A stretch of DNA of 64,000 nt from Candidatus Saccharimonadota bacterium (GTDB taxonomy: Bacteria > Patescibacteriota > Saccharimonadia > Saccharimonadales > Saccharimonadaceae), in the NCBI GenBank assembly GCA_027492735.1, contig JAPUEE010000005.1, forward strand, positions 65,719 through 129,718. Direction: 5' to 3'. Below the pieces are notes generated by a model. The model worked only from the letters and a program-made list of their open reading frames with translations, was not told the DNA's origin and did no database searches. Below, one piece after another: positions 1 through 64,000 of the stretch (positions are counted from its first letter, which is position 1; each line of letters starts with the position of its first letter). The position numbers were made by a program, and so were the translations under genes.

Positions 1-993
1 ATGATGATGGGTGCAGATATTATCATTATTGACCCAGAGAACGAGTATCAAAAACTCTGCGAAGCTGTTGGCGGATCGTATATTCATCTCAGTTTAAATA
101 GCGATACCAGGGTCAATCCGTTTGACTTGCCGCAGGTCACGGACAGCGAAGATGGCGAAACGAGTGATGCTCTGCGTGCCAACCTGGTGACGCTACACGG
201 GTTGCTCCGTTTAATGCTTGGTTCAGGCCAGGTGGCGGCGAGTGGTGAGGTGGTCAACGTACTATCACCGTCCGAAGAAGCTGATTTAGACCAGGCATTA
301 ATTGATACGTATGCTAGGGTCGGCATCACGTCAGATCCTTTGACGCATAATTCACCACCACCGGTGATGGCGGATCTCTATGATACATTGGCACATATGG
401 GTGGCAATGGTCCACAGCTCGCTCAGCGACTTCGTCAATACACCACTGGTACATTCGCCGGTATTTTTAGTCAGCAATCTAACGTTGCTATCGATAATCG
501 CATGGTAGTATTTAATATTCGTGATCTCGAGGATGAACTGCGACCAATTGCGATGTATATTACGCTCAGCCATATTTGGAACAAAGTTCGCACCGATCAA
601 CGCAAACGCATGCTGATCGTTGATGAGGCATGGCAGCTCATGAAATATCCTGATTCAGCGAATTTCATGTTCTCTCTGGCGAAACGAGCCCGAAAATACT
701 ATTTGGGTCTCACGACGATTACACAGGACGTCGAAGACTTTATGGGGTCTGAGATGGGCCGGGCTATTGTGGCGAACGCCTCAATGCAGATTCTATTGAA
801 ACAGTCGCCATCGGCCGTTGATGTTCTAGGGCAGGTATTTAAACTGACGGATGAGGAATTGAAACGTTTATCGAGCTTTCCAGTGGGACAGGGATTGTTC
901 TTTGCTGGCCAGAGTCATGTACACATTCAGATTATTGCCTCGGCAACTGAAACAGATCTCATCACGACCAATCCGCGCGCTGCTCGAGAATAG
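1..993 (+). CDS. VirB4/TraC/TrbE-family type IV secretion ATPase, C-terminal part (5' end outside window)
   Basis: ORF is open from the window edge. Walker-B-like MLIVDEAWQLM is followed by KRARKYYLGLTTITQDVEDF, the arrangement typical of VirB4-type conjugation ATPases. Confidence 0.75.
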   Translation: MMMGADIIIIDPENEYQKLCEAVGGSYIHLSLNSDTRVNPFDLPQVTDSEDGETSDALRANLVTLHGLLRLMLGSGQVAASGEVVNVLSPSEEADLDQALIDTYARVGITSDPLTHNSPPPVMADLYDTLAHMGGNGPQLAQRLRQYTTGTFAGIFSQQSNVAIDNRMVVFNIRDLEDELRPIAMYITLSHIWNKVRTDQRKRMLIVDEAWQLMKYPDSANFMFSLAKRARKYYLGLTTITQDVEDFMGSEMGRAIVANASMQILLKQSPSAVDVLGQVFKLTDEELKRLSSFPVGQGLFFAGQSHVHIQIIASATETDLITTNPRAARE

Positions 994-1049
994 GTGATCG
1001 ACGGCTCGGAAGGCTTGCGCCGGATCCCTATATCGGTTATGATAATACT

Positions 1050-4000
1050 ATGAAATCTCGTAGGTGGGGAAGCCGTTTTGTTGTATTGCCAGCAATTTTA
1101 GGTCTAATGGTGGCGACGATGGCGACACTATTGAGCGGAAGCTCGGCTTTTGCATACACGGCAGTCGGAGCTCCGGGAAAGATAGGGGACATACCAAAAG
1201 TAAAGCAACAGGCGGCCTGGAATACCCTGGGCTGTTTAAACGCATTGAATCACCCCGCTAGTGATTCTGACACAATAAATGGGATCAATGATATTACGAG
1301 CTTTAATTGGCCGTCTAGCGGGTGGACCAGTAGTGGCAACAATGGTGACTTGAGACTGGGTATTGCAACTAGCGGCGGTGTGTACGCAGATAAGAGTCAA
1401 AATACCGGGTGTACCAAAGAGGCAACACCATATGCCTTTACTGCACTTGGCAAGAATATAAGCGCCAGTAGCAGTACTGCGGACAAGATGAATCTATTGT
1501 GTGAGATAGGCTATACTCAAACAAAAATGTCTAGTAGCTCGAGTACAGCCCCTAGATCTAACTGTGCTAGCACCACAACACGGGGCAATGATGATCAGTT
1601 TGCGCACTCCGCAGGTGCTACGCAGTGGACATTGCCTGCGCGACCGTTGACGCGCGAGGCTGAATTGTATGTTACTTTTGCCACTATGATATCCGATTCG
1701 TCCAACTCGGGTGATTGCTGGAAGCCGGCCACTAGTGATGGAACAACAGTTGCGGGCTATACGCAGACTAATATTATAACTATAGGGACGAATGCCGATC
1801 GGCTACTTGTCAAGCCTATTCTATGGAAAGATGGTTCTTCGTGCTGGGGTAGCGAATACGTTACAACCAATAGTGCCACAACTCTCAGTAGCTATGCTCA
1901 AGCTTTCTCCAATGAAACTGGTATAAAGATTGGTGTTGATGATGGCGATGGTAGTGCAACCGATCCGACCGATCCTGATAGTAGCAATACCGATGTTGGC
2001 ACTGCCCAAGATCCGTGTTACGCTGCTCAGACTCATGGCTTTGGTTGGATTGTTTGTCCGGGCCTCACATGGATGACTGCTGCTATTGATGGACTCGTTG
2101 GATGGATCACTGGCGGATTACAGTGGACAATGTTGACAGATACAACTGGCAATAGCGGGACGACCATTAGAGATGTGTGGGCCTCGATGTTGGGTATTGC
2201 TAACATAGCCTTCGCAATCGTTTTTATGATCATTATTTACTCAACAGCAACATCGTCAGGAATCAGTAATTACGGTATTAAAAAGATACTGCCTCGTCTC
2301 GTGGTCGCGGCGGTGGGTGTCAACTTGTCATTCTATATTTGTGCCGCTGCTGCCGATCTATCCAATATCGCAGGTGTGGGTCTGAATGATCTGATCATGT
2401 CTAGAATGTCGGGTGGCAATAGTCCGGCCGGTATGTTTGGCACTCTATTTGACGGGGTATTGCAGGCTGCAGTGACACTACTGATAGTGATTTTCGCCTG
2501 GGCAACGGTATTTATTGGACTCCTGACGATATTTGTTGCTATAGCATTGCGAGCCGTAGCATTGACCATGCTAGTGATCGTTTCACCGTTAGCTATCGTT
2601 GCGTCGTTACTGCCCAATACTGAAAAGTGGTTCAAAAAATGGCGCGATACATTTATCCAGTTATTGGTGGTCTATCCGGCCTTCATGGTGGTTTGGGCAG
2701 GGTGTCGTCTGGTAGCTAACGTAGCTACCGAGACAGGAGCTGACTGGAGTTGGTTGATGGCTTCATTGGCTACTTTGGCGCCATTGGCTGTTATTATTCC
2801 ATTATTCAAATCAACTAGCGGTCTCATGGGCAAGATGACGGGATTGACAGAAAAAGGTATCGGTATGGCGGGCGGCAACCAATTGAAAAACCTCAACAAA
2901 AAAAGCAATGCTTATCTCAGGGATAGATCTGCGAGAGTTGCAAAAAATGTTGTAGCGGGTGGAATTGCAACAGCGAATCAAGAGGCTAATGAGAGAGGTA
3001 AGGAACTTGCTGAGCTCGAGAAAAAGAAGGCGCAATCATGGACCCAAGCTGACGCAGCCAGGCTAAAGAATTTCAATGACAGAGTGATTGCCGGAGGCAC
3101 ATTAACGGGGGACGAGCTAAAGGAACATGCTGCGTTAGCCAAGAAACAGGTTGAGAATGCCGCAGGGACAGTTCCAACTTGGGGCAGCGGGGATGAGGAA
3201 ACACTTGGCAAAGCTCGTACTGCGAAAGCGATGGCTGATCGGAAATACTCGCGACGAGCAAACGGTCTTTTGCGTAAAGGTGTTTTCCTGGCGTCTGATA
3301 TGCGATTCACAAAGGCCAACCGAGATGCCGAGACCAAGCGGACCGAACAGGGCGAACTAGCCCGCCGTCTTTCCGAGGATCAAGCTTACCGCGCACGCTA
3401 CTCTGGTGTAACTAGAGGGATGCCAGAATCTGAGTCGGCTGATCGAATGAACCGAGCGTTAGCTCAGGCGTCGGCAATTGGCAACAAAGCTGGCGATGAA
3501 GAGCGTAGCAATTTTAATTCACTGCTCGGTGATTCAAATTCGATAGGGGAGCATGCCGAAGACAAAGCCACCGGCAATTACGAGGATCGTGTATTCGAGA
3601 ATCCAGAGAACTTTAGTAATGCGCAGGCGACAAAACTAGCGACCGATCATGATTATTCGGTGACTATTGATAACAAGGGTGTGAAACGTACGCTCAACTG
3701 GAAAACTATGAACGATAACGAGCGACTTGTTGTATTCCAAAAGGCAGCGAAATTTGGTTCAAGCCCCGAGGTCGCATCCATCCGTAATGCCCAGGCAACG
3801 GGTAAACTATTTGATGATCCGGCCCTAAGTGATGTCGCTGCTAGTATGGTTGTGCAGTCTGGTAACAAAGACTTCTTGGTTCAGGGTGCTAACGTAGCAA
3901 CCCTAGCTGCCGGTAAACCAATAAGCACTGTAGATCAGATTATCAATGTTTCCAAAGCTCCTATACCAGGTAGTGTCATGGGCCAGTTTGACAAGGCGGC

Positions 4001-4307
4001 AGCTTGGGCGGATACGGTGGGTAGTATAAATGAAGTTCGGGATCGCATGATGAGTGGCGATACGAATGCGACAAATAGTTTGGTTAACCTAGAGAATGCG
4101 ATTCGTGCTAACCTAGCTCAGCCGAATGCCTCGCGCTACATTGCTGCGGTTGGCGCTGAGTACCGCGATATCCTGAGAGCAGCCCAAATGGACGATGCTG
4201 ATATTCAAGCCCTATTTAACAGTACCGGTGCCGACTCAAAGGTGGTTGGTGATGCAATGACCAGAGATGCAATAAAGCCTAACGATATAAAGCTAAAAAG
4301 CTCTTAG
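1050..4307 (+). CDS. Large secreted/polytopic membrane protein, candidate VirB6/TrbL-like T4SS channel component with about 480-aa hydrophilic C-terminal extension
   Basis: 1085-aa ORF starting 57 nt after the VirB4-like gene. Signal-like N-terminus (RFVVLPAILGLMVATMATLLSGSSAFA), Ser/Thr/Cys-rich ectodomain, block of about 7 hydrophobic helices (aa ~335-600), then a charged Lys/Ala/Glu-rich tail. Family call rests on position and topology only. Confidence 0.6.
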   Translation: MKSRRWGSRFVVLPAILGLMVATMATLLSGSSAFAYTAVGAPGKIGDIPKVKQQAAWNTLGCLNALNHPASDSDTINGINDITSFNWPSSGWTSSGNNGDLRLGIATSGGVYADKSQNTGCTKEATPYAFTALGKNISASSSTADKMNLLCEIGYTQTKMSSSSSTAPRSNCASTTTRGNDDQFAHSAGATQWTLPARPLTREAELYVTFATMISDSSNSGDCWKPATSDGTTVAGYTQTNIITIGTNADRLLVKPILWKDGSSCWGSEYVTTNSATTLSSYAQAFSNETGIKIGVDDGDGSATDPTDPDSSNTDVGTAQDPCYAAQTHGFGWIVCPGLTWMTAAIDGLVGWITGGLQWTMLTDTTGNSGTTIRDVWASMLGIANIAFAIVFMIIIYSTATSSGISNYGIKKILPRLVVAAVGVNLSFYICAAAADLSNIAGVGLNDLIMSRMSGGNSPAGMFGTLFDGVLQAAVTLLIVIFAWATVFIGLLTIFVAIALRAVALTMLVIVSPLAIVASLLPNTEKWFKKWRDTFIQLLVVYPAFMVVWAGCRLVANVATETGADWSWLMASLATLAPLAVIIPLFKSTSGLMGKMTGLTEKGIGMAGGNQLKNLNKKSNAYLRDRSARVAKNVVAGGIATANQEANERGKELAELEKKKAQSWTQADAARLKNFNDRVIAGGTLTGDELKEHAALAKKQVENAAGTVPTWGSGDEETLGKARTAKAMADRKYSRRANGLLRKGVFLASDMRFTKANRDAETKRTEQGELARRLSEDQAYRARYSGVTRGMPESESADRMNRALAQASAIGNKAGDEERSNFNSLLGDSNSIGEHAEDKATGNYEDRVFENPENFSNAQATKLATDHDYSVTIDNKGVKRTLNWKTMNDNERLVVFQKAAKFGSSPEVASIRNAQATGKLFDDPALSDVAASMVVQSGNKDFLVQGANVATLAAGKPISTVDQIINVSKAPIPGSVMGQFDKAAAWADTVGSINEVRDRMMSGDTNATNSLVNLENAIRANLAQPNASRYIAAVGAEYRDILRAAQMDDADIQALFNSTGADSKVVGDAMTRDAIKPNDIKLKSS

Positions 4308-6052
4308 GCACTATAATCAAGCTGCGCTAGACGGCGGCGTTTCTCGGCAGCCTTGGCGGCGGCTTGGTCGAGATGAGCTATTGCGGCATAACGTCTATGA
4401 TCAGCATACCCATAGAGAGGTTGACCAGATCGAGGCAAAATAATAGCTAGGTTTAGGCCAGCATTGGCGCTACCTACCAAGGCGTCGCCTATGTTAACTA
4501 GACCGCTAACTAGACAGGAGACTCGCCCCATTCCAGCTACGCGCGAGGATCTTAGTACGTTTTTTGCGTCGGCGGCAAAGAGAACATCGTGAAGTTCCGT
4601 TGGCGTTAAATTGTTATAGTCGATACCGTTAGCCGTGAACATCTTGACTAACATCCCCTCTTCGGCGAACAAGATCTCATCGAGGTCTTTACGCTGTTCT
4701 TTGGCGTCCAGATCCAGACCTTCTTCGGCGTGAATAGGGTGGTCACGCCACTTGTGTTCAGTTCGCCATGCCATATGTGCCAGGGCGGATAATCTACCAC
4801 CGCCAACTTTGCGGTCGTGTTTTGCTAGCAGATCTACTACCTTTTTTAGATCATCGGACATGTTGCTATCCTCTAGACGATCAGACATCAATTTGCGATC
4901 ACTACGTAACTGAGCCAGGTCTTCGGCACGTTTTTGTTTGCGCTGCTGGCGGGCGCTCGGTGGCAATGTTAAAAATGAATCAATTTTGGCTTGGCGATTA
5001 ACGATTGCTTGAGCGGCCTGTTTGGTGGCTTTTTCCTGAGACTCATTAAATAGATCATTGGCCATTCGATCGGTCTCAGCCGATAAATCCGAAGTGAGAT
5101 TTGACCGCTCTAGATTTTTGGCTAGGCGTTCCAGATCAGATTCTAATTTTTTAGCTTGGGCTTGACGCTGGACGGTTATTGGATCCGGGAGTTTAACCTT
5201 GGGATCAGCTTCGGATAGGGCAATTTCTCGTTTTAGGGAGCGTAACTCCTCGTTGATGCGGAGAACGTCAGCCTTCCAGCCAGCTATTTCTTTGAGTTTA
5301 GGCTCATCCAGTTTTTCATTTTCGACTGGAGTGATGCGAATACCCACCTGGGGCTCTGTGGACGACGGCTGTTGATTGCCCGATGTAGATGATCTAGGCA
5401 TAGGGTTGCCTGGGCTAGTAGGCCCGCTAGGGTTGGTAGGTCCAGCCGGGGCTGATTGATTACCGGGAGCTGCGCCAGGTTGTGTTGGCGAATTGGTATT
5501 GCCAGCAGGAGTTATAGTGATTGCTGGTTTTGTATTGCCTGATGGCTGGTCTGTCTCTGATGGTGTCGTGCTCTCATTACTAGGAGGAGTTTCTTCAGGA
5601 ATAGCCGTAGTCTCTGTCTGATCGATAGCCTCTTCGGATACACCAGGTATTTCTGGGTTCTGACTCTGGTCTAACAGGACCTGTAAATACTCATCGCTTC
5701 GCGCACTATTTCTCGATTTACTACTAGAATTTCGTAGCCATATCTCATCTGCTAGGTGGAAAATAGCAGGCATATCTGGATTATTGCGCCTGGATTCAAT
5801 AAAGCCACGTACGGCACGAGGATTTTTCTCGCGCTGCATCAGTTCAGCTGGACTAGAGAACACCTGGTCCTCATAGGATAAATTAGCAACGAGCGCTTCG
5901 GCCTGCTGTTTGAGAGACAGCTCATCAGGATTCGGATCCGCTGTGACCGAGTCGATAGCCGCGTCAGCTACCTCGCGCTGGATAATTGGATCCGCTAATC
6001 GCTCAGCATTTTCAGGGGTGTTTATCGTATTTGATTTTTCATGATGAGACAT
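4304..6052 (-). CDS. Hypothetical protein with Pro/Ser/Thr-rich linker and coiled-coil region (T4SS-locus associated)
   Basis: Track ORF is 4304..6208. I prefer the Met at 6052 (MSHHEKS) because the 52 upstream codons are AT-rich hydrophobic read-through into the divergent promoter region. Its stop is convergent with and overlaps the stop of the 1085-aa gene. Confidence 0.6.
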   Translation of the reverse strand: MSHHEKSNTINTPENAERLADPIIQREVADAAIDSVTADPNPDELSLKQQAEALVANLSYEDQVFSSPAELMQREKNPRAVRGFIESRRNNPDMPAIFHLADEIWLRNSSSKSRNSARSDEYLQVLLDQSQNPEIPGVSEEAIDQTETTAIPEETPPSNESTTPSETDQPSGNTKPAITITPAGNTNSPTQPGAAPGNQSAPAGPTNPSGPTSPGNPMPRSSTSGNQQPSSTEPQVGIRITPVENEKLDEPKLKEIAGWKADVLRINEELRSLKREIALSEADPKVKLPDPITVQRQAQAKKLESDLERLAKNLERSNLTSDLSAETDRMANDLFNESQEKATKQAAQAIVNRQAKIDSFLTLPPSARQQRKQKRAEDLAQLRSDRKLMSDRLEDSNMSDDLKKVVDLLAKHDRKVGGGRLSALAHMAWRTEHKWRDHPIHAEEGLDLDAKEQRKDLDEILFAEEGMLVKMFTANGIDYNNLTPTELHDVLFAADAKNVLRSSRVAGMGRVSCLVSGLVNIGDALVGSANAGLNLAIILPRSGQPLYGYADHRRYAAIAHLDQAAAKAAEKRRRLAQLDYSA

Positions 6053-6134
6053 ACCTACATAGTAGCAAATTTTAATGATTTTGTCAATGCTTATATTGTT
6101 ATTTTTCATAGCTGTTATGGTAAAATATATACAT

Positions 6135-8993
6135 ATGAAAAGTGTGATGCGCCGATTTGGACTGGTATTCTCTGTCATAGCTCTATTATTGTCGGCAGTT
6201 TTTAACATTCTAACTGCATCGGATGTACTGGCGGCGCCTATCGAGAAAAAGCTTGAATATAAAAAAGTCGCCGAGATAACAAAAAATTGCCCTGTTACGC
6301 AAGGTTCAGCAAGCGATGGAACTTATGTTTATGTGGCATGTAATTATGACGATAATACAAAAACCCAATTAGTTAAATTGAAATTAGATGGTACAGAGGT
6401 CATGCGTAAAGACATGAGCGGCAAGCTCGGACACGCTAATGATATGACGTATAACAGCAAGCGAAAACTACTAGTGGTAACTCTGTGGAATTTCTCAAAA
6501 GATAATGGCAAGGTGGCGCTCGTTAGTCCTGATGATTTCTCCATCATAGGCGATGCCAAAGCAGATTCCGGTTCGTGGAGCAATCTCTGTTATAGTGCAG
6601 CAAAAGGTCAATATGTGTCGAACGGGGTGGTATTCGATGAAGATTTCAAAAAGGTCAAAACCTTGTTTAACAATAGCATCATGGACAAGTACGCGAACGG
6701 CGGTACCAATCAAGGTATGACTTGCGATGAATCTTATATCTATACTATGCGTGGTGGCCTAGGTGGTGGCGCAACGAGCTACACGGGTAAATTCAAAATC
6801 TTTATTTTCAACTGGTCGGGCGAATTATTAGAAGTTTACGATATGTGGATTAATAAATGGGCAGAGAACGAGAGCATGTTTGTAGCAAATGGCAAACTGT
6901 ATCTAATGATCAATGCAACTGGAAAAGGGGCGGGTTCGTTTAATGAACAATTCGGAACTATCGAAGGAGCTACAACAGGGCAGGGTGAGACTAGTGCGGG
7001 CGCATCACATCCACTAACGCTCGGTTCATATAATCTTCACGGCACTCTGATAAATAATGAATCTGCCTGCGAAGCCAAGGCTCGTTTTGATGTGGCCGCT
7101 AACAACATTATCTCTATGGGTATGGATATTGTTGGTATGCAGGAATATAGCGACTATGATGACAGTAAATCACCCGACTGCAATGGCCAGCAGGTAAAAC
7201 TGCTCGATAGTCTGAATAATCTCACGGGCGGTATTTGGAAGGCTACGGCACTACCGGAGGGCTATGATGGCGGCGGATATCAGGAATCCCAGGCGAGCAT
7301 TCTCTACAATTCCGTAGTTACAAAGCTAGTATCTGATGAGGCGAAAAATGTTGATGGTGGTGCGATCAAGGATGATGGTTGGAAAGGCGTCAATAATTGT
7401 CATGGCGGATCTCCAATTCATCATATAGCTGGATTTTCTGATGCCAGCGGTAATACTTTCTATGTTGCCAATGGTCACTGGTGCACTCAAAATGGTAGCC
7501 AGCGCAAAAAAGATACAGAGGCTATCGTAAAAATTATGAGTGAATATTCTGGACCGAAGTTTATTATCGGTGATACTAATTCGCAGGTTGGAGAAGAAGT
7601 TGAAAAAGTCATGGCGATCGACAAATACGACGATTCGCATATAACCGCTGCAACCAAGAATGCAGCAGAGTACGGCACCATGGCGGGCAATGGTAAAGGC
7701 GGCAATATTATTGATCGCATTTATTACGAAGAGGCTACTATATCGACACCGTCAACTTATACGACCTTGAATTGCAAAAAAGCTACGACCTGCGGTTCCG
7801 ACCATCGACCGATTTCAGCAGTTTTCCCATCGATTTTGGTAGGAGCTGGCAATCAGAACTGTAGCGGCGATCAAAAGGCAGTTTTTGATGCGGGGGTTCC
7901 GTATTATAATGTGAATGCATGTATGTGTTCAGCAGGGAGTTCTGGCGATTCTACTATGTCGGGTGATACGTTAGCCGAGCAAGCTTTCACCTTCCTCGTT
8001 TCGACAGGCGTTGAGTCAAACGATGGTAAACCGCTCAATGCTGCTCAGGCAGCAGGCATCATTGGCAATCTGATGATCGAGACAGGCGGCAACACTTACG
8101 ATCTCAAGCCAGATGCAGTTAATAGTATTGGGGCGAGCGGTATTGTGCAGTGGCTCGGTGGTAGAAAGACGGCTCTCGATAAATTTGCTGCGAAAAAAGG
8201 TGGCGATTGGAAAGATTTCAAGATCCAGCTAGAATTTATGGTTCATGAGCTTGAAACTGGATATAAAAAGGCAGTAATGGAGGGCAAGAGTGGCTCATCA
8301 AAGACTGTCGACAAAGGACTCAAAAATATTACGGATATTAGCGAACAGGGTGCAAAGGATGCAGCTGATATTGTAGCGAGATATTATGAGATTCCTAGTA
8401 TCTCCGATGCCTATCCTAATCGACAAACTGCAGCAGCCAAAGCTTTCAATGATTTCAAAGATAGTGCACCAGGGGCTTCTAGTTTAGTGGGGGCTTCGGG
8501 TGACTGCGCTAGTAGTGATGACTCTGTCGGGAGTGGTGACGCGCAGGCACTGATTGACAAGGTAAAAGAGTTTGCTTGGGCGGATGGCCGACGTGGCTCA
8601 AAACAAAAAGAAGCCTATACGGCGGCTCTAAAAGGTCGCTACAAAGGTGGAAATAACGGAAACGACTGCGGGGCTTTTGTGTCTGCTCTAATGGTTAAAA
8701 GTGGATTTGAGCCAGATTATCCAGGGACCAACACGACCGGGCAAAAAGCCTGGTTGGATAAACACTGGAAAAAGATAGCGAGCCCCGGACAGATAAATGT
8801 TGCTGATTTACAGCCAGGCGATGTTGCAGTCATTGGCGGCAGTCACGTCTTTGTTTGGATCGGTGAGGTCGATGATTTTGTCGGCAAGAGCGCCGAGGCG
8901 GCTCTCGGTAGCAACACTGCTCCAACAGCGATCACCAAAGGTAACACATTTAGCCTGCCTTCGAAATATAATTGGTATAGGAAAGAAGACTAA
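6135..8993 (+). CDS. Secreted multidomain hydrolase: N-terminal beta-rich domain, endonuclease/exonuclease/phosphatase (EEP) domain, phage-tail-lysozyme-like domain, NlpC/P60- or CHAP-like peptidase
   Basis: Start chosen at MKSVMRRFGLVFSVIALLLSAVFNILTASDVLA (signal peptide). EEP hallmarks are LTLGSYNLHG ... GMQEY ... CGSDHRPISAVF. Lysozyme-like motif is AAGIIGNLMIETGG ... GIVQWLGGRK. C-terminal Cys/His pair is NGNDCGAFVSAL ... GGSHVFVWIG. Confidence 0.8.
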   Translation: MKSVMRRFGLVFSVIALLLSAVFNILTASDVLAAPIEKKLEYKKVAEITKNCPVTQGSASDGTYVYVACNYDDNTKTQLVKLKLDGTEVMRKDMSGKLGHANDMTYNSKRKLLVVTLWNFSKDNGKVALVSPDDFSIIGDAKADSGSWSNLCYSAAKGQYVSNGVVFDEDFKKVKTLFNNSIMDKYANGGTNQGMTCDESYIYTMRGGLGGGATSYTGKFKIFIFNWSGELLEVYDMWINKWAENESMFVANGKLYLMINATGKGAGSFNEQFGTIEGATTGQGETSAGASHPLTLGSYNLHGTLINNESACEAKARFDVAANNIISMGMDIVGMQEYSDYDDSKSPDCNGQQVKLLDSLNNLTGGIWKATALPEGYDGGGYQESQASILYNSVVTKLVSDEAKNVDGGAIKDDGWKGVNNCHGGSPIHHIAGFSDASGNTFYVANGHWCTQNGSQRKKDTEAIVKIMSEYSGPKFIIGDTNSQVGEEVEKVMAIDKYDDSHITAATKNAAEYGTMAGNGKGGNIIDRIYYEEATISTPSTYTTLNCKKATTCGSDHRPISAVFPSILVGAGNQNCSGDQKAVFDAGVPYYNVNACMCSAGSSGDSTMSGDTLAEQAFTFLVSTGVESNDGKPLNAAQAAGIIGNLMIETGGNTYDLKPDAVNSIGASGIVQWLGGRKTALDKFAAKKGGDWKDFKIQLEFMVHELETGYKKAVMEGKSGSSKTVDKGLKNITDISEQGAKDAADIVARYYEIPSISDAYPNRQTAAAKAFNDFKDSAPGASSLVGASGDCASSDDSVGSGDAQALIDKVKEFAWADGRRGSKQKEAYTAALKGRYKGGNNGNDCGAFVSALMVKSGFEPDYPGTNTTGQKAWLDKHWKKIASPGQINVADLQPGDVAVIGGSHVFVWIGEVDDFVGKSAEAALGSNTAPTAITKGNTFSLPSKYNWYRKED

Positions 8994-8994
8994 T

Positions 8995-9621
8995 ATGTTA
9001 CGAGAAATTATCAAACCCATTCACATCATTATATTGTCGGTTTTTGTGTTAGCTATAGTGGCGATAGCGGTATGGTCAAATGTTTATCAGGCAAGCAATC
9101 CGATCACTATTAGTAAAGTCCCTACCGATGCAACGGTATATATTAACGGGAAAGAAGTTTCGGGTGATCGTACTAATCTCGCGAATGGGGCCTATACGGT
9201 CAAGGCCACCAAAGATGGTTTTTCTAACTACCAGGATACGGTTATTATAGATGACAACAGCAAATATATCGTCGTGGCACTAGAGCCTGAATCCGACTCG
9301 GCAAAGCAATGGGCCGAGGATAATCAAGATTTATATCTAACACAAGAGCAAATCACCGGCTCTGAAGTCATGGAATCTGGAGCGTCGGTATTAGAGAAAA
9401 ATCCGCTCATTGAAGAGTTGCCAATCCAGGACGGACTTTACTCGGTAGGGTATATCATGGATAGCAGCGATAGCTCTGGCAACTCAGTAATTATTACAGT
9501 TGATACGACTAATGGTTATCGTAATACTGCTATAAAGAGCATTTACGACGCAGGATACGATCCTGCAAATTATAAGATTCAGCTAGAAAACTATACTAAT
9601 CCGTTCAAGGAGTATAAATAA
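8995..9621 (+). CDS. Membrane-anchored PEGA-domain protein
   Basis: ATG at 8995, 1 nt after the upstream stop. N-terminal TM helix IHIIILSVFVLAIVAIAVW. PEGA-like motif PTDATVYINGKEVSGDRTNLANGAYTVKATKDGFSNYQDTVII. Confidence 0.7.
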   Translation: MLREIIKPIHIIILSVFVLAIVAIAVWSNVYQASNPITISKVPTDATVYINGKEVSGDRTNLANGAYTVKATKDGFSNYQDTVIIDDNSKYIVVALEPESDSAKQWAEDNQDLYLTQEQITGSEVMESGASVLEKNPLIEELPIQDGLYSVGYIMDSSDSSGNSVIITVDTTNGYRNTAIKSIYDAGYDPANYKIQLENYTNPFKEYK

Positions 9622-10310
9622 TGTTTAATCTATCCGCGTTAAAGCTCAATCAATCAACTATAAAAAGAGCTGCGATTTCACTCGTTGTTGCGGTGATTTT
9701 GATTGGTGGCGGTTGGTTTGTGATTGATTGGTTATCGTACAAGAGTGTGACTTTTAATCTGTCATCGAACACGAAATCCATCGCCGTTTATGATGAAGAT
9801 CAATATGAAACATACGCTAAATCCGAAGGCAGCAGTTCGGCGGCAAATGATGGCAAGCTTGAGTCAACTGGTACGCTGCGTCTCCGGACCGGAACTTATT
9901 ATGTGGTGCCAATGGGTGACGATATATCGCTCGATAAGATCAAGATTCAGATCAATGATAATACGAAATCAATCGATATCAAACCGTATTATTCGGATGA
10001 TTACCTAACTAGCAATTTCTCGGATCAGATGGCCGCAATTAATACTACTATATCTGATAAATACGCTGATATTATTTCCGATTATACGATAGATAATGGT
10101 ACGTTTTATCATTATGGCGACTGGTATGGAACCACGTTATATAGTGAGGTTACTAGGGAAGGTGGATCTGATACGTATGGCATTATATTGCATAACGTCG
10201 ATGGCGTGTGGCGGATTGCTGCCGCACCAGAACTGGTATTCCGCTATAGCGATCACAAAGATATACCGACAGACATCATAGACGCTGTTAATCGAAGCGC
10301 AAACGATTAG
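9621..10310 (+). CDS. Hypothetical membrane-anchored protein
   Basis: 229-aa ORF with ATG overlapping the upstream stop (TAATG). One N-terminal TM helix (AAISLVVAVILIGGGWFVI). No recognisable motif. Confidence 0.6.
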   Translation: MFNLSALKLNQSTIKRAAISLVVAVILIGGGWFVIDWLSYKSVTFNLSSNTKSIAVYDEDQYETYAKSEGSSSAANDGKLESTGTLRLRTGTYYVVPMGDDISLDKIKIQINDNTKSIDIKPYYSDDYLTSNFSDQMAAINTTISDKYADIISDYTIDNGTFYHYGDWYGTTLYSEVTREGGSDTYGIILHNVDGVWRIAAAPELVFRYSDHKDIPTDIIDAVNRSAND

Positions 10311-11307
10311 CCGCATTGTGTCTGGTGGTTATAGTAGTTGCGAATAAATAATTGTTATTAAATATAGTGTTCAGATATAAATTTTTTTGGTGAGTGCTGT
10401 CGAGTTCGCTATCAATATCGTCGAATAACAGATAAATATTGGAGCCTAACTCTTGGTTAGCGAGTTCAATCATGCTATATAACATGGCGAAAATTATTGT
10501 TCGATTCTCGCCGCGAGACGCAGTGGTCTTGGCATCGTGATTGTTGATCTTGATTTTGATATCATGTGTTTGAGGACCAGATCTCGTAAACGGGAGATTC
10601 GAGGCATATTCTTCGTCAAGCTGAGAGAGGATCGCCGCCCGGGTTTTATGACTAGCGCTGTAGCCTAGAGAGATCTCATCATGCGTATTCGCAATGGCCT
10701 GGTACTGTTCGGTTACTCGTGCTCCGATTTTCTTTATCCATGTGGTTCGTGCCGAGATAATCTTTTCAGCTAAATCGGCAAATTGTATATCCCAGACAAA
10801 TAGGTTACTACGGGCAGCACCATTTTTTAGTAAATTATTACGCTGTGACAAGACTCGCTCAAAACGACGCAAAGTACTGGCGTGAGTGGGGTCGACCTGG
10901 GCAATAAATCGATCAAAAAAAGTGCGACGTCTATTGGGAGAACCATAGAGCAACTGCAGATCACTCGGCTCAAACAGAATAACGGGCTTTTTGAGGCGTG
11001 CCGGTAGTCTCGTGTAGGACTGGTCATTAATGATGAACGATTTTTTGTTGTCGATGAACTTTACCGTACGTTTTTCGCCGTCAGTGAAATCGATATCGAG
11101 TCGCCACCAGTCAGTGTCCTGGTTATTTTTTATCATCTCAGTAAAATCTGAGCGCCAGCTTTTGCCTTGGATGGCGATATGGATAGCTTCGATGAGAGAG
11201 GTTTTGCCACTGCCGTTTGGGCCAGTAATAATAGTAGTGCCGGGTTGAAATGTTGCTTCAAAATCTTCGTGTTTGCGAAAATGTTGTAGTCGGACTCTAG
11301 CAATCAT
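10288..11307 (-). CDS. recF: DNA replication and repair protein RecF
   Basis: 339 aa. N-terminal Walker A ITGPNGSGKTSLIEAI and C-terminal LLFDDIDSELD (Walker B / SMC-like), as in RecF. Confidence 0.85.
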   Translation of the reverse strand: MIARVRLQHFRKHEDFEATFQPGTTIITGPNGSGKTSLIEAIHIAIQGKSWRSDFTEMIKNNQDTDWWRLDIDFTDGEKRTVKFIDNKKSFIINDQSYTRLPARLKKPVILFEPSDLQLLYGSPNRRRTFFDRFIAQVDPTHASTLRRFERVLSQRNNLLKNGAARSNLFVWDIQFADLAEKIISARTTWIKKIGARVTEQYQAIANTHDEISLGYSASHKTRAAILSQLDEEYASNLPFTRSGPQTHDIKIKINNHDAKTTASRGENRTIIFAMLYSMIELANQELGSNIYLLFDDIDSELDSTHQKNLYLNTIFNNNYLFATTITTRHNAANRLRFD

Positions 11308-11401
11308 GAAACTATTGTACTACGAAGCGAGAGTCCATACGAACTTGTTCGTATGACAGAGCGAGGACGTATACTATGGCGATAGCCATATTGTACTACG
11401 T

Positions 11402-11410
11402 GTGCTACAA
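11402..11410 (+). promoter_or_regulatory. Extended -10 promoter element (TGcTACAAT) upstream of pyrG
   Basis: Matches TGnTAyAAT, 27 nt before the pyrG ATG. GAGGAGG Shine-Dalgarno lies between them. Confidence 0.5.
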
Positions 11411-11436
11411 TTGTTTTACATGAGGAGGAAATCGCC

Positions 11437-13026
11437 ATGGGTAAAATAAATACCAAATATATTTTCGTGACCGGAGGAGTCCTGTCAGGCGTCGGGAAAG
11501 GCATCACAGCCGCCAGCATCGGCGCTATTTTAAAAGGTAAAGGCTTCAAAGTTTCGATGCAAAAATGTGATCCATATCTTAATGTTGATGCTGGACTACT
11601 AAATCCTGTTGAGCACGGTGAATGTTTTGTGACACGTGATGGTGCTGAGACGGATCTCGATCTAGGGCATTACGAGCGTTTTCTAGACGAGGAAACGACG
11701 CGTAATTCAATTACCTTGTCAGGCAAATTATTCCAAGATTTGATAGCCAAGGAACGGTCAGGTGGTTTTCATGGCCAAACGGTGCAACTGGTGCCACATT
11801 TAACAGATGCTATTCACGAGGCTATTAAAAAGGCTTCCGAAGGATCGGATATTCATATTTGTGAGATCGGCGGCACGGTTGGCGATTATGAGGGTCTCAG
11901 TTTTGTCGAAGCAATTAGGACGTTTGCCAATCTCGTTGGTCGTGAAAACTGTCTCTACGTGTCAGTTCTCTATGTACCGTTTCTCTCTACTAGCAAAGAA
12001 TTCAAAACCAAACCTGCTCAAAATGCATTAAAGGATCTGCGCGGCTTCGGTATTATTCCAGATATCGTGGCAGTCCGTTTGGAAAAACACGCTGGTCGCA
12101 ATGTTGCTGAGAAAATCGCTAAATTTGCAGGCATAGAGAGTGACGCAGTTATTCTGTTGCCTGACGCTACATCCGTGTATGACGTACCTCTCCAGGTTCG
12201 TGACAGCGGTGTATTGAATGTATTGAATCGATTTGTCGACAGTGACAAAGAACCTGATATGACCGCGTGGGAAGCATTGAGCCAGAGAGTTGGCATGAAA
12301 AAAGATCAGACAGTGACTGTTGGGCTAGTGGCAAAATATGTTGATAACGAGGATACGTATTTCTCTGTCACTGAGGCGCTAAAATCAGCGGCGTTTGCGT
12401 CGGGAGTTAATTTGGAAATCAAATGGCTGAATGCAGAGAAAGTGACGAGCGAAGATTTTGATGCAGTCGATGGATTGTTGGTGCCGGGCGGTTTCGGTAC
12501 CCGAGGTACCGAGGGCAAGATCGCGGCGGCAGACTATGCGCTCGAGCATAATAAACCCTATCTAGGCCTGTGCCTAGGTTTGCAAATGGCAGTGGTTGCG
12601 GCGGCGCGGCGCGGCGGCCTCGCCAGAGCTAATTCCGAGGAATTTGATGACAAAACACCAGAGAATGTAGTGTACATTATGGCTGACCAAAAGGGCAAAG
12701 AATCTACTGGCGGGACTATGAGATTAGGTGATTATCCTGCACACCTACAATCGGGTAGTTTGGCAGAACGGGTGTACGGCGCTCGTGATATCGTTGAACG
12801 TCATCGCCATCGTTACGAAGTAAATCAGAAATTCTTGCCTGAAATTGAGGCAGGCGGAGTAGTGGTGAGTGGTGCTAGCCCAGACGGCAAGTTAGTGGAG
12901 TTCATCGAGGCTCCAGACAGTACGTTCTTTGTCGCAACCCAGGCGCATCCAGAATTTCGCTCGCGCCCGACACGTCCACATCCGCTGTTTGCTGCATTTA
13001 TCGAATCGTTAAAGGAGGTATCATGA
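11437..13026 (+). CDS. pyrG: CTP synthase
   Basis: 529 aa. N-terminal KYIFVTGGVLSGVGKGITAASIG and a C-terminal glutaminase domain with GLCLGLQ and HRHRYEVN motifs. Confidence 0.95.
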   Translation: MGKINTKYIFVTGGVLSGVGKGITAASIGAILKGKGFKVSMQKCDPYLNVDAGLLNPVEHGECFVTRDGAETDLDLGHYERFLDEETTRNSITLSGKLFQDLIAKERSGGFHGQTVQLVPHLTDAIHEAIKKASEGSDIHICEIGGTVGDYEGLSFVEAIRTFANLVGRENCLYVSVLYVPFLSTSKEFKTKPAQNALKDLRGFGIIPDIVAVRLEKHAGRNVAEKIAKFAGIESDAVILLPDATSVYDVPLQVRDSGVLNVLNRFVDSDKEPDMTAWEALSQRVGMKKDQTVTVGLVAKYVDNEDTYFSVTEALKSAAFASGVNLEIKWLNAEKVTSEDFDAVDGLLVPGGFGTRGTEGKIAAADYALEHNKPYLGLCLGLQMAVVAAARRGGLARANSEEFDDKTPENVVYIMADQKGKESTGGTMRLGDYPAHLQSGSLAERVYGARDIVERHRHRYEVNQKFLPEIEAGGVVVSGASPDGKLVEFIEAPDSTFFVATQAHPEFRSRPTRPHPLFAAFIESLKEVS

Positions 13027-13268
13027 GTAAAAAATCAGCTATCGAAGGCGAAGTTGTAGAGCGAAAGTCTACGACAAACAATGGTTCAAAAACCACCAAA
13101 ATAAATGGCATCGTAGCTATACTCATCGTTGTCATAGCGATCGGTATTATAGCCTTTGTTTTGAAATTTGTTGTTGGACTGCTGGCAGTGATATTGCAAT
13201 TTGTGATTATCGCGGCAGCACTTGGTCTGGTTGGACTCATAATCTATAACTTTGTAAAAGGAAAATAG
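13023..13268 (+). CDS. Small membrane protein, hypothetical
   Basis: 81 aa. ATGA overlap with the pyrG stop. Two hydrophobic helices. Confidence 0.5.
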   Translation: MSKKSAIEGEVVERKSTTNNGSKTTKINGIVAILIVVIAIGIIAFVLKFVVGLLAVILQFVIIAAALGLVGLIIYNFVKGK

Positions 13269-13547
13269 GTGAATTCAGACAATAACCAACCAACTAATCA
13301 ACAGCCGATTCAGGTAGTTATCGAACCAACCACGAAAAAGACAGGACTTCGGATAGGATGGGTAATCGTAGGGCTGGTGTGTTTGATGGCAGTGTGCATA
13401 GTGATTGGTAGCACGATTAGTCTACTGGCTCCACAATATAACGAAGCTCTTGGATACAGCTTGGCAATTGGGATGAGCTTGGCGGCGGTTGCTGGCGTCA
13501 TTATTGCTATCATTCAGGATGTAAAACGAAAGAAAGGTACAAAATGA
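13269..13547 (+). CDS. Small membrane protein, hypothetical (GTG start)
   Basis: 92 aa, starting immediately after the previous stop. Two hydrophobic helices. Its stop overlaps the pyrH start. Confidence 0.5.
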   Translation: MNSDNNQPTNQQPIQVVIEPTTKKTGLRIGWVIVGLVCLMAVCIVIGSTISLLAPQYNEALGYSLAIGMSLAAVAGVIIAIIQDVKRKKGTK

Positions 13548-14248
13548 GATTACTATTAAAATTATCAGGTGAACAGTTGGCGGGTGATAGCCCTAGAGGC
13601 TTTTCGGTTGAACGAGCTACGTGGATTGCCGATGAAATAAAAAAGGCCAAAACGGCCTCACCCGATGCAGAAATTGTGGTTATTGTTGGCGCCGGTAATT
13701 TTGTGCGCGGCGCGTATTTTGCAGGTCAACATGTTCGACCGGTGACAGCAGATAACATGGGGATGATGGGGACAATGATCAACGCCGTAGCGCTGGCTGA
13801 TGTTTTTAATGCCGAAGGCTTGCCGACGGCGGCCCTATCGAATATATCGTGCCAGCAAATTGTTGATGACTATACCCATCGACGAGCCTTGTCACATTTG
13901 TCCAAGGGCAGGGTAGTGATCGTGGCTGGCGGCACGGGTCGACCGTATTTTACCACTGACACGAGTGCATTGAACCTAGCTATCGAACTAGATTGCGATG
14001 TTATCGCAAAAGCCACCAAAGTCGACGGCATTTTTGATGATGATCCAGAAAAGAATCCGGATGCGCACAAGCTCGACACTATCTCCTATGACGATGCCTT
14101 GCGTGATAAAAAAGTCCGCGTTATGGACAAGGCTGCCTTGGCGCTCGCCGCCGAGCACAGCAAGCCAGTTGTCGTGTTCGAGCTGTTAAAGCCGGGCAAT
14201 ATTGCGAAAGTCGCGGGCGGGCAAACAGTCGGTACAAGCATTAGATAA
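13544..14248 (+). CDS. pyrH: UMP kinase
   Basis: 234 aa. LLKLSGE ... VVGAGNFVRG ... VIVAGGTGRPYFTTDTSALNLAIEL are typical of PyrH. Confidence 0.9.
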   Translation: MRLLLKLSGEQLAGDSPRGFSVERATWIADEIKKAKTASPDAEIVVIVGAGNFVRGAYFAGQHVRPVTADNMGMMGTMINAVALADVFNAEGLPTAALSNISCQQIVDDYTHRRALSHLSKGRVVIVAGGTGRPYFTTDTSALNLAIELDCDVIAKATKVDGIFDDDPEKNPDAHKLDTISYDDALRDKKVRVMDKAALALAAEHSKPVVVFELLKPGNIAKVAGGQTVGTSIR

Positions 14249-14261
14249 TTTCCATGGGGTG

Positions 14262-14289
14262 CCCCTCGATCAGTAGTTCGATCGAGGGG
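14262..14289. terminator. 10-bp perfect hairpin between pyrH and the convergent island gene
   Basis: CCCCTCGATC-agtagttc-GATCGAGGGG. Weak T tract follows on the + strand (gttcgcgtctttc). Confidence 0.45.
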
Positions 14290-14356
14290 GTTCGCGTCTT
14301 TCGGTAGGGTCACCGTGATGTGGGTTTTTCCCATCTACTTGACGCTTCCCGCACTT

Positions 14357-14701
14357 CTAGGCTGCCACCCGCTTGGCTGCCTGCTTCCGGCCACGGGCCG
14401 GGTACTTCTGGTGGTGAACCTTGCGGCTCACTGTCGAGGTCCGGCCGAACCAGCCTTCAGTCTGGGCAATCTTGCCCGACTTGATGGCGGCGTCAACGGC
14501 CGCACGGACGGTGGTGGAGAATTCGCCGCTTCGGTAGTCGCCGAGCTGGCGATTCCGGTTGTGAACCTCTCCGGCTAGGAATCGAACCAGCTCACGGCGC
14601 GAGTTGGCACGAATGGCTCCGCCGAACTTCGTGAACACTGCCAGGACTCGTCTCTCGGCGATCCGGATCTGCTCATCGGTTGGCTCGAACTCTTTCACCA
14701 C
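14357..14701 (-). CDS. Hypothetical basic protein (island 1), GTG start as drawn
   Basis: 114 codons with high GC3 and a Lys/Arg-rich C-terminus (KYPARGRKQAAKRVAA). The start is uncertain because of the upstream C10 tract and mini-ORF. Confidence 0.5.
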   Translation of the reverse strand: MVKEFEPTDEQIRIAERRVLAVFTKFGGAIRANSRRELVRFLAGEVHNRNRQLGDYRSGEFSTTVRAAVDAAIKSGKIAQTEGWFGRTSTVSRKVHHQKYPARGRKQAAKRVAA

Positions 14702-14715
14702 CTTCCGATTGCTAC

Positions 14716-14725
14716 GGGGGGGGGG
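14716..14725. repeat. G10 homopolymer (C10 on the coding strand of the island-1 basic protein leader)
   Basis: Ten consecutive G counted directly. A +1 or -2 length change fuses the upstream mini-ORF to the 114-codon ORF. Confidence 0.9.
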
Positions 14726-14903
14726 TATGGCTGGACGATGCGTATGACGTCATCGCTCATCCTCCTCATTCTGTTGTTGTGCGGTGCACCACGTCGTCCT
14801 AGCTGGATTGCCAGGCTATCCGGTGGTGAGATAACTATAAATAGATAATATACTATTGTCAAGCAGTAGCGTAATCACCAGTGTAAACGCGCAACAGTAT
14901 TTA

Positions 14904-14932
14904 TTGACATAAACGTATTTGTATGCTACAAT
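14904..14932 (+). promoter_or_regulatory. Near-consensus promoter TTGACA-17 nt-TGcTACAAT driving the island-1 plus-strand operon
   Basis: TTGACA at 14904-14909, 17-nt spacer, extended -10 TGcTACAAT at 14924-14932. It lies in an AT-rich patch inside the GC-rich island. Confidence 0.6.
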
Positions 14933-15066
14933 AGTAAGCCATTGATCAGACAGCGAACTGGTCAAAGTAGTATTTACGTAGAACTTTTACATAGTAGGAG
15001 GTTTTGAATCTTTCCGATGTGTTATTTCCGCGTTTTTCGTGCGATAGTACACCGGGAGGGTTCGAA

Positions 15067-15411
15067 ATGGACTCACCTGGACAATCCATCGGAAGGAAGA
15101 CGTTGAAACGCTGGATACAAGGCCTAGCCCAATTGATGGGCATCTTCGTGGCCCTCGCGGCCATGAAGCTTGTATTGTTGGTTGACCGCCTAGTACGCTG
15201 GGCGGCCGATCAAAAGTCGCTGGTGGCCTTTGTGGCCATCAGCGTCGTACCGGTGCTGTTTTTCCTCGCAGTCGTGTTCGGCCTTTGGGCCGGGTACGAG
15301 TGGGGAATTATCGCGCTGCTCGTAGTTGCGGCTGGTGGCTCTATTGCTATCTTCGCGCTCATAATGACCGCGGGCCGACTGGTCCGCGCTGACTCGGAAG
15401 CGAGGAGATAA
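15067..15411 (+). CDS. Small polytopic membrane protein (island 1, gene A)
   Basis: ATG at 15067 preceded by GGGAGGG. 114 aa with about 3 TM helices and high GC3. The track ORF begins at TTG 15004. Confidence 0.55.
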   Translation: MDSPGQSIGRKTLKRWIQGLAQLMGIFVALAAMKLVLLVDRLVRWAADQKSLVAFVAISVVPVLFFLAVVFGLWAGYEWGIIALLVVAAGGSIAIFALIMTAGRLVRADSEARR

Positions 15412-15412
15412 C

Positions 15413-15655
15413 ATGACATTGCGAAAGGCGATGGGCCTCTGGTGCAGTCTGTTACTTGTCCAAATGGCTCTGGTAGCCTCAGTTCACGCGAGTACCGATC
15501 ATTACTCGAGTGAGGCTGTCGCCACATTTGATGTATTTGCTGCAATATCCGTTGCGATTGTTCTCGTGTCGGCCACGCTTAGCGTGGTTTGGACAAGGCG
15601 AGAAGCAAAACGGGCAGGTCAATCAACCCACATCAAACCGAGAGAAGGAAAGTAA
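15413..15655 (+). CDS. Small membrane/secreted protein (island 1, gene B)
   Basis: 80 aa. GAGGAG lies 7 nt upstream. Signal-like N-terminus plus one TM helix. Start is 1 nt after the gene A stop. Confidence 0.6.
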   Translation: MTLRKAMGLWCSLLLVQMALVASVHASTDHYSSEAVATFDVFAAISVAIVLVSATLSVVWTRREAKRAGQSTHIKPREGK

Positions 15656-15882
15656 TGATGCGAACGTCAAAATTCCTGGTATGGACTTCGCCAATAACGA
15701 TCTGGGCTGGAGCCGTCTGGGCTGTCGTAGCCGGGATCAACGGAGCCAGCCTCGGCGAGGCCACCGGCATTTTCGGCTGGTTTTTCCTCACCTTCATCAC
15801 CCAGATTCTCGCGGCGATCGCACTTTACGTGATCGCCGAGAAAGAGGAGGAGGCAAGGCGCCGCGGGGTCTGGACGTGGTGA
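15655..15882 (+). CDS. Small 2-TM membrane protein (island 1, gene C)
   Basis: 75 aa. TAATG overlap with gene B. Upstream GAGAGAAGGAAAG. High GC3. Confidence 0.6.
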   Translation: MMRTSKFLVWTSPITIWAGAVWAVVAGINGASLGEATGIFGWFFLTFITQILAAIALYVIAEKEEEARRRGVWTW

Positions 15883-16145
15883 GAGATCACGAGGAACGGC
15901 AAGCGCGCCGTCGACATGACTCCGCCGTGGGCCTGACCGTCGCGGTCGGGTTCACCGTTCTCTGGCTGGGTTTCCGGCCCGAGTGGTTCGGCATTGCGCC
16001 GGATACCATGACGTTCTGGTTCATCCGCCTGGTGGCGGTGATCTTGATCGTCTGCGCGATTAGCTGTGGAGTCCGCATCCACCACAATCGCAAGTCCAAG
16101 TCCAAGGCCGAGAGCGATCTTGGCCTCCCTCCTACAACGCGCTGA
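15879..16145 (+). CDS. Small 2-TM membrane protein (island 1, gene D), GTG start
   Basis: GTGGTGA overlap with the gene C stop. 88 aa with two hydrophobic helices and a basic tail. The upstream part of track ORF 15510..16145 is Arg-rich out-of-frame read-through of genes B and C. Confidence 0.5.
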   Translation: MRDHEERQARRRHDSAVGLTVAVGFTVLWLGFRPEWFGIAPDTMTFWFIRLVAVILIVCAISCGVRIHHNRKSKSKAESDLGLPPTTR

Positions 16146-16197
16146 CGCCCCTGTCAGCGTCTCCCTCGAAAGAGGTGAGGAATCAACGGGGCAACAA

Positions 16198-16222
16198 GCC
16201 CGGCCATACACCATGGCCGGGC
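16198..16222 (+). terminator. Perfect 10-bp hairpin at the right end of island 1
   Basis: GCCCGGCCAT-acacc-ATGGCCGGGC. A second hairpin GCTGAC-gcccct-GTCAGC spans the gene D stop (16141-16158). No strong T tract. Confidence 0.5.
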
Positions 16223-16304
16223 ACACCCCTTGAATAATTGAATTTATTACTGATATTTGGTGGCGAATCTAATGGTTTAAGAGTCGATCGACTACTGTCG
16301 ATCG

Positions 16305-16313
16305 TGATACAAT
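16305..16313 (+). promoter_or_regulatory. Extended -10 (TGaTACAAT) 6 nt upstream of the argS ATG (leaderless configuration)
   Basis: The -10 element ends at 16313 and the ATG is at 16320. No Shine-Dalgarno is possible. Confidence 0.55.
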
Positions 16314-16319
16314 AGAGAT

Positions 16320-18158
16320 ATGAATTATTATGCTGATATAGTGGCTCGTACCGTCAAAGCCCTTTTTGATGTTGACATAACTATCAAGCTATCTCAACCG
16401 GACCCCAAGTTTGGTGATGTTGCAACAAATATAGCATTACAGCTCGCTGGACGTCTCGGTGAGAGTCCGCGGGAGATTGCTGAGACTATTGCAAAGGAGT
16501 TACATAGCAGCGGTGAGTTTCTGGATGTTACTATCGCGGGTCCGGGCTTTATTAATATGCGAATAGCGGCGAAACGGCTCAACAATACACTCGAGCAGGC
16601 TTTTGCTAGCGAAACGCCGTTTGGTAACAATAACGATGGCGTAAACAGAGTTGCTGTTGTTGAATATCCAAGTCCTAATATGGCGAAACCGTATAGCGTC
16701 GGACATTTGCGCAGTGGCAACCAAGGCTGGGCAGCCCGCAATTTATTGATGGCAACGGGATGGCAGGTGATAACTGACGATCATTTAGGTGATTATGGTG
16801 CGCCGTTCGGTATCTGGGTGGTTGGTTTCAAGGAGTTTTCATCCGAGGAGCAGTTGGCTGAGGGTGGGGTATATGAACTTGGTCGAGTCTATATTGAGAC
16901 CCGTCAGGCTATGAAAGACGAAGCTGAACGCGGTGAACAGCAACTAGCGGACCGGGCACAAGATTGGCTATTAAAATTAGAAAACGGCGATCCCGAGGCG
17001 GTCGAACTATCGGAAAAATTCAATGCTATTTCGCTCGAACACATCCATACTGTTATGCAGCGTCTAGGCATATCGACAGATTATGAATATGGTGAAAAGT
17101 TTTTTGCGCCCTATGGTAAAAAATGTGTACAGGACCTACTAGCGCAGGGCATTGCAACGCAAAATGACGATGGCTCGGTGATTGTTGATCTGTCAGATCA
17201 GGGAATCGATACGCCTCTTCTCATCCAAAAGAGCAATGGTGCCGCCCTCTATGCGACGACGGATCTCGCAACCATTTTGTGGCGCGAGGAGCATTGGCGA
17301 CCGAGCAAAGTTGTCTATTCGGTTGGTGCTGAACAAAAATTTTATTTTGAACAGCTAGCAGCCCTCGCGAAAAAACTCGGTATTGAAACGGAGCTGTATC
17401 ATCTGTGGTTCGGTACTATCGATCAGATAACCGAAGACGGTAAACGCGAAAAGATGTCGAGCCGCAAAGGTGTCGTGCTGATGGAGGAATTACTCGACGA
17501 AGCCGAGAGAAAGGCACGAGCCAATACGAAGTCAGAGGATATGACCGACCAGGACATTCGAAAGATTGCTGTTGGTGCGATCAAGTTCAGTGATTTCGCT
17601 GCTGATCGACGAACCGGTATGTTGTTTAACTGGGATACAATGTTTAGCCTGACAGGATTCTCCGGCCCCTATATTCAGTATGCTGCCGTCCGTATCAACA
17701 AGATTTTGCGGGATAATGGGATAGAATTGGCGACATCGTCAAATTCGTTATTCTGGGAGGCTCGCGAGGACGGCGAGCGCGTCAGCGACGAGCCCTGTGA
17801 CGACTACTCGCGCGCTGATCGGAAAGATCAGCCTTCGTCGGAAAAGTCTGCTCCGTCTATTGAATCACTGCAGAACAACGACTATGATTTCGAATCTGAA
17901 AAATCTTTACTATTGAAACTCATGGAATATCCAGAAACAATTTCTGTAGCCGCTCGCGAGCTCGAGCCGCACCGCGTAGCGAACTATGTGTATGAGTTAG
18001 CGCGCGAGCTCAATCGTTATTATGAGCAGACTCCGGTAGCAACAAAAGAAGTGCCGGATGATATTAAACAGGCTCGCCTAGGCTTACTCGTGAAAGTGTC
18101 GACAGTATTCGAGCACGCGCTCGGCATCTTGGGCATTGAAATTCCGAGTCGTATGTAA
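16320..18158 (+). CDS. argS: Arginine--tRNA ligase
   Basis: 612 aa. Class I HIGH-type motif (PNMAKPYSVGHLRS), MSSRKG (KMSKS-like) and a C-terminal DALR-type anticodon-binding segment (EPHRVANYVYELARELNRYYE). Confidence 0.95.
   Translation: MNYYADIVARTVKALFDVDITIKLSQPDPKFGDVATNIALQLAGRLGESPREIAETIAKELHSSGEFLDVTIAGPGFINMRIAAKRLNNTLEQAFASETPFGNNNDGVNRVAVVEYPSPNMAKPYSVGHLRSGNQGWAARNLLMATGWQVITDDHLGDYGAPFGIWVVGFKEFSSEEQLAEGGVYELGRVYIETRQAMKDEAERGEQQLADRAQDWLLKLENGDPEAVELSEKFNAISLEHIHTVMQRLGISTDYEYGEKFFAPYGKKCVQDLLAQGIATQNDDGSVIVDLSDQGIDTPLLIQKSNGAALYATTDLATILWREEHWRPSKVVYSVGAEQKFYFEQLAALAKKLGIETELYHLWFGTIDQITEDGKREKMSSRKGVVLMEELLDEAERKARANTKSEDMTDQDIRKIAVGAIKFSDFAADRRTGMLFNWDTMFSLTGFSGPYIQYAAVRINKILRDNGIELATSSNSLFWEAREDGERVSDEPCDDYSRADRKDQPSSEKSAPSIESLQNNDYDFESEKSLLLKLMEYPETISVAARELEPHRVANYVYELARELNRYYEQTPVATKEVPDDIKQARLGLLVKVSTVFEHALGILGIEIPSRM
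17759..17816 (+). repeat. GC-rich in-frame mini-insertion, copy 1 (in argS)
   Basis: CTCGCGAG ... CTCGCGCG bounded patch encoding AREDGERVSDEPCDDYSRA. It matches the ychF patch at 39/51 nt by hand alignment. Confidence 0.6.
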
Positions 18159-18176
18159 CCGTAGTTATTCGCGATA

Positions 18177-18185
18177 TGCTATAAT
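18177..18185 (+). promoter_or_regulatory. Extended -10 (TGcTATAAT) 7 nt upstream of the ATG at 18193
   Basis: Exact TGnTATAAT. Leaderless spacing. Confidence 0.55.
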
Positions 18186-18192
18186 AACTCTC

Positions 18193-18657
18193 ATGAAGCA
18201 TAACCAAAAACATGCATCGATCAGTATCCTAAAAAACAGTCTCATGACAGTGTTCGTGATGCTATCAGCGGTGGTAGGGGCTAATGCTATGATGCCGACA
18301 AATGCGTCAGCGGCGGCATGCAAAACTGATACCGACAGCAACCTCTTCTCGTTCCCAACCTGGTATCGTGGGCTATGTGAGGACTCTAACGCTGACAAAG
18401 TCAAGATTGACGGAGGCTCTCCGGCTGACATTGTATTTGTTATCGCATTGAATCTCATCGATATCGCTCTTCGTATCGTAGGAATAATAGCAGTTGGCTA
18501 TCTGATTTACGGTGGTTTCCGTTTCGTAACTTCTCGTGGTTCGCCCGATGAAACAAAGAAAGCGCAAGATATTATCCTAAAGGCTGTTGTTGGTCTCGTT
18601 ATCGCTATTCTCTCGGCTGTGATTGTCAGCTTTGCTGTATCTCGACTGAACCCATAG
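18193..18657 (+). CDS. Small secreted 2-TM protein, candidate T4SS pilin (TrbC/VirB2-like)
   Basis: 154 aa. Signal peptide ending ANAMMPTNASAAA, then Cys-containing FPTWYRGLC. Two hydrophobic helices flank GGFRFVTSRGSPDETKKAQD. Topology matches VirB2-type pilins. Family call is tentative. Confidence 0.5.
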   Translation: MKHNQKHASISILKNSLMTVFVMLSAVVGANAMMPTNASAAACKTDTDSNLFSFPTWYRGLCEDSNADKVKIDGGSPADIVFVIALNLIDIALRIVGIIAVGYLIYGGFRFVTSRGSPDETKKAQDIILKAVVGLVIAILSAVIVSFAVSRLNP

Positions 18658-18706
18658 TGTAAAGTGGTGTGTTGTAAAAACTACATATAGCGTTATTTTG
18701 CTCTGG

Positions 18707-18715
18707 TGCTACAAT
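18707..18715 (+). promoter_or_regulatory. Extended -10 (TGcTACAAT) upstream of nrdJ
   Basis: 54 nt before the ATG. A GAGGGGG Shine-Dalgarno follows. Overlapped by an AT-rich palindrome-like box (see finding). Confidence 0.5.
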
Positions 18716-18768
18716 AGATATAGTGTTAGGGCGACACTTAAATAAATAATGTAATGTGAGGGGGTATC

Positions 18769-21708
18769 ATGGCTCGAGAGGGAAGAATTTTTGGTGCACG
18801 GAACACAAAATCCGATGCGGGGAATGGTGTCATAGATAATGAAAAGACGACGAAAAATGTGCGGACAAATGATGCAAAGAAATTAACGTTTGATTATGTC
18901 TTTTCAACACCAAATGTTCACCCTTATGATGAAGTGACCTGGGAAAAACGCGATGTGGTGATGACTAACTGGCGAGATGGTTCAGTCTCATTTGAACAGC
19001 GTGGCGTAGAGTTCCCTGATTTCTGGAGTCTCAATGCGAGCCAGATCGTAACGAGTAAATATTTCCGTGGTGTCTTGGGATCTGATGATCGTGAGAACTC
19101 TCTCAAACAGCTCATTGACCGTGTTGCTAACAAATATGTTGAGCAAGGTAAAAAAGATGATTATTTTGCTACTCCACGTGATGCTAAAGTGTTCGAAAAT
19201 GAATTGAAGTGGATGTTGCTCCATCAAGTGTTTAGCTTTAACTCACCAGTTTGGTTTAACGTTGGTACCGATGCTCCGCAGCAGGTGAGCGCCTGTTTTA
19301 TCCTGGGCGTTGAGGACAGTATGGAGTCGATTTTGAATTGGTATGTCGAGGAAGGTCGAATTTTCAAGCGTGGTTCTGGTGCGGGTGTTAACCTATCCCG
19401 TTTACGTGGTAGCAAGGAAGGCCTGGGCTCGGGCGGCAAGGCGAGCGGACCAGTATCATTTATGCGTGGTGCGGATGCTTCGGCTGGTACCATTGCGAGT
19501 GGTGGTGCAACGCGTCGAGCTGCCAAAATGGTGGTGCTCGATGTTGACCACCCAGACATCGAAGCTTTTATTGAAACCAAAGAGCGCGAAGAGGAAAAAA
19601 TTAGAGCCTTGCGCGATGCAGGATTCGACATGGATCTCGATGGCAAAGATAGCTACTCGGTCCAGTACCAGAATGCTAACAACAGTGTCCGTGTCAGTGA
19701 TGAATTTATGCGAGCTGTCGAGGCTGGGGCGCCGTTTGGCCTGCGTGCTCGTCGAACTGGAGATATTATCGAAACAGTTGATGCTCGCGAGCTGTTCCAC
19801 AAAATGAGCAAAGCTGCTTGGGCTTGCGCTGATCCCGGTATTCAATACGATGACACTATTAATGCGTGGCACACACTGCCAAACGACGGCAAGATCACGG
19901 CATCTAATCCATGTTCAGAATATATGTCAATTGATGATTCATCATGTAACCTAGCCAGCATTAACCTGCTGAAATTCCTTGATGAAGACGGTAAATTTGA
20001 TGTCGATAAGTTTATCCATACTGTCGAAGTTATCATCACGGCGATGGATCTATCGGTGAGTTTTGGCGATTTCCCAACGGAAAAAATTACCGAAAATACA
20101 AAGAAATTCCGTCAATTAGGTATTGGCTACGCTAACCTTGGCGCCTTGCTCATGGCGATTGGTTTGCCATACGATAGTTCAGAAGGACAGAGCGTGGCCG
20201 CCGCCATTACCAGTTTGATGACTGGTACAGCCTATCGTCGTTCAGCCGAAGTAGCAGCTGCAGTTGGTCCGTATGAAGGCTATGCTAATAACGTCGAACC
20301 TCACAAAGCTGTCATGCGCAAGCACGCAGCAGCGAGCTTGGAGGCTACTGATAAAATTGTCGATCGTGATCTCCATATCAATGCCGAAGATATCGTTTTT
20401 GCTGCTAATCGTGAATGGGAAGATGGTATTAAACTCGGTGCTGAATCTGGCTGGCGCAACAGCCAGGCAAGTGTACTCGCACCAACTGGTACTATTGGCT
20501 TCATGATGGACTGCGATACGACTGGTATTGAACCGGACTTTTCACTCGTCAAATTCAAAAAACTCGTCGGTGGCGGTTCTATGCAGATTGTTAACCAGAC
20601 GATTCCACGAGCCCTCGAAACACTCGGGTATGATGAGGAACAGGTTGAGAAAATTGTTGATCATATCTCGAAAAACGGTAATGTTGTTAGTGCACCTGAC
20701 CTAAAACTAGAACACTACAGCATCTTTGATTGTGCGGTTGGTGAGCGTGCGATTGAGCCGATGGGGCATATTCGTATGATGGCGGCAGTGCAGCCATTCC
20801 TATCGGGGGCAATCAGTAAAACGGTTAACATGCCAGAATCAGCTACTATCGAAGATATCGAGGAAGTCTACATGGAGGGGTGGAAGATGGGCCTCAAAGC
20901 TATCGCTATTTATCGCGATAACTGTAAAGTTGGCCAGCCACTATCTGATGGCAAGAAAAAAGAGACAAAAGTCGAGACTTCGACGAGTGCGGCTGACATT
21001 CCGCTCGAAGAGCGTCGTGCGGTTCGCCGTAAACTACCGAGCACCAGACCTGCTCGTACCTATTCGTACTCAGTTGGCGGAGCCGATGGATACATTACTG
21101 CTGGTTCCTATCCGGATGATGGGCTAGGCGAGGTATTCCTAAAAGTCGCCAAACAGGGTTCAACTCTGGCTGGATTGATGGATGCATTCTCAATCGCAAT
21201 TTCTGTGGCGCTACAGTACGGAGTACCACTCGAGAAATTCGTTGAAAAGTTCATCAATATGCGCTTTGAGCCAGCTGGTATGACCAATGATCCAGATATT
21301 CGCTTTGCGCAGAGCCCGATTGATTATATCTTCCGTCGTCTAGCACTCGATTACTTGCCATTTGAAACTCGTGCCAGTTACGGTGTGTATACTACCGAAG
21401 AACGTGCCCAGGCAATCGAGACGGGTGAGTATCAACCGGTGAATATTGAATCGGATAAAGATTTTAGTGATGAGGCACCCGAAGAAGCCGAAGAAGCGGT
21501 CGCTGAAATGGAAAAAGAGCTGGAAAAGCTTGCCAAGGTTGACCAGCCTGCAGTCGCAGCTGCGGTGCCGCATTCGACTGCTGAGCTGATGGAGAGTAAA
21601 GGTGTCAGCGAAGATGCACCGATCTGCATGAACTGTGGCGTTAAAATGCGTCCAGCTGGATCATGTCACATTTGTGAGTTGTGCGGTTCAACCTCGGGTT
21701 GTTCGTAG
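18769..21708 (+). CDS. nrdJ: Adenosylcobalamin-dependent (class II) ribonucleotide reductase
   Basis: 979 aa. Active-site region NPCSEY. Cys-rich C-terminal tail CMNCGVKMRPAGSCHICELCGSTSGCS, typical of NrdJ. Confidence 0.85.
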   Translation: MAREGRIFGARNTKSDAGNGVIDNEKTTKNVRTNDAKKLTFDYVFSTPNVHPYDEVTWEKRDVVMTNWRDGSVSFEQRGVEFPDFWSLNASQIVTSKYFRGVLGSDDRENSLKQLIDRVANKYVEQGKKDDYFATPRDAKVFENELKWMLLHQVFSFNSPVWFNVGTDAPQQVSACFILGVEDSMESILNWYVEEGRIFKRGSGAGVNLSRLRGSKEGLGSGGKASGPVSFMRGADASAGTIASGGATRRAAKMVVLDVDHPDIEAFIETKEREEEKIRALRDAGFDMDLDGKDSYSVQYQNANNSVRVSDEFMRAVEAGAPFGLRARRTGDIIETVDARELFHKMSKAAWACADPGIQYDDTINAWHTLPNDGKITASNPCSEYMSIDDSSCNLASINLLKFLDEDGKFDVDKFIHTVEVIITAMDLSVSFGDFPTEKITENTKKFRQLGIGYANLGALLMAIGLPYDSSEGQSVAAAITSLMTGTAYRRSAEVAAAVGPYEGYANNVEPHKAVMRKHAAASLEATDKIVDRDLHINAEDIVFAANREWEDGIKLGAESGWRNSQASVLAPTGTIGFMMDCDTTGIEPDFSLVKFKKLVGGGSMQIVNQTIPRALETLGYDEEQVEKIVDHISKNGNVVSAPDLKLEHYSIFDCAVGERAIEPMGHIRMMAAVQPFLSGAISKTVNMPESATIEDIEEVYMEGWKMGLKAIAIYRDNCKVGQPLSDGKKKETKVETSTSAADIPLEERRAVRRKLPSTRPARTYSYSVGGADGYITAGSYPDDGLGEVFLKVAKQGSTLAGLMDAFSIAISVALQYGVPLEKFVEKFINMRFEPAGMTNDPDIRFAQSPIDYIFRRLALDYLPFETRASYGVYTTEERAQAIETGEYQPVNIESDKDFSDEAPEEAEEAVAEMEKELEKLAKVDQPAVAAAVPHSTAELMESKGVSEDAPICMNCGVKMRPAGSCHICELCGSTSGCS

Positions 21709-21730
21709 TAGCCCCTTGAAGCCCACTAGA

Positions 21731-21760
21731 AAATACCCGCCACTAGAGGCGGGTATTTTT
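21731..21760 (+). terminator. Rho-independent terminator after nrdJ
   Basis: AAATACCCGCC-actaga-GGCGGGTATTT followed by TT. Confidence 0.8.
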
Positions 21761-21768
21761 ATGGCCTG

Positions 21769-21777
21769 TGATACAAT
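21769..21777 (+). promoter_or_regulatory. Extended -10 (TGaTACAAT) 6 nt upstream of the orn ATG
   Basis: The -10 element ends at 21777 and the ATG is at 21784. Confidence 0.55.
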
Positions 21778-21783
21778 GAAAGT

Positions 21784-22317
21784 ATGAAAAAAGCTAGTTT
21801 ACTATGGGTCGATCTAGAAATGACCGGCCTTGACCCCGTGGAGGATCGAATACTAGAAGTAGCAGCGATCGCCACGGACTGGGATTTTAACGAAATTGCC
21901 ACTTACCAAGCAGTCAAAAAAGTTGGCCCAGGACTGATGAAACGGCGCATGGTGGGTGAGTTTTGGGAGAAGTATGCCGAGGTGCGTAATGCTTTGCAGG
22001 CGCAGAATCTTGACGGAAAAAACGGACGGACGGTAGAAAACGAGCTGATTGACTTTATTGACGAGCATTTCGAGCCAGATACCAAGGTACTGTTGGCCGG
22101 TAATTCAATCCACCAAGATCGCAAGTTTATTGACAATGAATGGCCACGATTGAGCGCACGACTGCATTACCGGATGCTCGATGTCAGTGCTTGGAAATTG
22201 GTATTTGAACACAAACTGAACAAGAAGTTTACGAAACCCGAAACTCACCGAGCGATCAGTGATATCGAAGGCTCTATTGCTGAACTAAAATATTATCTAA
22301 AACGAGTGAAATCATGA
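21784..22317 (+). CDS. orn: Oligoribonuclease
   Basis: 177 aa. LLWVDLEMTGLDPVEDRILEVAAI (DEDD exonuclease motif I), NSIHQDRKF and HRAISDI (motif III). Confidence 0.85.
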   Translation: MKKASLLWVDLEMTGLDPVEDRILEVAAIATDWDFNEIATYQAVKKVGPGLMKRRMVGEFWEKYAEVRNALQAQNLDGKNGRTVENELIDFIDEHFEPDTKVLLAGNSIHQDRKFIDNEWPRLSARLHYRMLDVSAWKLVFEHKLNKKFTKPETHRAISDIEGSIAELKYYLKRVKS

Positions 22318-22634
22318 ACGAAACAGAGGCAAAAGAATACTTGGCATCGATGCCGGGTGCTCGACTCGATTATCCATTTGGACCCGATACGGCAGTCTAT
22401 CGAGCAGCTAATGATAAATTGTTTGCACTGATTGCGGAAGGTAGCCAGCCACTCCGAATTAGTCTCAAGTGCGACCCGAATCTAGCAGAACTATTGCGCG
22501 ACAAATACGAGAGTGTGTTGCCGGGCTATCATTTGAATAAACGTCACTGGATAACGGTACTAGTAACAGGCCAATTAACCGATGATGATATCCGCGATCT
22601 GGCTCGACATAGTTTCGAGCTCGTGAACGCGTAG
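22314..22634 (+). CDS. MmcQ/YjbR-family protein
   Basis: 106 aa. YPFGPDTAVY ... LKCDP ... PGYHLNKRHWITV pattern of the YjbR family. ATGA overlap with orn. Confidence 0.7.
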   Translation: MNETEAKEYLASMPGARLDYPFGPDTAVYRAANDKLFALIAEGSQPLRISLKCDPNLAELLRDKYESVLPGYHLNKRHWITVLVTGQLTDDDIRDLARHSFELVNA

Positions 22635-22637
22635 GAG

Positions 22638-23402
22638 CTATTGGCTAGTACTACTAGAAGGCAATCGATTACTCAACGAGACGAGATCGATATAGGTTTG
22701 CTCTAGGGCGCTTTTTAGGTCAGGACTCTGGCTGCCGTCATACAGTTTCTTTATCAGATCCTCTGTTTCCAGCAACGCCTCTCGCATAGCTTCGGTATAG
22801 GTGCTGTTTAGATTGGAATTAGCCTTGGCTTTATCCAGGTCGGCTGTGACAGTAGTGAGTGAATAGGCAGCTGCAACCTCTGGAGTCGGTGTCACAAAAG
22901 TGTTTGTTTTACCATCGCTACTGGCATACAGTGGGCTCAGCTCGCTACTGCGAGATAGCAAAATCAAATCTAGTTCATTCATAACTCGAGTGACTTCTGA
23001 TCCGCTCACGCCATTTTTTTCACCGTAGGCTATGAGTTCTCGCAAATTGATCATGCGCTGGCCGAGAACTTCGCCACTGGCATTTTTGACTTTGTTGCCA
23101 CCTGATGCAATAGCAGCAATGGCAACGCCCACGAACATGACCACAACAGCAGCGATCAGGATGAGAAACTTTCCAGAAAATAGCGCAGGTTTCGTAGGTT
23201 TTGCAGAAATTTTATTCAGGTAGTCTTCTTTGATGGGGGCAGGGGCTTCAGCAACAGGAGCATACATCTCAATTCTAGAGTTATCGACAGTAGGTTTGAT
23301 AGCTTCGGCCTCAAATTTGCGCCGCAAAGCCATCGGTGTCTTTGGCGTTTCCGGATGTGCTGGATTTGGATTTGGTTGCGGAAAAAGATTGTGCGGTTCC
23401 AT
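22638..23402 (-). CDS. Hypothetical single-pass membrane protein
   Basis: 254 aa with a central TM helix (FLILIAAVVVMFVGVAIAAIA). No motif recognised. Confidence 0.6.
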   Translation of the reverse strand: MEPHNLFPQPNPNPAHPETPKTPMALRRKFEAEAIKPTVDNSRIEMYAPVAEAPAPIKEDYLNKISAKPTKPALFSGKFLILIAAVVVMFVGVAIAAIASGGNKVKNASGEVLGQRMINLRELIAYGEKNGVSGSEVTRVMNELDLILLSRSSELSPLYASSDGKTNTFVTPTPEVAAAYSLTTVTADLDKAKANSNLNSTYTEAMREALLETEDLIKKLYDGSQSPDLKSALEQTYIDLVSLSNRLPSSSTSQ

Positions 23403-23486
23403 AGCGTAATTTTACCACAAGCGGCATGGTTTCAGCAAAAAGCACTTGCATTTTCTGCGATTTTGTGCTACTATTTATGATAAATT

Positions 23487-25751
23487 ATGGCACAACCAAA
23501 AAATCCAAATCAAAGAAGAAATCCAGGTAATCAACAGGGACAAGGTAATCGCTCGGGTCAAGGACGGCCAAATAGCGGCGGCAATTCTGGTAATCGTGGC
23601 CGAAATCCACAGCAAAATTCTCGCACTCGTCAGGTTGGCAACGCAGCGACTAGTGGAAATACGCAGGTTCAAACCCCCGAGGAGCAGCGGGCCAGATTGC
23701 AACAAGAGGTTGGTCGAAAGGTTATGACTCAGGTGATGGACCGGGTGCGGATGAGAATGGGCGCTAACTCTGGCTCGGCGGCTGATCCTGCATTGTTGCG
23801 TCAGCAGGCTAACTCATTGGCGGCTGACTTTGCGAGCGCTGGCGGCGATGTTGATAAGCTAAAGGGTACTATTGGGCTACTAGATCTCGATGACACGGGC
23901 GTGCAAATGATTGTTGATTTCCTGGCCAATGCCAAACGGGGACTAGAGGTTAGTGATGGGCGACCATTTTATACCGAGGCGCATGATTCGACACAGAAAA
24001 TCATCAATGATCTAGAGAAAACAGGCCGAGCTCGCATCGTTGGTCCAGACGGCAAATTATACGATATGGAACTGATCGCGATTGATAAAACCGAGACGGT
24101 CGATACTATGCCGGATTGTCTCAGTACCGAACTAAAGAACCAACTAGCAGCTAATCAGCAGCTCGATATAGCCGGCACCTATGCTATTGGCGGCGATGCC
24201 GCGCTACTACCAAATATGCTACACGGTGAGATTATCGCCGAAAATAAGTTGCTAGATATCAAGAGAGCCCTAGACTCAGAGGCTGGCAAGCATCTCGACA
24301 TGCCCGGCGGAGGCAAATACACGTATAATCCCATTGCAGCCGACGATAATCGCTTTACAGATCGGTATACTGAATTTGTTAAATCGCCAGCTGGCGCGTA
24401 TCTGATAGAGGAACTCGGCAGTGAACCAATGGTGCTACCAGCTACTGCCTGGTATGCTAATCATCGAACTATTCAGTGGAACCTGCACAAATCGACAGCT
24501 ACTCCTCCAGCCCCGGCACCGGCACCAGCGCCGACACCCGCTAGCGCTAAGCAGCCAGCCATAGAAGTGAAACCTGTTGCAAAGCAGCCAGTTGCTGGCA
24601 GGCCAGTTCCAAAACCTAGCCCAGATCTATTTCGAGCCCCAGGCTCTAAACCACCAGTATCAGCACCGCCATCTCCTGCCGAAGCTGCTGCACCTAGCAA
24701 AAAGGAGCGAAAACAATCGCGAAAACCTGAACCTAGACATTACAGTAGACTTGCCAATGCTCTCGCTAATCTTTTGCACAAAAAAGCCGAAGAAGAACAG
24801 CTGGTGCAATCGGCGCCGACCGAGACGAAAAACCGAATTAATCTCAGAGAAATTTATAATTCAGTTACCGAATACGTAGGGTATAGTGTGCCAGGATCGC
24901 TACTGGGCAATATCAGCGCAGAAGACTTGAGTAACTTGGTCGAATACGGATCGGGGGAGGATAGTTATGGCAAAGTCCGAGGTGAATATTCGACACTGTT
25001 CGCATTGTCTGATGGTATGGGTGGGACTGCTAATGGTGCCGCAGCCAGTCGGCTCACTGTTGAAGCCTTTTTGCAAGATGTTGGTCTGACTAATATCGGA
25101 GACGGCGATAAGATTGAAGATATTGTGATCGCTGCTTGTGAGAAGATGAAACAACGCATAGTTGCTGCTCAGGAAAAAGTCTTCCAATTTAACTTGGAGA
25201 ATAACAGCAATTCGGGAGCTACGGTGGTGGCTGCCGAGGTGATAGGCAATCAATTAGTGTATGGTAGCGTTGGCGATAGCAGTATATTTGTTGTTAGAGA
25301 TGGCAAGTTCATTCTAGTGGCCGGTGATCGCGGGGGTCATAGTAATGAAATCAGGAGCGCTATTGATGGGATGAACATGGAGTTCAATGCCATGCCAGGG
25401 CGTTTGCTGTGGGGAACAACTGTTGATGAGCTCAGCCGCCTAGAGCGATCTGGTGTGGTTTGGGCTAGAGACAGACTCCAGGCTATTAGCAGCTATGATG
25501 ATGTTGGTATTTTTGAACTACAGGACGATGACAGAGTGGTGCTCTGTAGTGATGGTATTATGGGTGACTGGTCCGAGATAGAAGGCTTGAGAAAGGATTC
25601 GCGGTTTGGCGAACAAACTTTGACTAATGAAGAAATCGTTGCCGCTGTCGGGTCGGGAGATCTTTACGAAGCTATGAGACGTTTATTTGGAATTGCTAAA
25701 AAAATCGACGATCGAACTGCGGAAATATTCGATATTAAATTGCAGAGCTAG
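23487..25751 (+). CDS. Protein with disordered Gly/Asn/Arg/Gln-rich N-terminus, PAPAPAP linker and C-terminal PP2C-type Ser/Thr phosphatase domain
   Basis: 754 aa. PP2C motifs are FALSDGMGGTANGAAAS ... ATVVAAEV ... VLCSDGIMG in the last ~260 aa. Confidence 0.7.
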   Translation: MAQPKNPNQRRNPGNQQGQGNRSGQGRPNSGGNSGNRGRNPQQNSRTRQVGNAATSGNTQVQTPEEQRARLQQEVGRKVMTQVMDRVRMRMGANSGSAADPALLRQQANSLAADFASAGGDVDKLKGTIGLLDLDDTGVQMIVDFLANAKRGLEVSDGRPFYTEAHDSTQKIINDLEKTGRARIVGPDGKLYDMELIAIDKTETVDTMPDCLSTELKNQLAANQQLDIAGTYAIGGDAALLPNMLHGEIIAENKLLDIKRALDSEAGKHLDMPGGGKYTYNPIAADDNRFTDRYTEFVKSPAGAYLIEELGSEPMVLPATAWYANHRTIQWNLHKSTATPPAPAPAPAPTPASAKQPAIEVKPVAKQPVAGRPVPKPSPDLFRAPGSKPPVSAPPSPAEAAAPSKKERKQSRKPEPRHYSRLANALANLLHKKAEEEQLVQSAPTETKNRINLREIYNSVTEYVGYSVPGSLLGNISAEDLSNLVEYGSGEDSYGKVRGEYSTLFALSDGMGGTANGAAASRLTVEAFLQDVGLTNIGDGDKIEDIVIAACEKMKQRIVAAQEKVFQFNLENNSNSGATVVAAEVIGNQLVYGSVGDSSIFVVRDGKFILVAGDRGGHSNEIRSAIDGMNMEFNAMPGRLLWGTTVDELSRLERSGVVWARDRLQAISSYDDVGIFELQDDDRVVLCSDGIMGDWSEIEGLRKDSRFGEQTLTNEEIVAAVGSGDLYEAMRRLFGIAKKIDDRTAEIFDIKLQS

Positions 25752-25780
25752 TTTCTATCAGTGACAAAATCCGCCTCTGA

Positions 25781-25789
25781 TGATACAAT
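25781..25789 (+). promoter_or_regulatory. Extended -10 (TGaTACAAT) 6 nt upstream of the dnaG ATG
   Basis: The -10 element ends at 25789 and the ATG is at 25796. Confidence 0.55.
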
Positions 25790-25795
25790 AATCAC

Positions 25796-27580
25796 ATGAA
25801 TGACGCCAAGGAAGAGGTGCGTGCGCGGCTGGCGATCGAAGATGTCATTGGTGAGTATGTACAACTAAAACGATCGGGGCGATATTGGCGTGGCTTGAGC
25901 CCTTTTACGAATGAAAAAACGCCGAGTTTTTATGTGACACCCGAGCGTGATATTTGGCATGATTTTTCATCGAACAAAGGTGGCGACGTGTTCGGTTTTA
26001 TTATGGAGGTAGAAGGCCTCGATTTCCGTGGCGCGCTAGAGCTACTAGCACGCAAAGCGGGTATCGATTTGGCGCAGTACGATAATCGTACGCCGAAAGA
26101 TTTATCGCAGCGCAAAAACCGGATATTTGAGATGAATCACCTAGCGATGAACTATTTCCAACGTGAAATGGTAAAATCCAAACTGGCTCTCGAATACATT
26201 TCGGATAAACGTCATTTGACTCGCGAGACGGTGCTAACCTGGGGCATAGGGTTTGCTCCTGAGAATTCTCAATTAAAATATCTATTACTCGACAAGAAAT
26301 TTACCGAGGCTGAGATCCGTGGGGCAGGACTGGTTGGTGGTCGAGGCGGCGAAATGTTCCGCAGCCGCATGATGATACCGCTGCGTGATGGACAGGGTCA
26401 AGTGGTTGGTTTTACGGGACGAATTATTGGAGATGGAGAGCCAAAATATCTCAACACGCCAGCGACGATTCTCTATGACAAAGGCAGGCAAGTATTTGGT
26501 CTAAATTTCGCGAAAACGGCGATTCGCCAACAAGATTTTACGGTGCTGGTCGAGGGAAATCTCGATGTTATCAGTAGCCACCAGGCTGGCATAGCGAATG
26601 TCGTAGCCTGTGCAGGAACGGCACTGACGCGTGATCATTTGAAATCGCTCAGCCGATTGAGTCACAATATCCGACTATGTTTTGATGGTGATCGGGCTGG
26701 TGTTGCCGCTACCGAGCGGGCGATTGGGCTAGCCGAAGATTTAGAGGTGAAACTGTCAGTTATTAGTCTAGAGGGTGCCAAAGATCCAGATGAATTGATC
26801 CAGGAGAACTCGGCGTTATGGCAGGCGGCTATCGAGCGTCATACACCAGCTGTTGATTGGGTAATTGATCAATACGCTGAACGAGAAGACCTGGCGACCG
26901 CTGACGGCAAAAAGACGCTCGCTACCAAGGCGTTGCGGCTCATACGCAACTTGCGTGATCCCGTCGATCAGGAATTTTATCTGAAAAAAGTCGCACATCT
27001 CACCGATGTATCACTCGCTACATTAATGCAAAAGATGTCATCGACCGGTAGCGCTACTACTCCTTCGCGCCGCATCCTGAAACCGACAAAGGTAACTCGC
27101 CGAGAGTACACCAGGCGTGATGAAAAGTATCTCATCGACAATATTTTAGCTATCGCTCTCAGTCAGCCACGGTTGCGTAGTGTGCTCCATAATCTACCGG
27201 ATACCTATCTGACTGGCACGTCAGGCAAGGCAAAATACTATCTACTTGGCGAGAAAATTGACGTTGATTCTGAGCTAGCTGATACGTTGGCTGAATTAGA
27301 AATTGTGGCTGATCGAGAACTAGACAATGTGGATGAGCGAGTGCTACTTCTCGGCTATCTGCGTGATTTGGAACTATCAAAATTAAAGGCGCGTTTCGAG
27401 CAGCTATCCAGAGAATTGGCATCGTCGCTCGACAGTGGTGGTCATGACAGAGTGGCGATTCTAAATGGGGTAGTTAATGCAATAAAACGAGATCTCAATC
27501 TGCTAGAAAAAACGGGAGCCCGAGACGATTTCGCGGGGCTATTCAAGGTCTGGGATCAGCGCAAAGAGCAAAATACTTAG
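25796..27580 (+). CDS. dnaG: DNA primase
   Basis: 594 aa. N-terminal zinc-ribbon region (GLSPFTNEKTPSFYV) and Toprim motifs (VLVEGNLDVIS ... CFDGDRAG). Confidence 0.9.
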   Translation: MNDAKEEVRARLAIEDVIGEYVQLKRSGRYWRGLSPFTNEKTPSFYVTPERDIWHDFSSNKGGDVFGFIMEVEGLDFRGALELLARKAGIDLAQYDNRTPKDLSQRKNRIFEMNHLAMNYFQREMVKSKLALEYISDKRHLTRETVLTWGIGFAPENSQLKYLLLDKKFTEAEIRGAGLVGGRGGEMFRSRMMIPLRDGQGQVVGFTGRIIGDGEPKYLNTPATILYDKGRQVFGLNFAKTAIRQQDFTVLVEGNLDVISSHQAGIANVVACAGTALTRDHLKSLSRLSHNIRLCFDGDRAGVAATERAIGLAEDLEVKLSVISLEGAKDPDELIQENSALWQAAIERHTPAVDWVIDQYAEREDLATADGKKTLATKALRLIRNLRDPVDQEFYLKKVAHLTDVSLATLMQKMSSTGSATTPSRRILKPTKVTRREYTRRDEKYLIDNILAIALSQPRLRSVLHNLPDTYLTGTSGKAKYYLLGEKIDVDSELADTLAELEIVADRELDNVDERVLLLGYLRDLELSKLKARFEQLSRELASSLDSGGHDRVAILNGVVNAIKRDLNLLEKTGARDDFAGLFKVWDQRKEQNT

Positions 27581-27673
27581 CTGTCTCGGGTCCTGCCGCT
27601 CGGTCCGCCCCTAAAATTTTTTACCTCTGGTAAAAACATTTTGGGCGCTGCCCCGCCTCGCGTCACCCGAGTG

Positions 27674-27682
27674 TGCTACAAT
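27674..27682 (+). promoter_or_regulatory. Extended -10 (TGcTACAAT) 7 nt upstream of the ABC ATPase ATG
   Basis: The -10 element ends at 27682 and the ATG is at 27690. Confidence 0.55.
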
Positions 27683-27689
27683 AAAACGT

Positions 27690-28421
27690 ATGAATAATAT
27701 TATTGAGATCAAAAATTTTACGATGAAATTCGGTGACAAGGCCGTCATTGATAATTTGAGTTTCGATGTGCGACAGGGTGAGACATTCGGGTTTCTCGGG
27801 AGCAACGGATCGGGCAAGACAACGACGCTTCGAGCGCTACTCGGTATCTATGAGCCAACGGCAGGTAGTCTTCTCATCAAAGGCAAGCCGTATGCGGTAG
27901 ATGGAGACGTAAAAATCGGCTACTTGCCAGAAGAGCGTGGTCTCTATAAAAAAGAGACGGTGATTGATACGATGGTCTATTTTGGAAAGCTGAAAGGCAT
28001 GACAAAGATGGCGGCGAACGATTTTTCTCTGAGCTATTTGGAGCGAGTAGGTTTGGCTGATCACGCTGGTATGCGACTCGATAAACTTTCGGGTGGGCAA
28101 CAGCAAAAAGTCCAGCTCGGCATCACTATTATGGATGACCCGGAGCTGCTGATTCTGGACGAGCCGACCAAGGGTTTCGATCCAGTCAATAGACGACTTC
28201 TCATGGAGATCATTGATGATTACCAGCATCGCGGCACGACAGTGGTGATGGTGACGCACCAAATGGAAGAAGTCGAACGTTTGTGCGATCGAATCTTGCT
28301 CCTAAAAGACGGCCACGCCAAAGAGTACGGCACGGTAAAGGCAGTTCGGAAAAAATATGATGGCGCCCATATGGATGATATTTTCGTGAAAATTTATGAA
28401 GAGTCGGGAGGAAATGAATAA
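27690..28421 (+). CDS. ABC transporter ATP-binding protein
   Basis: Walker A GSNGSGKTT, signature LSGGQQQK, Walker B LLILDEPT. Confidence 0.9.
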   Translation: MNNIIEIKNFTMKFGDKAVIDNLSFDVRQGETFGFLGSNGSGKTTTLRALLGIYEPTAGSLLIKGKPYAVDGDVKIGYLPEERGLYKKETVIDTMVYFGKLKGMTKMAANDFSLSYLERVGLADHAGMRLDKLSGGQQQKVQLGITIMDDPELLILDEPTKGFDPVNRRLLMEIIDDYQHRGTTVVMVTHQMEEVERLCDRILLLKDGHAKEYGTVKAVRKKYDGAHMDDIFVKIYEESGGNE

Positions 28422-29653
28422 TGGCACGCGCAAAACGCCCGATATTCGGTCACAACTTTAGCACGGTGTTTGCTTTTGAAGTAATTCGAACGCTCAAAAA
28501 GAAATCATTTTGGCTCGCGATCATTGCTTTTCCGTTACTCATCGTAGCAGTGTTCGCGGTAGTTTTTTGGTCGAACCAACAGGCTAGCGAAGCTGACAAA
28601 GATCTTGCTAGTCAACGTTTCTCGATAGGAATCACGGATAGTAGTGGTGTCATTCCGAGCGATGTTGTTCATACTATTGGTGCGACATCTATTGCGACGC
28701 GAGCTGAGGGCATTGAAAAGGTGAAATCGGGGAAATTAGACGCTTTCTTTTATTACCCAGAGAGCTTGTCAAAAAACAAGGTCGAGGTCTATGGCCAAAA
28801 CGTAGGAATTTTTCAAAATAGCCGCTATCAATCAGTGGCGCAGACACTGCTCGAGCAATCTGCTATGGTGCAAACGAAGCCAGATGTAGCAACCATCTTG
28901 AAAGGTAATGTTGCCTACAATAGCACGACGTATCGAGAGGGTGAGGTGTATGACCCGATGGCCGAAATGATCGTCCCGGGAATATTCTTGGTGCTACTCT
29001 ATGTCATCATTGCTATTTTCGGTAGTCAAATGCTGAATGCAACGGTCGAGGAAAAAGAGAATCGCGTCATGGAGATTATTCTCACGACTATCAAATCGAG
29101 GACACTGATTATCGGTAAAATCTTTGCTATGCTGGCTTTGATTTTGATACAAGTAGTCGTCATCATTGGTCTCATATTAATTGCCTATTTACTGCTACGG
29201 GGTCATCTATCTCTACCGGATATTGATCTATCGCATTTGGTATTTAACTGGCCGAGAATTATCGCAGCCGCGGCGTTATTTATGGGGAGTATATTGCTAC
29301 TCTCTGGTCTCATGGTGGCGATTGGCGCAGCGGTGCCGACAGCCAAAGAAGCAGGGCAGTTTTTTGGTGTCGTGATAACGATGATATTTGTACCACTCTA
29401 TGCTGCACCATTGTTTGTTACCAGTCCAGATTCATTGGCGGTTACATTACTGACTTTCTTTCCGCTCACCGCGCCGATCCCACTACTCATTAGGAATGCG
29501 ATCGGCAACCTAGGTTCGGCAGAAACAATTATAGGTGTGGTCATGCTATTTATATGTGCCGCCATCATATTCGTTATCGCCGCACGTCTCTTCCAAACTG
29601 GGGCAGTAGAGTACAGTAAAAAGATGTCTCTAAAGAGTCTCATTAGACGATAA
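28421..29653 (+). CDS. ABC-2-type transporter permease
   Basis: 410 aa. ATG overlaps the ATPase stop. One N-terminal TM helix, an extracytoplasmic loop and about 5 C-terminal TM helices. Confidence 0.75.
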   Translation: MARAKRPIFGHNFSTVFAFEVIRTLKKKSFWLAIIAFPLLIVAVFAVVFWSNQQASEADKDLASQRFSIGITDSSGVIPSDVVHTIGATSIATRAEGIEKVKSGKLDAFFYYPESLSKNKVEVYGQNVGIFQNSRYQSVAQTLLEQSAMVQTKPDVATILKGNVAYNSTTYREGEVYDPMAEMIVPGIFLVLLYVIIAIFGSQMLNATVEEKENRVMEIILTTIKSRTLIIGKIFAMLALILIQVVVIIGLILIAYLLLRGHLSLPDIDLSHLVFNWPRIIAAAALFMGSILLLSGLMVAIGAAVPTAKEAGQFFGVVITMIFVPLYAAPLFVTSPDSLAVTLLTFFPLTAPIPLLIRNAIGNLGSAETIIGVVMLFICAAIIFVIAARLFQTGAVEYSKKMSLKSLIRR

Positions 29654-29837
29654 ATCTGAACACATTTATTACATACATAAAATATTTTTTGCATCATCAG
29701 CTAATTCGTGATATAATTTTGTTCAAGCGAGAATAGCGCGTTTTGATTTGCGCTCGCCGACTAAATCACGATATGTGCGCGGCGATCTATAAAACCTCAA
29801 AATTTACATAAACTGGGATAGCTAACATGATAGGAGT

Positions 29838-30938
29838 TTGATGAGGGAAGAAGACGAAGTTTTAAACGACGAGCTAGAATTTACAGAGGACGAACCGGAT
29901 CTCAGTGATCTCGATGAAGGCGATGATTTAGCTGATGACGCAGTAATCGAGCCGAGTGACTTTGATGAAATGACCGACGATAGCGTGCGGGTTTATTTGC
30001 GTGAGATCGGCCGTATTCCACTACTGACTCAGGATGAGGAAAACGACTTGGCTGCGAAAATTGTCGCTAATGTTGAGCCACTAGCCGAAGCCGAAGCTAG
30101 TCTGCAGGAACTCAAAGAACAACTGAAAGATGCTGGCCTTAGCCCAGACAAACGTACCAAGCTAAAGAGTCGTCGCGACACATTGCAGGCAAAGGCTAAA
30201 AAACTCAAGAAACCTAAAGACCAGATGGCCGAAGCTAATATGCGACTAGTAGTGTCGATTGCAAAACGGTATAGCAATCGCGGCTTGGACTTTCTCGATC
30301 TGATTCAAGAGGGCAATACTGGACTGCTCCGTGCTGTTGAAAAATTCGATCCAGACAAAGGTTTTAAATTCAGTACCTACGCTACCTGGTGGATTCGTCA
30401 GGCAATTACTCGCGCGATTGCGGACCAGGCTCGTACTATTCGTATTCCAGTTCATATGGTCGAAACTATCAACAAATTACTTCGAACACAACGCAAGCTC
30501 ACGCAGGAGTTGAATCGCGAACCAACGATCGATGAGCTCGCCGAGGCTCTCGACGAAACACCCGATAAAATAAAATATGTGTTCAAGATCAAACAGGACA
30601 TCCAGAGTCTCGACGCTAACATCGGTGGTAGTGACGATGATGATAGCTCAGAGCTCGGTAATTTTGTCGAAGACGATTCCATGATTAAGCCCGAAGAGGC
30701 CGCAGCCGGACAATTGCTTCGTGAACAGGTGCTCGATGTCGTAAATGGGCTGAATGATCGCGAGAAGAAAATTATCAAGATGCGATTTGGACTGGATGGT
30801 GATCGACCACATACCCTCGAGGAAGTTGGCGCAGAATTTGCGGTGACGCGTGAGCGCATCCGTCAAATTGAGGCCAAAGCCCTCAACAAATTGCGCAAAC
30901 ACAAGGACACACGCAAGCTCTATGACTACATCCAGTAA
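29838..30938 (+). CDS. rpoD: RNA polymerase sigma factor RpoD (sigma-70 family, primary-like)
   Basis: Region 2 ([27 protein letters not shown]) and region 4 ([20 protein letters not shown]). TTG at 29838 or ATG at 29841 follows TAGGAG. Confidence 0.9.
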
Positions 30939-31485
30939 TCTCCCGCTGATCGGAATTTCTGGAACATTTGCGAGTGGCAAAGATACCATTGCCGAGTTTC
31001 TCGTGCGAGATTTTGGCTACACCCACATTTCGACGGGAGACATGGTGCGTAAAGTTGCTATGAACAATTATGGCTCGATTGAGCGTCCAATACTGGTAAA
31101 GACGGCAACGGAATTGCGCTACGACAACGGTGCAGGCGCGCTGGTCGACGAGGCGTTAAAGGAACCTCGACCACTAGTAATCACGGGCATTCGTAGTCTT
31201 GGTGAAGCTAAAGCCCTAAAAGCAGCTGGCGGTACATTGCTATTTGTCGATGCGCCAATCGAAGTCCGCTATGAGCGCATCAAGTCTCGTGCGCGTGACA
31301 ACGAAACCTTACTAACACTCGATCAGTTTCGGGACAATGAAGAAAAGGAAATGTACGCTGGACCGAATGATGAAGACTTTAATATTCGTGGTATCGGCGA
31401 GATGGCGGACATTCATATCGAAAACACGTTACCTCTCGAACAGTACATTTCACTGGCGTATGGCAAGCTCGGTTTATCTAAATAA
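30922..31485 (+). CDS. P-loop nucleotide kinase-like protein (CoaE / dNMP-kinase-like)
   Basis: ATG at 30922 overlaps the rpoD end. P-loop [13 protein letters not shown]. 187 aa. Substrate unknown. Confidence 0.5.
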
Positions 31486-31509
31486 TCTGTAACGTAGTAG
31501 AATAGGTGT

Positions 31510-34080
31510 ATGACTGGGATCACTTCGCCCAAAAAATTTGTTCTGATTGATGGAAAATCAGTATTTTATCGGGGCTACTATGCGATGCCGAATCTATCGA
31601 TGCGCGACGGTACGCCGACGGGCGGTGTCTATGGCTTTGCGTCGCTGGCTCTCGAATTATTACGCCAGATCCAGCCGGATTATGTGGCAGTGGCCTGGGA
31701 TAAACCCAAGACGAATATTCGCCGCCGCCTAGAAATTTACGATAAATACAAAGCTAATCGCAAACCAGCACCGCCAGATTTTTATGCGCAGATTCCGCTT
31801 CTCCACGAGCTGCTAGAGGCGTTTGGCTGGCCACTCTACGAGCTAGACGACTATGAGGCAGACGACATCATGGGAACGCTGAGCGTACAGGCTAATGCCC
31901 AAGGGATTCATACAGTAATGATTAGTTCTGATCTCGATATGCTACAGGTAGTCGATAGCGATACCGAGCTTTATGCTCTGAAAAAAGGTCTCGCAAATCT
32001 CGAAAAGTTTGATGTGCCGGCCTTTGAATCTAAATATGGACTAAAAGTGACGCAGTTTTTGGATCTCAAGAGTCTGAAAGGTGATACGAGCGATAATATC
32101 CCAGGTGTACCTGGAATTGGCGAGAAAACAGCCGTCGCATTACTCCAGCAATTTGGCACCCTAGACGCTGTGTATGAACATCTGGATCAAATAAAACCGG
32201 CATGGCGCAGTAAACTAGAATCTGGACGAGAAGCTGCCTTGATGTCACGAGAGCTAGCGAAAATCTGGTGTGATGCGCCGCTGACGTTAGATCTGGCAGC
32301 GGTAGATGCGCATAATCTCGATCCTGCTAAACTGCGGGCTAATCTGGAAAAGCTAGAATTTACGTCGCTCATCCGTCGGTTGCCTGATTATATGCGCGAC
32401 AATACAGGAGAAAGTAGTACGACAGAGATCGCTGAGGCGACCATTCAGGAGTCTAACGAGCCTGCACGAGTGCTGCTCCAAATGTCGGATGAACTAGTGG
32501 CGGTGGTTGCTGGCGAAAATCTCTATCTCAGCGCCACAGACGATTCGGCAATCAAGATACCAGTGAAAGATGGCGCTGAGCTGTTGCAGACAAAGAAGAT
32601 TATTGCTCACGATACGAAAACTCTTGCAGAAACGTTATTGCGCTACCAGCCCACACTCGATTTTGAGGTACAGTTCGATACAAAACTGACAGCCTTTTTG
32701 CTCGATTCTTTGCGAAAAGCACCGACTATCGAAGAGGCAGTAGGATGGCTCGATATGGACGAAGAGGGCAATCTGATCGGATTAACACCGGGTCAACAAG
32801 TGTCGGCGATCTGGTCGCTCTATCGATCGCAGCGCGAGGAGCTGGCCAAGTATGCTATATTGCATAAACTAGCCCGAGAGGTAGATTTTCCTCTACAGCT
32901 ACTGCTTGCGCGCATAGAACGACGTGGTGTGAAACTCGATACTTCGGATCTCGCAACTATGAGTCAAGAACTCAGTGAACGAATAGCGGCGGTGGAGCAG
33001 GAGATTTGGTCTCTGGTTGGCTACGAATTTAATATCGGCAGTGCCCCTCAATTGTCCGAAGCGTTGTTTACTAAATTACAGCTTCCGACGGCTGGTATCA
33101 AACGATCGGCCAGGGGGTATTACTCAACAGGCAAGAAAGAGCTCGATAAACTGCATGGCCAACATCCGATTATTGCTAAAATAACGGAGATTCGTGAACT
33201 CATGAAAATGAAAAACACCTATGTTGATGTATTGCCGACTTTGATCGATGACGAAGGGTATCTACATACGGATTTTCGTCAAGATGTTGCGGCGACAGGT
33301 AGGCTCAGTTCAAGCAATCCAAATCTTCAGAATATTCCTATTCGCACTGAGCTAGGTCAGCGTGTTAGAGGAGCATTCGTTGCAAGCCCGGGCAAGGTGT
33401 TAGTGAGCGCCGACTATTCGCAGTTTGAGCTACGACTAGCAGCAGCGATGGCGGGCGATACAAACCTCATCGAAGATTTTCAGGATGATAGCGTTGATAT
33501 CCACACGAAAACGGCAGCTGAGGCGTATGGCGTATCGTTTGATGATGTTACGCCAGAGATGCGACGTCACGCCAAGGTTATTAACTTTGGCGTGCTATAT
33601 GGCATGAGTCCACATGGTCTATCTGTTGCCACAGGTATGACTATTACGAGCGCCAAAGAATTTATTGATCGCTACTTTACTGTGCGAAAGCCCATTCGAG
33701 ATTTCCTCGATCGGACAATCCATCTAGCAGAGACCGAAGGCTATGTGGAAACGCTATTTGGACGTCGTCGACCAACACCGGACGTCAAATCGAGTAATTT
33801 TATGGTACGCGAAGCTGCTAAACGAGCGGCTGCTAATATGCCCATCCAGGGAACAGAAGCTGATTTGATGAAAATGGCCATGCTCAGAGTAGAGCGTGAA
33901 CTCGGTACGCTATGTCAGCAAATTCTCCAGATTCATGATAGCATTCTCGTAGAGTGCGCACCCGATGATCTGGATAAAGTCACTAAATCGCTGAAACATA
34001 TGATGGAAAATATTTATCCCGAGCTCGGTGTGCGATTAAAAGTGGACGTAAAGAGCGGCAAATCGTGGGCAGATTTGTAG
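31510..34080 (+). CDS. polA: DNA polymerase I
   Basis: 856 aa. The 5'-3' exonuclease N-terminus has GDTSDNIPGVPGIGEKTA. Polymerase motifs are DYSQFELRLAA, RRHAKVINFGVLYGMS and QIHDS. TAGAAT -10 lies 6 nt upstream of the ATG. Confidence 0.95.
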   Translation: MTGITSPKKFVLIDGKSVFYRGYYAMPNLSMRDGTPTGGVYGFASLALELLRQIQPDYVAVAWDKPKTNIRRRLEIYDKYKANRKPAPPDFYAQIPLLHELLEAFGWPLYELDDYEADDIMGTLSVQANAQGIHTVMISSDLDMLQVVDSDTELYALKKGLANLEKFDVPAFESKYGLKVTQFLDLKSLKGDTSDNIPGVPGIGEKTAVALLQQFGTLDAVYEHLDQIKPAWRSKLESGREAALMSRELAKIWCDAPLTLDLAAVDAHNLDPAKLRANLEKLEFTSLIRRLPDYMRDNTGESSTTEIAEATIQESNEPARVLLQMSDELVAVVAGENLYLSATDDSAIKIPVKDGAELLQTKKIIAHDTKTLAETLLRYQPTLDFEVQFDTKLTAFLLDSLRKAPTIEEAVGWLDMDEEGNLIGLTPGQQVSAIWSLYRSQREELAKYAILHKLAREVDFPLQLLLARIERRGVKLDTSDLATMSQELSERIAAVEQEIWSLVGYEFNIGSAPQLSEALFTKLQLPTAGIKRSARGYYSTGKKELDKLHGQHPIIAKITEIRELMKMKNTYVDVLPTLIDDEGYLHTDFRQDVAATGRLSSSNPNLQNIPIRTELGQRVRGAFVASPGKVLVSADYSQFELRLAAAMAGDTNLIEDFQDDSVDIHTKTAAEAYGVSFDDVTPEMRRHAKVINFGVLYGMSPHGLSVATGMTITSAKEFIDRYFTVRKPIRDFLDRTIHLAETEGYVETLFGRRRPTPDVKSSNFMVREAAKRAAANMPIQGTEADLMKMAMLRVERELGTLCQQILQIHDSILVECAPDDLDKVTKSLKHMMENIYPELGVRLKVDVKSGKSWADL

Positions 34081-34087
34081 ACATTCT

Positions 34088-34116
34088 TTGACTTTTTATT
34101 GGTTTAGTGGTAAAAT
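34088..34116 (+). promoter_or_regulatory. Promoter TTGACT-14 nt-TGgTAAAAT, -10 ends 6 nt before the ATG at 34123
   Basis: TTGACT at 34088-34093, extended -10 at 34108-34116. Confidence 0.55.
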
Positions 34117-34122
34117 AAAGAT

Positions 34123-34728
34123 ATGAGACGAGGTAGACCAACTCGCGCTGGTGCTGTACTGCTGATGATTATTGCAGCGATAGTGCTCGTAGGTGGCTTG
34201 CTGTGGGCAGGGCAGGCCTTGTTTAACGGCGGCTCGACGAGTAGCCAGGATACTCTGAGTGCGGGGCAGAAACTCTTGAATACATCAACGAGCGCAACCT
34301 CTGTTCGTATGAGCGTTCGCGGTCCTATTGTGGCCAAGGAAAATCATTATGCCATTGTTATCTCTATCTCTCAGACGGAGCGTACGATTACGACATTCGA
34401 GGGGTACGATGGTCAGGTGCTCAGCACGCAGACGCTTGGTAATACCAAAGCGGCTTTTTCGGATTTCCTCGCAGCGCTCAATCGGGCTGGGTATATGACC
34501 GAAAACAAGGCAGCAGGCACCGAAAACCAAGGTATCTGTGCAGTAGGGCAGCTCATCTTTTTTGAAATTTTAGAGAGTGATAAATCTGTGGAAAAACTCT
34601 GGACTACCTCATGTCCTAAACTGAACGGTAACTTCGGCGGATTAGTTATTAATGTGCAAAATTTATTCCTCAGTCAAATTCCGAATTCCCGAGGGATTAT
34701 TGATGACGCTAAAAACGCTGTAGAGTAG
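34123..34728 (+). CDS. Hypothetical membrane-anchored protein
   Basis: 201 aa. N-terminal TM helix (AVLLMIIAAIVLVGGLLWA). No motif recognised. Confidence 0.6.
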   Translation: MRRGRPTRAGAVLLMIIAAIVLVGGLLWAGQALFNGGSTSSQDTLSAGQKLLNTSTSATSVRMSVRGPIVAKENHYAIVISISQTERTITTFEGYDGQVLSTQTLGNTKAAFSDFLAALNRAGYMTENKAAGTENQGICAVGQLIFFEILESDKSVEKLWTTSCPKLNGNFGGLVINVQNLFLSQIPNSRGIIDDAKNAVE

Positions 34729-34820
34729 TCTTTAGCCCGTCTAGTTATTGACTATTATACTTATCTCAGTTACTATAGATAAAGATAAGCTCTTTTGAGA
34801 TTGTTAAGCTTAAAAAAAGG

Positions 34821-35573
34821 ATGCAATTAGTGGAGAATGATCCAGCAAGACAAGTAGAACTTAGACCTGAGATTCCTCTGCGACGCCGCCCGAGAAAAAA
34901 ATGGCTCGTGATCATTATTTCTGTGATAATACTGCTCGCTGGTGTCATCGGCGCCTATATAGTCATATTCAACAAATCCACTAAACAAGAGAAACCTTCG
35001 ACTGAAAAAATACTTACTCTTGATGATCTCGATAGATCTGATGCTCATTTAACTCCAGAAACTTCAGATGCCTCTGTTAATAACCTGACAAAACAATTAA
35101 AGGCAAAAATCGATAAACAAATTGCTCTCAAAGAAAACCCTATCGACACCGTCAGTGATTTGGCTGGTATTTTATCGAATACTGTCAATAGCACGAGACA
35201 GAACCAGCTGATTGATTTTATGGACGACTTTCTAGCTAATCACGAAGATTCGCTATGGTTTACCTATAATCACGATATACCGTCTCAGGCTCAGGTTAAT
35301 TATTGGAAAGCAGAACTGTATGCGTACATGGTCTACTATTATCGCAACTTGATGAATAACAAATTCACCGATTCTAGTGGCAAACCTATAGATACATCTG
35401 CTCAGCAGTTGAAATACATTGATCTATACATTGCACTAGCGAATGATCCCGCCAGTCATCCTCCTATACCAGAAGAGGATAGGTATTACATGGCAGGCTA
35501 TAGGTATGTTGAGACCGATGGGTTTACCGAGCTGAAAAATGAGCTTAATGGAAAAGGATCTGTAAATGAATAA
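34821..35573 (+). CDS. Hypothetical membrane-anchored protein
   Basis: 250 aa. One TM helix (WLVIIISVIILLAGVIGAYIVIF). Stop overlaps the next gene start. Confidence 0.6.
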   Translation: MQLVENDPARQVELRPEIPLRRRPRKKWLVIIISVIILLAGVIGAYIVIFNKSTKQEKPSTEKILTLDDLDRSDAHLTPETSDASVNNLTKQLKAKIDKQIALKENPIDTVSDLAGILSNTVNSTRQNQLIDFMDDFLANHEDSLWFTYNHDIPSQAQVNYWKAELYAYMVYYYRNLMNNKFTDSSGKPIDTSAQQLKYIDLYIALANDPASHPPIPEEDRYYMAGYRYVETDGFTELKNELNGKGSVNE

Positions 35574-38500
35574 GCTTTTCAAGTATCGTGCTAGTAAAGT
35601 CCTCGTGCTCCTAGCCATGTTTATGGTGAGTACGGTAGGAGCGAGCTTATTCTTCGCGAAATCGGCTTCGGCAGATTGGTTTGATGATCTTTCTGCAGAT
35701 TATATCGTATACAAAAAACCTGACAGCAGCCCTACTAGTTTTTTGTACTATAGCGGCAAAGATAGTAGCTGGAAGTTCCTACAAGCTCCTAATATCCCAA
35801 AGGTGCACCTTGACGGTAAATCGTGCGACACGGCCGACGCTAATATAAATTTCGATAGTTCAAAGACCTACAACAACTGTACTGGTCTCATTATTACCCC
35901 TAACACACAGCCTGATTGGTTCAAAGAGGCGAATCTCGTATTTAAAATTGGAGACTACGACAGTGATGAAAATATAGAAGTTACTGGCGGTAGAGTCACC
36001 AAGGTGGGGTCAAAGACAGACGCTAATATAACGAGCGGCGGCAAAAAATCGCAAGCCAAGGCTCACGATGGCTGTTCGGGAGGTAACCCAAACAAAACAG
36101 ACTCATGTTCAGCATTGCTCGTATTTAATTATAGCTATGGAGAGAGTTTCAAAATAACTATAGATAACCAATGGAATGGTTCCGGCAAGGCAGGGAGTAG
36201 TGGCCATGAATACTATTATGATGCTCCTGCGATGGAAAATTATCGCACGCTTACTTTTAATCCAAACGGCGGCACAATTCCTGCTGGTCAGTTGGACAGG
36301 CACTACACAGTTACACTATGGGAGCATCCGGGAAGTGGCAGCAATCTTTTACGAGAGTACAAAAAGAGTGCCAAGGTTGGTTATTATCCAGTGCCGCAAC
36401 GAGCAGGTTATACATTCAACGGGTGGTATGACGGGACTACGAATCGTTTTAATGGTGGAGATGCCGAGGCAAACGGTCGATTTAATTTGACTAACGACAC
36501 CACGTTGGTAGCAAATTGGACAGCTTCTTCCTATACGATCACCTATAATGCCAATGGAGGATCTGGAACCCTGAGCGGTAATCCATTTACTCAAAACTCT
36601 GGTACGTCCCATAGCGTCAGATCAAATTCCTTTACGAGAACAGGATATGAATTTGTTCGGTGGTGTACAGCGGCTAACGGCACCGGTACGTGTTATACTC
36701 CTGGCAATACTTTTACGGTAACCGGCAATGTAACACTATATGCTCAATGGGATACCTGGACTATTACTGCCTATACCTACTCGGCCGTCAATCACGCCAA
36801 CCCGATGAGCAATGTTATAGATACTTCGAGTAATGCGCTCTACAACAATAACCGTAAATCTGCCTATCCTAGTTATCCGGCTTTTGGTGGCCATGCAGCT
36901 GGTGCTGAGGACAAGGTGTATTACATGATCCGAGTCAATCGTAGTAGTGACGCTGTTCCTGGGGCAGCAGCCTTTAAATATGTCCCAACCCATGCTTTTG
37001 GCTACGGGCTTATTGCTACAAATAGTGTTAATACTGGCCAAGCTGACGTTAGCGCCCTCTGCCCAACTGGATTCAGCTATGATTCATCGTTCAAGCGCTG
37101 CAACAAGGGCGGTTCATGGACCGATGCTTCGCTGAACTCTGGCGCGAGCGGCTACTATACGCTAACTACCACTGATCGTCTATGGAATAACGCCATTCCT
37201 GCTAATTCGCTAAACAACCTCAAAGGAATGGATCTGTGCTATATCATGAGCTTTAACCGCCAGTCGCTTTCCAGCCCAGGTGGCAATGACACCACCTCTG
37301 AATACTGGGGATCTCTAGATGGATCTCTCGAAAATCGCTGTTCTGTCACTGTGCGAACCCCGTGGATTCTCGAACCACGAGTAACCAATAGTCGTGGTAT
37401 CGGCACTCAGAACGCGGCAGTAGGGGATACGTTTACCATTACGCCGAGCATCGGTAGCTCTCAAACAAATGTTGACGGCACGAGCCATAATGTCTCCATC
37501 GTTCAGGTCATCGGCTCTGGTACTTGGAATCCTGTTCAGGGTATTACTGCCAATCTCAATGTGGCTCCAACCGCGGCTAATATAGGGAGCTTTGGTAGTG
37601 GGGCTGCGAGCATCTCGACTCTGTCGACCGTCAATGGTCTGACCGATACCCACTTTGCTTCTGGTACCTGGAGCGGCAGTGCTTTTAGCCAAACCTTCCA
37701 AGACGCCTGGTACGGTAGAAAAGTTTGCTACTACACCGTAATCACAAGTGGCGGTTGGGCCTTTGATAGAACGACCGAATATCGTTACTCTAACCCTGTT
37801 TGTGTCAAATGGGCCAAGTCTCCTCAAATTCAGTTGCGTGGCTCTGACTCATCATCGGGTGGTGTATGGGAAGGAACGAGCACCTCGTATGATGGCGGCT
37901 TCTTGGGCGTGTCTCAATCTGATACAGGGCGTGGTTCATGGTCGCAGTATGGCTTGTTAGGATATAAAGGAGCTAATGCCGCGACTGGTAATATCAATCA
38001 CTTTGGTTCTGGCGGTTGGACAACGGACAATGGAACGAGAGCCAGGGCCTGTAACCTTACATTCGCTAATATCATAAATTCTGTTAACTGTAGTAGCAAT
38101 GCTATAGGCGGCGGCATGTACAACGGCAGCTCGCTAACCCAAACTATTAGTTTACCAACCAATGCCAAGATTGATGCGACTGCTATTAATGCGCTAGCTG
38201 CTACGCCAACAGCAGCGGGAGCTGGTACGGCTGCTTCGCCACTAATACTCAACACCGTGCCGAGTGGTACCTATAAACTAAATGCCGGATCTCATATTGG
38301 CGCCTCGCAAATTCCATCCGGTAGACAGATTACTATAGTGAGTGCTGGAGATATTTATCTCGATGGTGATATTGTGACAGCTGCTACTACATTTGGTAGT
38401 CTCAGTGATGTTCCGATTCTCACCGTTATCTCGCGAGGTCAGATCATTGTTGGGACGAGTGTGGTGAACCAACTGTTCGGTACCTATATTGTCGCGAGCG

Positions 38501-38835
38501 ATAGCGCTACAAAAGGCTTTAAAACCTGTCATGTCGATGCAAACGACAGTCGAATGAGAGACGGTGGTGATTGTAATAGGCAACTCCGTGTAAACGGAGC
38601 GGTGATTACACGTCCATCACCGATGCTCCGCCGCACCCTCGGATCAGGGTATAGTTCAAGTAGTACGAATACCCTAACAGCTAATGGTGAAACACACCTA
38701 GAAGCAATCACACCATCTGAGTTATTTAACTACCAACCAAACTTGTTCCTTACCCCCTATATGATTAGACAGAGTTCTACTACTGGTAATACCTGGATCG
38801 TAACGAAACAGACCGTGTTGCCGGCGAGGTTTTAG
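35566..38835 (+). CDS. Large secreted surface protein with Listeria-Bacteroides-type (InlB B-repeat-like) repeats
   Basis: 1089 aa with a signal peptide. The repeats are TLTFNPNGGTIP ... RAGYTFNGWYDG ... TLVANW and YTITYNANGGSGT ... RTGYEFVRWCT ... VTLYAQW. The remainder is Ser/Thr/Gly/Asn-rich. Confidence 0.7.
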   Translation: MNKLFKYRASKVLVLLAMFMVSTVGASLFFAKSASADWFDDLSADYIVYKKPDSSPTSFLYYSGKDSSWKFLQAPNIPKVHLDGKSCDTADANINFDSSKTYNNCTGLIITPNTQPDWFKEANLVFKIGDYDSDENIEVTGGRVTKVGSKTDANITSGGKKSQAKAHDGCSGGNPNKTDSCSALLVFNYSYGESFKITIDNQWNGSGKAGSSGHEYYYDAPAMENYRTLTFNPNGGTIPAGQLDRHYTVTLWEHPGSGSNLLREYKKSAKVGYYPVPQRAGYTFNGWYDGTTNRFNGGDAEANGRFNLTNDTTLVANWTASSYTITYNANGGSGTLSGNPFTQNSGTSHSVRSNSFTRTGYEFVRWCTAANGTGTCYTPGNTFTVTGNVTLYAQWDTWTITAYTYSAVNHANPMSNVIDTSSNALYNNNRKSAYPSYPAFGGHAAGAEDKVYYMIRVNRSSDAVPGAAAFKYVPTHAFGYGLIATNSVNTGQADVSALCPTGFSYDSSFKRCNKGGSWTDASLNSGASGYYTLTTTDRLWNNAIPANSLNNLKGMDLCYIMSFNRQSLSSPGGNDTTSEYWGSLDGSLENRCSVTVRTPWILEPRVTNSRGIGTQNAAVGDTFTITPSIGSSQTNVDGTSHNVSIVQVIGSGTWNPVQGITANLNVAPTAANIGSFGSGAASISTLSTVNGLTDTHFASGTWSGSAFSQTFQDAWYGRKVCYYTVITSGGWAFDRTTEYRYSNPVCVKWAKSPQIQLRGSDSSSGGVWEGTSTSYDGGFLGVSQSDTGRGSWSQYGLLGYKGANAATGNINHFGSGGWTTDNGTRARACNLTFANIINSVNCSSNAIGGGMYNGSSLTQTISLPTNAKIDATAINALAATPTAAGAGTAASPLILNTVPSGTYKLNAGSHIGASQIPSGRQITIVSAGDIYLDGDIVTAATTFGSLSDVPILTVISRGQIIVGTSVVNQLFGTYIVASDSATKGFKTCHVDANDSRMRDGGDCNRQLRVNGAVITRPSPMLRRTLGSGYSSSSTNTLTANGETHLEAITPSELFNYQPNLFLTPYMIRQSSTTGNTWIVTKQTVLPARF

Positions 38836-38911
38836 GGATAGAGTTAGGCTGGATCGGTAGTACTTGCTAAAACATCTAGTTTTTGGTACAATATATCTGT
38901 TAATCAAACCT

Positions 38912-38937
38912 GCCAACCGCTGGGCCAGCTGGTTGGC
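38912..38937 (+). promoter_or_regulatory. Hairpin in the rpsF 5' leader (possible S6:S18 autoregulatory leader)
   Basis: GCCAACCGCTGG-g-CCAGCTGGTTGGC (12 bp, one bulge). It lies between TGgTACAAT (38884-38892) and the rpsF GTG at 38961. Confidence 0.35.
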
Positions 38938-38960
38938 TATAATCCAAAGGAGGTCTATCG

Positions 38961-39329
38961 GTGCCCACAACTAATATTAGTGAGTACGAGTTGGTAGTTT
39001 TATACCGACCCGAACTCGAAGCTAACATCGAAGCGCCGCTCAAGAAAGTCGCAGATATTATCACGACTAACGGCGGAAAAATTGTCAATGAGGATAATTG
39101 GGGACGTCGCGAGTTGGCGTATTCAATCGCTGGCGAAACGCATGCAGTATACCGTGCTTATACACTAGAATTACCATCTGCTGCACCAGCTGCTATCAGC
39201 TCGGTATTGAACATCACTGACGAAGTTATTCGTTATTTGCTCAGCAAAGTTGATGCCAAAGCCCAAGCTGTTTTGGCCGAGGAGAAAACTCGCAAAGTAG
39301 CCTCAACTGACACTACAGACGAGAAATAA
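38961..39329 (+). CDS. rpsF: 30S ribosomal protein S6 (GTG start)
   Basis: YELVVLYRPELE ... WGRRELAYSI, typical of bS6. AAAGGAGG Shine-Dalgarno upstream. Confidence 0.9.
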   Translation: MPTTNISEYELVVLYRPELEANIEAPLKKVADIITTNGGKIVNEDNWGRRELAYSIAGETHAVYRAYTLELPSAAPAAISSVLNITDEVIRYLLSKVDAKAQAVLAEEKTRKVASTDTTDEK

Positions 39330-39352
39330 TCTAAACGAAAGAAGAGGGGTAT

Positions 39353-39802
39353 ATGGCATTTAACAAAGTAATTTTACTCGGAAACCTTACTGCTGATCCA
39401 GAACAGCGTACCACACCGAGCGGCCAGAGCGTTACGAGCTTTAGCCTAGCGGTTAATCGCACCTGGAACGATGCAAACGGGCAGCGCCAAGAAGAGACCA
39501 GCTTTATCAACTGTACTGCGTGGGGTCAACGCGGCGAAACGATTGCTAAATACGTGCAGAAGGGTCGTCAATTGTTAGTGAGTGGTCGTTTACAACAACG
39601 GAGCTGGGACGACAAAGATACTGGCAAAAAGCGTAGCACTATCGACGTCATTGTCGAAGAGTTTAGCTTTGTCAGTGACGGTCGAGGTGGCAGCAACGGT
39701 CCATCAACCAGTACATCGAGTGCAAGTTCGAGCAAGGCCGCTCCAGCACCTGTCGATGACATGGACAGTGCACCAATTGACCTGAGTGATATACCATTTT
39801 AA
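39353..39802 (+). CDS. ssb: Single-stranded DNA-binding protein
   Basis: MAFNKVILLGNLTADPE OB-fold start. Gly/Ser-rich linker and acidic tip DLSDIPF. Confidence 0.9.
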   Translation: MAFNKVILLGNLTADPEQRTTPSGQSVTSFSLAVNRTWNDANGQRQEETSFINCTAWGQRGETIAKYVQKGRQLLVSGRLQQRSWDDKDTGKKRSTIDVIVEEFSFVSDGRGGSNGPSTSTSSASSSKAAPAPVDDMDSAPIDLSDIPF

Positions 39803-39823
39803 TATTTGAGAACAAGGAGAACT

Positions 39824-40021
39824 ATGGCAAAACGATTAAAGAAAGTTTCACCAAAATATTTTGACTACAAAGATGTCGATACGCTAAAACGCTACATTGA
39901 TAGCTATGGCCAGATTGACGCTCGTGCTAAGACTGGTTTGAGCGCTAAATCACAGCGACAGCTAGCAGTAGCAGTCAAACGCGCCAGGCATTTGGCACTA
40001 CTGCCATTCGTAGCAGGGTAG
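39824..40021 (+). CDS. rpsR: 30S ribosomal protein S18
   Basis: ATG at 39824 after [21 protein letters not shown] ... [25 protein letters not shown]. Confidence 0.9.
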
Positions 40022-40031
40022 GACTTGACCG

Positions 40032-40592
40032 ATGTATAGTCCAACTGATCTGAAAAAAGGTGCTGTTTGCCAAATCGATGGCCAGCCTTACAAAGTTATT
40101 GAATACTCGCAAAAAGTTATGGGGCGGGGCGGTTCGATTGTGAACGTCAAGGTTAAAAACTTGATTACTGGTGCAGTGTTGCCAAAAACCTACAAAGGTC
40201 AAGACAAGATCGAGCGTGCCGAAGTGACCAATCAGACGGCGCAATATCTGTATTCTGATGGCACTGATCTGTTTTTCATGAACCCTAGTAGCTTCGAGCA
40301 GTTTCAGTTGCCAGTTAGTGAGGCCGAAGATGTACCAAAATACATTCTCGAGGGTGGCGAAGTGCAGCTCCAGTTCTTTGACGGACGAGTGATCAACGTC
40401 GAACTCCCGACCACTGTTAGTCTAACGGTCACCTATGCCGAAAATGTGGTAAAAGGCGATACGACGAGTAGTGTGCAAAAGGACGCTAAGATCGAAACTG
40501 GCATCACCGTGAAGGTCCCAGCATTTATCAAGACTGACGACGTACTCAAAGTTGATACTCGGGACGGTAGCTATGTCGAACGCGTCAAATAG
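40032..40592 (+). CDS. efp: Elongation factor P
   Basis: 186 aa. DLKKGAVCQIDGQPYKVIEYSQKVMGRGGSIVNVKVKNL, typical of EF-P. Confidence 0.9.
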   Translation: MYSPTDLKKGAVCQIDGQPYKVIEYSQKVMGRGGSIVNVKVKNLITGAVLPKTYKGQDKIERAEVTNQTAQYLYSDGTDLFFMNPSSFEQFQLPVSEAEDVPKYILEGGEVQLQFFDGRVINVELPTTVSLTVTYAENVVKGDTTSSVQKDAKIETGITVKVPAFIKTDDVLKVDTRDGSYVERVK

Positions 40593-40609
40593 ATGATAAA
40601 ATAGAAACA

Positions 40610-42343
40610 ATGGATACGAGGAGGGTGAGTCATCGTAAACCGCAGCGCCATCTGAATATATGGCAGCAGTTTGTTGATCGCGTCAATTGGCCTCTGGTGA
40701 TAAAAATTACTGCAGCGGTACTGGCGGTTATTGTGCTGGTGCAGCTCTTTTTCCCTGCTAATCGAGTATTGCCACGTGTTACTGTCGGTAGTACTGGCTA
40801 CGCGCTGCAGTCTATTGATCAGTTAACCGACGCTATTCAGGGGCAGTTTGAAAAGAGTTCTGTCGACGTTGTCGCTGGTGATCAATCGAGCACAATGAAG
40901 CTGTCGACTCTCGGTGCTTCGGTTGATGCGAATAAACTAGCAGAGCAGTTAAATCAGTACGACATGTGGCAGCGTTTAATCCCGCTGTCGATCTTTTTTG
41001 CGGGTAGTTCATTGACTGAACTGCGGCCAACATTTGACGACACCACTCTGACTGAGGCCTCGAATAAACTAGCGGAAAAAATGACGGTCGAGGCAAAGAA
41101 CGGCTCAATTACGATCAATGATCAACACGAAATCGTGATAGAGGCGGCTCAAGATGCTGTCACGGTTGAGGCGTCGGCTATCAAGACGGCCATTCATCAG
41201 GCCAACGTCAAGGTGGGAGCGGTGGCGACAGTTAATGTGTCGGCCAAATCCAGCAAGCCAGCTGTCTCTAATGAAACAATCGAAAGTGTGAAAGCCACGC
41301 TGCTCGCAATGAGCCAAGTGAACATCACGATCACTAATAGCCTAACAAAGAAAACCACGACGCCGAGCGACACCGACATTCTAGCTTGGCTCAATGTCGA
41401 AGACAGCTCAAAAGTAACGTTCGACGATGGCACTATACGAAATTATTTGATAAAAGCAGCAGGAGACTCGATAATTACATCCGGTACGACAAAGGTGACT
41501 ATGGTAGATGGCCAGGAGACGAGTCGCATTGAGGGCAAGAGCGGTCGAACGGTCGATAGCGAGCCAGTTATAAAGAATATAAAAGCAGCACTCGAAGGAA
41601 AAATTGCTACCTCTGTTGCATTGAATTTCAAGACAGCTGCTCCGACAGTTGTCTATGATCGACAATTTAGTCATTCGCAAGCAGGCCTACAGGCATACAT
41701 CGACTCTGTTACCGGCAGTGGAACGATCCAGATTAGTGTTCGACAATTGACTGGCAATGGATGGTCAGCTAGCTCACGAGCTAACGAGAGCGTGGTCTCT
41801 GCCAGTACGTACAAGCTGTTTATATCACTGCTTTTGATGAAAAAGATCGATGCAGGGGAGATTAACTGGTCGGATTCTATTCAAGGCACTGATGTAACAG
41901 AGTGTCTCAGAAAGACCATTGTTGTATCAGCTAATAACTGTTCCGAGGACTGGCTAAAACAGTGGGGGAGAAGCAATGTAAATAGCTCTCTCCGTAGTCT
42001 CGGCTTCTCGAGCGCCACGACATTTACTTCGGCTGATGCAGCGCATACTTCGGCGGCAGATCTGCAGAAATTACTGATCGGCCTCTATAATCGTAGCCTC
42101 TTTAGTTCTGATAATGCCAATCGTCTCATTGGACTGATGAAACAGCAAGTATATCGTCAAGGTATTCCAAAAGGGAGTGCTGGTACGGTGGCTGACAAGG
42201 TCGGCTTTCTCTGGGGTTATTTGAATGATGCGGCTATTGTTTACCACCCACGGGGTACGTACGTGCTAGTAATCATGACGAATCACCAATCGTGGGCTAA
42301 AATTGCCGAAATCACCAGAACGATCGAGAGCCTGATGTACTGA
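40610..42343 (+). CDS. Membrane-anchored serine hydrolase with C-terminal class-A beta-lactamase/PBP-like domain
   Basis: 577 aa. N-terminal TM helix. SxxK motif SASTYKLF and K-[TS/V]-G-like KVGFLWG in the C-terminal ~230 aa. N-terminal half unassigned. Confidence 0.55.
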   Translation: MDTRRVSHRKPQRHLNIWQQFVDRVNWPLVIKITAAVLAVIVLVQLFFPANRVLPRVTVGSTGYALQSIDQLTDAIQGQFEKSSVDVVAGDQSSTMKLSTLGASVDANKLAEQLNQYDMWQRLIPLSIFFAGSSLTELRPTFDDTTLTEASNKLAEKMTVEAKNGSITINDQHEIVIEAAQDAVTVEASAIKTAIHQANVKVGAVATVNVSAKSSKPAVSNETIESVKATLLAMSQVNITITNSLTKKTTTPSDTDILAWLNVEDSSKVTFDDGTIRNYLIKAAGDSIITSGTTKVTMVDGQETSRIEGKSGRTVDSEPVIKNIKAALEGKIATSVALNFKTAAPTVVYDRQFSHSQAGLQAYIDSVTGSGTIQISVRQLTGNGWSASSRANESVVSASTYKLFISLLLMKKIDAGEINWSDSIQGTDVTECLRKTIVVSANNCSEDWLKQWGRSNVNSSLRSLGFSSATTFTSADAAHTSAADLQKLLIGLYNRSLFSSDNANRLIGLMKQQVYRQGIPKGSAGTVADKVGFLWGYLNDAAIVYHPRGTYVLVIMTNHQSWAKIAEITRTIESLMY

Positions 42344-42345
42344 TC

Positions 42346-42354
42346 TGGTAAAAT
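42346..42354 (+). promoter_or_regulatory. Extended -10 (TGgTAAAAT) 6 nt upstream of the tlyA ATG
   Basis: The -10 element ends at 42354 and the ATG is at 42361. Confidence 0.5.
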
Positions 42355-42360
42355 ATATCT

Positions 42361-43086
42361 ATGAAAGTTCGTTTAGACCAGTTGTTAGTGAAACGCAAGT
42401 TAGTCGCCACCAGATCTCAGGCAGAGAGCTATATTCGCCTAGGCAAAGTGACGGTAGCAGATAAAACTATTACGAAACCAGGCTATTTTGTCGACGACGA
42501 GGCTCAGCCAAAGCTACTCCAGGATGAGCAGTATGTGTCGCGTGCTGGCCTAAAACTAGCAAGTGTGGCTGAGACGTTACAGCTTGATTTCAAGGGAAAG
42601 GTTGTGCTCGACGTTGGATCTTCGACGGGCGGATTTACTGACTATGCGCTCCGGCGCGGTGCTACTAAAGTCATAGCTGTTGATGTTGGTACTGATCAGA
42701 TGCATCCGAGTTTGCGTGATAATCCGAACGTAGAGCTGTATGAAAAGACTGATATTCGCGATTTTCATGTGGATCAGCCGCCTAATATTGTGGTGATCGA
42801 CGTCAGTTTCATTAGTTTGCGTGACATTTTGCCGCATATCGCGAAGCAGCTGTCTGATAGACATACGCAGATTGTCGCTATGGTTAAACCGCAGTTTGAG
42901 ACGGGATCACGGTTAAAAAATGCTGGTGTGATCAAAAATAACACCGATCGACGCCGTATTTTACAGGATTTTGAATTATGGACGCGCCAGTATTTCGTCA
43001 CTCGTGCCAAGGCTGATAGTGAAGTAGCAGGAACACATGGTAATAGAGAGCGATTCTATCTGTTAGAAACTACCAAAAGTGTATAA
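42361..43086 (+). CDS. tlyA: TlyA-family rRNA 2'-O-methyltransferase (S4 domain + FtsJ-like)
   Basis: RLDQLLVKRKLVATRSQAESYIRLGKV (S4 domain). SAM motif VLDVGSSTGGFTDYAL ... VIDVSFISL. Confidence 0.85.
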   Translation: MKVRLDQLLVKRKLVATRSQAESYIRLGKVTVADKTITKPGYFVDDEAQPKLLQDEQYVSRAGLKLASVAETLQLDFKGKVVLDVGSSTGGFTDYALRRGATKVIAVDVGTDQMHPSLRDNPNVELYEKTDIRDFHVDQPPNIVVIDVSFISLRDILPHIAKQLSDRHTQIVAMVKPQFETGSRLKNAGVIKNNTDRRRILQDFELWTRQYFVTRAKADSEVAGTHGNRERFYLLETTKSV

Positions 43087-43089
43087 AAT

Positions 43090-43118
43090 ATTGCTTTTTT
43101 TATTAAAATATGCTATTA
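43090..43118 (+). promoter_or_regulatory. Promoter TTGCTT-17 nt-TGcTATTAT at the left edge of island 2
   Basis: -35 at 43090-43095 and extended -10 at 43110-43118, in an AT-rich patch right after the tlyA stop. Confidence 0.5.
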
Positions 43119-43353
43119 TGTGATCAGTCTAGTCGAAAACGACTGGAGGTTTCGGTTGAGTTTTGTGAAACGAGGTGTCCTACGGTGTTGCCCCTAGGGG
43201 TGGCATAGATGGGAGCTGCCGTTTCGCGCGCTCCCGTTTTGACAATTTGTTCATCTTTATATTCATGACACACCCGAAGTCTTTTGTCGTTTTCGAATGG
43301 CGAAAAGTCCACGGGGAGGTCTCGTGGCAATCGTTCCAATGAAAGGGGACGGT

Positions 43354-45534
43354 ATGAGAAAGTTGGTAGGACTGGCCTGTGCGCTGGTCCTCACGGTGCT
43401 CGGGGTCATCGCCCCGGCATCAACCGCGTCCGCCCATCAGGGCAACATCAAGGTCTCGGACACGCAGTGCGTGGACGGGAACTCGATGAAGGCCACCTAC
43501 ACCGTAGGTTGGTCCAACGGCACCGGTAGCGGCAAGCTCTACACCAAGAGTGGGCTGTACAGCGGTGGCACGTCAACGTCCGGGTGGGACTTCGAGAAGA
43601 ACGTCTCCGGCGCGTCCGGCAGCGCGTCCTTCACGAAGACCCACACCTTCTCGGGCTCCAACGGCCCGTGGGTGGCGTTCAAGATCATCTTCGACGACAA
43701 CTACGTGGTCGGCGGAGATACCCGCGTCGAGGGCTGGGATTGGGACAAGTGCAAGCCTGCACAGCCTGATCCCAAGACCGTCACCGATCACGAGGAGAGC
43801 TGCAAGATGGCCATGCCGTCGGGCAAGCTCGGTGGCGAACGTGACCGCACCGGTACTCAGGCCTACGTCTGGAACGGATCCAGCTGGGTGCTCGGCGACA
43901 CCATCAAGTGGGGCGACTGGAAGTACACGCCCTACACCGACAGTCAGTACTTCAGCAAGTGTGCCGGGGACAATCCCGGCCCGAAGTACAGCGAGTGGTC
44001 ATCGTGGTCCAACGAGCAGCCGACCTGCGAGAGCACGATGGTGACGCAGACCCGGACGCGCACGAAGACCACTTACACCTGGGTCTGGAACGGCATGAAG
44101 GATCGTGGTGACTGGGTCGTCGATGAGGTGACCGAGGACAAGGAGACCCGCAAGGTCGAGATGTCCGACAAGGACTTCGCGGCCAACTGCAAGCCCGACC
44201 AGCCGGCGCCCAAGGCGCACACCGATTTCCAGAAGGGTTGCACCCTGAACGACGTCGGCGGCACCGCCACTAGGAACGGCACCGAGGCCTACAAGTGGGA
44301 CCTCGAGGATCGCAAGTGGGTCCTCAGTGGCAAGATCGACTGGCAGGACTGGGTCTTCACGGCCTACACCGACCAGGAGTTCCAGGCCAACTGCGCAGGT
44401 TCTCCCGAGCCCGACAAGGTCGTGGTGGACAAGGGCGAGTGGGTCGGGCAACCGACCTGTGATGCTCCCTCGATCTACCAGACTCGCGAGGTGGTCACGA
44501 CGACCACCAAGCAGGTCTGGAACCTCGATCTCCGCAAGTGGGAGTGGGGGACGCCGACCTCGGTAACCACCACGGAGACCGCCAAGAAGCCGACCGAGCT
44601 GACCAAGGATCAGATCAAGGCCTGCCATCCCAAGGATGCGCCGACCTTGGCCTACACCGGTCAGACCTGCACCGTTGGTGATCAGGGAGTCGGCCAACTT
44701 CACGGCGGCAGCCTGACGGTTACCAGCAGCGGCTGGACCGTCAAGGTCACCGACAAGGACGGGAAGGTCGTCAAGGACCTGACCGATCTCGATCCCGGCA
44801 ACTACACCGTCACGGCCAGCCTGGCCGATCCTGACGGTACCTCGGCTGGGAACATCGACGGCTGGACTCCGGGCGAGGACGGCACGATCAGCCAGATCGT
44901 CAACATCGCCACGGCGGACGACTGCACCATTCTCGAGCCGAAGCCCCGCGTGGAGCCCAAGGTCGAGGAGAAGCTCGAGTGCGACGGGGCCTACCGCCGC
45001 ACCTGGGATCTGGTCAGCTATCCCGTCTGGAAGGACGGGGAGTGGACCTTTGACGGGGTCGAGCCCAAGGTCGAGAACGAGACCGAGTGGAAGAAGTTCC
45101 GCGAGCTGTCGAACGACGAGTGGTTGGCCGCTGGCTGCCGCTCTGACCAGCCGCCGGCTCAGGTTCGTGTGATCCACGACCAGGGTTACAACTGTGATGG
45201 ACTCTGGGGTCGTACCCAGACCGGTACCACCGAGTACGTGTGGGTATGGTCCGGCATGGCCGACCGTGGCAGCTGGGTCCTCGGCGACGAGGTGCTCGGC
45301 GACTGGAGCGAGTGGACGTTCGTCCGCGAACTGACCAAGGCGGAGAAGGCGGAGTTGGGCTGCAACAGCACCCCGAATTCGCCGAATCAGCCGAAGGTGC
45401 CCCCAGTAGACGAGGACAACAGCGATGGCGTTCGCGCCGCCGCTGACCCTGCGCCGCTCATTGGCCTGGGTGTTCTCGCCGCGCTCGGCATCGCCGGTGC
45501 AGTCATTGCCATCCGGCGCCGCCGTCAGGCATGA
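43354..45534 (+). CDS. Secreted Cys/Trp-rich repeat surface protein with C-terminal TM helix + RRRR anchor (no LPXTG)
   Basis: ATG at 43354 after GAAAGGGGA. Signal peptide MRKLVGLACALVLTVLGVIAPASTASA. Six modules of about 55-70 aa are bracketed by Cys and rich in Trp/Tyr. C-terminus is DPAPLIGLGVLAALGIAGAVIAIRRRRQA. Confidence 0.8.
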   Translation: MRKLVGLACALVLTVLGVIAPASTASAHQGNIKVSDTQCVDGNSMKATYTVGWSNGTGSGKLYTKSGLYSGGTSTSGWDFEKNVSGASGSASFTKTHTFSGSNGPWVAFKIIFDDNYVVGGDTRVEGWDWDKCKPAQPDPKTVTDHEESCKMAMPSGKLGGERDRTGTQAYVWNGSSWVLGDTIKWGDWKYTPYTDSQYFSKCAGDNPGPKYSEWSSWSNEQPTCESTMVTQTRTRTKTTYTWVWNGMKDRGDWVVDEVTEDKETRKVEMSDKDFAANCKPDQPAPKAHTDFQKGCTLNDVGGTATRNGTEAYKWDLEDRKWVLSGKIDWQDWVFTAYTDQEFQANCAGSPEPDKVVVDKGEWVGQPTCDAPSIYQTREVVTTTTKQVWNLDLRKWEWGTPTSVTTTETAKKPTELTKDQIKACHPKDAPTLAYTGQTCTVGDQGVGQLHGGSLTVTSSGWTVKVTDKDGKVVKDLTDLDPGNYTVTASLADPDGTSAGNIDGWTPGEDGTISQIVNIATADDCTILEPKPRVEPKVEEKLECDGAYRRTWDLVSYPVWKDGEWTFDGVEPKVENETEWKKFRELSNDEWLAAGCRSDQPPAQVRVIHDQGYNCDGLWGRTQTGTTEYVWVWSGMADRGSWVLGDEVLGDWSEWTFVRELTKAEKAELGCNSTPNSPNQPKVPPVDEDNSDGVRAAADPAPLIGLGVLAALGIAGAVIAIRRRRQA

Positions 45535-45583
45535 TGTGAGAAGATGAACAAGTGCGAACTGCCAGCCAGGTAGCTCGCTCCCT

Positions 45584-45622
45584 GGGGTCTGATCTTGTCG
45601 CTCTCGCGACCGATCAGACCCC
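45584..45622 (+). terminator. Long hairpin plus T-rich tail after the surface protein gene
   Basis: GGGGTCTGATC ... GATCAGACCCC with inner GTCGC-tctc-GCGAC, followed by tcttctcatttc. Confidence 0.6.
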
Positions 45623-45679
45623 TCTTCTCATTTCTGGGGACAAAGATGTATAAAAATATTTTACAAAAAACACTAAATG

Positions 45680-45688
45680 TGATATAAT
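45680..45688 (+). promoter_or_regulatory. Extended -10 (TGaTATAAT) in the AT-rich spacer upstream of the sortase-like gene
   Basis: Exact TGnTATAAT, about 90 nt before the ATG at 45779. GAAGGTGG Shine-Dalgarno at 45763-45770. Confidence 0.55.
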
Positions 45689-45778
45689 AGAAAGTGCGCC
45701 TAGCAACAGATGCAAATCTGACTGGGCTTACCTCGAAGTAATCAATCTATCCATAATCCACAGAAGGTGGTGAACGTA

Positions 45779-46477
45779 ATGAAGCGCACAGTACTTGCCA
45801 TGCTTTGCCTGGCGGTGAGCGCCGCGTCGCTGTTCGGTGCCTTCTGGTACTGGAACAACGTCTACGCGGAGATCGAGGTCCCGATGGCCCCAATTCCGTC
45901 GCCAACGGTATCGTCGATCACGGTGCCGGTGAACGACGACGAGAAGCTCCCGCCGGTCGACATGCCGGAGAACCCTCGCGGCAAGCTAGATCACCTCGTT
46001 ATCTACCACGGTGGCAAGGCCATCGTCTCGATGGATTTCGGTCCAGCGACCTACGATTCCCTAGGGTGGGGATCCGAGTGCGGCAAGGTGGCCTATCGCG
46101 ACCGCGACGACTTCCCAAAGCCTGGTTTCGCCAGCAAAAACCGTTCGCTCGTGTCAGGTCACGTCTGGTGTGATAGGGAAACCTATACGCTAAACGATCT
46201 GGACAAGGTTCGGAAAGGTGACCGGGTTGAGGTCTACTACTCGTCCGGAGACGTGGCGGTAGGTCAGGCTGAGGCCGACGCCGCCGCCCTGCCGAAGGAC
46301 GAGCTGAATGCTGAACACAAGGGTCAGGTCAACCCCCGGCTCCGCAACAGCAAGAAGCTACGGACGATGCGAGTCAGTACCTGTGACACTGACTCGCCGG
46401 TGCGGGCGAACGGCCACTTGTCGGCCAACGTCTACGTACTGTACACGTTCAAGGAAATCAGATTTGCCGAACAGTAG
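45779..46477 (+). CDS. Membrane-anchored sortase-like transpeptidase (class E/F-like)
   Basis: 232 aa. N-terminal TM helix. His motif SLVSGHVW, then DKVRKGDRVEVYYSSGDV, Cys motif TMRVSTCDT and NVYVLYTF, in the order and spacing seen in actinobacterial sortases. High GC3. Confidence 0.6.
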   Translation: MKRTVLAMLCLAVSAASLFGAFWYWNNVYAEIEVPMAPIPSPTVSSITVPVNDDEKLPPVDMPENPRGKLDHLVIYHGGKAIVSMDFGPATYDSLGWGSECGKVAYRDRDDFPKPGFASKNRSLVSGHVWCDRETYTLNDLDKVRKGDRVEVYYSSGDVAVGQAEADAAALPKDELNAEHKGQVNPRLRNSKKLRTMRVSTCDTDSPVRANGHLSANVYVLYTFKEIRFAEQ

Positions 46478-46499
46478 GAGGAAATTGATGTTCGAGGTA

Positions 46500-46525
46500 C
46501 CCCGTCCCTGTCACAGGGGGCGGGG
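46500..46525. terminator. Imperfect GC hairpin between the convergent sortase-like gene and ychF
   Basis: CCCCGTCCCTG-tca-CAGGGGGCGGGG (one mismatch/bulge), then tattctcat. Confidence 0.45.
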
Positions 46526-46536
46526 TATTCTCATAG

Positions 46537-47715
46537 TTAGACATTAAATCGGAATTCGACGATGTCATCAGGCTGCATAATGTAGTTTTTGCCTTCGGTG
46601 CGAAGTTTGCCGGCAGCTTTGGCGGCCGCTTCTGAGCCTAGCTCGATCAGATCCGGATATGAAACAATCTGAGCAGCAATAAAGCCTTTTTCAAAGTCAG
46701 TGTGAATGACGCCGGCGGCCTGTGGGGCGGTCGAACCTTGTGTGATGGTCCAGGCGCGAACCTCTTTTGGTCCAGCCGTCAAATAACTCTGGAGACCTAA
46801 CGTATCATAGGCGGCGTGCGCCAGTTTTACGAGGCCGGATTCAGTAACGCCGTAGTCGGCGAGCAGTTCGGTGGCTTCGACGGCGCTCAGCTCGCGGAGT
46901 TGGCTTTCGAGTTCGGCGCAGACAAAGACAACCTGCGGACCGCCTGATGATGATAGCTCTCGCGAACGCTCCGCGCGCCCGTCGTTACGGGGCTTGTCGC
47001 TGGCGCCATTGCCGTCCTGCTGGAGCCTCGCGAGAGCCACATCATCACCGATTATTCTAGCTAATTCCTGTTGCTTTGTCTGGTCAGTCAATCCGTTCTC
47101 GTCGACATTGAACAAATAAATTATTGGTTTAGCAGTTAACAGATCGAGACCGTGTAATTTTTCGCTATCAAAACTAGCTGGTGTATTGCCAGCGAGCAGC
47201 TGACTCTGGAGAGTTGTGAGATAGTCGACAGTGGAGCGCATCTTTGGATCACTCTTGGCTTCTTTCATGACCTTTGGTAGATGATTTTCGATGGTGGCGA
47301 TGTCGGCGAGCATGAGTTCGGTGTTGATGACTTCGATATCGCTCTTCGGATCAGTAATCGTGGCGCCATCGGCTCTCTGGACGGTTGATGACTCAAACGC
47401 TCGAACCACGTGACAAATAGCGTCACATTCACGAATATTGGCGAGGAATTTATTGCCGAGACCTTCGCCACGACTAGCGCCTGCTACAAGACCGGCGACG
47501 TCAACAAATTCCACGGTAGCGGGGATGATCTTGTCGGTTTTATACAGGTCTGCGAGTACGTCGAGGCGCTCATCAGGAACTGGTACGATGCCAGTATTAG
47601 GTTCGATTGTCGCAAATGGGTAGTTAGCAGCTAAAATAGTGCCGCCTGTCAGGGCGTTAAATAGGGTGGACTTACCAACGTTGGGTAACCCGACGAGACC
47701 GATCTTGAGACTCAT
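46537..47715 (-). CDS. ychF: Ribosome-binding ATPase YchF, with about 30-aa internal insertion
   Basis: GLVGLPNVGKSTLFNALT G1 motif. C-terminal TGS-like GKNYIMQPDDIVEFRFNV. 392 aa, against about 363 typical. Confidence 0.9.
   Translation of the reverse strand: MSLKIGLVGLPNVGKSTLFNALTGGTILAANYPFATIEPNTGIVPVPDERLDVLADLYKTDKIIPATVEFVDVAGLVAGASRGEGLGNKFLANIRECDAICHVVRAFESSTVQRADGATITDPKSDIEVINTELMLADIATIENHLPKVMKEAKSDPKMRSTVDYLTTLQSQLLAGNTPASFDSEKLHGLDLLTAKPIIYLFNVDENGLTDQTKQQELARIIGDDVALARLQQDGNGASDKPRNDGRAERSRELSSSGGPQVVFVCAELESQLRELSAVEATELLADYGVTESGLVKLAHAAYDTLGLQSYLTAGPKEVRAWTITQGSTAPQAAGVIHTDFEKGFIAAQIVSYPDLIELGSEAAAKAAGKLRTEGKNYIMQPDDIVEFRFNV
46956..47037 (-). repeat. GC-rich in-frame mini-insertion, copy 2 (in ychF), with 10-bp terminal inverted repeats
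   Basis: GCTCTCGCGA (46956-46965) and TCGCGAGAGC (47028-47037). Encodes LARLQQDGNGASDKPRNDGRAERSRE. Homologous to the argS patch. Confidence 0.6.
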
Positions 47716-47736
47716 GCTTCTATTCTACAAAAAGGC

Positions 47737-47766
47737 TTGCCTTTTGAAAAGCGATTATGGTATAAT
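47737..47766 (+). promoter_or_regulatory. Promoter TTGCCT-15 nt-TGgTATAAT, -10 ends 7 nt before the pilM ATG
   Basis: -35 at 47737-47742 and extended -10 at 47758-47766. It lies back-to-back with the ychF TAGAAT box (47722-47727, minus strand). Confidence 0.55.
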
Positions 47767-47773
47767 TCTGCGC

Positions 47774-48817
47774 ATGGGCATAAAGAAATCAATAGGGGAC
47801 TTTTTTGCACTTGACATCGGTACCACAGCACTACGCGTCGTAGAGTTGTCGCACTCAGGTCAAGGCTGGAACTTGAAACATTACGCGGTAAAACCGATCG
47901 AAGCACGTCTCAGTGAGTCGACCGCCGAAGCCGATAAACACAACCTAGCACAGGCTATTTCTGAAGTTGTCGCAACATCTGGTGTACGTACCAAAAATGT
48001 AGCAATTGGTGTACCTTCGTCAAAGATGTTTGCATCAGTTGTTGAGGTGCCGAATGTTCCGAAAGCAGAATTAAGTGCCACAATTAAATACCAAGCTGAA
48101 AACTATGTTCCAATGAAGCCCGACGAGGCCAAAATTGACTGGGCAGTAATCGGTGAGTCAACGACTGATCGACAAAAAATCGAGGTGCTGGTTGCTAGCG
48201 TGTTAAACTCATTCACTGAGGCTCGTCTCGATATGCTCGAAGAGCTAGGATTCAACGTTGTAGCTATTGAACCGGATGCGCTAGCAGTGACGAGGGCATT
48301 ATTACCTGATGGGGTACAAGACGGTCGTTTAGTAATCGACATGGGCGATTCATCGACCGATCTCGTGTTGACGCTAGGTTCGGTGCCACGCTTGATTCGA
48401 TCGTTACCAATTGGTTTTAGTACTCTCGTAAAGTCAGCTAAACAGAACCTCAATATTGAGGAACAACAAGCTCGTCAATTATTGTTGAAATTTGGTGTAT
48501 CACCAGATAAACTCGAAGGCCAGTTGGCTCGTTCGGTTGACAACAGTCTCGATCAATTACTCGCAGAAGTTCAGAAATCCCTGAAATTCTTTGCTACGAA
48601 ATATCCAGGTGTCGGTGTTGGCGCTATTCTTTCGAGTGGCTACAGCGCATCACTCCCTGGTCTCGTTGATTTAATCAGTCAGAAGTCTGGCGTCGTTAGC
48701 CAAGCTGCAACACCATGGCAGCATGTTAACGTTCCTAGTAATGAACAGGCTAATTTGGCACCGTTATCGTCACAATTTGCAGTGGCGGTTGGACTGGCTG
48801 AGAGGATAGGAGTCTAG
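47774..48817 (+). CDS. pilM: Type IV pilus assembly protein PilM (actin-like ATPase fold)
   Basis: ATG at 47774 (MGIKKSIGDFFALDIGTTALRVVEL). The track ORF upstream extension overlaps ychF. Confidence 0.8.
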   Translation: MGIKKSIGDFFALDIGTTALRVVELSHSGQGWNLKHYAVKPIEARLSESTAEADKHNLAQAISEVVATSGVRTKNVAIGVPSSKMFASVVEVPNVPKAELSATIKYQAENYVPMKPDEAKIDWAVIGESTTDRQKIEVLVASVLNSFTEARLDMLEELGFNVVAIEPDALAVTRALLPDGVQDGRLVIDMGDSSTDLVLTLGSVPRLIRSLPIGFSTLVKSAKQNLNIEEQQARQLLLKFGVSPDKLEGQLARSVDNSLDQLLAEVQKSLKFFATKYPGVGVGAILSSGYSASLPGLVDLISQKSGVVSQAATPWQHVNVPSNEQANLAPLSSQFAVAVGLAERIGV

Positions 48818-48820
48818 TTC

Positions 48821-49585
48821 ATGATTCAGCTCAACTTGCTACCTGATATAAAGAAACAGCTGCTCCACGCACAGATGCAGCGGAATTTAGTTATATCAGT
48901 ATGTATCATTATTACTATTGTGGCAGGTTCTGTTATCTTGTTACTCGGTGGCATCATGGGCGGCCAAGCTCTTCAAAAGAACAACCTCACACAGAGTATC
49001 GAGGACAGCAAGACTGCTATTGCTAAAAAACAGAGTGATAGCCAGCTCGATCAATACCTGACGGTACAGAATCAATTGTCAAAAATTAGTAGCCTCAAAA
49101 GTCAACAACTGAATTATTCGAGAGTATTTGACTATCTGAGACAGTTAAATCCGGCTGCTCCTAACAGCGTATCGCTCGGTTCTGTCAAAATAACAGCTCC
49201 AGGTTCATCGTCGAGCACTGGCACCACAGAGTCCACGGGCGTGACTATAGAGCTACAAGGTGAGACAGCTAATTATTCTAGTCTCAATGTTTTCAAGAGC
49301 ACGTTATCTCTTGCCACGTTCTCATATGCTCCAAAAGAAGGTGCTAATGTCGAGACCAAGCCACTGTTTGTCTCAGTGACGGTTGCATCATCATCGCTCA
49401 CTAATGACAAATTGAGCTTTTCGATTATCGCAGTATTCGATACAGCAGTATTTTCATCAGATAGCGTTGATATCAAATTAGATATCCCTAACGAAACGAC
49501 TTCTGACTCCGATCGCAACTCTCCTAGTAATATCTTTAGTAGCGAACCGGTGAAGCCAAGCTCTACTAGTACGGAGGGGAACTAA
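48821..49585 (+). CDS. pilN: PilN-like pilus assembly protein
   Basis: MIQLNLLPDIKK N-terminus, then a TM helix and a coiled segment. Ser/Thr-rich C-terminus. Confidence 0.65.
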   Translation: MIQLNLLPDIKKQLLHAQMQRNLVISVCIIITIVAGSVILLLGGIMGGQALQKNNLTQSIEDSKTAIAKKQSDSQLDQYLTVQNQLSKISSLKSQQLNYSRVFDYLRQLNPAAPNSVSLGSVKITAPGSSSSTGTTESTGVTIELQGETANYSSLNVFKSTLSLATFSYAPKEGANVETKPLFVSVTVASSSLTNDKLSFSIIAVFDTAVFSSDSVDIKLDIPNETTSDSDRNSPSNIFSSEPVKPSSTSTEGN

Positions 49586-49588
49586 ATA

Positions 49589-50347
49589 ATGGAAAACAAG
49601 ACACTAACTGGTGTTAGAAAACGCCAAAAGATTGATCAGACGAACAAGCAGATGATGCTGTGGGTGGCAGGCGCTGCTGCTGCGGTGACAATTTGCGCTA
49701 TGCTTGCTATTAATTTGATTGGCCAGATCAAATACCAGGCAAAGATCATCTCAAAAAAGAGTGAAACGAGCGAGACGCTAAAAACTAGCCTCGATGCAGT
49801 TACTGCGTTAACAAAGAACATTAATACCTTGCAGACAGATCAGAATTTACTCGCACTGCGCGCCGATACTGACGATACAGCCTTTAATGTAGTCATAGAT
49901 GCTCTCCCAACCGAGGACGATGCGACGGCACTAGGTTCATCTATTCAGGAAAAGGTATTGGCGGGCTCTGGAGTTTCTCTAGAAAGTTTTGAATACGCTA
50001 CAATCAACGGTGCTACAGCTACAGGCAATACTGCTACCACTGATACTACGAAGTCAACCTCTAGTATTCGTCCTGAGGCGCAGGCTATTACGTTTAGATT
50101 CAAGATAACTGGCTCGTATGATTCAATCAAAGCTGCGTTGATTAATATCGAAAAGACTATCCGTCCAATTATTATCCAAAATCTCGATATTGACGGTACG
50201 GTCGATGAACTTACCGCCACTGTTTCGGCTACGACGTATTATGTTCCACGAGTACATTATGCTGTTGGTGAAGAGTCTGTCTTGCCTGATGGCGTCAAGG
50301 CTACTACCGAGAATGCCAGTTCCGCTAGTGAAGGGAGCAAGAAATGA
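49589..50347 (+). CDS. pilO: PilO-like pilus assembly protein
   Basis: N-terminal TM helix plus coiled coil. Position between pilN and pilB. The call rests on position and topology. Confidence 0.5.
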   Translation: MENKTLTGVRKRQKIDQTNKQMMLWVAGAAAAVTICAMLAINLIGQIKYQAKIISKKSETSETLKTSLDAVTALTKNINTLQTDQNLLALRADTDDTAFNVVIDALPTEDDATALGSSIQEKVLAGSGVSLESFEYATINGATATGNTATTDTTKSTSSIRPEAQAITFRFKITGSYDSIKAALINIEKTIRPIIIQNLDIDGTVDELTATVSATTYYVPRVHYAVGEESVLPDGVKATTENASSASEGSKK

Positions 50348-50595
50348 AAAAAACCGACTGGGCTATGGTTATCTTGATTGTTGCTATTGTAGGCGTAGCG
50401 AGCTATTTTATCGTTGGGGCCATCCTGCCGTCGCCAGGAGATAATCCAGAAACAGTAGAGACGGCAGAAGCTATTTCAAGCGAGTACGAGAAACCGGATC
50501 CAAAGACATTTAGTTCTGATGCTATTAACCCAACGGTCAAAGTTACCATCGGTAATCAGGGCGGCGAAGAACCATTTACGCTCGGGAGTAACTAA
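50344..50595 (+). CDS. Small membrane-anchored protein in the pilus operon
   Basis: 83 aa with one TM helix. ATGA overlaps on both sides. Confidence 0.5.
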   Translation: MKKTDWAMVILIVAIVGVASYFIVGAILPSPGDNPETVETAEAISSEYEKPDPKTFSSDAINPTVKVTIGNQGGEEPFTLGSN

Positions 50596-52373
50596 TGGCT
50601 GTTCTAACTGAGGATACCCAGCGTAAGGTTGAGGATCGCTTGGTTGAGGTCGGTGCGTTAACACTAGAACAACTAGACACGATCAAAGACGGAGCAAAAC
50701 AAGCCGGTCGGCCAGTTTTTGCGTATGCTATCGATCGTGGGGTTATTAACGAAGAGCAATTGACGGAGGCTATAGCCAAAGTTTCTGGCACACCGTATGT
50801 TAATCTATCGAAGGCCGTTATTGATTCCAAAGTGCTGGCTTTGTTACCTATGGAAGTAGCTCGACGCTTTATGGCGGTACCTCTCGGCGAAACCAACGAC
50901 GGTGGCGCGCAACGACTCGCTGTAGCGATGCTCGATGCCACCAATATTCAGGCGGTAGACTTTTTGTCACGAGCCATTGAGCGACCAATCAAAGTCTATA
51001 TCGCGAGTGAATCAGGTATTAATAACGTTATTTCTCAGTATCATATTGATATGGATAGCGTCGATTCAGTTCTGGCTGGATCGGGTAGTGAAGCTATTAA
51101 ATCAACAGAAACCAAAGATGTCAAAGTCCTGGTTCAAGATTCACCGATTAGTAAAATCCTGACTCAACTTCTAGAATATGCGCAGCGTGCACGAGCCTCC
51201 GACGTTCATATTGAGCCGCTCGAGGAGAGGCTAACGATTCGTTGTCGTATTGACGGTGTATTGCGTCGAGTGATGGATCTGCCGAAGTCGGTAGAGTCAG
51301 CGTTGATTTCACGTATTAAAATCTTGTCCAACCTCAAAATTGATGAACATCGTAAACCGCAGGACGGTCAGTTTACTATTATGGTGGGCAACAAAGAAGT
51401 CGACCTTCGTATCGCTATTTCGCCAGTAGTGTGGGGCGAGCAGGTAGTGATTCGCTTGCTCGATAAATCTGGATCATCGTTCAAACTAGAAGAAATGGGT
51501 TATACTGGCCGCGCTCTGCGGCTCATCAGAAAAGGTATCAAAAAGCCAAACGGTATGGTATTGACCTCTGGCCCGACTGGTTCTGGTAAGTCAACGTCGC
51601 TCTATGCGCTCGTTCAGGAGATCTTTAGCGAAGAGATCAACATTGTAACATTGGAGGATCCGGTTGAATACAAAATGTCTGGTGTTAATCAGATTCAAGT
51701 TAACCCGGCGGTGGGCCTGACCTTTGCCTCTGGATTGCGCTCGATTCTCCGCCAGGACCCAGATGTTGTGCTGGTTGGTGAGATTCGCGATAGCGAAACC
51801 GCTAATCTGGCAGTACAGGCAGCACTAACGGGGCACCTGGTGTTCTCGACGCTGCACACGAACTCAGCAGCTGGTATCTTGCCGCGTCTTCTCGACATGG
51901 GCATCGAGCCGTTCCTGATCGCTTCGACGGTGAATACTGTTATTGGTCAGCGGCTCGTGCGTCGCATCGCCAAGGACTCCGAGACCTATCAATCTGACGC
52001 AGTAGAGACCAACTCAATTCATAGTGTGGCTGGCTACTTGCTGCCAAAGACACCAGATGAAGTTGCGAGTGTTTCAGAGGACCTGGGTTATGGCGATCTC
52101 CCTCTGGCTGATGCTCCATCGTATACGCTGACTAGAGGTAAACCGTCGCCTTTGGCACCGAATGGCTATAAAGGTCGTATGGGTCTCTACGAAGTGATGG
52201 AGATTACCGATGAAATCCAGCAACTGATCTTGAAACACGCAACATCGGGTCAGATTCAAAAAGTGGCTATTGCCCAGGGAATGCTGCCGATGCATGTCGA
52301 TGGCTATCTAAAGGCCTTGGCAGGGCAGACAACGCTCGAAGAAGTAAACCGCATAGCCGCTAATATTGCGTAA
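50595..52373 (+). CDS. pilB: Type IV pilus assembly ATPase PilB (GspE family)
   Basis: 592 aa. N-terminal GspE_N-like domain, Walker A SGPTGSGKST, Walker B/Asp box VVLVGEIRD, His box TGHLVFSTLHTN. Confidence 0.9.
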   Translation: MAVLTEDTQRKVEDRLVEVGALTLEQLDTIKDGAKQAGRPVFAYAIDRGVINEEQLTEAIAKVSGTPYVNLSKAVIDSKVLALLPMEVARRFMAVPLGETNDGGAQRLAVAMLDATNIQAVDFLSRAIERPIKVYIASESGINNVISQYHIDMDSVDSVLAGSGSEAIKSTETKDVKVLVQDSPISKILTQLLEYAQRARASDVHIEPLEERLTIRCRIDGVLRRVMDLPKSVESALISRIKILSNLKIDEHRKPQDGQFTIMVGNKEVDLRIAISPVVWGEQVVIRLLDKSGSSFKLEEMGYTGRALRLIRKGIKKPNGMVLTSGPTGSGKSTSLYALVQEIFSEEINIVTLEDPVEYKMSGVNQIQVNPAVGLTFASGLRSILRQDPDVVLVGEIRDSETANLAVQAALTGHLVFSTLHTNSAAGILPRLLDMGIEPFLIASTVNTVIGQRLVRRIAKDSETYQSDAVETNSIHSVAGYLLPKTPDEVASVSEDLGYGDLPLADAPSYTLTRGKPSPLAPNGYKGRMGLYEVMEITDEIQQLILKHATSGQIQKVAIAQGMLPMHVDGYLKALAGQTTLEEVNRIAANIA

Positions 52374-52379
52374 TGGTTG

Positions 52380-52388
52380 TGCTATAAT
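52380..52388 (+). promoter_or_regulatory. Extended -10 (TGcTATAAT) upstream of pilT
   Basis: Lies in the 38-nt pilB-pilT gap. GGGAGGG Shine-Dalgarno follows. Confidence 0.45.
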
Positions 52389-52411
52389 AATGACAAGGAA
52401 CGGGAGGGCCA

Positions 52412-53476
52412 ATGGAAAACGTTAGAATCGAGATATTACTACAAGAAGTCATTAATCAACGGGCAAGCGACTTACACCTGCAAGTCGGGTTGCCGCCGAT
52501 TCTACGTGTGGATGGGGCTCTTGCGCCGATTAATAATACCCCAGTTCTCAGTATCGAGGCAGTCGAAAAGCTCATTTTCTCTATCTTGGACCAAGATCAA
52601 CAGCAAATCCTCATGAAAGACAAAGAGTTTGACTTTTCCTTTGCCTTTGGTGACCTGGGCCGATTTCGCGTTAACGCCTTCCACGAACGCGGTAACCTAG
52701 CCGCAGCTCTCCGTTTGATTCCGAACGAGATTCCGACTATTGCTGAGTTGGGATTGCCACGAATTATCGAGAAATTTTCTGACTTTCCACGCGGTTTAGT
52801 GCTCGTGACTGGGCCAACTGGTTCTGGTAAGTCAACAACGTTGGCGGCGCTCGTCGATAAAATTAACGAGGAAAAATCACATCACATCATCACCATCGAA
52901 GATCCGATTGAGTTTACCCATAAATCGAAACGCTCGGTGGTCGTTCAGCGCGAAGTTCACTATGATACGTATTCGTTTAACGCAGCGCTCCGTTCAGCGC
53001 TCCGCGAAGACCCGGATGTCGTGCTCATCGGTGAGATGCGCGATCTCGAGACAATTTCGGCAGCCATTACTATTGCAGAAACTGGACACTTGGTGTTTGC
53101 AACGTTGCACACTAACAGCGCTGCGCAGTCGATTGATCGTATGGTGAACGTTTTCCCGCCGCACCAGCAGCCTCAGATTAAAATTCAGCTCGCTAATATT
53201 TTGCAGGCAATCTGTGCGCAGCGTCTTGTCCCAGCCATTGGTGGTGGACGACTGGCTGCTGCCGAGGTGCTGCTCGCTAACAGTGCTGTCCGCAATATTA
53301 TCCGCGAAGGCAAAACCCATCAGTTAGACTCAGTGATTCAAACCAGTGCTGCCGAAGGTATGCAATCAATGGATCGCACGCTGGTACAAATGGTACAAGG
53401 CGGACAGATTACCTACGAAGAGGCCAAAAACTTCGCCGTAGACCTAGCAGAATTTGATAGGATGATGAAAGGATAG
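52412..53476 (+). CDS. pilT: Type IV pilus retraction ATPase PilT
   Basis: 354 aa. ASDLHLQVG, Walker A TGPTGSGKSTT, VVLIGEMRD, TGHLVFATLHTNSA, AIRNIIREGK. Confidence 0.9.
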   Translation: MENVRIEILLQEVINQRASDLHLQVGLPPILRVDGALAPINNTPVLSIEAVEKLIFSILDQDQQQILMKDKEFDFSFAFGDLGRFRVNAFHERGNLAAALRLIPNEIPTIAELGLPRIIEKFSDFPRGLVLVTGPTGSGKSTTLAALVDKINEEKSHHIITIEDPIEFTHKSKRSVVVQREVHYDTYSFNAALRSALREDPDVVLIGEMRDLETISAAITIAETGHLVFATLHTNSAAQSIDRMVNVFPPHQQPQIKIQLANILQAICAQRLVPAIGGGRLAAAEVLLANSAVRNIIREGKTHQLDSVIQTSAAEGMQSMDRTLVQMVQGGQITYEEAKNFAVDLAEFDRMMKG

Positions 53477-53486
53477 GGAACAATAG

Positions 53487-54695
53487 ATGCTAACATTCAG
53501 CTATACGGCACGCGATACAGCTGCCAATAAAATTATCAAGAGCACAGTTCAGGCTGAGACAGAAGCTGAGGCTGCAAAACTTTTGATGGCGCAGAATATT
53601 GTTCCTCTGAGCATGGAGGTTGAGGCTGAAAAGAAAGGATTCTTTGCCTCATTGAATTCACGCGTCGCTACCAAGGAAAAAGTTATCTTTTCGCGTCAGC
53701 TATCAACGCTCGTCAACGCTGGTTTACCGCTCGTTCAGTCGTTGAATACTATCGAGGAGCAAACGGCCAATAAAACGCTAAAGAATGTTGTCGGACAGGT
53801 CATTGGTGATGTTAATGGCGGCTCATCGCTCGCAGATTCTTTTGTGAAATATCCAAAGATTTTTGACCAGATCTTTATTGCGCTCGTTCGAGCCGGTGAA
53901 GCCTCGGGTACTCTCGATAAATCACTTGAGCGATTGGCTGATCAGCAGGAGCACGACGCTGACATGATGAGCAAGGTCAAAGGTGCCATGGTGTATCCAG
54001 CCATCGTTCTGTTTGCTATCGTCGGTGTCATCGCCTTTATGCTACTAACAGTGGTACCGCAAGTCGAAAAACTCTACAATGATATGGGTCAGGAACTACC
54101 GTTTATTACGATGATCCTGGTGCAGGCCGCTAACTTCATTACCAATTTTTGGTGGGTAGTTGTCGGTATCATAGCACTAGGTGTGTTCTTTTTCCTCAGG
54201 TGGATCAAAACCGAACCAGGCCGACGTGCGATCGATACCTTTAAACTGAACGTGCCGGTATTTTCTGGTCTATTTAGAAAACTCTATATGGCACGCTTTA
54301 CGCGAACACTCCAAACATTGTTGCAGTCCGGCGTACCAATGCTAGAGGCCCTAAAGATCGGTGCAGATTCTGTGAATAACGTGGTTGTCCAAGAAGAGAT
54401 CATGCGTGGCCAGGGCAAAGTAAAAAATGGTAAAGCCCTCAGCGTCTCTCTCTTGGGAGAGCCGTACATCATGGAGTTTGTGCCGCAGATGATAAAAATT
54501 GGTGAGCAATCGGGTAATATCGATACCATGGTGGGCAAAGTAGCAGATTTCTACGAAAAAGAGGTCGATACTGCGATTAAAGGTATCTCCACGGCGATTG
54601 AGCCTATCCTCATGGTCTGTATGGCTGGTATGGCCGGTCTTCTCGTGGGCGCTATTCTGATGCCGATTTACGGTCTCGCAAATACAGCATCATAA
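53487..54695 (+). CDS. pilC: Type IV pilus platform protein PilC (GspF family)
   Basis: 402 aa with duplicated GspF-type domains and 3 TM helices. Confidence 0.85.
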   Translation: MLTFSYTARDTAANKIIKSTVQAETEAEAAKLLMAQNIVPLSMEVEAEKKGFFASLNSRVATKEKVIFSRQLSTLVNAGLPLVQSLNTIEEQTANKTLKNVVGQVIGDVNGGSSLADSFVKYPKIFDQIFIALVRAGEASGTLDKSLERLADQQEHDADMMSKVKGAMVYPAIVLFAIVGVIAFMLLTVVPQVEKLYNDMGQELPFITMILVQAANFITNFWWVVVGIIALGVFFFLRWIKTEPGRRAIDTFKLNVPVFSGLFRKLYMARFTRTLQTLLQSGVPMLEALKIGADSVNNVVVQEEIMRGQGKVKNGKALSVSLLGEPYIMEFVPQMIKIGEQSGNIDTMVGKVADFYEKEVDTAIKGISTAIEPILMVCMAGMAGLLVGAILMPIYGLANTAS

Positions 54696-54784
54696 TATGC
54701 TCTGAAAATGCTTGCGTTTTTTTTTGAGTGGCGTATAATTATAGTGTTAGCAAACAGCAATTAATAGAAAGGGTTGGGTTATAT

Positions 54785-55204
54785 ATGTTAAAGTCTAACA
54801 AAGATAAAGGTTTTACCATCATTGAGGTCGTGTTGGTTCTAGCCATTGCTGGTTTGATCTTCTTGACTGTATTCTTGGCATTACCTGCCTTGCAGAAGAG
54901 CCAGCGTGATAATGCACGCCGACAAGACGTTGGTAACGTAGTAGCAGCGTTGCAGGCATATTTGTCAGATAATAATGCTATTCCAGCTGTAGGTAATACG
55001 GCATTTGCCAGCTATTACGGTGGTACTGCTAGCTTGGCTCAAGCTGACACGGTGACTATTACTGCAACTACTGCAGGTGCAGCCAACGCTACTATGATCA
55101 TTACACCTAGCTCTAAATGCCCAGGTGAAACTGGAGCCACTTCGCGTAATGCATCAGTCCGTATCTTGCTAGAATCTGGTACGACGTACTGCAAATCTAT
55201 GTAA
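54785..55204 (+). CDS. pilA: Type IV (major) pilin with class III signal peptide
   Basis: MLKSNKDKG|FTIIEVVLVLAIAGLIF prepilin cleavage/methylation motif. 139 aa. A strong terminator follows. Confidence 0.85.
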   Translation: MLKSNKDKGFTIIEVVLVLAIAGLIFLTVFLALPALQKSQRDNARRQDVGNVVAALQAYLSDNNAIPAVGNTAFASYYGGTASLAQADTVTITATTAGAANATMIITPSSKCPGETGATSRNASVRILLESGTTYCKSM

Positions 55205-55228
55205 GACTCTCTAGCTACTAGATGAACT

Positions 55229-55265
55229 AAAACCTCCGCCTAAACAGCGGAGGTTTTGCTTTTTA
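55229..55265 (+). terminator. Rho-independent terminator after pilA
   Basis: AAAACCTCCGC-ctaaaca-GCGGAGGTTTT followed by gcttttt. Confidence 0.85.
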
Positions 55266-55364
55266 TAGGGACTTTATATATCAAAAGACTTTGTTTACGA
55301 GCAGTTCTAGCAGCCCTAGGATCCGCTGTTACTATGTCGGTGTGGGGATTTCTGAATAGTACAT

Positions 55365-56969
55365 CTAATACTTGAGGACTTTTAATCGAGTGGCTAGGTA
55401 GCGCTTCTTTATGCCGTCTATGGCTGCAGGGGCCATCGAGTAGAGCTCTGGCACTGCTAGTAGCACCAAAACTGGCAGGAAGTTTACTATGTAGCGTGGA
55501 TTAGTCTCCCATATGAGGAGGAACAGAGCGAGACCCAAGATCGTGAGCTGCATGACTGCTCGCACCCTCTGTTTGTCTGGCCTGGCATACGTTTTGATAC
55601 TGCTTACTACTAGCGCTATCAGCAGTAGGGCATGGACAGCATTCATGAGATTTTGTGGAGCAAGTGGTTGCGTTTCGTCTCTCGACACGACGATCTTTTG
55701 GAGTTCCGAGGGACGATAGCCTGATGATTCGATATTCATATTGCCCAGGCGATACAGCGATTCATAGGTGCCTTCGGTCCACGTGCCGAGAGCCTTGAAA
55801 TAGAGGAAATAGGGGTAGAGAAACCCGAGATCTGCGAGGCGTTTTTTTGTCTCTGCTATGTTGTAGTCGATGGCCGCCTGTTCGGTCCGGTGTTTTGAAG
55901 TTGTCACGTCGTCATCGACGTTATATTGTCCGTTTTTTCCTAGTCCCATCATAACGTAATGTGTCCATGGGGTAGTGATTGAGCGCGGATCGGCTCTAGC
56001 ATGTATGTGGCTATCAGCTAGTTTCCCATATCCTAGCAGTAAAGCTGTCACTATGGTAACTATAGTAACGAGAGACAGAAGAAGCTGCTTCAGGCGGGCT
56101 CTTGTGGCGTGGATGAGCATATCAATAACGATAGCGACCAGGATAATCATAACGCTAAATTTGATCATCGATCCTAGTGCTGCCACAGTAGTAATTGCCG
56201 GTATTAGCCAGAAAGCTTTCTTTTTGTCCTTGGCAGTACGATACAGGGAATAGAGATATAGTATGGCGATTGGGAATGGTAACGAGAGCGTATCGGTATA
56301 AAATACTGGCGCATACATCAGTACAATAGGTAGGATAGAAGCACTGACCACCAGCGCGAACAGAGCTTTTTTAACGCCAAAGAGACGCCGAGCAGTGAGA
56401 TAGATGAGCAAGAGGCTGCTATTAATGGCGATAACATTCAGAATGGTTCCTATTAGTTGAAAGTTCGTGATACCGATCGCTGCGCTAGCGCCAAAGACAG
56501 TTTTTAGGAGGTAGAAAATAGGGATATTGTTCTGATGTCTATGCAGATAGTCGATGATATTAACGTCGATAGAGCCGCTCTTGACTGCATCTGCCGCACC
56601 TTGGGCAATCGAATTAAAGTCCCAGGCGCATAGCCTGTATACTCCATCAATACATTGAGGCTCCATTGGTAGGCTTATCTGCGACAAAAATAGTCCTTGT
56701 ACGATGACTAGCAAGCCAAAGAACAGTAATACGACACGTTTCTCTCTAGTTCGACTAAACGTACGACGGCGTATCCACTTGATAGCTAAACTCCATATGA
56801 GGAGTACGAGTAGGGTGTACAGTGCAATACTGAATAATTTGGTGATATGGAGCGGTATCCATCCTTCTCGTATGCCTGGCTTGAACACCATGCCAAATAA
56901 CATCATACCAAAGAAAAAAGCCAAACTGAGCGGTAGCGCTTTGAACAATAGTTTCTCTCTGAAATTCAC
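55365..56969 (-). CDS. Polytopic membrane protein, possible GT-C-type glycosyltransferase (GTG start)
   Basis: 534 aa with more than 10 TM helices and one larger loop. Architecture resembles ArnT/PMT-type GT-C enzymes. TGcTACACT box lies 6 nt upstream of the GTG. No catalytic motif verified. Confidence 0.45.
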   Translation of the reverse strand: MNFREKLLFKALPLSLAFFFGMMLFGMVFKPGIREGWIPLHITKLFSIALYTLLVLLIWSLAIKWIRRRTFSRTREKRVVLLFFGLLVIVQGLFLSQISLPMEPQCIDGVYRLCAWDFNSIAQGAADAVKSGSIDVNIIDYLHRHQNNIPIFYLLKTVFGASAAIGITNFQLIGTILNVIAINSSLLLIYLTARRLFGVKKALFALVVSASILPIVLMYAPVFYTDTLSLPFPIAILYLYSLYRTAKDKKKAFWLIPAITTVAALGSMIKFSVMIILVAIVIDMLIHATRARLKQLLLSLVTIVTIVTALLLGYGKLADSHIHARADPRSITTPWTHYVMMGLGKNGQYNVDDDVTTSKHRTEQAAIDYNIAETKKRLADLGFLYPYFLYFKALGTWTEGTYESLYRLGNMNIESSGYRPSELQKIVVSRDETQPLAPQNLMNAVHALLLIALVVSSIKTYARPDKQRVRAVMQLTILGLALFLLIWETNPRYIVNFLPVLVLLAVPELYSMAPAAIDGIKKRYLATRLKVLKY

Positions 56970-57007
56970 TCATACAGTGTAGCATAAACGAGAAACAAAT
57001 ACACTTA

Positions 57008-57016
57008 TGCTATAGT
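57008..57016 (+). promoter_or_regulatory. Extended -10 (TGcTATAGT) 8 nt upstream of the pilD ATG
   Basis: The -10 element ends at 57016 and the ATG is at 57025. Confidence 0.5.
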
Positions 57017-57024
57017 AGTAGACA

Positions 57025-57855
57025 ATGTACTATATGACCGTACTGTTTCTAGGATTAATCGGAGCCGCTATGGGCTCATTTGTAGGTGCGCTGACCTGGC
57101 GTATACGCCACAAAATGGACTTTGTTCGGGGTAGGAGTGAATGCGAGCATTGCCATCATATCTTGTCGGCAGTAGATTTGATACCAGTTTTCAGCTGGTT
57201 ATTTTTGCGTGGAAGGTGTCGCTATTGTCATAAGAAGATCGGCGCCCTAACACTATGGCTCGAGCTCGCTATGGCTGTCGTTTTTATTATGAGTTTTGTT
57301 TATTGGCCATTGGGACAACTCTATATTAAAACTGGCGCGGTTGATGGCTGGCAGATTGCACTGTTTGTCCTATGGTTAATTATGGCGGTGATGATGATGG
57401 CGCTTCTCGTCTACGATTATCGTTGGCGCTTGCTGCCTAACAAAATCATGTTTCCATTAATGGCGGTAGGGCTGCTATTTTCGCTAATGAACAATATAGT
57501 TGTTCATGATACATCTCTGTTACAGTATATTTTATCAATGGCACTGGGCTTGTTGCCAGTGGCTGGAGTGTACGGTCTCATCTATATATGTAGTAGCGGA
57601 CGGTTGATCGGATTCGGTGATGTTAAATTTGGTGTGGTAGTTGGGCTACTATTTGGCTGGCAAGGAGCATTATTAGTACTCGTTGTCGCCAATATCTTGG
57701 GGTCACTTGTTAGTTTGCCAATGCTACTATTCGGTAAGATGAAAATGAATAGCCAGATGGCGTTTGGGCCGTTTCTCATAGCGGCGACAGTAATAGTATT
57801 TTTGTTTCAGCATTATTTCATCACATTCTTTACTGAAAATCTTTTGCTATTATAG
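57025..57855 (+). CDS. pilD: Prepilin peptidase / N-methyltransferase (A24 family)
   Basis: Cys-box CEHCHHILSAVDLIPVFSWLFLRGRCRYCHKKI, then multiple TM helices and GFGDVKF. Confidence 0.9.
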   Translation: MYYMTVLFLGLIGAAMGSFVGALTWRIRHKMDFVRGRSECEHCHHILSAVDLIPVFSWLFLRGRCRYCHKKIGALTLWLELAMAVVFIMSFVYWPLGQLYIKTGAVDGWQIALFVLWLIMAVMMMALLVYDYRWRLLPNKIMFPLMAVGLLFSLMNNIVVHDTSLLQYILSMALGLLPVAGVYGLIYICSSGRLIGFGDVKFGVVVGLLFGWQGALLVLVVANILGSLVSLPMLLFGKMKMNSQMAFGPFLIAATVIVFLFQHYFITFFTENLLLL

Positions 57856-57861
57856 AGCTTG

Positions 57862-57870
57862 TGCTATAAT
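57862..57870 (+). promoter_or_regulatory. Extended -10 (TGcTATAAT) upstream of the minor-pilin operon
   Basis: Ends 11 nt before the ATG at 57882. Confidence 0.5.
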
Positions 57871-57881
57871 AAGAGATAATT

Positions 57882-58670
57882 ATGAAAAAGGGCGGACAAA
57901 AGGGATTCACTATCATAGAAGTATCTCTATTCATAGCGATATCGGCGCTGCTATTCGTCAGTTTACTTACCGGTATTAATGTCATGGTTGATCGATCGAG
58001 GTTTAGTAGTTCGATGAAAACGCTCGAAACATTGGTTAGATCTCAGTACGAAGAGGTTAGATCGGGCATAAACTCGAGAAATTCTGGTGTTGCAGCGAAT
58101 GTGTGTGGCACTGGCACTACTACGACCTCGTCGGGTTCGTCCAACTGTCTCTTGCTCGGAAAAATAATGACGTTTGACTACAATAGTTCCGCAGTAACTA
58201 TTAGTTATATTACAGGCACTCCAGTGAGCTATTCGTCAGATGTTGATAATGATACAGCTGTCACCATGGCAAGTCCAAAGGTCACTACCATTGCTCAGCA
58301 AACTGAACAGATTCAATGGGGTGGCACACTCAGCAAATCAGTTGTTATATATAGCACAACGAGCGGCTCTTCTGTTGCTAGTACGGGGAAGGCTTCTATA
58401 GTAATTCTTCGTAGTCCAATTAGCAGTGATATTTTAGTGTATGCTTCGAATACCGATTTGACCAGCAGCGGCATAGGAACTATTGATCGTACTAATATTT
58501 TGGCTCTCGTGGTACGAAATGCTGGCGGTGGTCCGGCAGGCGGGGCGGTGTGCGTTAATCCTGGCGCTAGCTCTAATGTAGTAAAAACGGTTATCCCTGT
58601 TAGTCCAAGTGCTGGGTTTGCAGCTGGATCGAGCGAATTAACAAGTCTAAAGGAGCAGTGTTCAAAATGA
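57882..58670 (+). CDS. Pilin-like protein (prepilin-type N-terminal cleavage/methylation domain)
   Basis: MKKGGQKG|FTIIEVSLFIAISALLF. 262 aa. Confidence 0.8.
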   Translation: MKKGGQKGFTIIEVSLFIAISALLFVSLLTGINVMVDRSRFSSSMKTLETLVRSQYEEVRSGINSRNSGVAANVCGTGTTTTSSGSSNCLLLGKIMTFDYNSSAVTISYITGTPVSYSSDVDNDTAVTMASPKVTTIAQQTEQIQWGGTLSKSVVIYSTTSGSSVASTGKASIVILRSPISSDILVYASNTDLTSSGIGTIDRTNILALVVRNAGGGPAGGAVCVNPGASSNVVKTVIPVSPSAGFAAGSSELTSLKEQCSK

Positions 58671-59245
58671 AGTACATGAAATCACTCTTGGCAAAACGTG
58701 GAGCTCGGCTCGGGTCGGAACAGGGAGATACATTGGTTGAGGTTATGCTAGCCATCGCGGTGCTAGGAGTGGCTGTGGTTGGCACTATGACAATCATGAA
58801 CAAATCTACGTTGCAGATGATGGACACTCTAGAGCGAACAGCTGTGCGCACTAGTATTAATTCTCAGTCTGAGCTTCTTAACTACGTGAGAGATAATTCG
58901 AAGGGTGAAAGTTCGGCCGTGTGGGCTGCGATAAAGAGTAGAACCGTAACGAGCACTAGCACGATCAGTGATGCGTGTAAATATAACAGTACAACGAGTT
59001 TCTACCTCAGTCGCAGTAATAACTCTCTCGATACTGTAACGCTAACAGCTATCAACTCTAACGCTAGCGCTAAAAATACGACCGGCAAAGCCGTAATCGG
59101 GACAGGTATCTGGATTGATGCAGTAAGATCTACTGGCGGCAGTATACCATATATAGATTTCTACGTTAGGGCCTGTTGGACGAGGCTAGCAAATAGTGCA
59201 GATTCTAGGAGTGCTACGATAGTGAGGTTATATGATCCAAACTAG
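58658..59245 (+). CDS. Minor pilin-like protein
   Basis: Leader ...GSEQG|DTLVEVMLAIAVLGVAVV with Glu at +5. 195 aa. The start could be a downstream Met. Confidence 0.65.
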   Translation: MFKMKYMKSLLAKRGARLGSEQGDTLVEVMLAIAVLGVAVVGTMTIMNKSTLQMMDTLERTAVRTSINSQSELLNYVRDNSKGESSAVWAAIKSRTVTSTSTISDACKYNSTTSFYLSRSNNSLDTVTLTAINSNASAKNTTGKAVIGTGIWIDAVRSTGGSIPYIDFYVRACWTRLANSADSRSATIVRLYDPN

Positions 59246-59297
59246 ACGTAATCTTGTGAGATTTAAATCTCAACACGCTAATGGTACAATGGTTACT

Positions 59298-59918
59298 ATG
59301 AAGAAACAGCGTGAGAAGGGTTTTACGTTGGTTGAATTGACGCTAGCAATGTCATTTTTGGCCTTTATCATGGTGTTTGTGGTTATAGTTTTGCTACAAA
59401 TTATGAATATTTATAACAAGGGCATAGCTATGACCCAGATTAATCAAACTGGGCGACAATTGAGTGATGATATCGCTAGCTCTGTCCGCTTTGCTCAACC
59501 TAGTACTGTTACTTATCTGTCTGCTAGCAACCGTCTCTGCACAGGGGATGTTTCATATATATGGAATGTAAATGGCGGTACGACGAATTCATTCGGCGAC
59601 ACCACCAACGCTCTCGGCGTTGTTCGAGTAAAGGATTCTGTGTCGGCTTATTGTAATGACCCGAGTCTCAAGCCAAATCTAGCTGATGCCAAGGTGTCAA
59701 TCTTGGCTGGACCTAGTGTTAGCGTCCTAGGGTTTACTGTTTCAAAATCACCGAGTTTCGTAAGAATTGTTTCGGTGCTGTCTACCTCTGGTAATAACAA
59801 GCCAGTTTTGAGTGGTGGTAATTGGACTTGCCTCGGTAGCGGCGGCGGTGCTAGTAGTAACCCATATTGTGCGTTTGCGACATTTGATAACACGATCTAT
59901 ATGAGGGGAGGTCAGTAG
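59298..59918 (+). CDS. Minor pilin-like protein
   Basis: MKKQREKG|FTLVELTLAMSFLAFIMVFVV. The track ORF starts at 59232. Confidence 0.75.
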   Translation: MKKQREKGFTLVELTLAMSFLAFIMVFVVIVLLQIMNIYNKGIAMTQINQTGRQLSDDIASSVRFAQPSTVTYLSASNRLCTGDVSYIWNVNGGTTNSFGDTTNALGVVRVKDSVSAYCNDPSLKPNLADAKVSILAGPSVSVLGFTVSKSPSFVRIVSVLSTSGNNKPVLSGGNWTCLGSGGGASSNPYCAFATFDNTIYMRGGQ

Positions 59919-61147
59919 TGAATATGATTGCTAGGTCGAATAGAGAGAGTGGTCAGGTCGCTATCATATCCGTTATGTTTTTCATGATACTGTTCTCAGT
60001 TGTGACGGTTAGCTTCGTACAAGCTGTGGTATCCGAGCAGCGTCAAACTACTAATAATGAATTATCCGCTAGCGCGCTTTCGGCTGCTGAAGCTGGGGTA
60101 GAAGATGCAAAACGTGTCATCGGGTACTGTATGGCTAATCCAGCAGCCTCGGGATGTGCTTCTATCTATAACCCAACAACAACTGACTGTAGCGCGATTA
60201 TCAATAGCGCATTGCCGGGTAATTTGGGCATTACTACAGCAACTGATGAAGCTGGAGCAAGGCAAGCTGTGGTCGACGCAACCAACAAGCAATACTACAC
60301 CTGTATGATCATTAATTATCTCACGGCTACGTATGAAAATACTGCTACTGCAGATGGAAAATCGATAATAGTACCTCTAAAACTTTCGACATATAATACG
60401 AGCACCGGTGTATCTACTCCGGCCACTTCGGCAGCGTATTTTACTGTTAAATGGCATAGCAATAGTACCTCAGGCAATGGCACAATGACGGGCACTAATA
60501 CTGCGACTAATTTACCAACAGTACCTGCTTGGAAAGCTATAGGTAATTTCCCGGCAGTACTCCGTGTAGAACTGGTAACTGTACCAGCTAGCGGCACATT
60601 TACTCTGGATACTATAACGAATAATGCTCGCGCTGTAACATTACGTCCTGTAACTAGTAGTACCTCGGGTGGTAGTAGTATTGCAACGATACGAAGCGGG
60701 TATAACGCCTATAATATGAATTATTGGACCCAGAACACCGAGCCTAACGGTACTACTAACAATCCTGTTATGTATGTGAACTGCTCTGCGACAAATGCCT
60801 ATGCTTGCGCTATGAACTTTACGCTTTCCAATACTTCGCCAGGCAGCTTGAGTTTAGCCAGTAACAACTATTACCTCCGAATCCAAGCCATCTATAATGA
60901 TGCTGATGTTCAGGTCTCGGCAGTTGGTGCTAGTGGAGAAACGCTGTATCTCAATGGAGTCCAGCCATCGATCGACGTAACCGGTCGTGCTATCGATGCC
61001 TACAGACGACTATCTAGTCGGGTTGAAGCTAGGTCTAGTGATGATAACTATAGCTGGTGGCCAGAGTATGCCTTACAGTCTGGTAACGCTATCTGTAAAA
61101 ACATGACTATTGATAGTGATACTGGTACGGATAACTGCACGTATTAG
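59918..61147 (+). CDS. PilX-N-like pilus-associated protein (GTG start)
   Basis: N-terminus SGQVAIISVMFFMILFSVVTVSFVQAVVSEQRQ resembles the PilX N-terminal helix. 409 aa, Thr/Ser/Asn-rich. Confidence 0.55.
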   Translation: MNMIARSNRESGQVAIISVMFFMILFSVVTVSFVQAVVSEQRQTTNNELSASALSAAEAGVEDAKRVIGYCMANPAASGCASIYNPTTTDCSAIINSALPGNLGITTATDEAGARQAVVDATNKQYYTCMIINYLTATYENTATADGKSIIVPLKLSTYNTSTGVSTPATSAAYFTVKWHSNSTSGNGTMTGTNTATNLPTVPAWKAIGNFPAVLRVELVTVPASGTFTLDTITNNARAVTLRPVTSSTSGGSSIATIRSGYNAYNMNYWTQNTEPNGTTNNPVMYVNCSATNAYACAMNFTLSNTSPGSLSLASNNYYLRIQAIYNDADVQVSAVGASGETLYLNGVQPSIDVTGRAIDAYRRLSSRVEARSSDDNYSWWPEYALQSGNAICKNMTIDSDTGTDNCTY

Positions 61148-61163
61148 ATAATAGTGTGCGTTG

Positions 61164-62114
61164 CTACTCGGCAGTATTTGGGTCGCGATGAAATTTGGCG
61201 TGAATTTCACGTAGATGAGGATCTGTTATATGGGTGTAGATCTGCGTTGTTGCTATATTGCTATGACCTAGTAATGACTGTACTGATCGGATATCTGCAC
61301 CATTCATCAGCAGATCTGTAGCAAAGCTGTGCCTGAGTGTGTGCGGCGAGACCTTTTTCGTTATACCGGCCAAGCGAGCGTAGGAGCTGACAATTCTCTG
61401 GATCGATCGTGGTTTTAGGCGGCGATTCTCACCATTTTTTGCATGAGCATCCTCAACGATATTCCTCGATTCGTTAATGAACAGGGGAGCAGCTGTGTCG
61501 GCGCGAGAATCGAGATAGTCACTCAAAGCTTCAGCGGCTGCTGGGCTAATGAATATAGGGCGATCTTTCTGACCTTTGCCTCGGACGGTGAACTCGCGAC
61601 GCTTTAGGTTGATATGGTCACGATTGAGATTGCATAATTCGCTAACACGGAGGCCGCTACTGAATAGTAGTTCTAGTATAGCCTTGTCTCGCAAACCAGC
61701 TTTAGCGTTGGTGTCAACTGCGGCGAATAGGCGAGAAACTTCCTCGAATGATAGGAATGACACTTGCTTTTTCACTACTTTCGGTAGATCGATCTTGGCT
61801 GCATCGAGTGTTTCAATGTCCCGGACGGCACAATATTTCAGGAAACTGCGTAGGGCAATCAGGTGATAATTCTGGGTTATGCGGCTGAGTTCACGACCTT
61901 GCTCATCAACGTAGCGGTTTAGCCATAGTCGATATTTACGAATTAACTCGGAATCTATTTTGCCTACCGTGATATCACCAGCAAACTCTTGCAGCCGTTG
62001 CATATATAAATAATAATTTTCGGCAGTACGTTTGGCACGGCCACGCTCGACCTCGACATATTCGATAAAATCCATTGTTAAATCCGATAGAAAAGGCGCT
62101 TCCGAGGTATCCAT
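61164..62114 (-). CDS. Tyrosine recombinase XerC/XerD family
   Basis: 316 aa. SAM-like N-domain. Catalytic motifs GLRVSEL, HTLRHSFATDLL and LGHSNIATTQIYTH. Confidence 0.85.
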   Translation of the reverse strand: MDTSEAPFLSDLTMDFIEYVEVERGRAKRTAENYYLYMQRLQEFAGDITVGKIDSELIRKYRLWLNRYVDEQGRELSRITQNYHLIALRSFLKYCAVRDIETLDAAKIDLPKVVKKQVSFLSFEEVSRLFAAVDTNAKAGLRDKAILELLFSSGLRVSELCNLNRDHINLKRREFTVRGKGQKDRPIFISPAAAEALSDYLDSRADTAAPLFINESRNIVEDAHAKNGENRRLKPRSIQRIVSSYARLAGITKKVSPHTLRHSFATDLLMNGADIRSVQSLLGHSNIATTQIYTHITDPHLREIHAKFHRDPNTAE

Positions 62115-62120
62115 GACCCT

Positions 62121-62129
62121 ATTGTATCA
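62121..62129 (-). promoter_or_regulatory. Extended -10 (TGaTACAAT on the minus strand) 6 nt upstream of the recombinase ATG
   Basis: The reverse complement of 62121-62129 reads TGATACAAT. The ATG is at 62114. Confidence 0.5.
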
Positions 62130-62246
62130 TTATAGGTTATGTCGCGCAATCTATACAAAATAACGTTTTGCGACCTAAATATTGTCGGGGTTTCATGAAA
62201 TGTTCGTCTCTGATACAATAGTGATATCTTAAATGAAAGGATGTGA

Positions 62247-62900
62247 ATGGCTCAACACACAGTCAAAGCTTACGATGCAAAATTAAATAAAACTATTTTT
62301 GATATTAAACACCAACGAACCTTCTGTATGATTAAACCAGATGGTGTCATGCGCGGCTTGATTGGGGAAATTGTTCATCGTATTGAAAAGGCTGGTCTAA
62401 AGGTTGTAGCGATGAAAATGCTGACTCCTAGTGAAGAGCTGGTTGTTAACCATTACCCAACGAGTGACGAAAAATGGATTACTCGCCTAGGCGGCAAGGC
62501 AAAAAGTGGGCTTGACGGTCTATCGCTCACTGCCAAGGAAGTGTATGGAACTGATGACGAAAAAGAATTAGGAGAAAATGCACTGAGGGGTCTGATTCAA
62601 TATATGCAATCTGGTCCAGTGGTCGCTATGGTAGTCGAAGGCATTCAGGCAATAGACATGGTGCGAAAATTAGCTGGTCCAACATTGCCATTCAAAGCTG
62701 AAATGGGCACAATTCGAGGTGATTTTAGCGTTGATAATCCGATCGTCGCCAATGTCGAGGGTCGTTCTATCCACAACTTGTTCCATGCTAGTGAAAATCC
62801 GACAGAGGCTGAACACGAGATCAAACTATGGTTTGGCGGTGAGACGATCTGTGATTACTCGCTCGGCAGTGATGAGATTATGTACTGTAAACATTACTAG
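62247..62900 (+). CDS. ndk: Nucleoside diphosphate kinase, long form with internal insertion
   Basis: TFCMIKPDGVMRGLIGEIVHRIEKAGLKVVAMK ... GTIRGDF ... NLFHAS. 217 aa, against about 140-150 typical. Confidence 0.85.
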   Translation: MAQHTVKAYDAKLNKTIFDIKHQRTFCMIKPDGVMRGLIGEIVHRIEKAGLKVVAMKMLTPSEELVVNHYPTSDEKWITRLGGKAKSGLDGLSLTAKEVYGTDDEKELGENALRGLIQYMQSGPVVAMVVEGIQAIDMVRKLAGPTLPFKAEMGTIRGDFSVDNPIVANVEGRSIHNLFHASENPTEAEHEIKLWFGGETICDYSLGSDEIMYCKHY

Positions 62901-62930
62901 ATCACCCGCTTCGTAGTACAATAGTAGGGC

Positions 62931-63007
62931 GTCCCGCTAGCTCAATTGGATAGAGCAGTTCCGTCCTAAGGAAAAGGTTGTAGGTTCGACTCCTACGCGG
63001 GATACCA
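62931..63007 (+). tRNA. tRNA-Arg (anticodon CCU), CCA encoded
   Basis: Hand fold. Acceptor stem is GTCCCGC/GCGGGAT (first pair G-U) and D stem is GCTC/GAGC. Anticodon loop is gtCCTaa. T arm is GTAGG-ttcgact-CCTAC, followed by discriminator A and CCA. TACAAT box ends 8 nt upstream. Confidence 0.85.
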
Positions 63008-63013
63008 TTTTTC

Positions 63014-63022
63014 TGATATAAT
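63014..63022 (+). promoter_or_regulatory. Extended -10 (TGaTATAAT) 7 nt upstream of the ATG at 63030
   Basis: The -10 element ends at 63022. Confidence 0.5.
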
Positions 63023-63029
63023 AGCACTT

Positions 63030-63551
63030 ATGGCAAAGATGGAATTCGAAGGTCAATTCCCGGATGAGAAACTACTTTTTGTGTTCCGTCGGCATATTAT
63101 TGCGATGCGGAAGGGTTTTTATGGGCTGTTGATCGCATTTTGTCTGGGTGCGGTACCATTTCTCATCTGGCAGAGCAATGTGGATCTACTCTGGGGTCCA
63201 GTTATTGGGTTTGGTATAGGCCTTGTGATATTTATGTATCACTGGATGGGTTGGTACTTTTCGGTGTATATAGTAACTGATCAGCGAATCAGACAGTTGA
63301 CGCAAAATAGTCTATTCGGACATTCGGTCATCGACCTGGGACTTGAGAAAGTTCAAAATATTAGCTATAATATTCCAGGTTTCACAGGAGAAATTTTTAA
63401 CTTTGGAACTATAGTGTTACAAACCATGGTGGGTGATATGGTTATCAATAAAGTACCAGGGTGTGAGACTATTTACGATCAGCTGTCGGATGCAATTCAC
63501 AAGGCAGGTGGCGGCAAACGAACTGATACCGACGAGGAGGAAAATGGCTGA
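63030..63551 (+). CDS. Membrane protein with bacterial PH-like (YdbS/YdbT-type) domain
   Basis: 173 aa. Two TM helices, then YIVTDQRIRQL ... ISYNIPGF ... GTIVLQT pattern. Confidence 0.5.
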   Translation: MAKMEFEGQFPDEKLLFVFRRHIIAMRKGFYGLLIAFCLGAVPFLIWQSNVDLLWGPVIGFGIGLVIFMYHWMGWYFSVYIVTDQRIRQLTQNSLFGHSVIDLGLEKVQNISYNIPGFTGEIFNFGTIVLQTMVGDMVINKVPGCETIYDQLSDAIHKAGGGKRTDTDEEENG

Positions 63552-64000
63552 CGCCAAGCACAAATTAACTGATAAGCTTGCGGGAAAAATCCCAAAAAGT
63601 TTCAAAAAAGGCAGCAAAACGCCGCCGACAAAGATTACTAATGAGACTATCGCCGAGCATCGCGAACAAATTTTGGCTGGGGGGCGTAAATTCAAATATC
63701 CTGTGCAGTACTCTAAACACAAGATATTGATCAATGCAATTATTGTCTCAGTTGTTGCACTCGTACTATTTTCAGTCTGGTCTTTTGTCATGCTCTATCG
63801 CAATCAAGCGACCAGCGACTTCTTTTATAGTATGACCAAGGTCCTTCCGGTACCAGTTGCAAATGTTAATGGTGAGAATGTTTCCTACCAGGATTACCTC
63901 AGGTATGTTAGGTCGGATATATTTTATATGCAAAATCAGAGCAAGGTTGATCTCGCTAGTGATGATGGCAAGAGTGAGCTCGAACATCACAAACGCAAAG
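63544..64000 (+). CDS. Membrane-anchored protein, N-terminal part (3' end outside window); possibly SurA-N/PpiC-type chaperone
   Basis: Not in the ORF track. My translation from the ATG at 63544 is open to the window end (MADAKHKLTDKLAGKIPKSF ... ILINAIIVSVVALVLFSVWSF ... VANVNGENVSYQDYLRYV). ATG overlaps the upstream stop. Confidence 0.5.
   Translation, partial: MADAKHKLTDKLAGKIPKSFKKGSKTPPTKITNETIAEHREQILAGGRKFKYPVQYSKHKILINAIIVSVVALVLFSVWSFVMLYRNQATSDFFYSMTKVLPVPVANVNGENVSYQDYLRYVRSDIFYMQNQSKVDLASDDGKSELEHHKRK

Follow-up and report, generated by a model that had tools for sequence, protein, structure and literature searches.

A high-G+C surface-protein and sortase-like cassette that appears long resident at the tlyA–ychF locus of Saccharimonadales

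The window (the whole stretch of 64,000 nt analysed here) carries a high-G+C island of two genes between tlyA and ychF, whose composition and dinucleotide signature are foreign to the rest of the window. With slightly better than even confidence, we interpret the island as a long-resident surface-display cassette that came ultimately from outside the lineage and is organized in two transcription units. Its features are listed in Table 1.

Table 1 Features of the island and its flanks (window coordinates)
Feature	Position	Strand	Basis or detail
tlyA-like rRNA methyltransferase, native left flank	42361..43086	+	Pfam FtsJ 1.5e-34, S4 1.3e-10
Exchanged block, 5,430 nt	42535..47964	.	100% identical to L005
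Gene 1 promoter-like site	43091..43119	+	TTGCTT, 17-nt spacer, TG-n-TATTAT, A+T-rich
Gene 1 5' leader, ~200 nt	43120..43323	+	GGTTGAG; small G+C hairpin, then TTTTGACAATTTGTTCATCT
High-G+C island	43125-46530		Gene 1 and gene 2 between tlyA and ychF
Gene 1, 736 aa	43324..45534	+	GC3, Cys map, AF2 model, homologues
Acidic motif VPPVDEDNSDGVRA	45397..45438	+	Consensus P-x-[DE]-E-D-x-[GS]-D-G-x-[RQ]
C-terminal hydrophobic helix IGLGVLAALGIAGAVIAI and RRRR	45460..45525	+	Read from sequence
Terminator-like hairpin 3' of gene 1	45585..45622	+	MFE -33.5 kcal/mol, z = -6.0 vs shuffles
Gene 2 strong sigma-70-type promoter	45660..45688	+	TTTACA, 17-nt spacer, TATAAT, TG extension
Gene 2, 232 aa	45779..46477	+	AF2, fold match, Pfam/NCBIfam, alignment
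G+C-rich inverted repeat, convergent gene 2/ychF	46498..46526	.	z = -4.3 (+), -3.1 (-)
ychF GTPase, native right flank	46537..47715	-	Pfam YchF-GTPase_C 1.7e-37

The G+C content rose from 0.42–0.49 at 42,800–43,400 to 0.62–0.67 across 43,400–45,650, fell to 0.47 in the spacer between the two genes (45,535–45,778), was 0.58–0.62 in gene 2, and returned to ~0.50 at the ychF stop, bearing out the abrupt switch at both ends that an earlier note on this DNA had described. The GC3 values were 0.85–0.86 for gene 1 and 0.76 for gene 2, against 0.44 for tlyA and a window median of 0.45 (49 long ORFs); the only other GC3 outliers among these ORFs lay at 14,357–16,145. The claim that third codon positions are nearly all G/C thus holds for gene 1 but is overstated for gene 2. 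The Karlin delta* between the island and the remaining window was 145, compared with 59 ± 16 (maximum 92) for native 3.2-kb chunks. The reported 392-codon antisense ORF (43,999–45,177) is present. It is a by-product, because antisense stops need TTA, CTA, or TCA in the sense strand, and gene 1 has only three such codons (codons 33, 84, and 226).

The island lies within a block that is shared without a mismatch with locus L005 and contains the 3' part of tlyA, the island, ychF, and the start of pilM. Outside the block, L005 has an L013-like backbone that is 83–88% identical to the window in the S6–EF-P region and 63–76% identical in blaPG. At the left breakpoint, inside tlyA at ~42,534/42,535, informative sites switch cleanly from L013-type to window-type. 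L006, a SPAdes contig from another sample, is 99.9% identical over 42,512–47,942, nearly coextensive with the block. The block marks a recent event in which the entire locus was exchanged homologously. Since it is identical between backbones that are ~85% identical elsewhere, the cassette moves by homologous recombination. The island showed neither an integrase or transposase gene nor a tRNA or direct repeats at its flanks.

Abrupt composition switches at both ends, in a sequence from a metagenome-assembled genome, could also result from a high-G+C contaminant chimerically joined into a Saccharimonadales contig. However, the same junctions occur in at least three independent assemblies and samples, orthologous arrangements exist at eight or more other loci, and the promoter and leader are conserved. 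A chimeric join is excluded because both junctions recur in the independent assemblies L005 and L006; the junctions are genuine, and for practical purposes we regard an artefact as refuted.

Gene 1 is preceded by an A+T-rich promoter-like site whose position is kept in all gene-1-type loci. Its -35 element fell below the listing level of the consensus scan, and an alignment of seven loci showed a conserved TTTAC/TTGC...TATGxTAxAAT pattern. The leader matched L097 (8.5e-14), L079, and L018 by nhmmer, all outside the training set and all upstream of gene-1-type genes; the search gave no match in any other position. The actinobacterial homologue in L010 has no such leader, and neither an Rfam match nor an RNAalifold consensus structure was obtained. 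The leader travels with gene-1-type cassettes. Between the genes, a terminator-like hairpin is followed by the gene 2 promoter, which has 11/12 consensus matches and sits in an A+T-rich patch within the island. Beyond gene 2, the inverted repeat is likely a bidirectional terminator; ychF, convergent with the island, carries a G+C-rich insert of ~35 codons at 46,700–47,000.

Gene 1 encodes an all-beta, Cys-bracketed, Trp-rich surface protein. The start given in the earlier note, ATG at 43,354, is less likely than GTG at 43,324 (RBS GGGGAGG), because the latter aligns with orthologue starts and the orthologue P0010 has Val at the 43,354 position. The signal peptide, six Cys/Trp modules, and transmembrane (TM) helix with RRRR noted before were confirmed. 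The protein comprises a signal peptide (..ASTASA|HQ), an N-terminal Cys-bracketed domain (C49–C143), the modules, and a C-terminal tail resembling a sorting signal. The modules, joined by Pro-rich linkers, are six Cys-bracketed, Trp-rich units of 51–56 aa and one Ig-like unit of 85 aa; the Trp content is 4.8%. The 16 Cys of the mature part form eight brackets and probably pair as disulfides. The AF2 model (pLDDT 75) is all-beta with a beads-on-a-string arrangement, Foldseek returned only generic multi-Ig matches, and Pfam and NCBIfam profiles assigned no family. Compared with P0010, gene 1 is a mosaic, with ends 89–98% identical and a centre that is ~51% identical or missing. Gene 1 is the sole ORF in the window with a TM-plus-basic tail, which matched the MYXO-CTERM and CoaP C-terminal sorting domains weakly and below threshold.

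Structure prediction indicates that gene 2, the window's sole ORF of the sortase family, encodes a membrane-anchored sortase-fold protein of a divergent clade nearest class F. The AF2 model (pLDDT 80) has an N-terminal helix at residues 2–29, and the best six matches of a PDB fold search were all sortases. The His and Cys motifs recognized earlier are borne out: P115, G116, H128 (in SGHVWC), and C202 (in STCD) are invariant, with His and Cys present in 47/47 family members and aligned with IAGH and LITCD of S. aureus SrtA, and Arg209 is a candidate for the catalytic Arg. The proposed class E/F assignment stands in so far as class F is nearest, with 36/47 members of the extended family matching class_F_sortase (best 6e-28) and 35/47 matching Pfam Sortase, but gene 2 itself falls below the curated cut-offs (Pfam Sortase 20.7 bits vs 26.6; NCBIfam NF033748 17.6 bits vs 166). 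Like the class F sortases of Actinomycetota (e.g., Cutibacterium/Propionibacterium acnes SrtF), gene 2 has a sortase fold, an N-terminal membrane anchor, and the GH...TCD motif order, and its nearest non-CPR relative comes from Propionibacteriaceae. Unlike them, its clade occupies a fixed chromosomal hot spot in Saccharimonadales, and the presumed substrate, gene 1, lacks LPXTG, the reported signal of P. acnes SrtF (PMC8225981).

In the substrates of the window, L013, L012, L001/L003, and L019, an acidic ED-x-[GS]-DG motif is shared, at the position that LAxTG or LPNTG takes in orthologues. All five substrates adjoining a gene-2-type enzyme have it before the TM–RRRR tail, and none of the five, gene 1 included, contains LPXTG or LAXTG; L007 and L008, with LPNTG or LAYTG in the substrate, have no gene 2 at the locus. 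This covariation covers five loci, perhaps three independent lineages. The acidic motif is a candidate for the site that gene 2 recognizes. In dedicated sortase–substrate pairs, such as S. aureus SrtB–IsdC with NPQTN, class D with LPXTA, and class E with LAXTG, one sortase gene likewise adjoins one secreted protein with motif, TM helix, and basic tail, and a non-LPXTG motif varies together with the enzyme type (PMC8225981). The candidate motif of gene 1 differs in being acidic, lying 10–15 residues before the helix, and sharing only the final Gly.

It is possible, though rather doubtful, that gene 2 does not anchor gene 1, but is a protease or transpeptidase of sortase fold acting on other substrates, or is inactive, leaving gene 1 simply membrane-anchored at its C-terminus. 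The missing LPXTG/LAXTG, the sub-threshold scores, and the separate transcription units would fit this, as would L018, where a gene-2 relative adjoins an unrelated Pro/Thr-rich protein, and the class F sortases of Actinoplanes, for which no role is known (PMC13251363). However, the pairing of a secreted, TM–RRR-tailed protein with a gene-2-type enzyme is kept across 30–80% identity, even with unrelated passenger domains (L019, L018); the acidic motif is kept where the remaining substrate is 35% identical or unrelated; and the His and Cys are invariant.

Outside CPR, homologues of gene 1 or gene 2 were found only in high-G+C Actinomycetota (Nocardioides, Nigerium) and a high-G+C phage-like contig. 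The earlier suggestion of a high-GC Gram-positive donor agrees with this restriction, but the identities are not high: the best matches are 33% for gene 1 (Nocardioides P0136 and P0137, E 5e-31) and 40% for gene 2 (a Nigerium massiliense sortase, E 7e-32). The actinobacterial link is real but remote. The Nocardioides repeat proteins (P0136 of N. aestuarii, P0137 of N. euryhalodurans, and P0023) have homologous modules (C..YVW..W..W..YTD.EY...C) and a TM helix with an RRR tail, preceded by VPT(V)VDAG and without LPXTG; P0136 and P0023 also share the AHQG..C N-terminal domain. They differ from gene 1 in their ~33% identity, tandem arrays of 8–10 modules, G+C equal to that of the host genome, and absence of the Saccharimonadales-type promoter and leader. 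Contig L010 (72.6% G+C) encodes a gene 1 homologue and, two genes downstream, a class-F-like sortase that belongs to the same extended family. A copy in the phage-like L009 (65.5% G+C) is 49–54% identical in the modules.

Comparison of 65 related loci showed that tlyA|ychF is empty in 37, giving the empty site in most relatives, and that the remaining loci carry varied cargo; the site is a general cargo hot spot. In the pneumococcal capsule locus between dexB and aliA, homologous recombination in the conserved flanks swaps cassettes, with variable cargo between core genes, whole-locus replacement, and sharp breakpoints in the flanks, as here. Unlike that locus, tlyA|ychF is empty in most lineages, and its cargo in the window, a surface-protein/sortase unit of 3.4 kb, is foreign in composition. 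Saccharibacteria are also naturally competent (PMC10633639).

The cassette occurs at similar G+C in diverged relatives (L001, L007, L008, L011, L012, L013, L018, L019, L079, L097), and flank proteins of cassette-bearing Saccharimonadales are 59–88% identical to those of the window. The genome itself belongs to Saccharimonadales: its EF-P clusters at 90% with Ca. Nanoperiomorbaceae, and the relatives are named Saccharimonas or Saccharimonadales. The GC3 values of the two genes were 0.88/0.76 in L001 (flank proteins 65–68% identical), 0.82/0.64 in L012 vs flanks of 0.32–0.40, and 0.87/0.77 in L013 vs flanks of 0.53–0.62; L008 (0.67) and L018 (0.64–0.69) look partly ameliorated. Four-fold sites are near saturation between cassette-bearing relatives, and C<->G changes make up 42–45% of four-fold differences in the island vs 8–10% in the flanks, so the third positions of the island have turned over while remaining G/C. 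Island orthologues also share one dinucleotide signature, with a delta* of 23–37 among themselves and of 161–187 to their own flanks. High GC3 is not a sign of recency. Polarised substitutions in the island (S>W 45, W>S 25) are weak counts compatible with slow decay. Cassette carriers are scattered in the TlyA+YchF tree, a neighbour-joining tree without bootstrap whose deep nodes are unsupported, so that many losses and lateral spread are not separable in it.

These data bear on the earlier proposal that a high-G+C Gram-positive host recently donated the island to its epibiont, leaving no time to ameliorate. It would account for the strong compositional and dinucleotide anomaly, the empty sites, and the homologues in Actinomycetota and the phage-like contig, and one recent event at the locus was detected, though between Saccharimonadales. 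However, orthologous cassettes have equal GC3 where the flanks are saturated at four-fold sites, and the C<->G turnover, the conserved Saccharimonadales-type promoter and leader, the remote actinobacterial identities, and the lack of the mobility features searched for all speak against it. A rough neutral expectation, with the flanks of the window and L012 diverged by 0.64 at four-fold sites, would take GC3 from 0.95 to ~0.6, whereas 0.82–0.86 was observed. For the window lineage, the data already contradict a recent, barely ameliorated acquisition, which we consider very improbable.

The cassette could instead be native to Saccharimonadales, with G+C raised locally by codon or mRNA selection or, at a hot spot of recombination, by GC-biased gene conversion, and the actinobacterial and phage copies derived by epibiont-to-host/phage transfer. 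GC3 is stationary across lineages of differing background GC3 (0.37 vs 0.58), hot-spot recombination has been demonstrated at the locus, Saccharimonadales make up most of the gene-2 clade, in which Nigerium is the sole named actinobacterium, and other surface-protein/sortase cargo at tlyA|ychF is also G+C-elevated (L036, L098). We nevertheless find a native origin unlikely. To our knowledge, GC-biased gene conversion effects in bacteria are far below 40 GC3 points, and the tlyA 3' part and ychF within the exchanged block are not strongly G+C-enriched. The island delta* is 75 and 109 to the high-G+C contigs, lower than the 145 to its own genome. The L010 homologue has a GC3 of 0.95, matching all its neighbours, Nocardioides-type family members are many, with long tandem module arrays on Mb-size contigs, and the LAxTG signals in the family are of the actinobacterial class-E type (PMC8225981). 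From composition alone, we infer that transfer ran into Saccharimonadales; if some force holds GC3 high in this cassette, composition is a weaker guide to origin.

On the long-resident reading, the source of the pair or its parts may have been high-G+C Actinomycetota or phages of these (Propionibacteriales among the relatives found), and the cassette would have gained its Saccharimonadales promoter and leader once. It may then have persisted and been exchanged by homologous recombination through the tlyA and ychF/pilM flanks, with GC3 possibly held stationary by synonymous-site selection, GC-biased conversion at the hot spot, or repeated re-import. The first unit (promoter, leader, gene 1, and hairpin) would yield a protein exported by Sec and retained by its C-terminal helix, its putative tripartite signal consisting of the acidic motif, the helix, and RRRR. 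The second, driven by its own promoter, would supply the class-F-like enzyme, whose Cys202 and His128 may cleave gene 1 within or close to the acidic motif and attach it to the cell wall; the stretch PPVDEDNSDGVRAAADPAPL is a candidate peptide for this cleavage and transfer.

The outcome would be an adhesin-like protein displayed on the cell, encoded beside type IV pilus genes. In Southlakia epibionticum, Tn-seq showed that protein adhesins are required for epibiotic growth (PMC10633639). Gene 1 shares general features with these Saccharibacteria adhesins, as a large protein secreted to the surface of an epibiont that lives on Actinomycetota, with type IV pilus genes adjoining. Hypothetical roles in host mimicry or host range were raised in the earlier note. 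What is new here is the acidic motif in place of LPXTG/LAXTG in five substrates, together with a promoter and leader conserved across loci.

The stretch between tlyA and ychF was confirmed as a compositional island in which G+C content, GC3, and dinucleotide signature all deviate. In 300-nt windows, G+C rose from 0.42-0.49 right after tlyA to 0.62-0.67 over 43,400-45,650, was 0.47 in the inter-gene spacer and 0.58-0.62 in gene 2, and reached ~0.50 at the ychF stop. The GC3 values of both genes (see table) compare with a median of 0.45 for 49 long ORFs in the window. The G+C-normalised Karlin dinucleotide-signature difference (delta*) between the island and the rest of the window was 145, against 59 ± 16 (maximum 92) for native chunks of equal size. 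Both island junctions were seen again in independent assemblies, which excludes a chimeric join. The 392-codon antisense frame pointed out earlier is present but was rejected as a gene; it is an expected side effect of scarce TTA, CTA, and TCA codons, since gene 1 has just three of them, all before codon 227. A second G+C-elevated patch, island 1, was observed elsewhere in the window; its ORF products are small and membrane-like, and a weak hit to NrsF was their only family match.

Coordinates of the cassette, nearby features, and related loci (window positions unless a contig, L, is named)
Feature	Position (strand)	Content	GC3	Flank GC3
Gene 1	43,324-45,534 (+)	736-aa surface protein	0.85-0.86	
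Gene 2	45,779-46,477 (+)	232-aa sortase-like enzyme	0.76	
Gene 1 promoter and leader	43,091-43,323	leader ~200 nt (150-230 nt)		
Internal LAYTG of gene 1	44,644-44,658	residues 441-445, within Cys-Cys linker		
Acidic peptide, gene 1 C-terminal signal region		PPVDEDNSDGVRAAADPAPL		
ychF insert	46,700-47,000	~35 codons (DVALARLQQDGNGASDKPRNDGRAERSRELSSSGGP), G+C ~0.61		
Type IV pilus cluster	47,771-50,347	pilM, pilN/O-like		
Block identical in L005	42,535-47,964	5,430 nt		
pyrH-like gene	13,544-14,248			
Island 1	14,300-16,200	between pyrH-like and argS-like genes		
Island 1 ORFs	14,357-14,701 (-), 15,004-15,411 (+), 15,510-16,145 (+)		0.64-0.76	
argS-like gene	16,320-18,158			
L001		gene 1 + gene 2	0.88 / 0.76	0.50-0.56
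L012		gene 1 + gene 2	0.82 / 0.64	0.32-0.40
L013		gene 1 + gene 2	0.87 / 0.77	0.53-0.62
L007, L008		gene 1 only		
L011		gene-1-like + Pfam sortase		
L018, L019		gene 2 relatives with other substrates		
Isolated gene just past ychF, L007	11,607-12,722		0.69	
Isolated gene just past ychF, L011	12,813-13,505		0.75	

Gene 1 has the layout described earlier, with six Cys-bracketed modules of 51-56 aa and a terminal TM helix followed by RRRR. It also contains two larger Cys-bracketed domains, and Trp makes up 4.8% of its residues. Its start is probably the GTG at 43,324 instead of the ATG at 43,354 proposed in the earlier note. Read from the sequence, the signal peptide is MAIVPMKGDGMRKLVGLACALVLTVLGVIAPASTASA with cleavage before HQ, and this AxA-HQG junction is conserved in homologues. 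No sequence match to gene 1 was found in Pfam, NCBIfam, or PDB. It was modelled as small, all-beta domains strung together, for which the fold search returned generic multi-Ig or Ig-like matches only (TM ~0.1), so that no specific adhesin family can be named. Relative to the related protein P0010, gene 1 is a mosaic whose ends are 89-98% identical and whose centre is ~51% identical or missing.

Gene 2 is the only sortase-family ORF within the 64-kb window. Its earlier assignment to class E/F sortases held for the fold and the His/Cys motifs, but its scores lie below the curated cut-offs (20.7 bits against Pfam Sortase PF04203, gathering threshold 26.6; 17.6 bits against the class F NCBIfam profile NF033748, cut-off 166), and class F is nearest, with no match to the class E profile (NF033747). 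The AF2 model (pLDDT 80) comprises an N-terminal helix and a beta-barrel, identified with Foldseek as the eight-stranded barrel of sortases. The best six PDB matches were sortases only, including B. anthracis SrtD, A. oris SrtA, and S. aureus SrtA (E 9e-6 to 3e-3, probability 0.99-1.00, TM relative to target 0.51-0.63). In PDB sequence searches, gene 2 relatives (A1) yielded nothing useful, and sortases were reached only with a wider gene 2 profile (A2).

Only 66 relatives of gene 2 turned up when 1.84 billion representatives were searched exhaustively with a profile; 47 of them were aligned. P115, G116, H128, and C202 are invariant in the family (H128 and C202 in 47/47 members), and the catalytic His and Cys lie in conserved ..GH.. 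and TLxTC-like motifs. When the family profile was aligned with S. aureus SrtA, iaGH and liTCD matched IAGH and LITCD, whose catalytic residues are His120 and Cys184. The candidate catalytic Arg after the Cys, R209, is invariant in nine close relatives and frequent, not universal, in the extended family. Thirty-five of the 47 members matched Pfam Sortase at E <= 0.01 (best 3.1e-19), and for 36 of the 47 the best-matching sortase class was F. We conclude that the gene 2 enzyme has a sortase fold and belongs to a divergent clade whose nearest class is F, but that by curated thresholds it is not a class F member.

Gene 1 is likewise the sole ORF in the 64-kb window with a TM-plus-basic C-terminal tail, its extreme C-terminus consisting of a hydrophobic segment and basic residues, IGLGVLAALGIAGAVIAI-RRRR-QA. 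No LPXTG-like pentapeptide was found before the hydrophobic segment, where VPPVDEDNSDGVRA stands in place of one. All five substrates located beside a gene-2-type enzyme (window, L013, L012, L001/L003, and L019) lack LPXTG/LAXTG near the C-terminus and have in common P-x-[DE]-E-D-x-[GS]-D-G-x-[RQ]-x(3-6)-P-L-TM-RRR; the L019 substrate kept the acidic motif, ED-x-[GS]-DG, despite an unrelated passenger domain. Where gene 2 is missing from a locus, the gene 1 family member there ends in LPNTG or LA[YKL]TG followed by a TM helix and a basic tail, and the Nocardioides homologues carry VPT(V)VDAG at the position equivalent to the acidic motif. We infer from these sequence patterns that the acidic motif may be the recognition element of the gene 2 clade, and this covariation of enzyme and motif suggests which signal class-F-like sortases, enzymes still without a known role (PMC13251363), may recognise in their substrates. 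LPXTG has been reported as the substrate of the class F enzyme SrtF of P. acnes (PMC8225981), whereas the substrates neighbouring gene 2 are without it. Class E sortases use LAXTG substrates; the LAxTG-bearing gene 1 relatives sit in loci without gene 2. Gene 1 itself contains an internal LAYTG, the same pentapeptide that orthologues use as a C-terminal sorting motif; it is probably a chance occurrence, since it is unconserved in orthologues and no helix follows it.

Both gene families are rare, with 9 and 15 matches among 5.8 billion clusters, and among GTDB representative genomes a close gene 2 was found in one species only (the L001 genome). The named relatives are Ca. Saccharimonas or Saccharimonadales, and EF-P of the window clusters with Ca. 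Nanoperiomorbaceae. The link to Actinomycetota drawn in the earlier note is real but remote; instead of high identity to donor genes, the best values were only 33-40%. Homologues of the modules and N-terminal domain of gene 1 occur in Nocardioides (E 5e-31, 33% identity). For gene 2, a "sortase family protein" from Nigerium massiliense (WP_147675090.1; Propionibacteriaceae) shows 40% identity (E 7e-32). Another gene 1 homologue lies on L010, a contig of 72.6% G+C, where all its neighbours have a GC3 of 0.91-0.97 and a class-F-like sortase two genes downstream matches the gene 2 family HMM (7.6e-15). The phage-like contig L009 (65.5% G+C), with PHROG matches typical of phages, encodes a gene 1 relative with an LAYTG signal. 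In its closeness to the window modules (49-54% at the amino acid level, 69% over 543 nt), this copy equals other orthologues from Saccharimonadales. No match to gene 1 was found by tblastn in 50,697 phage records, and neither P0017 nor gene 1 retrieved any relative in IMG/VR scans. The delta* of the island was 75 to L009 and 109 to L010, against 145 to its own genome. This nearer signature, together with the high-G+C homologues, points to a transfer from Actinomycetota or phage to Saccharimonadales, a direction that is favoured, not proven.

In relatives, the cassette also lies between tlyA (or blaPG) and ychF. A TlyA-guided scan recovered 80 related metagenome loci, in 65 of which ychF was convergent and downstream of tlyA. 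The empty site anticipated earlier was found in 37 of these 65 (gap <160 nt, often 0-30 nt), and the non-empty gaps spanned 300-3,250 nt with varied cargo. This cargo included gene-1-type cassettes (L079, L097) and other pairs of a sortase-like gene and a secreted protein with a TM/RR tail, with elevated GC3 (L036, L098). In a neighbor-joining tree of TlyA and YchF (computed without support values), carriers were scattered among empty-site lineages. Unrelated cargo of 1-3 kb was observed in L031, L042, L076, L080, L085, L090, L040, and L043, with recurrent genes such as one for a 226-232-aa "MYFKSR..." protein; its G+C was elevated in L031 (0.59 vs 0.51) and not in L040 and L043. The isolated high-GC3 genes of L007 and L011 suggest that G+C-rich cargo also occurs beyond the tlyA|ychF gap.

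It should also be noted that a type IV pilus cluster adjoins the island, with pilB, pilT, and pilC next in relatives. At least one gene, one of them of 737-890 aa, separates ychF from pilM in L001, L008, L011, L018, and L019, with no Pfam hit on record; such genes are missing in the window and L012. The ychF insert makes the window YchF 392 aa long, compared with 357-361 aa in several relatives, and YchF is also longer in L001, L003, and L007. The Pam pilus system of Ca. Mycosynbacter (bioRxiv 10.64898/2026.03.03.709456) was considered and rejected as unrelated; its context differs, as it adjoins ATP synthase.

The central inference of the earlier note, that the island was recently acquired and barely ameliorated, is wrong, although the observation itself is real. 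It is contradicted by the nearly saturated four-fold sites, by the GC3 kept across diverged relatives, and by the remote donor identity. Between the window and L001, flank proteins share only 65-68% identity. Four-fold sites approach saturation in the flanks, with a divergence of 0.62-0.67, as they do in the island, where the value is 0.61 and the ceiling set by skewed composition is ~0.62. Between 35% and 59% of the island four-fold sites differ, C<->G accounting for 42-45% of the differences versus 8-10% in the flanks; the island third positions have turned over. By a rough estimate from the window-L012 flank divergence, neutral decay would have lowered GC3 from 0.95 to ~0.6, against an observed 0.82-0.86. 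Polarised synonymous counts with L012 as outgroup were too noisy and saturated to separate stationarity from slow decay. A single dinucleotide signature is common to the island orthologues (delta* 23-37) and sets each of them apart from its own genome (161-187), and cargo G+C exceeded that of its own flanks in all tabulated loci (L001, L007, L008, L011-L013, L018, and L019), whatever the background. The deviating composition of a recent island is there and empty sites exist, but L012 and L013, the closest relatives, have the cassette, as do several distant ones. No integrase, transposase, tRNA target, or flanking direct repeat was found in the window ORF list and repeat search; none of the candidate insertion scars was convincing, and D13 consists merely of similar A+T-rich promoter patches.

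Gene 1 and gene 2 each have a separate A+T-rich promoter, with a stable hairpin 3' of gene 1 and a further hairpin between gene 2 and ychF. The gene 1 promoter and leader are conserved upstream of every gene-1-type cassette, with counterparts at orthologous positions in L001, L007, L008, L011, L012, L013, L018, L079, and L097. The leader contains the near-invariant motifs GGTTGAG and TT(A/G)ACAAT(T/C), with a T-run 3' of a small G+C hairpin. Neither this promoter nor a leader of this type lies upstream of the actinobacterial homologue. The presence of this Saccharimonadales-type element on every gene-1-type cassette and its absence at the actinobacterial homologue argue that the cassette entered once and then diversified within Saccharimonadales. 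The leader had no Rfam match and no RNAalifold consensus structure. It is not put forward as a riboswitch, but could act as an attenuator or as a binding element for a protein.

Over the segment between S6 and roughly codon 58 of tlyA, the contig L005 matches L013, a diverged Saccharimonadales locus with the cassette, at 96-100% identity; the 5,430 nt that follow match the window at 100%, after which L005 diverges again. The breakpoints of this block are sharp and lie inside tlyA and pilM, and informative sites in tlyA switch parent cleanly. A different sample yielded L006, a SPAdes contig that covers almost exactly this block, which is what a segment common to two co-occurring backbones should produce. 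Saccharibacteria are naturally competent (PMC10633639), which makes homologous replacement via the flanks the likely vehicle. The cassette is thus likely mobile by homologous recombination in its flanks, without mobility hallmarks.

The dedicated pairing of a sortase with its substrate is a known cassette type; what is unusual is the non-canonical signal, the cross-phylum ancestry, the hot-spot location, and the persistently foreign composition. A joint reading of these features, which we consider improbable as a whole, would be that gene 2 represents an undescribed sortase clade recognising a non-LPXTG acidic ED-x-[GS]-DG signal (hinted at by VVDAG in Nocardioides). If true, this would provide the first cognate substrate class for the enigmatic class-F-like sortases. 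In the same reading, the cassette would be a wall-binding or adhesion module of host origin that determines host range and is swapped among epibiotic Saccharimonadales through natural transformation, and its codon composition of actinobacterial type would be actively maintained, not merely inherited. Our analysis indicates that a pronounced G+C anomaly does not by itself mark a transfer as recent, since here it outlasts synonymous saturation, challenging the routine "amelioration clock" reading. The core-gene junction tlyA|ychF acts as a cargo hot spot, and the identity of a 5.4-kb block between ~85%-identical backbones is direct evidence that surface repertoires in uncultivated Saccharimonadales are being reshaped, probably through natural competence. 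The cassette offers a concrete, testable case of gene traffic between ultrasmall epibionts and their host phylum, in which the cargo is a surface-display unit beside the pilus genes needed for attachment.

Follow-up and report, generated by a model that had tools for sequence, protein, structure and literature searches.

Results

Two GC-rich islands in a Saccharibacterial window

We analysed a 64,000-nt stretch of a Saccharibacterial contig (hereafter the window), which has about 47% GC and a gene content that includes pyrG, pyrH, argS, tlyA, ychF and a type IV pilus cluster. It probably stems from a member of the Nanoperiomorbaceae: its EF-P falls in a 90%-identity cluster in which the named members are 'Candidatus Nanoperiomorbaceae bacterium' (phylum Saccharimonadota). 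Native genes (n = 47) have a GC3 of 0.446 ± 0.038. Island 2 (43,354–46,477) holds a gene for a 726-aa surface protein and a gene for a 232-aa divergent sortase, and island 1 (approximately 14,357–16,145) has a GC3 of 0.64–0.76; GC-richness is not seen in the window's remaining secreted or highly expressed genes. Island 2 and its borders are laid out as follows.

43,090–43,118, plus strand: predicted promoter of the surface-protein gene, TTGCTT-17-TGCTATTAT, directly 3′ of the tlyA stop codon
43,125–43,353, plus strand: predicted 5′ leader of about 229 nt, with a 5′ hairpin, a long hairpin with TTGACAATTTGTTCATCT (43,239–43,256) and the Shine–Dalgarno (SD) site GAAAGGGGA (43,341–43,349)
43,354–45,534, plus strand: surface-protein gene, 726 aa, 64% GC, GC3 0.85
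45,430–45,534: candidate sorting-signal region, with counterparts in the C termini of L004, L015 and L030
45,536–45,631, plus strand: conserved, terminator-like 3′ RNA element with three stems, closing with CCCCTCTTCTCATTTCT
45,660–45,688, plus strand: predicted promoter of the sortase gene, TTTACA-17-TGATATAAT
45,695–45,778, plus strand: predicted sortase leader of about 84 nt, with a conserved box, GGGCTTACCTCGAA, and the SD GAAGGTGG (45,763–45,770)
45,779–46,477, plus strand: predicted divergent sortase gene, 232 aa, N-terminal transmembrane (TM) helix, GC3 0.76
46,498–46,527, no strand assigned: GC-rich hairpin ACCCCGTCCCTG...CAGGGGGCGGGGT followed by ATTCTCAT, between the convergent sortase and ychF genes

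A search of the whole window against Rfam at the gathering score returned a single tRNA, and at E ≤ 1 the interval 42,900–46,700 gave no match for the leaders or the 3′ element. We found no account in the literature of the island-2 locus or of Saccharibacterial promoter architecture. We note that three stretches of the window are poor in open reading frames: 4,308–6,074 (1.77 kb), 8,994–9,620 (0.63 kb) and 30,939–31,509 (0.57 kb). They hold no frame of 70 aa or more except one of 77 aa at 4,768–5,001, and no Rfam match at the gathering score.

Extended −10 boxes precede the GC-rich genes

Promoters of the sigma-70 extended −10 class have in common a TTGACA-like −35 hexamer, a 17-nt spacer, TG at −15/−14 and a TATAAT hexamer; we looked for hexamers near TTGACA and TATAAT, 16–18 nt apart, with TG one base 5′ of the −10 hexamer. 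The motifs quoted in a first-pass annotation of this DNA were all found where it had placed them. The box before the sortase gene matches 11/12 hexamer positions and has the extended TG, as does the island-1 box, TTGACA-17-TGCTACAAT (14,904–14,932, plus strand; 11/12, 17-nt spacer). The box before the surface-protein gene matches 8/12. TG stands one base upstream of the −10 hexamer at all three sites. Shuffling each patch 5,000 times never reached the score of the 45,660 promoter and reached that of the 14,904 promoter three times. The score of the 43,090 box was reached in 1,315 shuffles (26%), which by itself lies within chance, and what speaks for this box as a putative promoter is its orthologous position in other lineages.

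The patches at 45,623–45,766 and 14,830–15,040 each have 35% GC and the promoter core at 45,633–45,700 has 29%, compared with 59–64% in the coding sequences that flank them; spacers with native promoters in the window have 24–38%. The whole gap between the two island-2 genes had been described as AT-rich. This is true of 45,623–45,766, whereas the first ~95 nt of the gap (45,535–45,778) have 59% GC and form a structured 3′ element. The extended −10 motif TGNTAYAAT occurs 19 times in the window against 4.6 expected, a count reached in none of 100 shuffles, and 10 of the 19 copies sit 6–7 nt 5′ of an ATG, that is, before about 10 native genes. A TAnAAT box at this distance precedes the ATG of about 20 native first genes, which for this reason look leaderless, in agreement with the earlier proposal that most native first genes lack a leader. 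On the assumption that transcription starts 7 nt 3′ of the −10 box, the three GC-rich units would have leaders of about 84, 128 and 229 nt, within the proposed range of about 65–230 nt.

Native units with an extended −10, a leader and an SD also exist: pyrG and the genes at 52,412, 62,247, 18,769 and 38,961. SDs of native leadered genes include GAGGAGG (pyrG), GGGAGGG (52,412), AAGGAGG (13,023 and 38,961) and GAGGGGAGG (59,918). The SD sequences before the GC-rich genes thus recur before native genes with leaders. They are of recipient style, and the idea that the GC-rich genes retain donor-style translation signals does not hold; nor, on these comparisons, would having a leader mark a gene as foreign. 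The AT-rich patches thus have the features of recipient-type promoters, predicted to be functional in the Saccharibacterial host. Compared with extended −10 promoters elsewhere, nothing about the promoters is odd; it is the setting that differs, between GC-rich genes and with leadered transcripts predicted.

Island 1 carries a predicted divergent promoter region

Island 1 sits between pyrH and argS in the window's relatives L026, L027 and L029, which share its divergent AT-rich promoter region. It comprises the following features.

14,357–14,753, minus strand: gene with GC3 0.76, frameshifted at a 10-G run (14,716–14,725)
14,834–14,862, minus strand: predicted divergent promoter TTGACA-17-TATAGT, which would drive the 131-aa minus-strand gene
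14,904–14,932, plus strand: predicted promoter of four small membrane-protein genes, with a leader of about 128 nt and the SD GGGAGGG (15,054–15,060)
15,067–16,145, plus strand: four overlapping small membrane-protein genes, GC3 about 0.64

Homologues of the minus-strand gene encode 125–131 aa and start with MTSYASSSHTPPR. Deletion of one G from the run restores a 131-aa frame; the run reflects either phase variation or a homopolymer error. The plus-strand promoter is conserved in L026 and L029, and the number of small membrane-protein genes varies between relatives. A TTG start at 15,004 was discarded, as relatives have TTC there. A search for att sites and flanking repeats at island 1 gave short repeats at chance level only. 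The leader (14,990–15,066) contains a near-duplicate of its own ribosome-binding region, with TAGGAGGTTTTGAATC about 60 nt before GGGAGGGTTCGAAATG. This duplication is conserved in L026 and L029 and may be a decoy or standby site.

A conserved three-part spacer precedes the sortase gene

Four lineages carry the 232-aa sortase (the window, L015, L004/6 and L030–35), and in all of them the gap before its gene has three parts in the same order: the 3′ RNA element, an AT-rich core with TTTTACAAA-N-TGnTATAATA, and the leader. Both TTTTACAAA and TGnTATAATA are invariant across these lineages, the sortases of which are 53–75% identical. The leader boxes CGCC and GGGYTTACCTCRAA are likewise invariant, and the SD is of the GGAGGTG type. 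Between the window and L015 the spacer is 81% identical and a 39-nt block spanning the promoter is 100% identical; between L004 and L030 the spacer is 77% identical, compared with 51% at four-fold sites of ychF and 59% for the sortases. Sequence kept this well compared with neutral sites, and in a fixed place before the gene, argues for purifying selection on the promoter; a function in anchoring recombination could account for part of the conservation. A canonical PF04203 sortase gene directly follows the upstream gene in L020 and L024, with zero spacer, which indicates that the promoter module goes with the 232-aa sortase gene.

The 3′ element starts at the stop codon of the surface-protein gene and is a stable, GC-rich structure (minimum free energy (MFE) −52.1 kcal/mol, z = −5.6 in the window). 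Six of its 27 pairs are held through changes on both sides in the four lineages, and a 58-nt stretch is identical in L015. In the outer stem, GAGAAGA after the stop codon pairs with TCTTCTC. The element resembles intrinsic (Rho-independent) terminators in being a long GC-rich hairpin with compensatory changes straight after a stop codon. It differs from them in having three stems and a pyrimidine-rich tail in place of a U-run: the hairpin is followed by TCTTCTCATTTCT, with 8 T in 13 and no clean U-tract, and a consensus scan for intrinsic terminators made no call here. Instead of terminating transcription, the element may stabilise the mRNA or mark a site for its processing. Its CTGCC-N-GCCAGG loop resembles the loop of the leader hairpin at the other end of the predicted surface-protein transcript, and one RNA-binding factor might recognise both mRNA ends.

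Within the GGGCTTACCTCGAA box region of the sortase leader lies an anti-SD sequence, TTACCTC (45,728–45,734), which may mask the ribosome-binding site. Pairing with the SD is possible in three of the four lineages; it shows no covariation and is missing from the MFE fold of the window, and for this reason we treat masking as a suggestion only. The hairpin between the convergent sortase and ychF genes is 83% identical to that of L015.

The surface-protein gene has a predicted structured leader

The 726-aa protein has a signal peptide, an AHQGNIKV N-terminal beta domain and repeated all-beta modules; it closes with VDEDNSDG, a TM helix and an RRRR tail, its C terminus reading VDEDNSDGVRAAADPAPLIG-TM-RRRRQA. 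A Pfam search with the protein found no family, and Foldseek with its model returned generic beta-sandwich noise only. No match was obtained with tblastn against 50,697 phage genomes, and no relatives came up in three scans of viral contigs, run with P0017, the surface-protein alignment and the island-1 protein. Among the homologues of the island protein, one bears the annotation 'Candidatus Saccharimonas sp.'.

A TGnTAnAAT box stands at the orthologous place in all ten loci from other lineages, just after tlyA (in L010, after the preceding gene) and mostly with TTTACA 17–18 nt upstream. Some 90 nt 3′ of the −10 box, ten lineages share a leader box, TTRACAATTC(ATCATCT), which forms the 3′ strand of the long hairpin. 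Folding of the leaders gave z-scores of −1.4 to −4.3. In a trimmed set of six lineages the consensus has three stems, with only two compensatory pairs; RNAalifold on a nine-lineage MAFFT alignment of the upstream leader, which aligned poorly, gave no structure. The window and L015 are only 48% identical in this leader. A second promoter at the conserved leader box TTGACAATT was considered and rejected, as no lineage has a −10 hexamer after the box. We also observed that the leader hairpin with TTRACAATTCATCATCT and an apical GCTGCC...GGCAG recurs 5′ of the surface-protein gene in ten lineages (window 43,125–43,270; L013 7,873–7,948; L004 5,523–5,585; and others) and belongs to no Rfam family.

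A sortase-fold enzyme with a candidate new sorting signal

The 232-aa protein scores 20.8 bits against the Pfam Sortase family (PF04203), under the cutoff of 26.6, and 17.6 bits against the NCBIfam class F model, for which the cutoff is 166. Its AF2 model (pLDDT 79.6) has the sortase fold: the top eight Foldseek matches in the PDB are all sortases (E values 8e-6 to 5e-3, probability 0.99–1.00). Residues H128, C202 (in RVSTCD, which is TxxTC-like) and R209 are invariant in nine sequences. From model and alignment we assign the protein as a predicted divergent sortase with a putative His/Cys/Arg triad; island 2 would thus encode a surface protein with a dedicated divergent sortase beside it. Nothing meaningful came from searching PDB sequences with an HMM of the sortase alignment. 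A sortase scan of GTDB representatives found one Saccharibacterial genome, one spurious 21-residue match and no actinobacterial copy.

Homologues of the surface protein that lack the 232-aa enzyme carry LAYTG, LAKTG or LPNTG near the end, ahead of a TM helix and a basic tail; LAxTG substrates are typical of the class E sortases of Actinobacteria. Neither LPXTG nor LAXTG precedes the TM helix in the surface proteins beside the 232-aa sortase (window, L004, L015 and L030). What stands there, some 15–20 residues ahead of the helix, is VDEDxxDG (window, L015 and L004) or TDEDDGDG (L030), a candidate new sorting signal that is probably of a non-LPXTG kind. The arrangement is like that of Gram-positive sortase–substrate pairs in that a membrane-anchored enzyme of sortase fold lies beside a secreted protein that ends in a TM helix and a basic tail. 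It is unlike them in that the enzyme falls below the Pfam and NCBIfam cutoffs, the substrate lacks LPXTG and LAXTG, and the two genes are split by a terminator-like element and a promoter predicted to serve the sortase gene alone.

Island 2 occupies the same slot across Saccharibacterial lineages

We drew loci from NCBI, ENA, JGI and Logan assemblies; a metagenome scan with a seven-sequence alignment supplied five. The surface-protein gene lies in the tlyA–ychF slot in at least ten Saccharibacterial lineages (L004–9/L011, L010, L013, L015, L016–18, L020, L021–24 and L030–35), just upstream of the convergent ychF and directly 3′ of tlyA, except in L010, where tlyA is absent. The gene is accompanied by the 232-aa sortase, by a canonical PF04203 sortase or by neither. 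Between three deep clades, EF-P, TlyA and YchF are 62–70% identical. In every lineage the GC3 of the surface-protein gene (0.67–0.88) exceeds that of the flanks (0.32–0.60).

Even the closest relative, L015, with an EF-P 92% identical to that of the window, is only 34–53% identical at four-fold sites of the flanking genes, against a random expectation of 26–29%; the surface-protein genes of the two have a four-fold GC of 0.84 and 0.78. DNA identity to the island of the window reaches at most about 75% at any other locus. The base composition of the island is atypical, as in genomic islands, and the island is present in every related locus fetched; a search for mobility signatures at the islands (integrase, tRNA target, flanking direct repeats) found none. 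No close homologue was found in a candidate donor, the high-GC relatives being 31–42% identical in amino acids and 69% in DNA. Deep synteny and near-saturated synonymous sites argue that island 2 is not a recent insertion, and a four-fold GC kept past saturation shows that its composition is not a passive relic of one old transfer. The GC-richness of the coding DNA outlasts synonymous saturation and is maintained by a force beyond present explanation.

Two further observations concern the neighbourhood. The ychF gene of the window (minus strand) contains a GC-rich (61–65%) insertion of about 31 codons (~46,930–47,040), reading ...QQDGNGASDKPRNDGRAERSRELSSSGGPQ.... L015 (361 aa) lacks it, as do L013, L017, L020, L023 and L024, each with a YchF of 360 aa; in other lineages YchF has 374–397 aa. 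More genes with raised GC3 (0.68–0.75) lie near the locus in L010 (11,607–12,722, minus strand), L016 (6,886–8,718, minus strand) and L020 (12,813–13,505). One of them has a faint Ig-like match, and GC-rich genes of surface type may be recurrent in these genomes.

High-GC relatives lack the AT-rich spacers

Relatives of the surface protein are also found on three GC-rich contigs. L019 (72.6% GC) has housekeeping genes of actinobacterial type and encodes a 1,024-aa homologue with a PF04203 sortase nearby. L025 has 69% GC. L014 (1–11,484; 65.5% GC) is phage-like, with many small open reading frames that match PHROG families, among them deoxyribosyltransferase, MazG-like pyrophosphatase, excisionase and exonuclease; blastn with its context gave only two tiny actinophage matches. 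The L014 copy (498 aa) is 42% identical over 438 aa, with a DNA identity of 69%, and ends in LAYTG. Upstream of the genes on L019 and L014, the DNA is GC-rich and has no extended −10 boxes.

The first-pass annotation had proposed that the foreign-looking genes are set up for transcription by the recipient. This is borne out by boxes that match the sigma-70 extended −10 class and by high-GC homologues that lack them. It had named the presence of such AT-rich spacers in the nearest high-GC homologous loci as a refutation. Taken literally, this is what we find, since those loci are other Saccharibacterial ones and the spacers stand in them. The absence of the spacers from the homologues on high-GC contigs indicates that the regulatory DNA is Saccharibacterial and was not imported with the genes.

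In a short, unrooted tree of the N-terminal domain, L021/22 have a window-type domain, whereas their flanks place them in the L013 clade; L015 clusters with L010 and not with the window; and the actinobacterial sequences fall with one Saccharibacterial type. The conflict between this tree and that of the flanks indicates that alleles have moved. Saccharibacteria are naturally competent (PMC10633639).

Discussion

We conclude that the AT-rich patches are probably functional sigma-70 extended −10 promoters of the Saccharibacterial host, and fixed modules of an old, syntenic cell-surface locus. The surface-protein gene would be transcribed from the promoter abutting tlyA, through a structured leader of about 229 nt, and its mRNA would end at, or be stabilised by, the three-stem element at 45,536–45,631. 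Transcription of the sortase gene would begin separately from TTTACA-17-TGATATAAT, with a predicted start near 45,695, and the CCUC-type anti-SD box of its ~84-nt leader may mask a ribosome-binding site of the GGAGGTG type. The enzyme would thus be expressed from one unit and its substrate from another.

The −10-like hexamers that AT-rich DNA readily produces raise the question of whether the boxes are chance strings, with the sortase gene co-transcribed with the surface-protein gene. The 43,090 box, matched by 26% of shuffles, would fit such an account, as would L020 and L024, where the sortase gene abuts its upstream neighbour and must be co-transcribed with it. We regard it as extremely improbable, since the 45,660 promoter was never reached in 5,000 shuffles, its hexamers, TG and spacing are invariant across lineages with sortases 53–59% identical, and a conserved, covarying hairpin element lies just upstream. 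The first-pass annotation had read the alternation of composition below 200 bp as a sign that promoters were captured or evolved after transfer, or that the islands were assembled stepwise, with translation signals kept from the donor; both islands would then be recent foreign DNA from a high-GC donor. A GC3 of 0.76–0.85 against 0.45 ± 0.04 in native genes is what such an origin would leave, and homologues do occur, without AT-rich promoters, on contigs with 72.6% (L019), 69% (L025) and 65.5% (L014) GC. Against this, lineages with EF-P, TlyA and YchF only 65–70% identical have the same gene or genes in the tlyA–ychF slot, along with homologous promoter, leader and terminator, and each relative examined has both islands at the corresponding sites. 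Searches at the islands for a tRNA, an integrase and flanking direct repeats found none, the best DNA identity is about 75% or less (69% to the phage-like copy), synonymous sites are near saturation and yet four-fold GC stays at 0.84 and 0.78, and the SDs are of native style. We therefore give a recent foreign origin very little credence. The mosaic is instead probably the product of selection on regulatory DNA beside GC-rich coding DNA that an unexplained force keeps as it is.

Where the coding DNA came from is a separate matter. The coding parts have relatives among actinobacterial surface proteins, a gene pool from which they may derive; in that case they arrived before the sampled lineages split, or alleles have been exchanged repeatedly since. 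A less favoured, though by no means negligible, alternative is that the genes are native and were never transferred, that a local force (GC-biased gene conversion at a recombination hot spot, or selection acting on codons or mRNA) keeps up their high GC3, and that the actinobacterial and phage copies are recipients or distant paralogues. Homologues do lie mostly in Saccharibacterial contexts (5.8 billion proteins searched), and a GC3 of 0.67–0.88 in every lineage despite saturation is not what a passive relic, which should have ameliorated, would show. The conflict between N-domain and flank trees suggests frequent allele exchange, and the natural competence of Saccharibacteria (PMC10633639) points the same way. 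An absence of transfer sits less well with the other secreted and highly expressed genes of the window, which are not GC-rich, and with the LAxTG-type signals of many homologues, which recall actinobacterial class E substrates. The GC3 excess of 0.2–0.45, moreover, far exceeds what has been reported for bacterial biased gene conversion.

More speculatively, the tlyA–ychF slot could be a replaceable surface-protein cassette, its coding DNA repeatedly re-seeded through natural competence from a high-GC pool of actinobacterial hosts and phages, and the AT-rich modules serving both as expression signals and as recombination anchors. We think this improbable as it stands. If true, it would explain a GC3 of 0.67–0.88 past saturation, the tree conflict and spacers better conserved than either gene, and it would point to host-derived adhesins and to binding of the epibiont to the host surface. 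Re-seeding from the host pool via competence (PMC10633639), biased conversion at an exchange hot spot and selection are all candidates for the lasting GC-richness, and the data do not decide between them.

Under the amelioration model for horizontally acquired islands, reportedly due to Lawrence and Ochman, the locus has the expected strongly atypical coding composition and relatives in a high-GC phylum, one that includes the hosts of cultivated Saccharibacteria. It departs from that model in that every relative examined has the islands, which are free of mobility genes and stay atypical in GC3 past saturation, where the model predicts the opposite.

Native-type promoters are to be expected before compositionally odd genes if these are expressed, and the promoter finding as such is ordinary: the patch is a common type of regulatory module, in a locus that is of interest. 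For Saccharibacteria, a group with very few known expression signals that has only lately opened to genetics (PMC10633639), it offers promoter, leader and terminator modules validated by comparison. A coding GC3 of 0.2–0.45 above that of the genome, across saturated divergence, is unpredicted by amelioration and could report gene flow between epibiont and host. The locus itself, conserved in place and fast-evolving, with a surface protein beside a divergent sortase, is a plausible determinant of host attachment.
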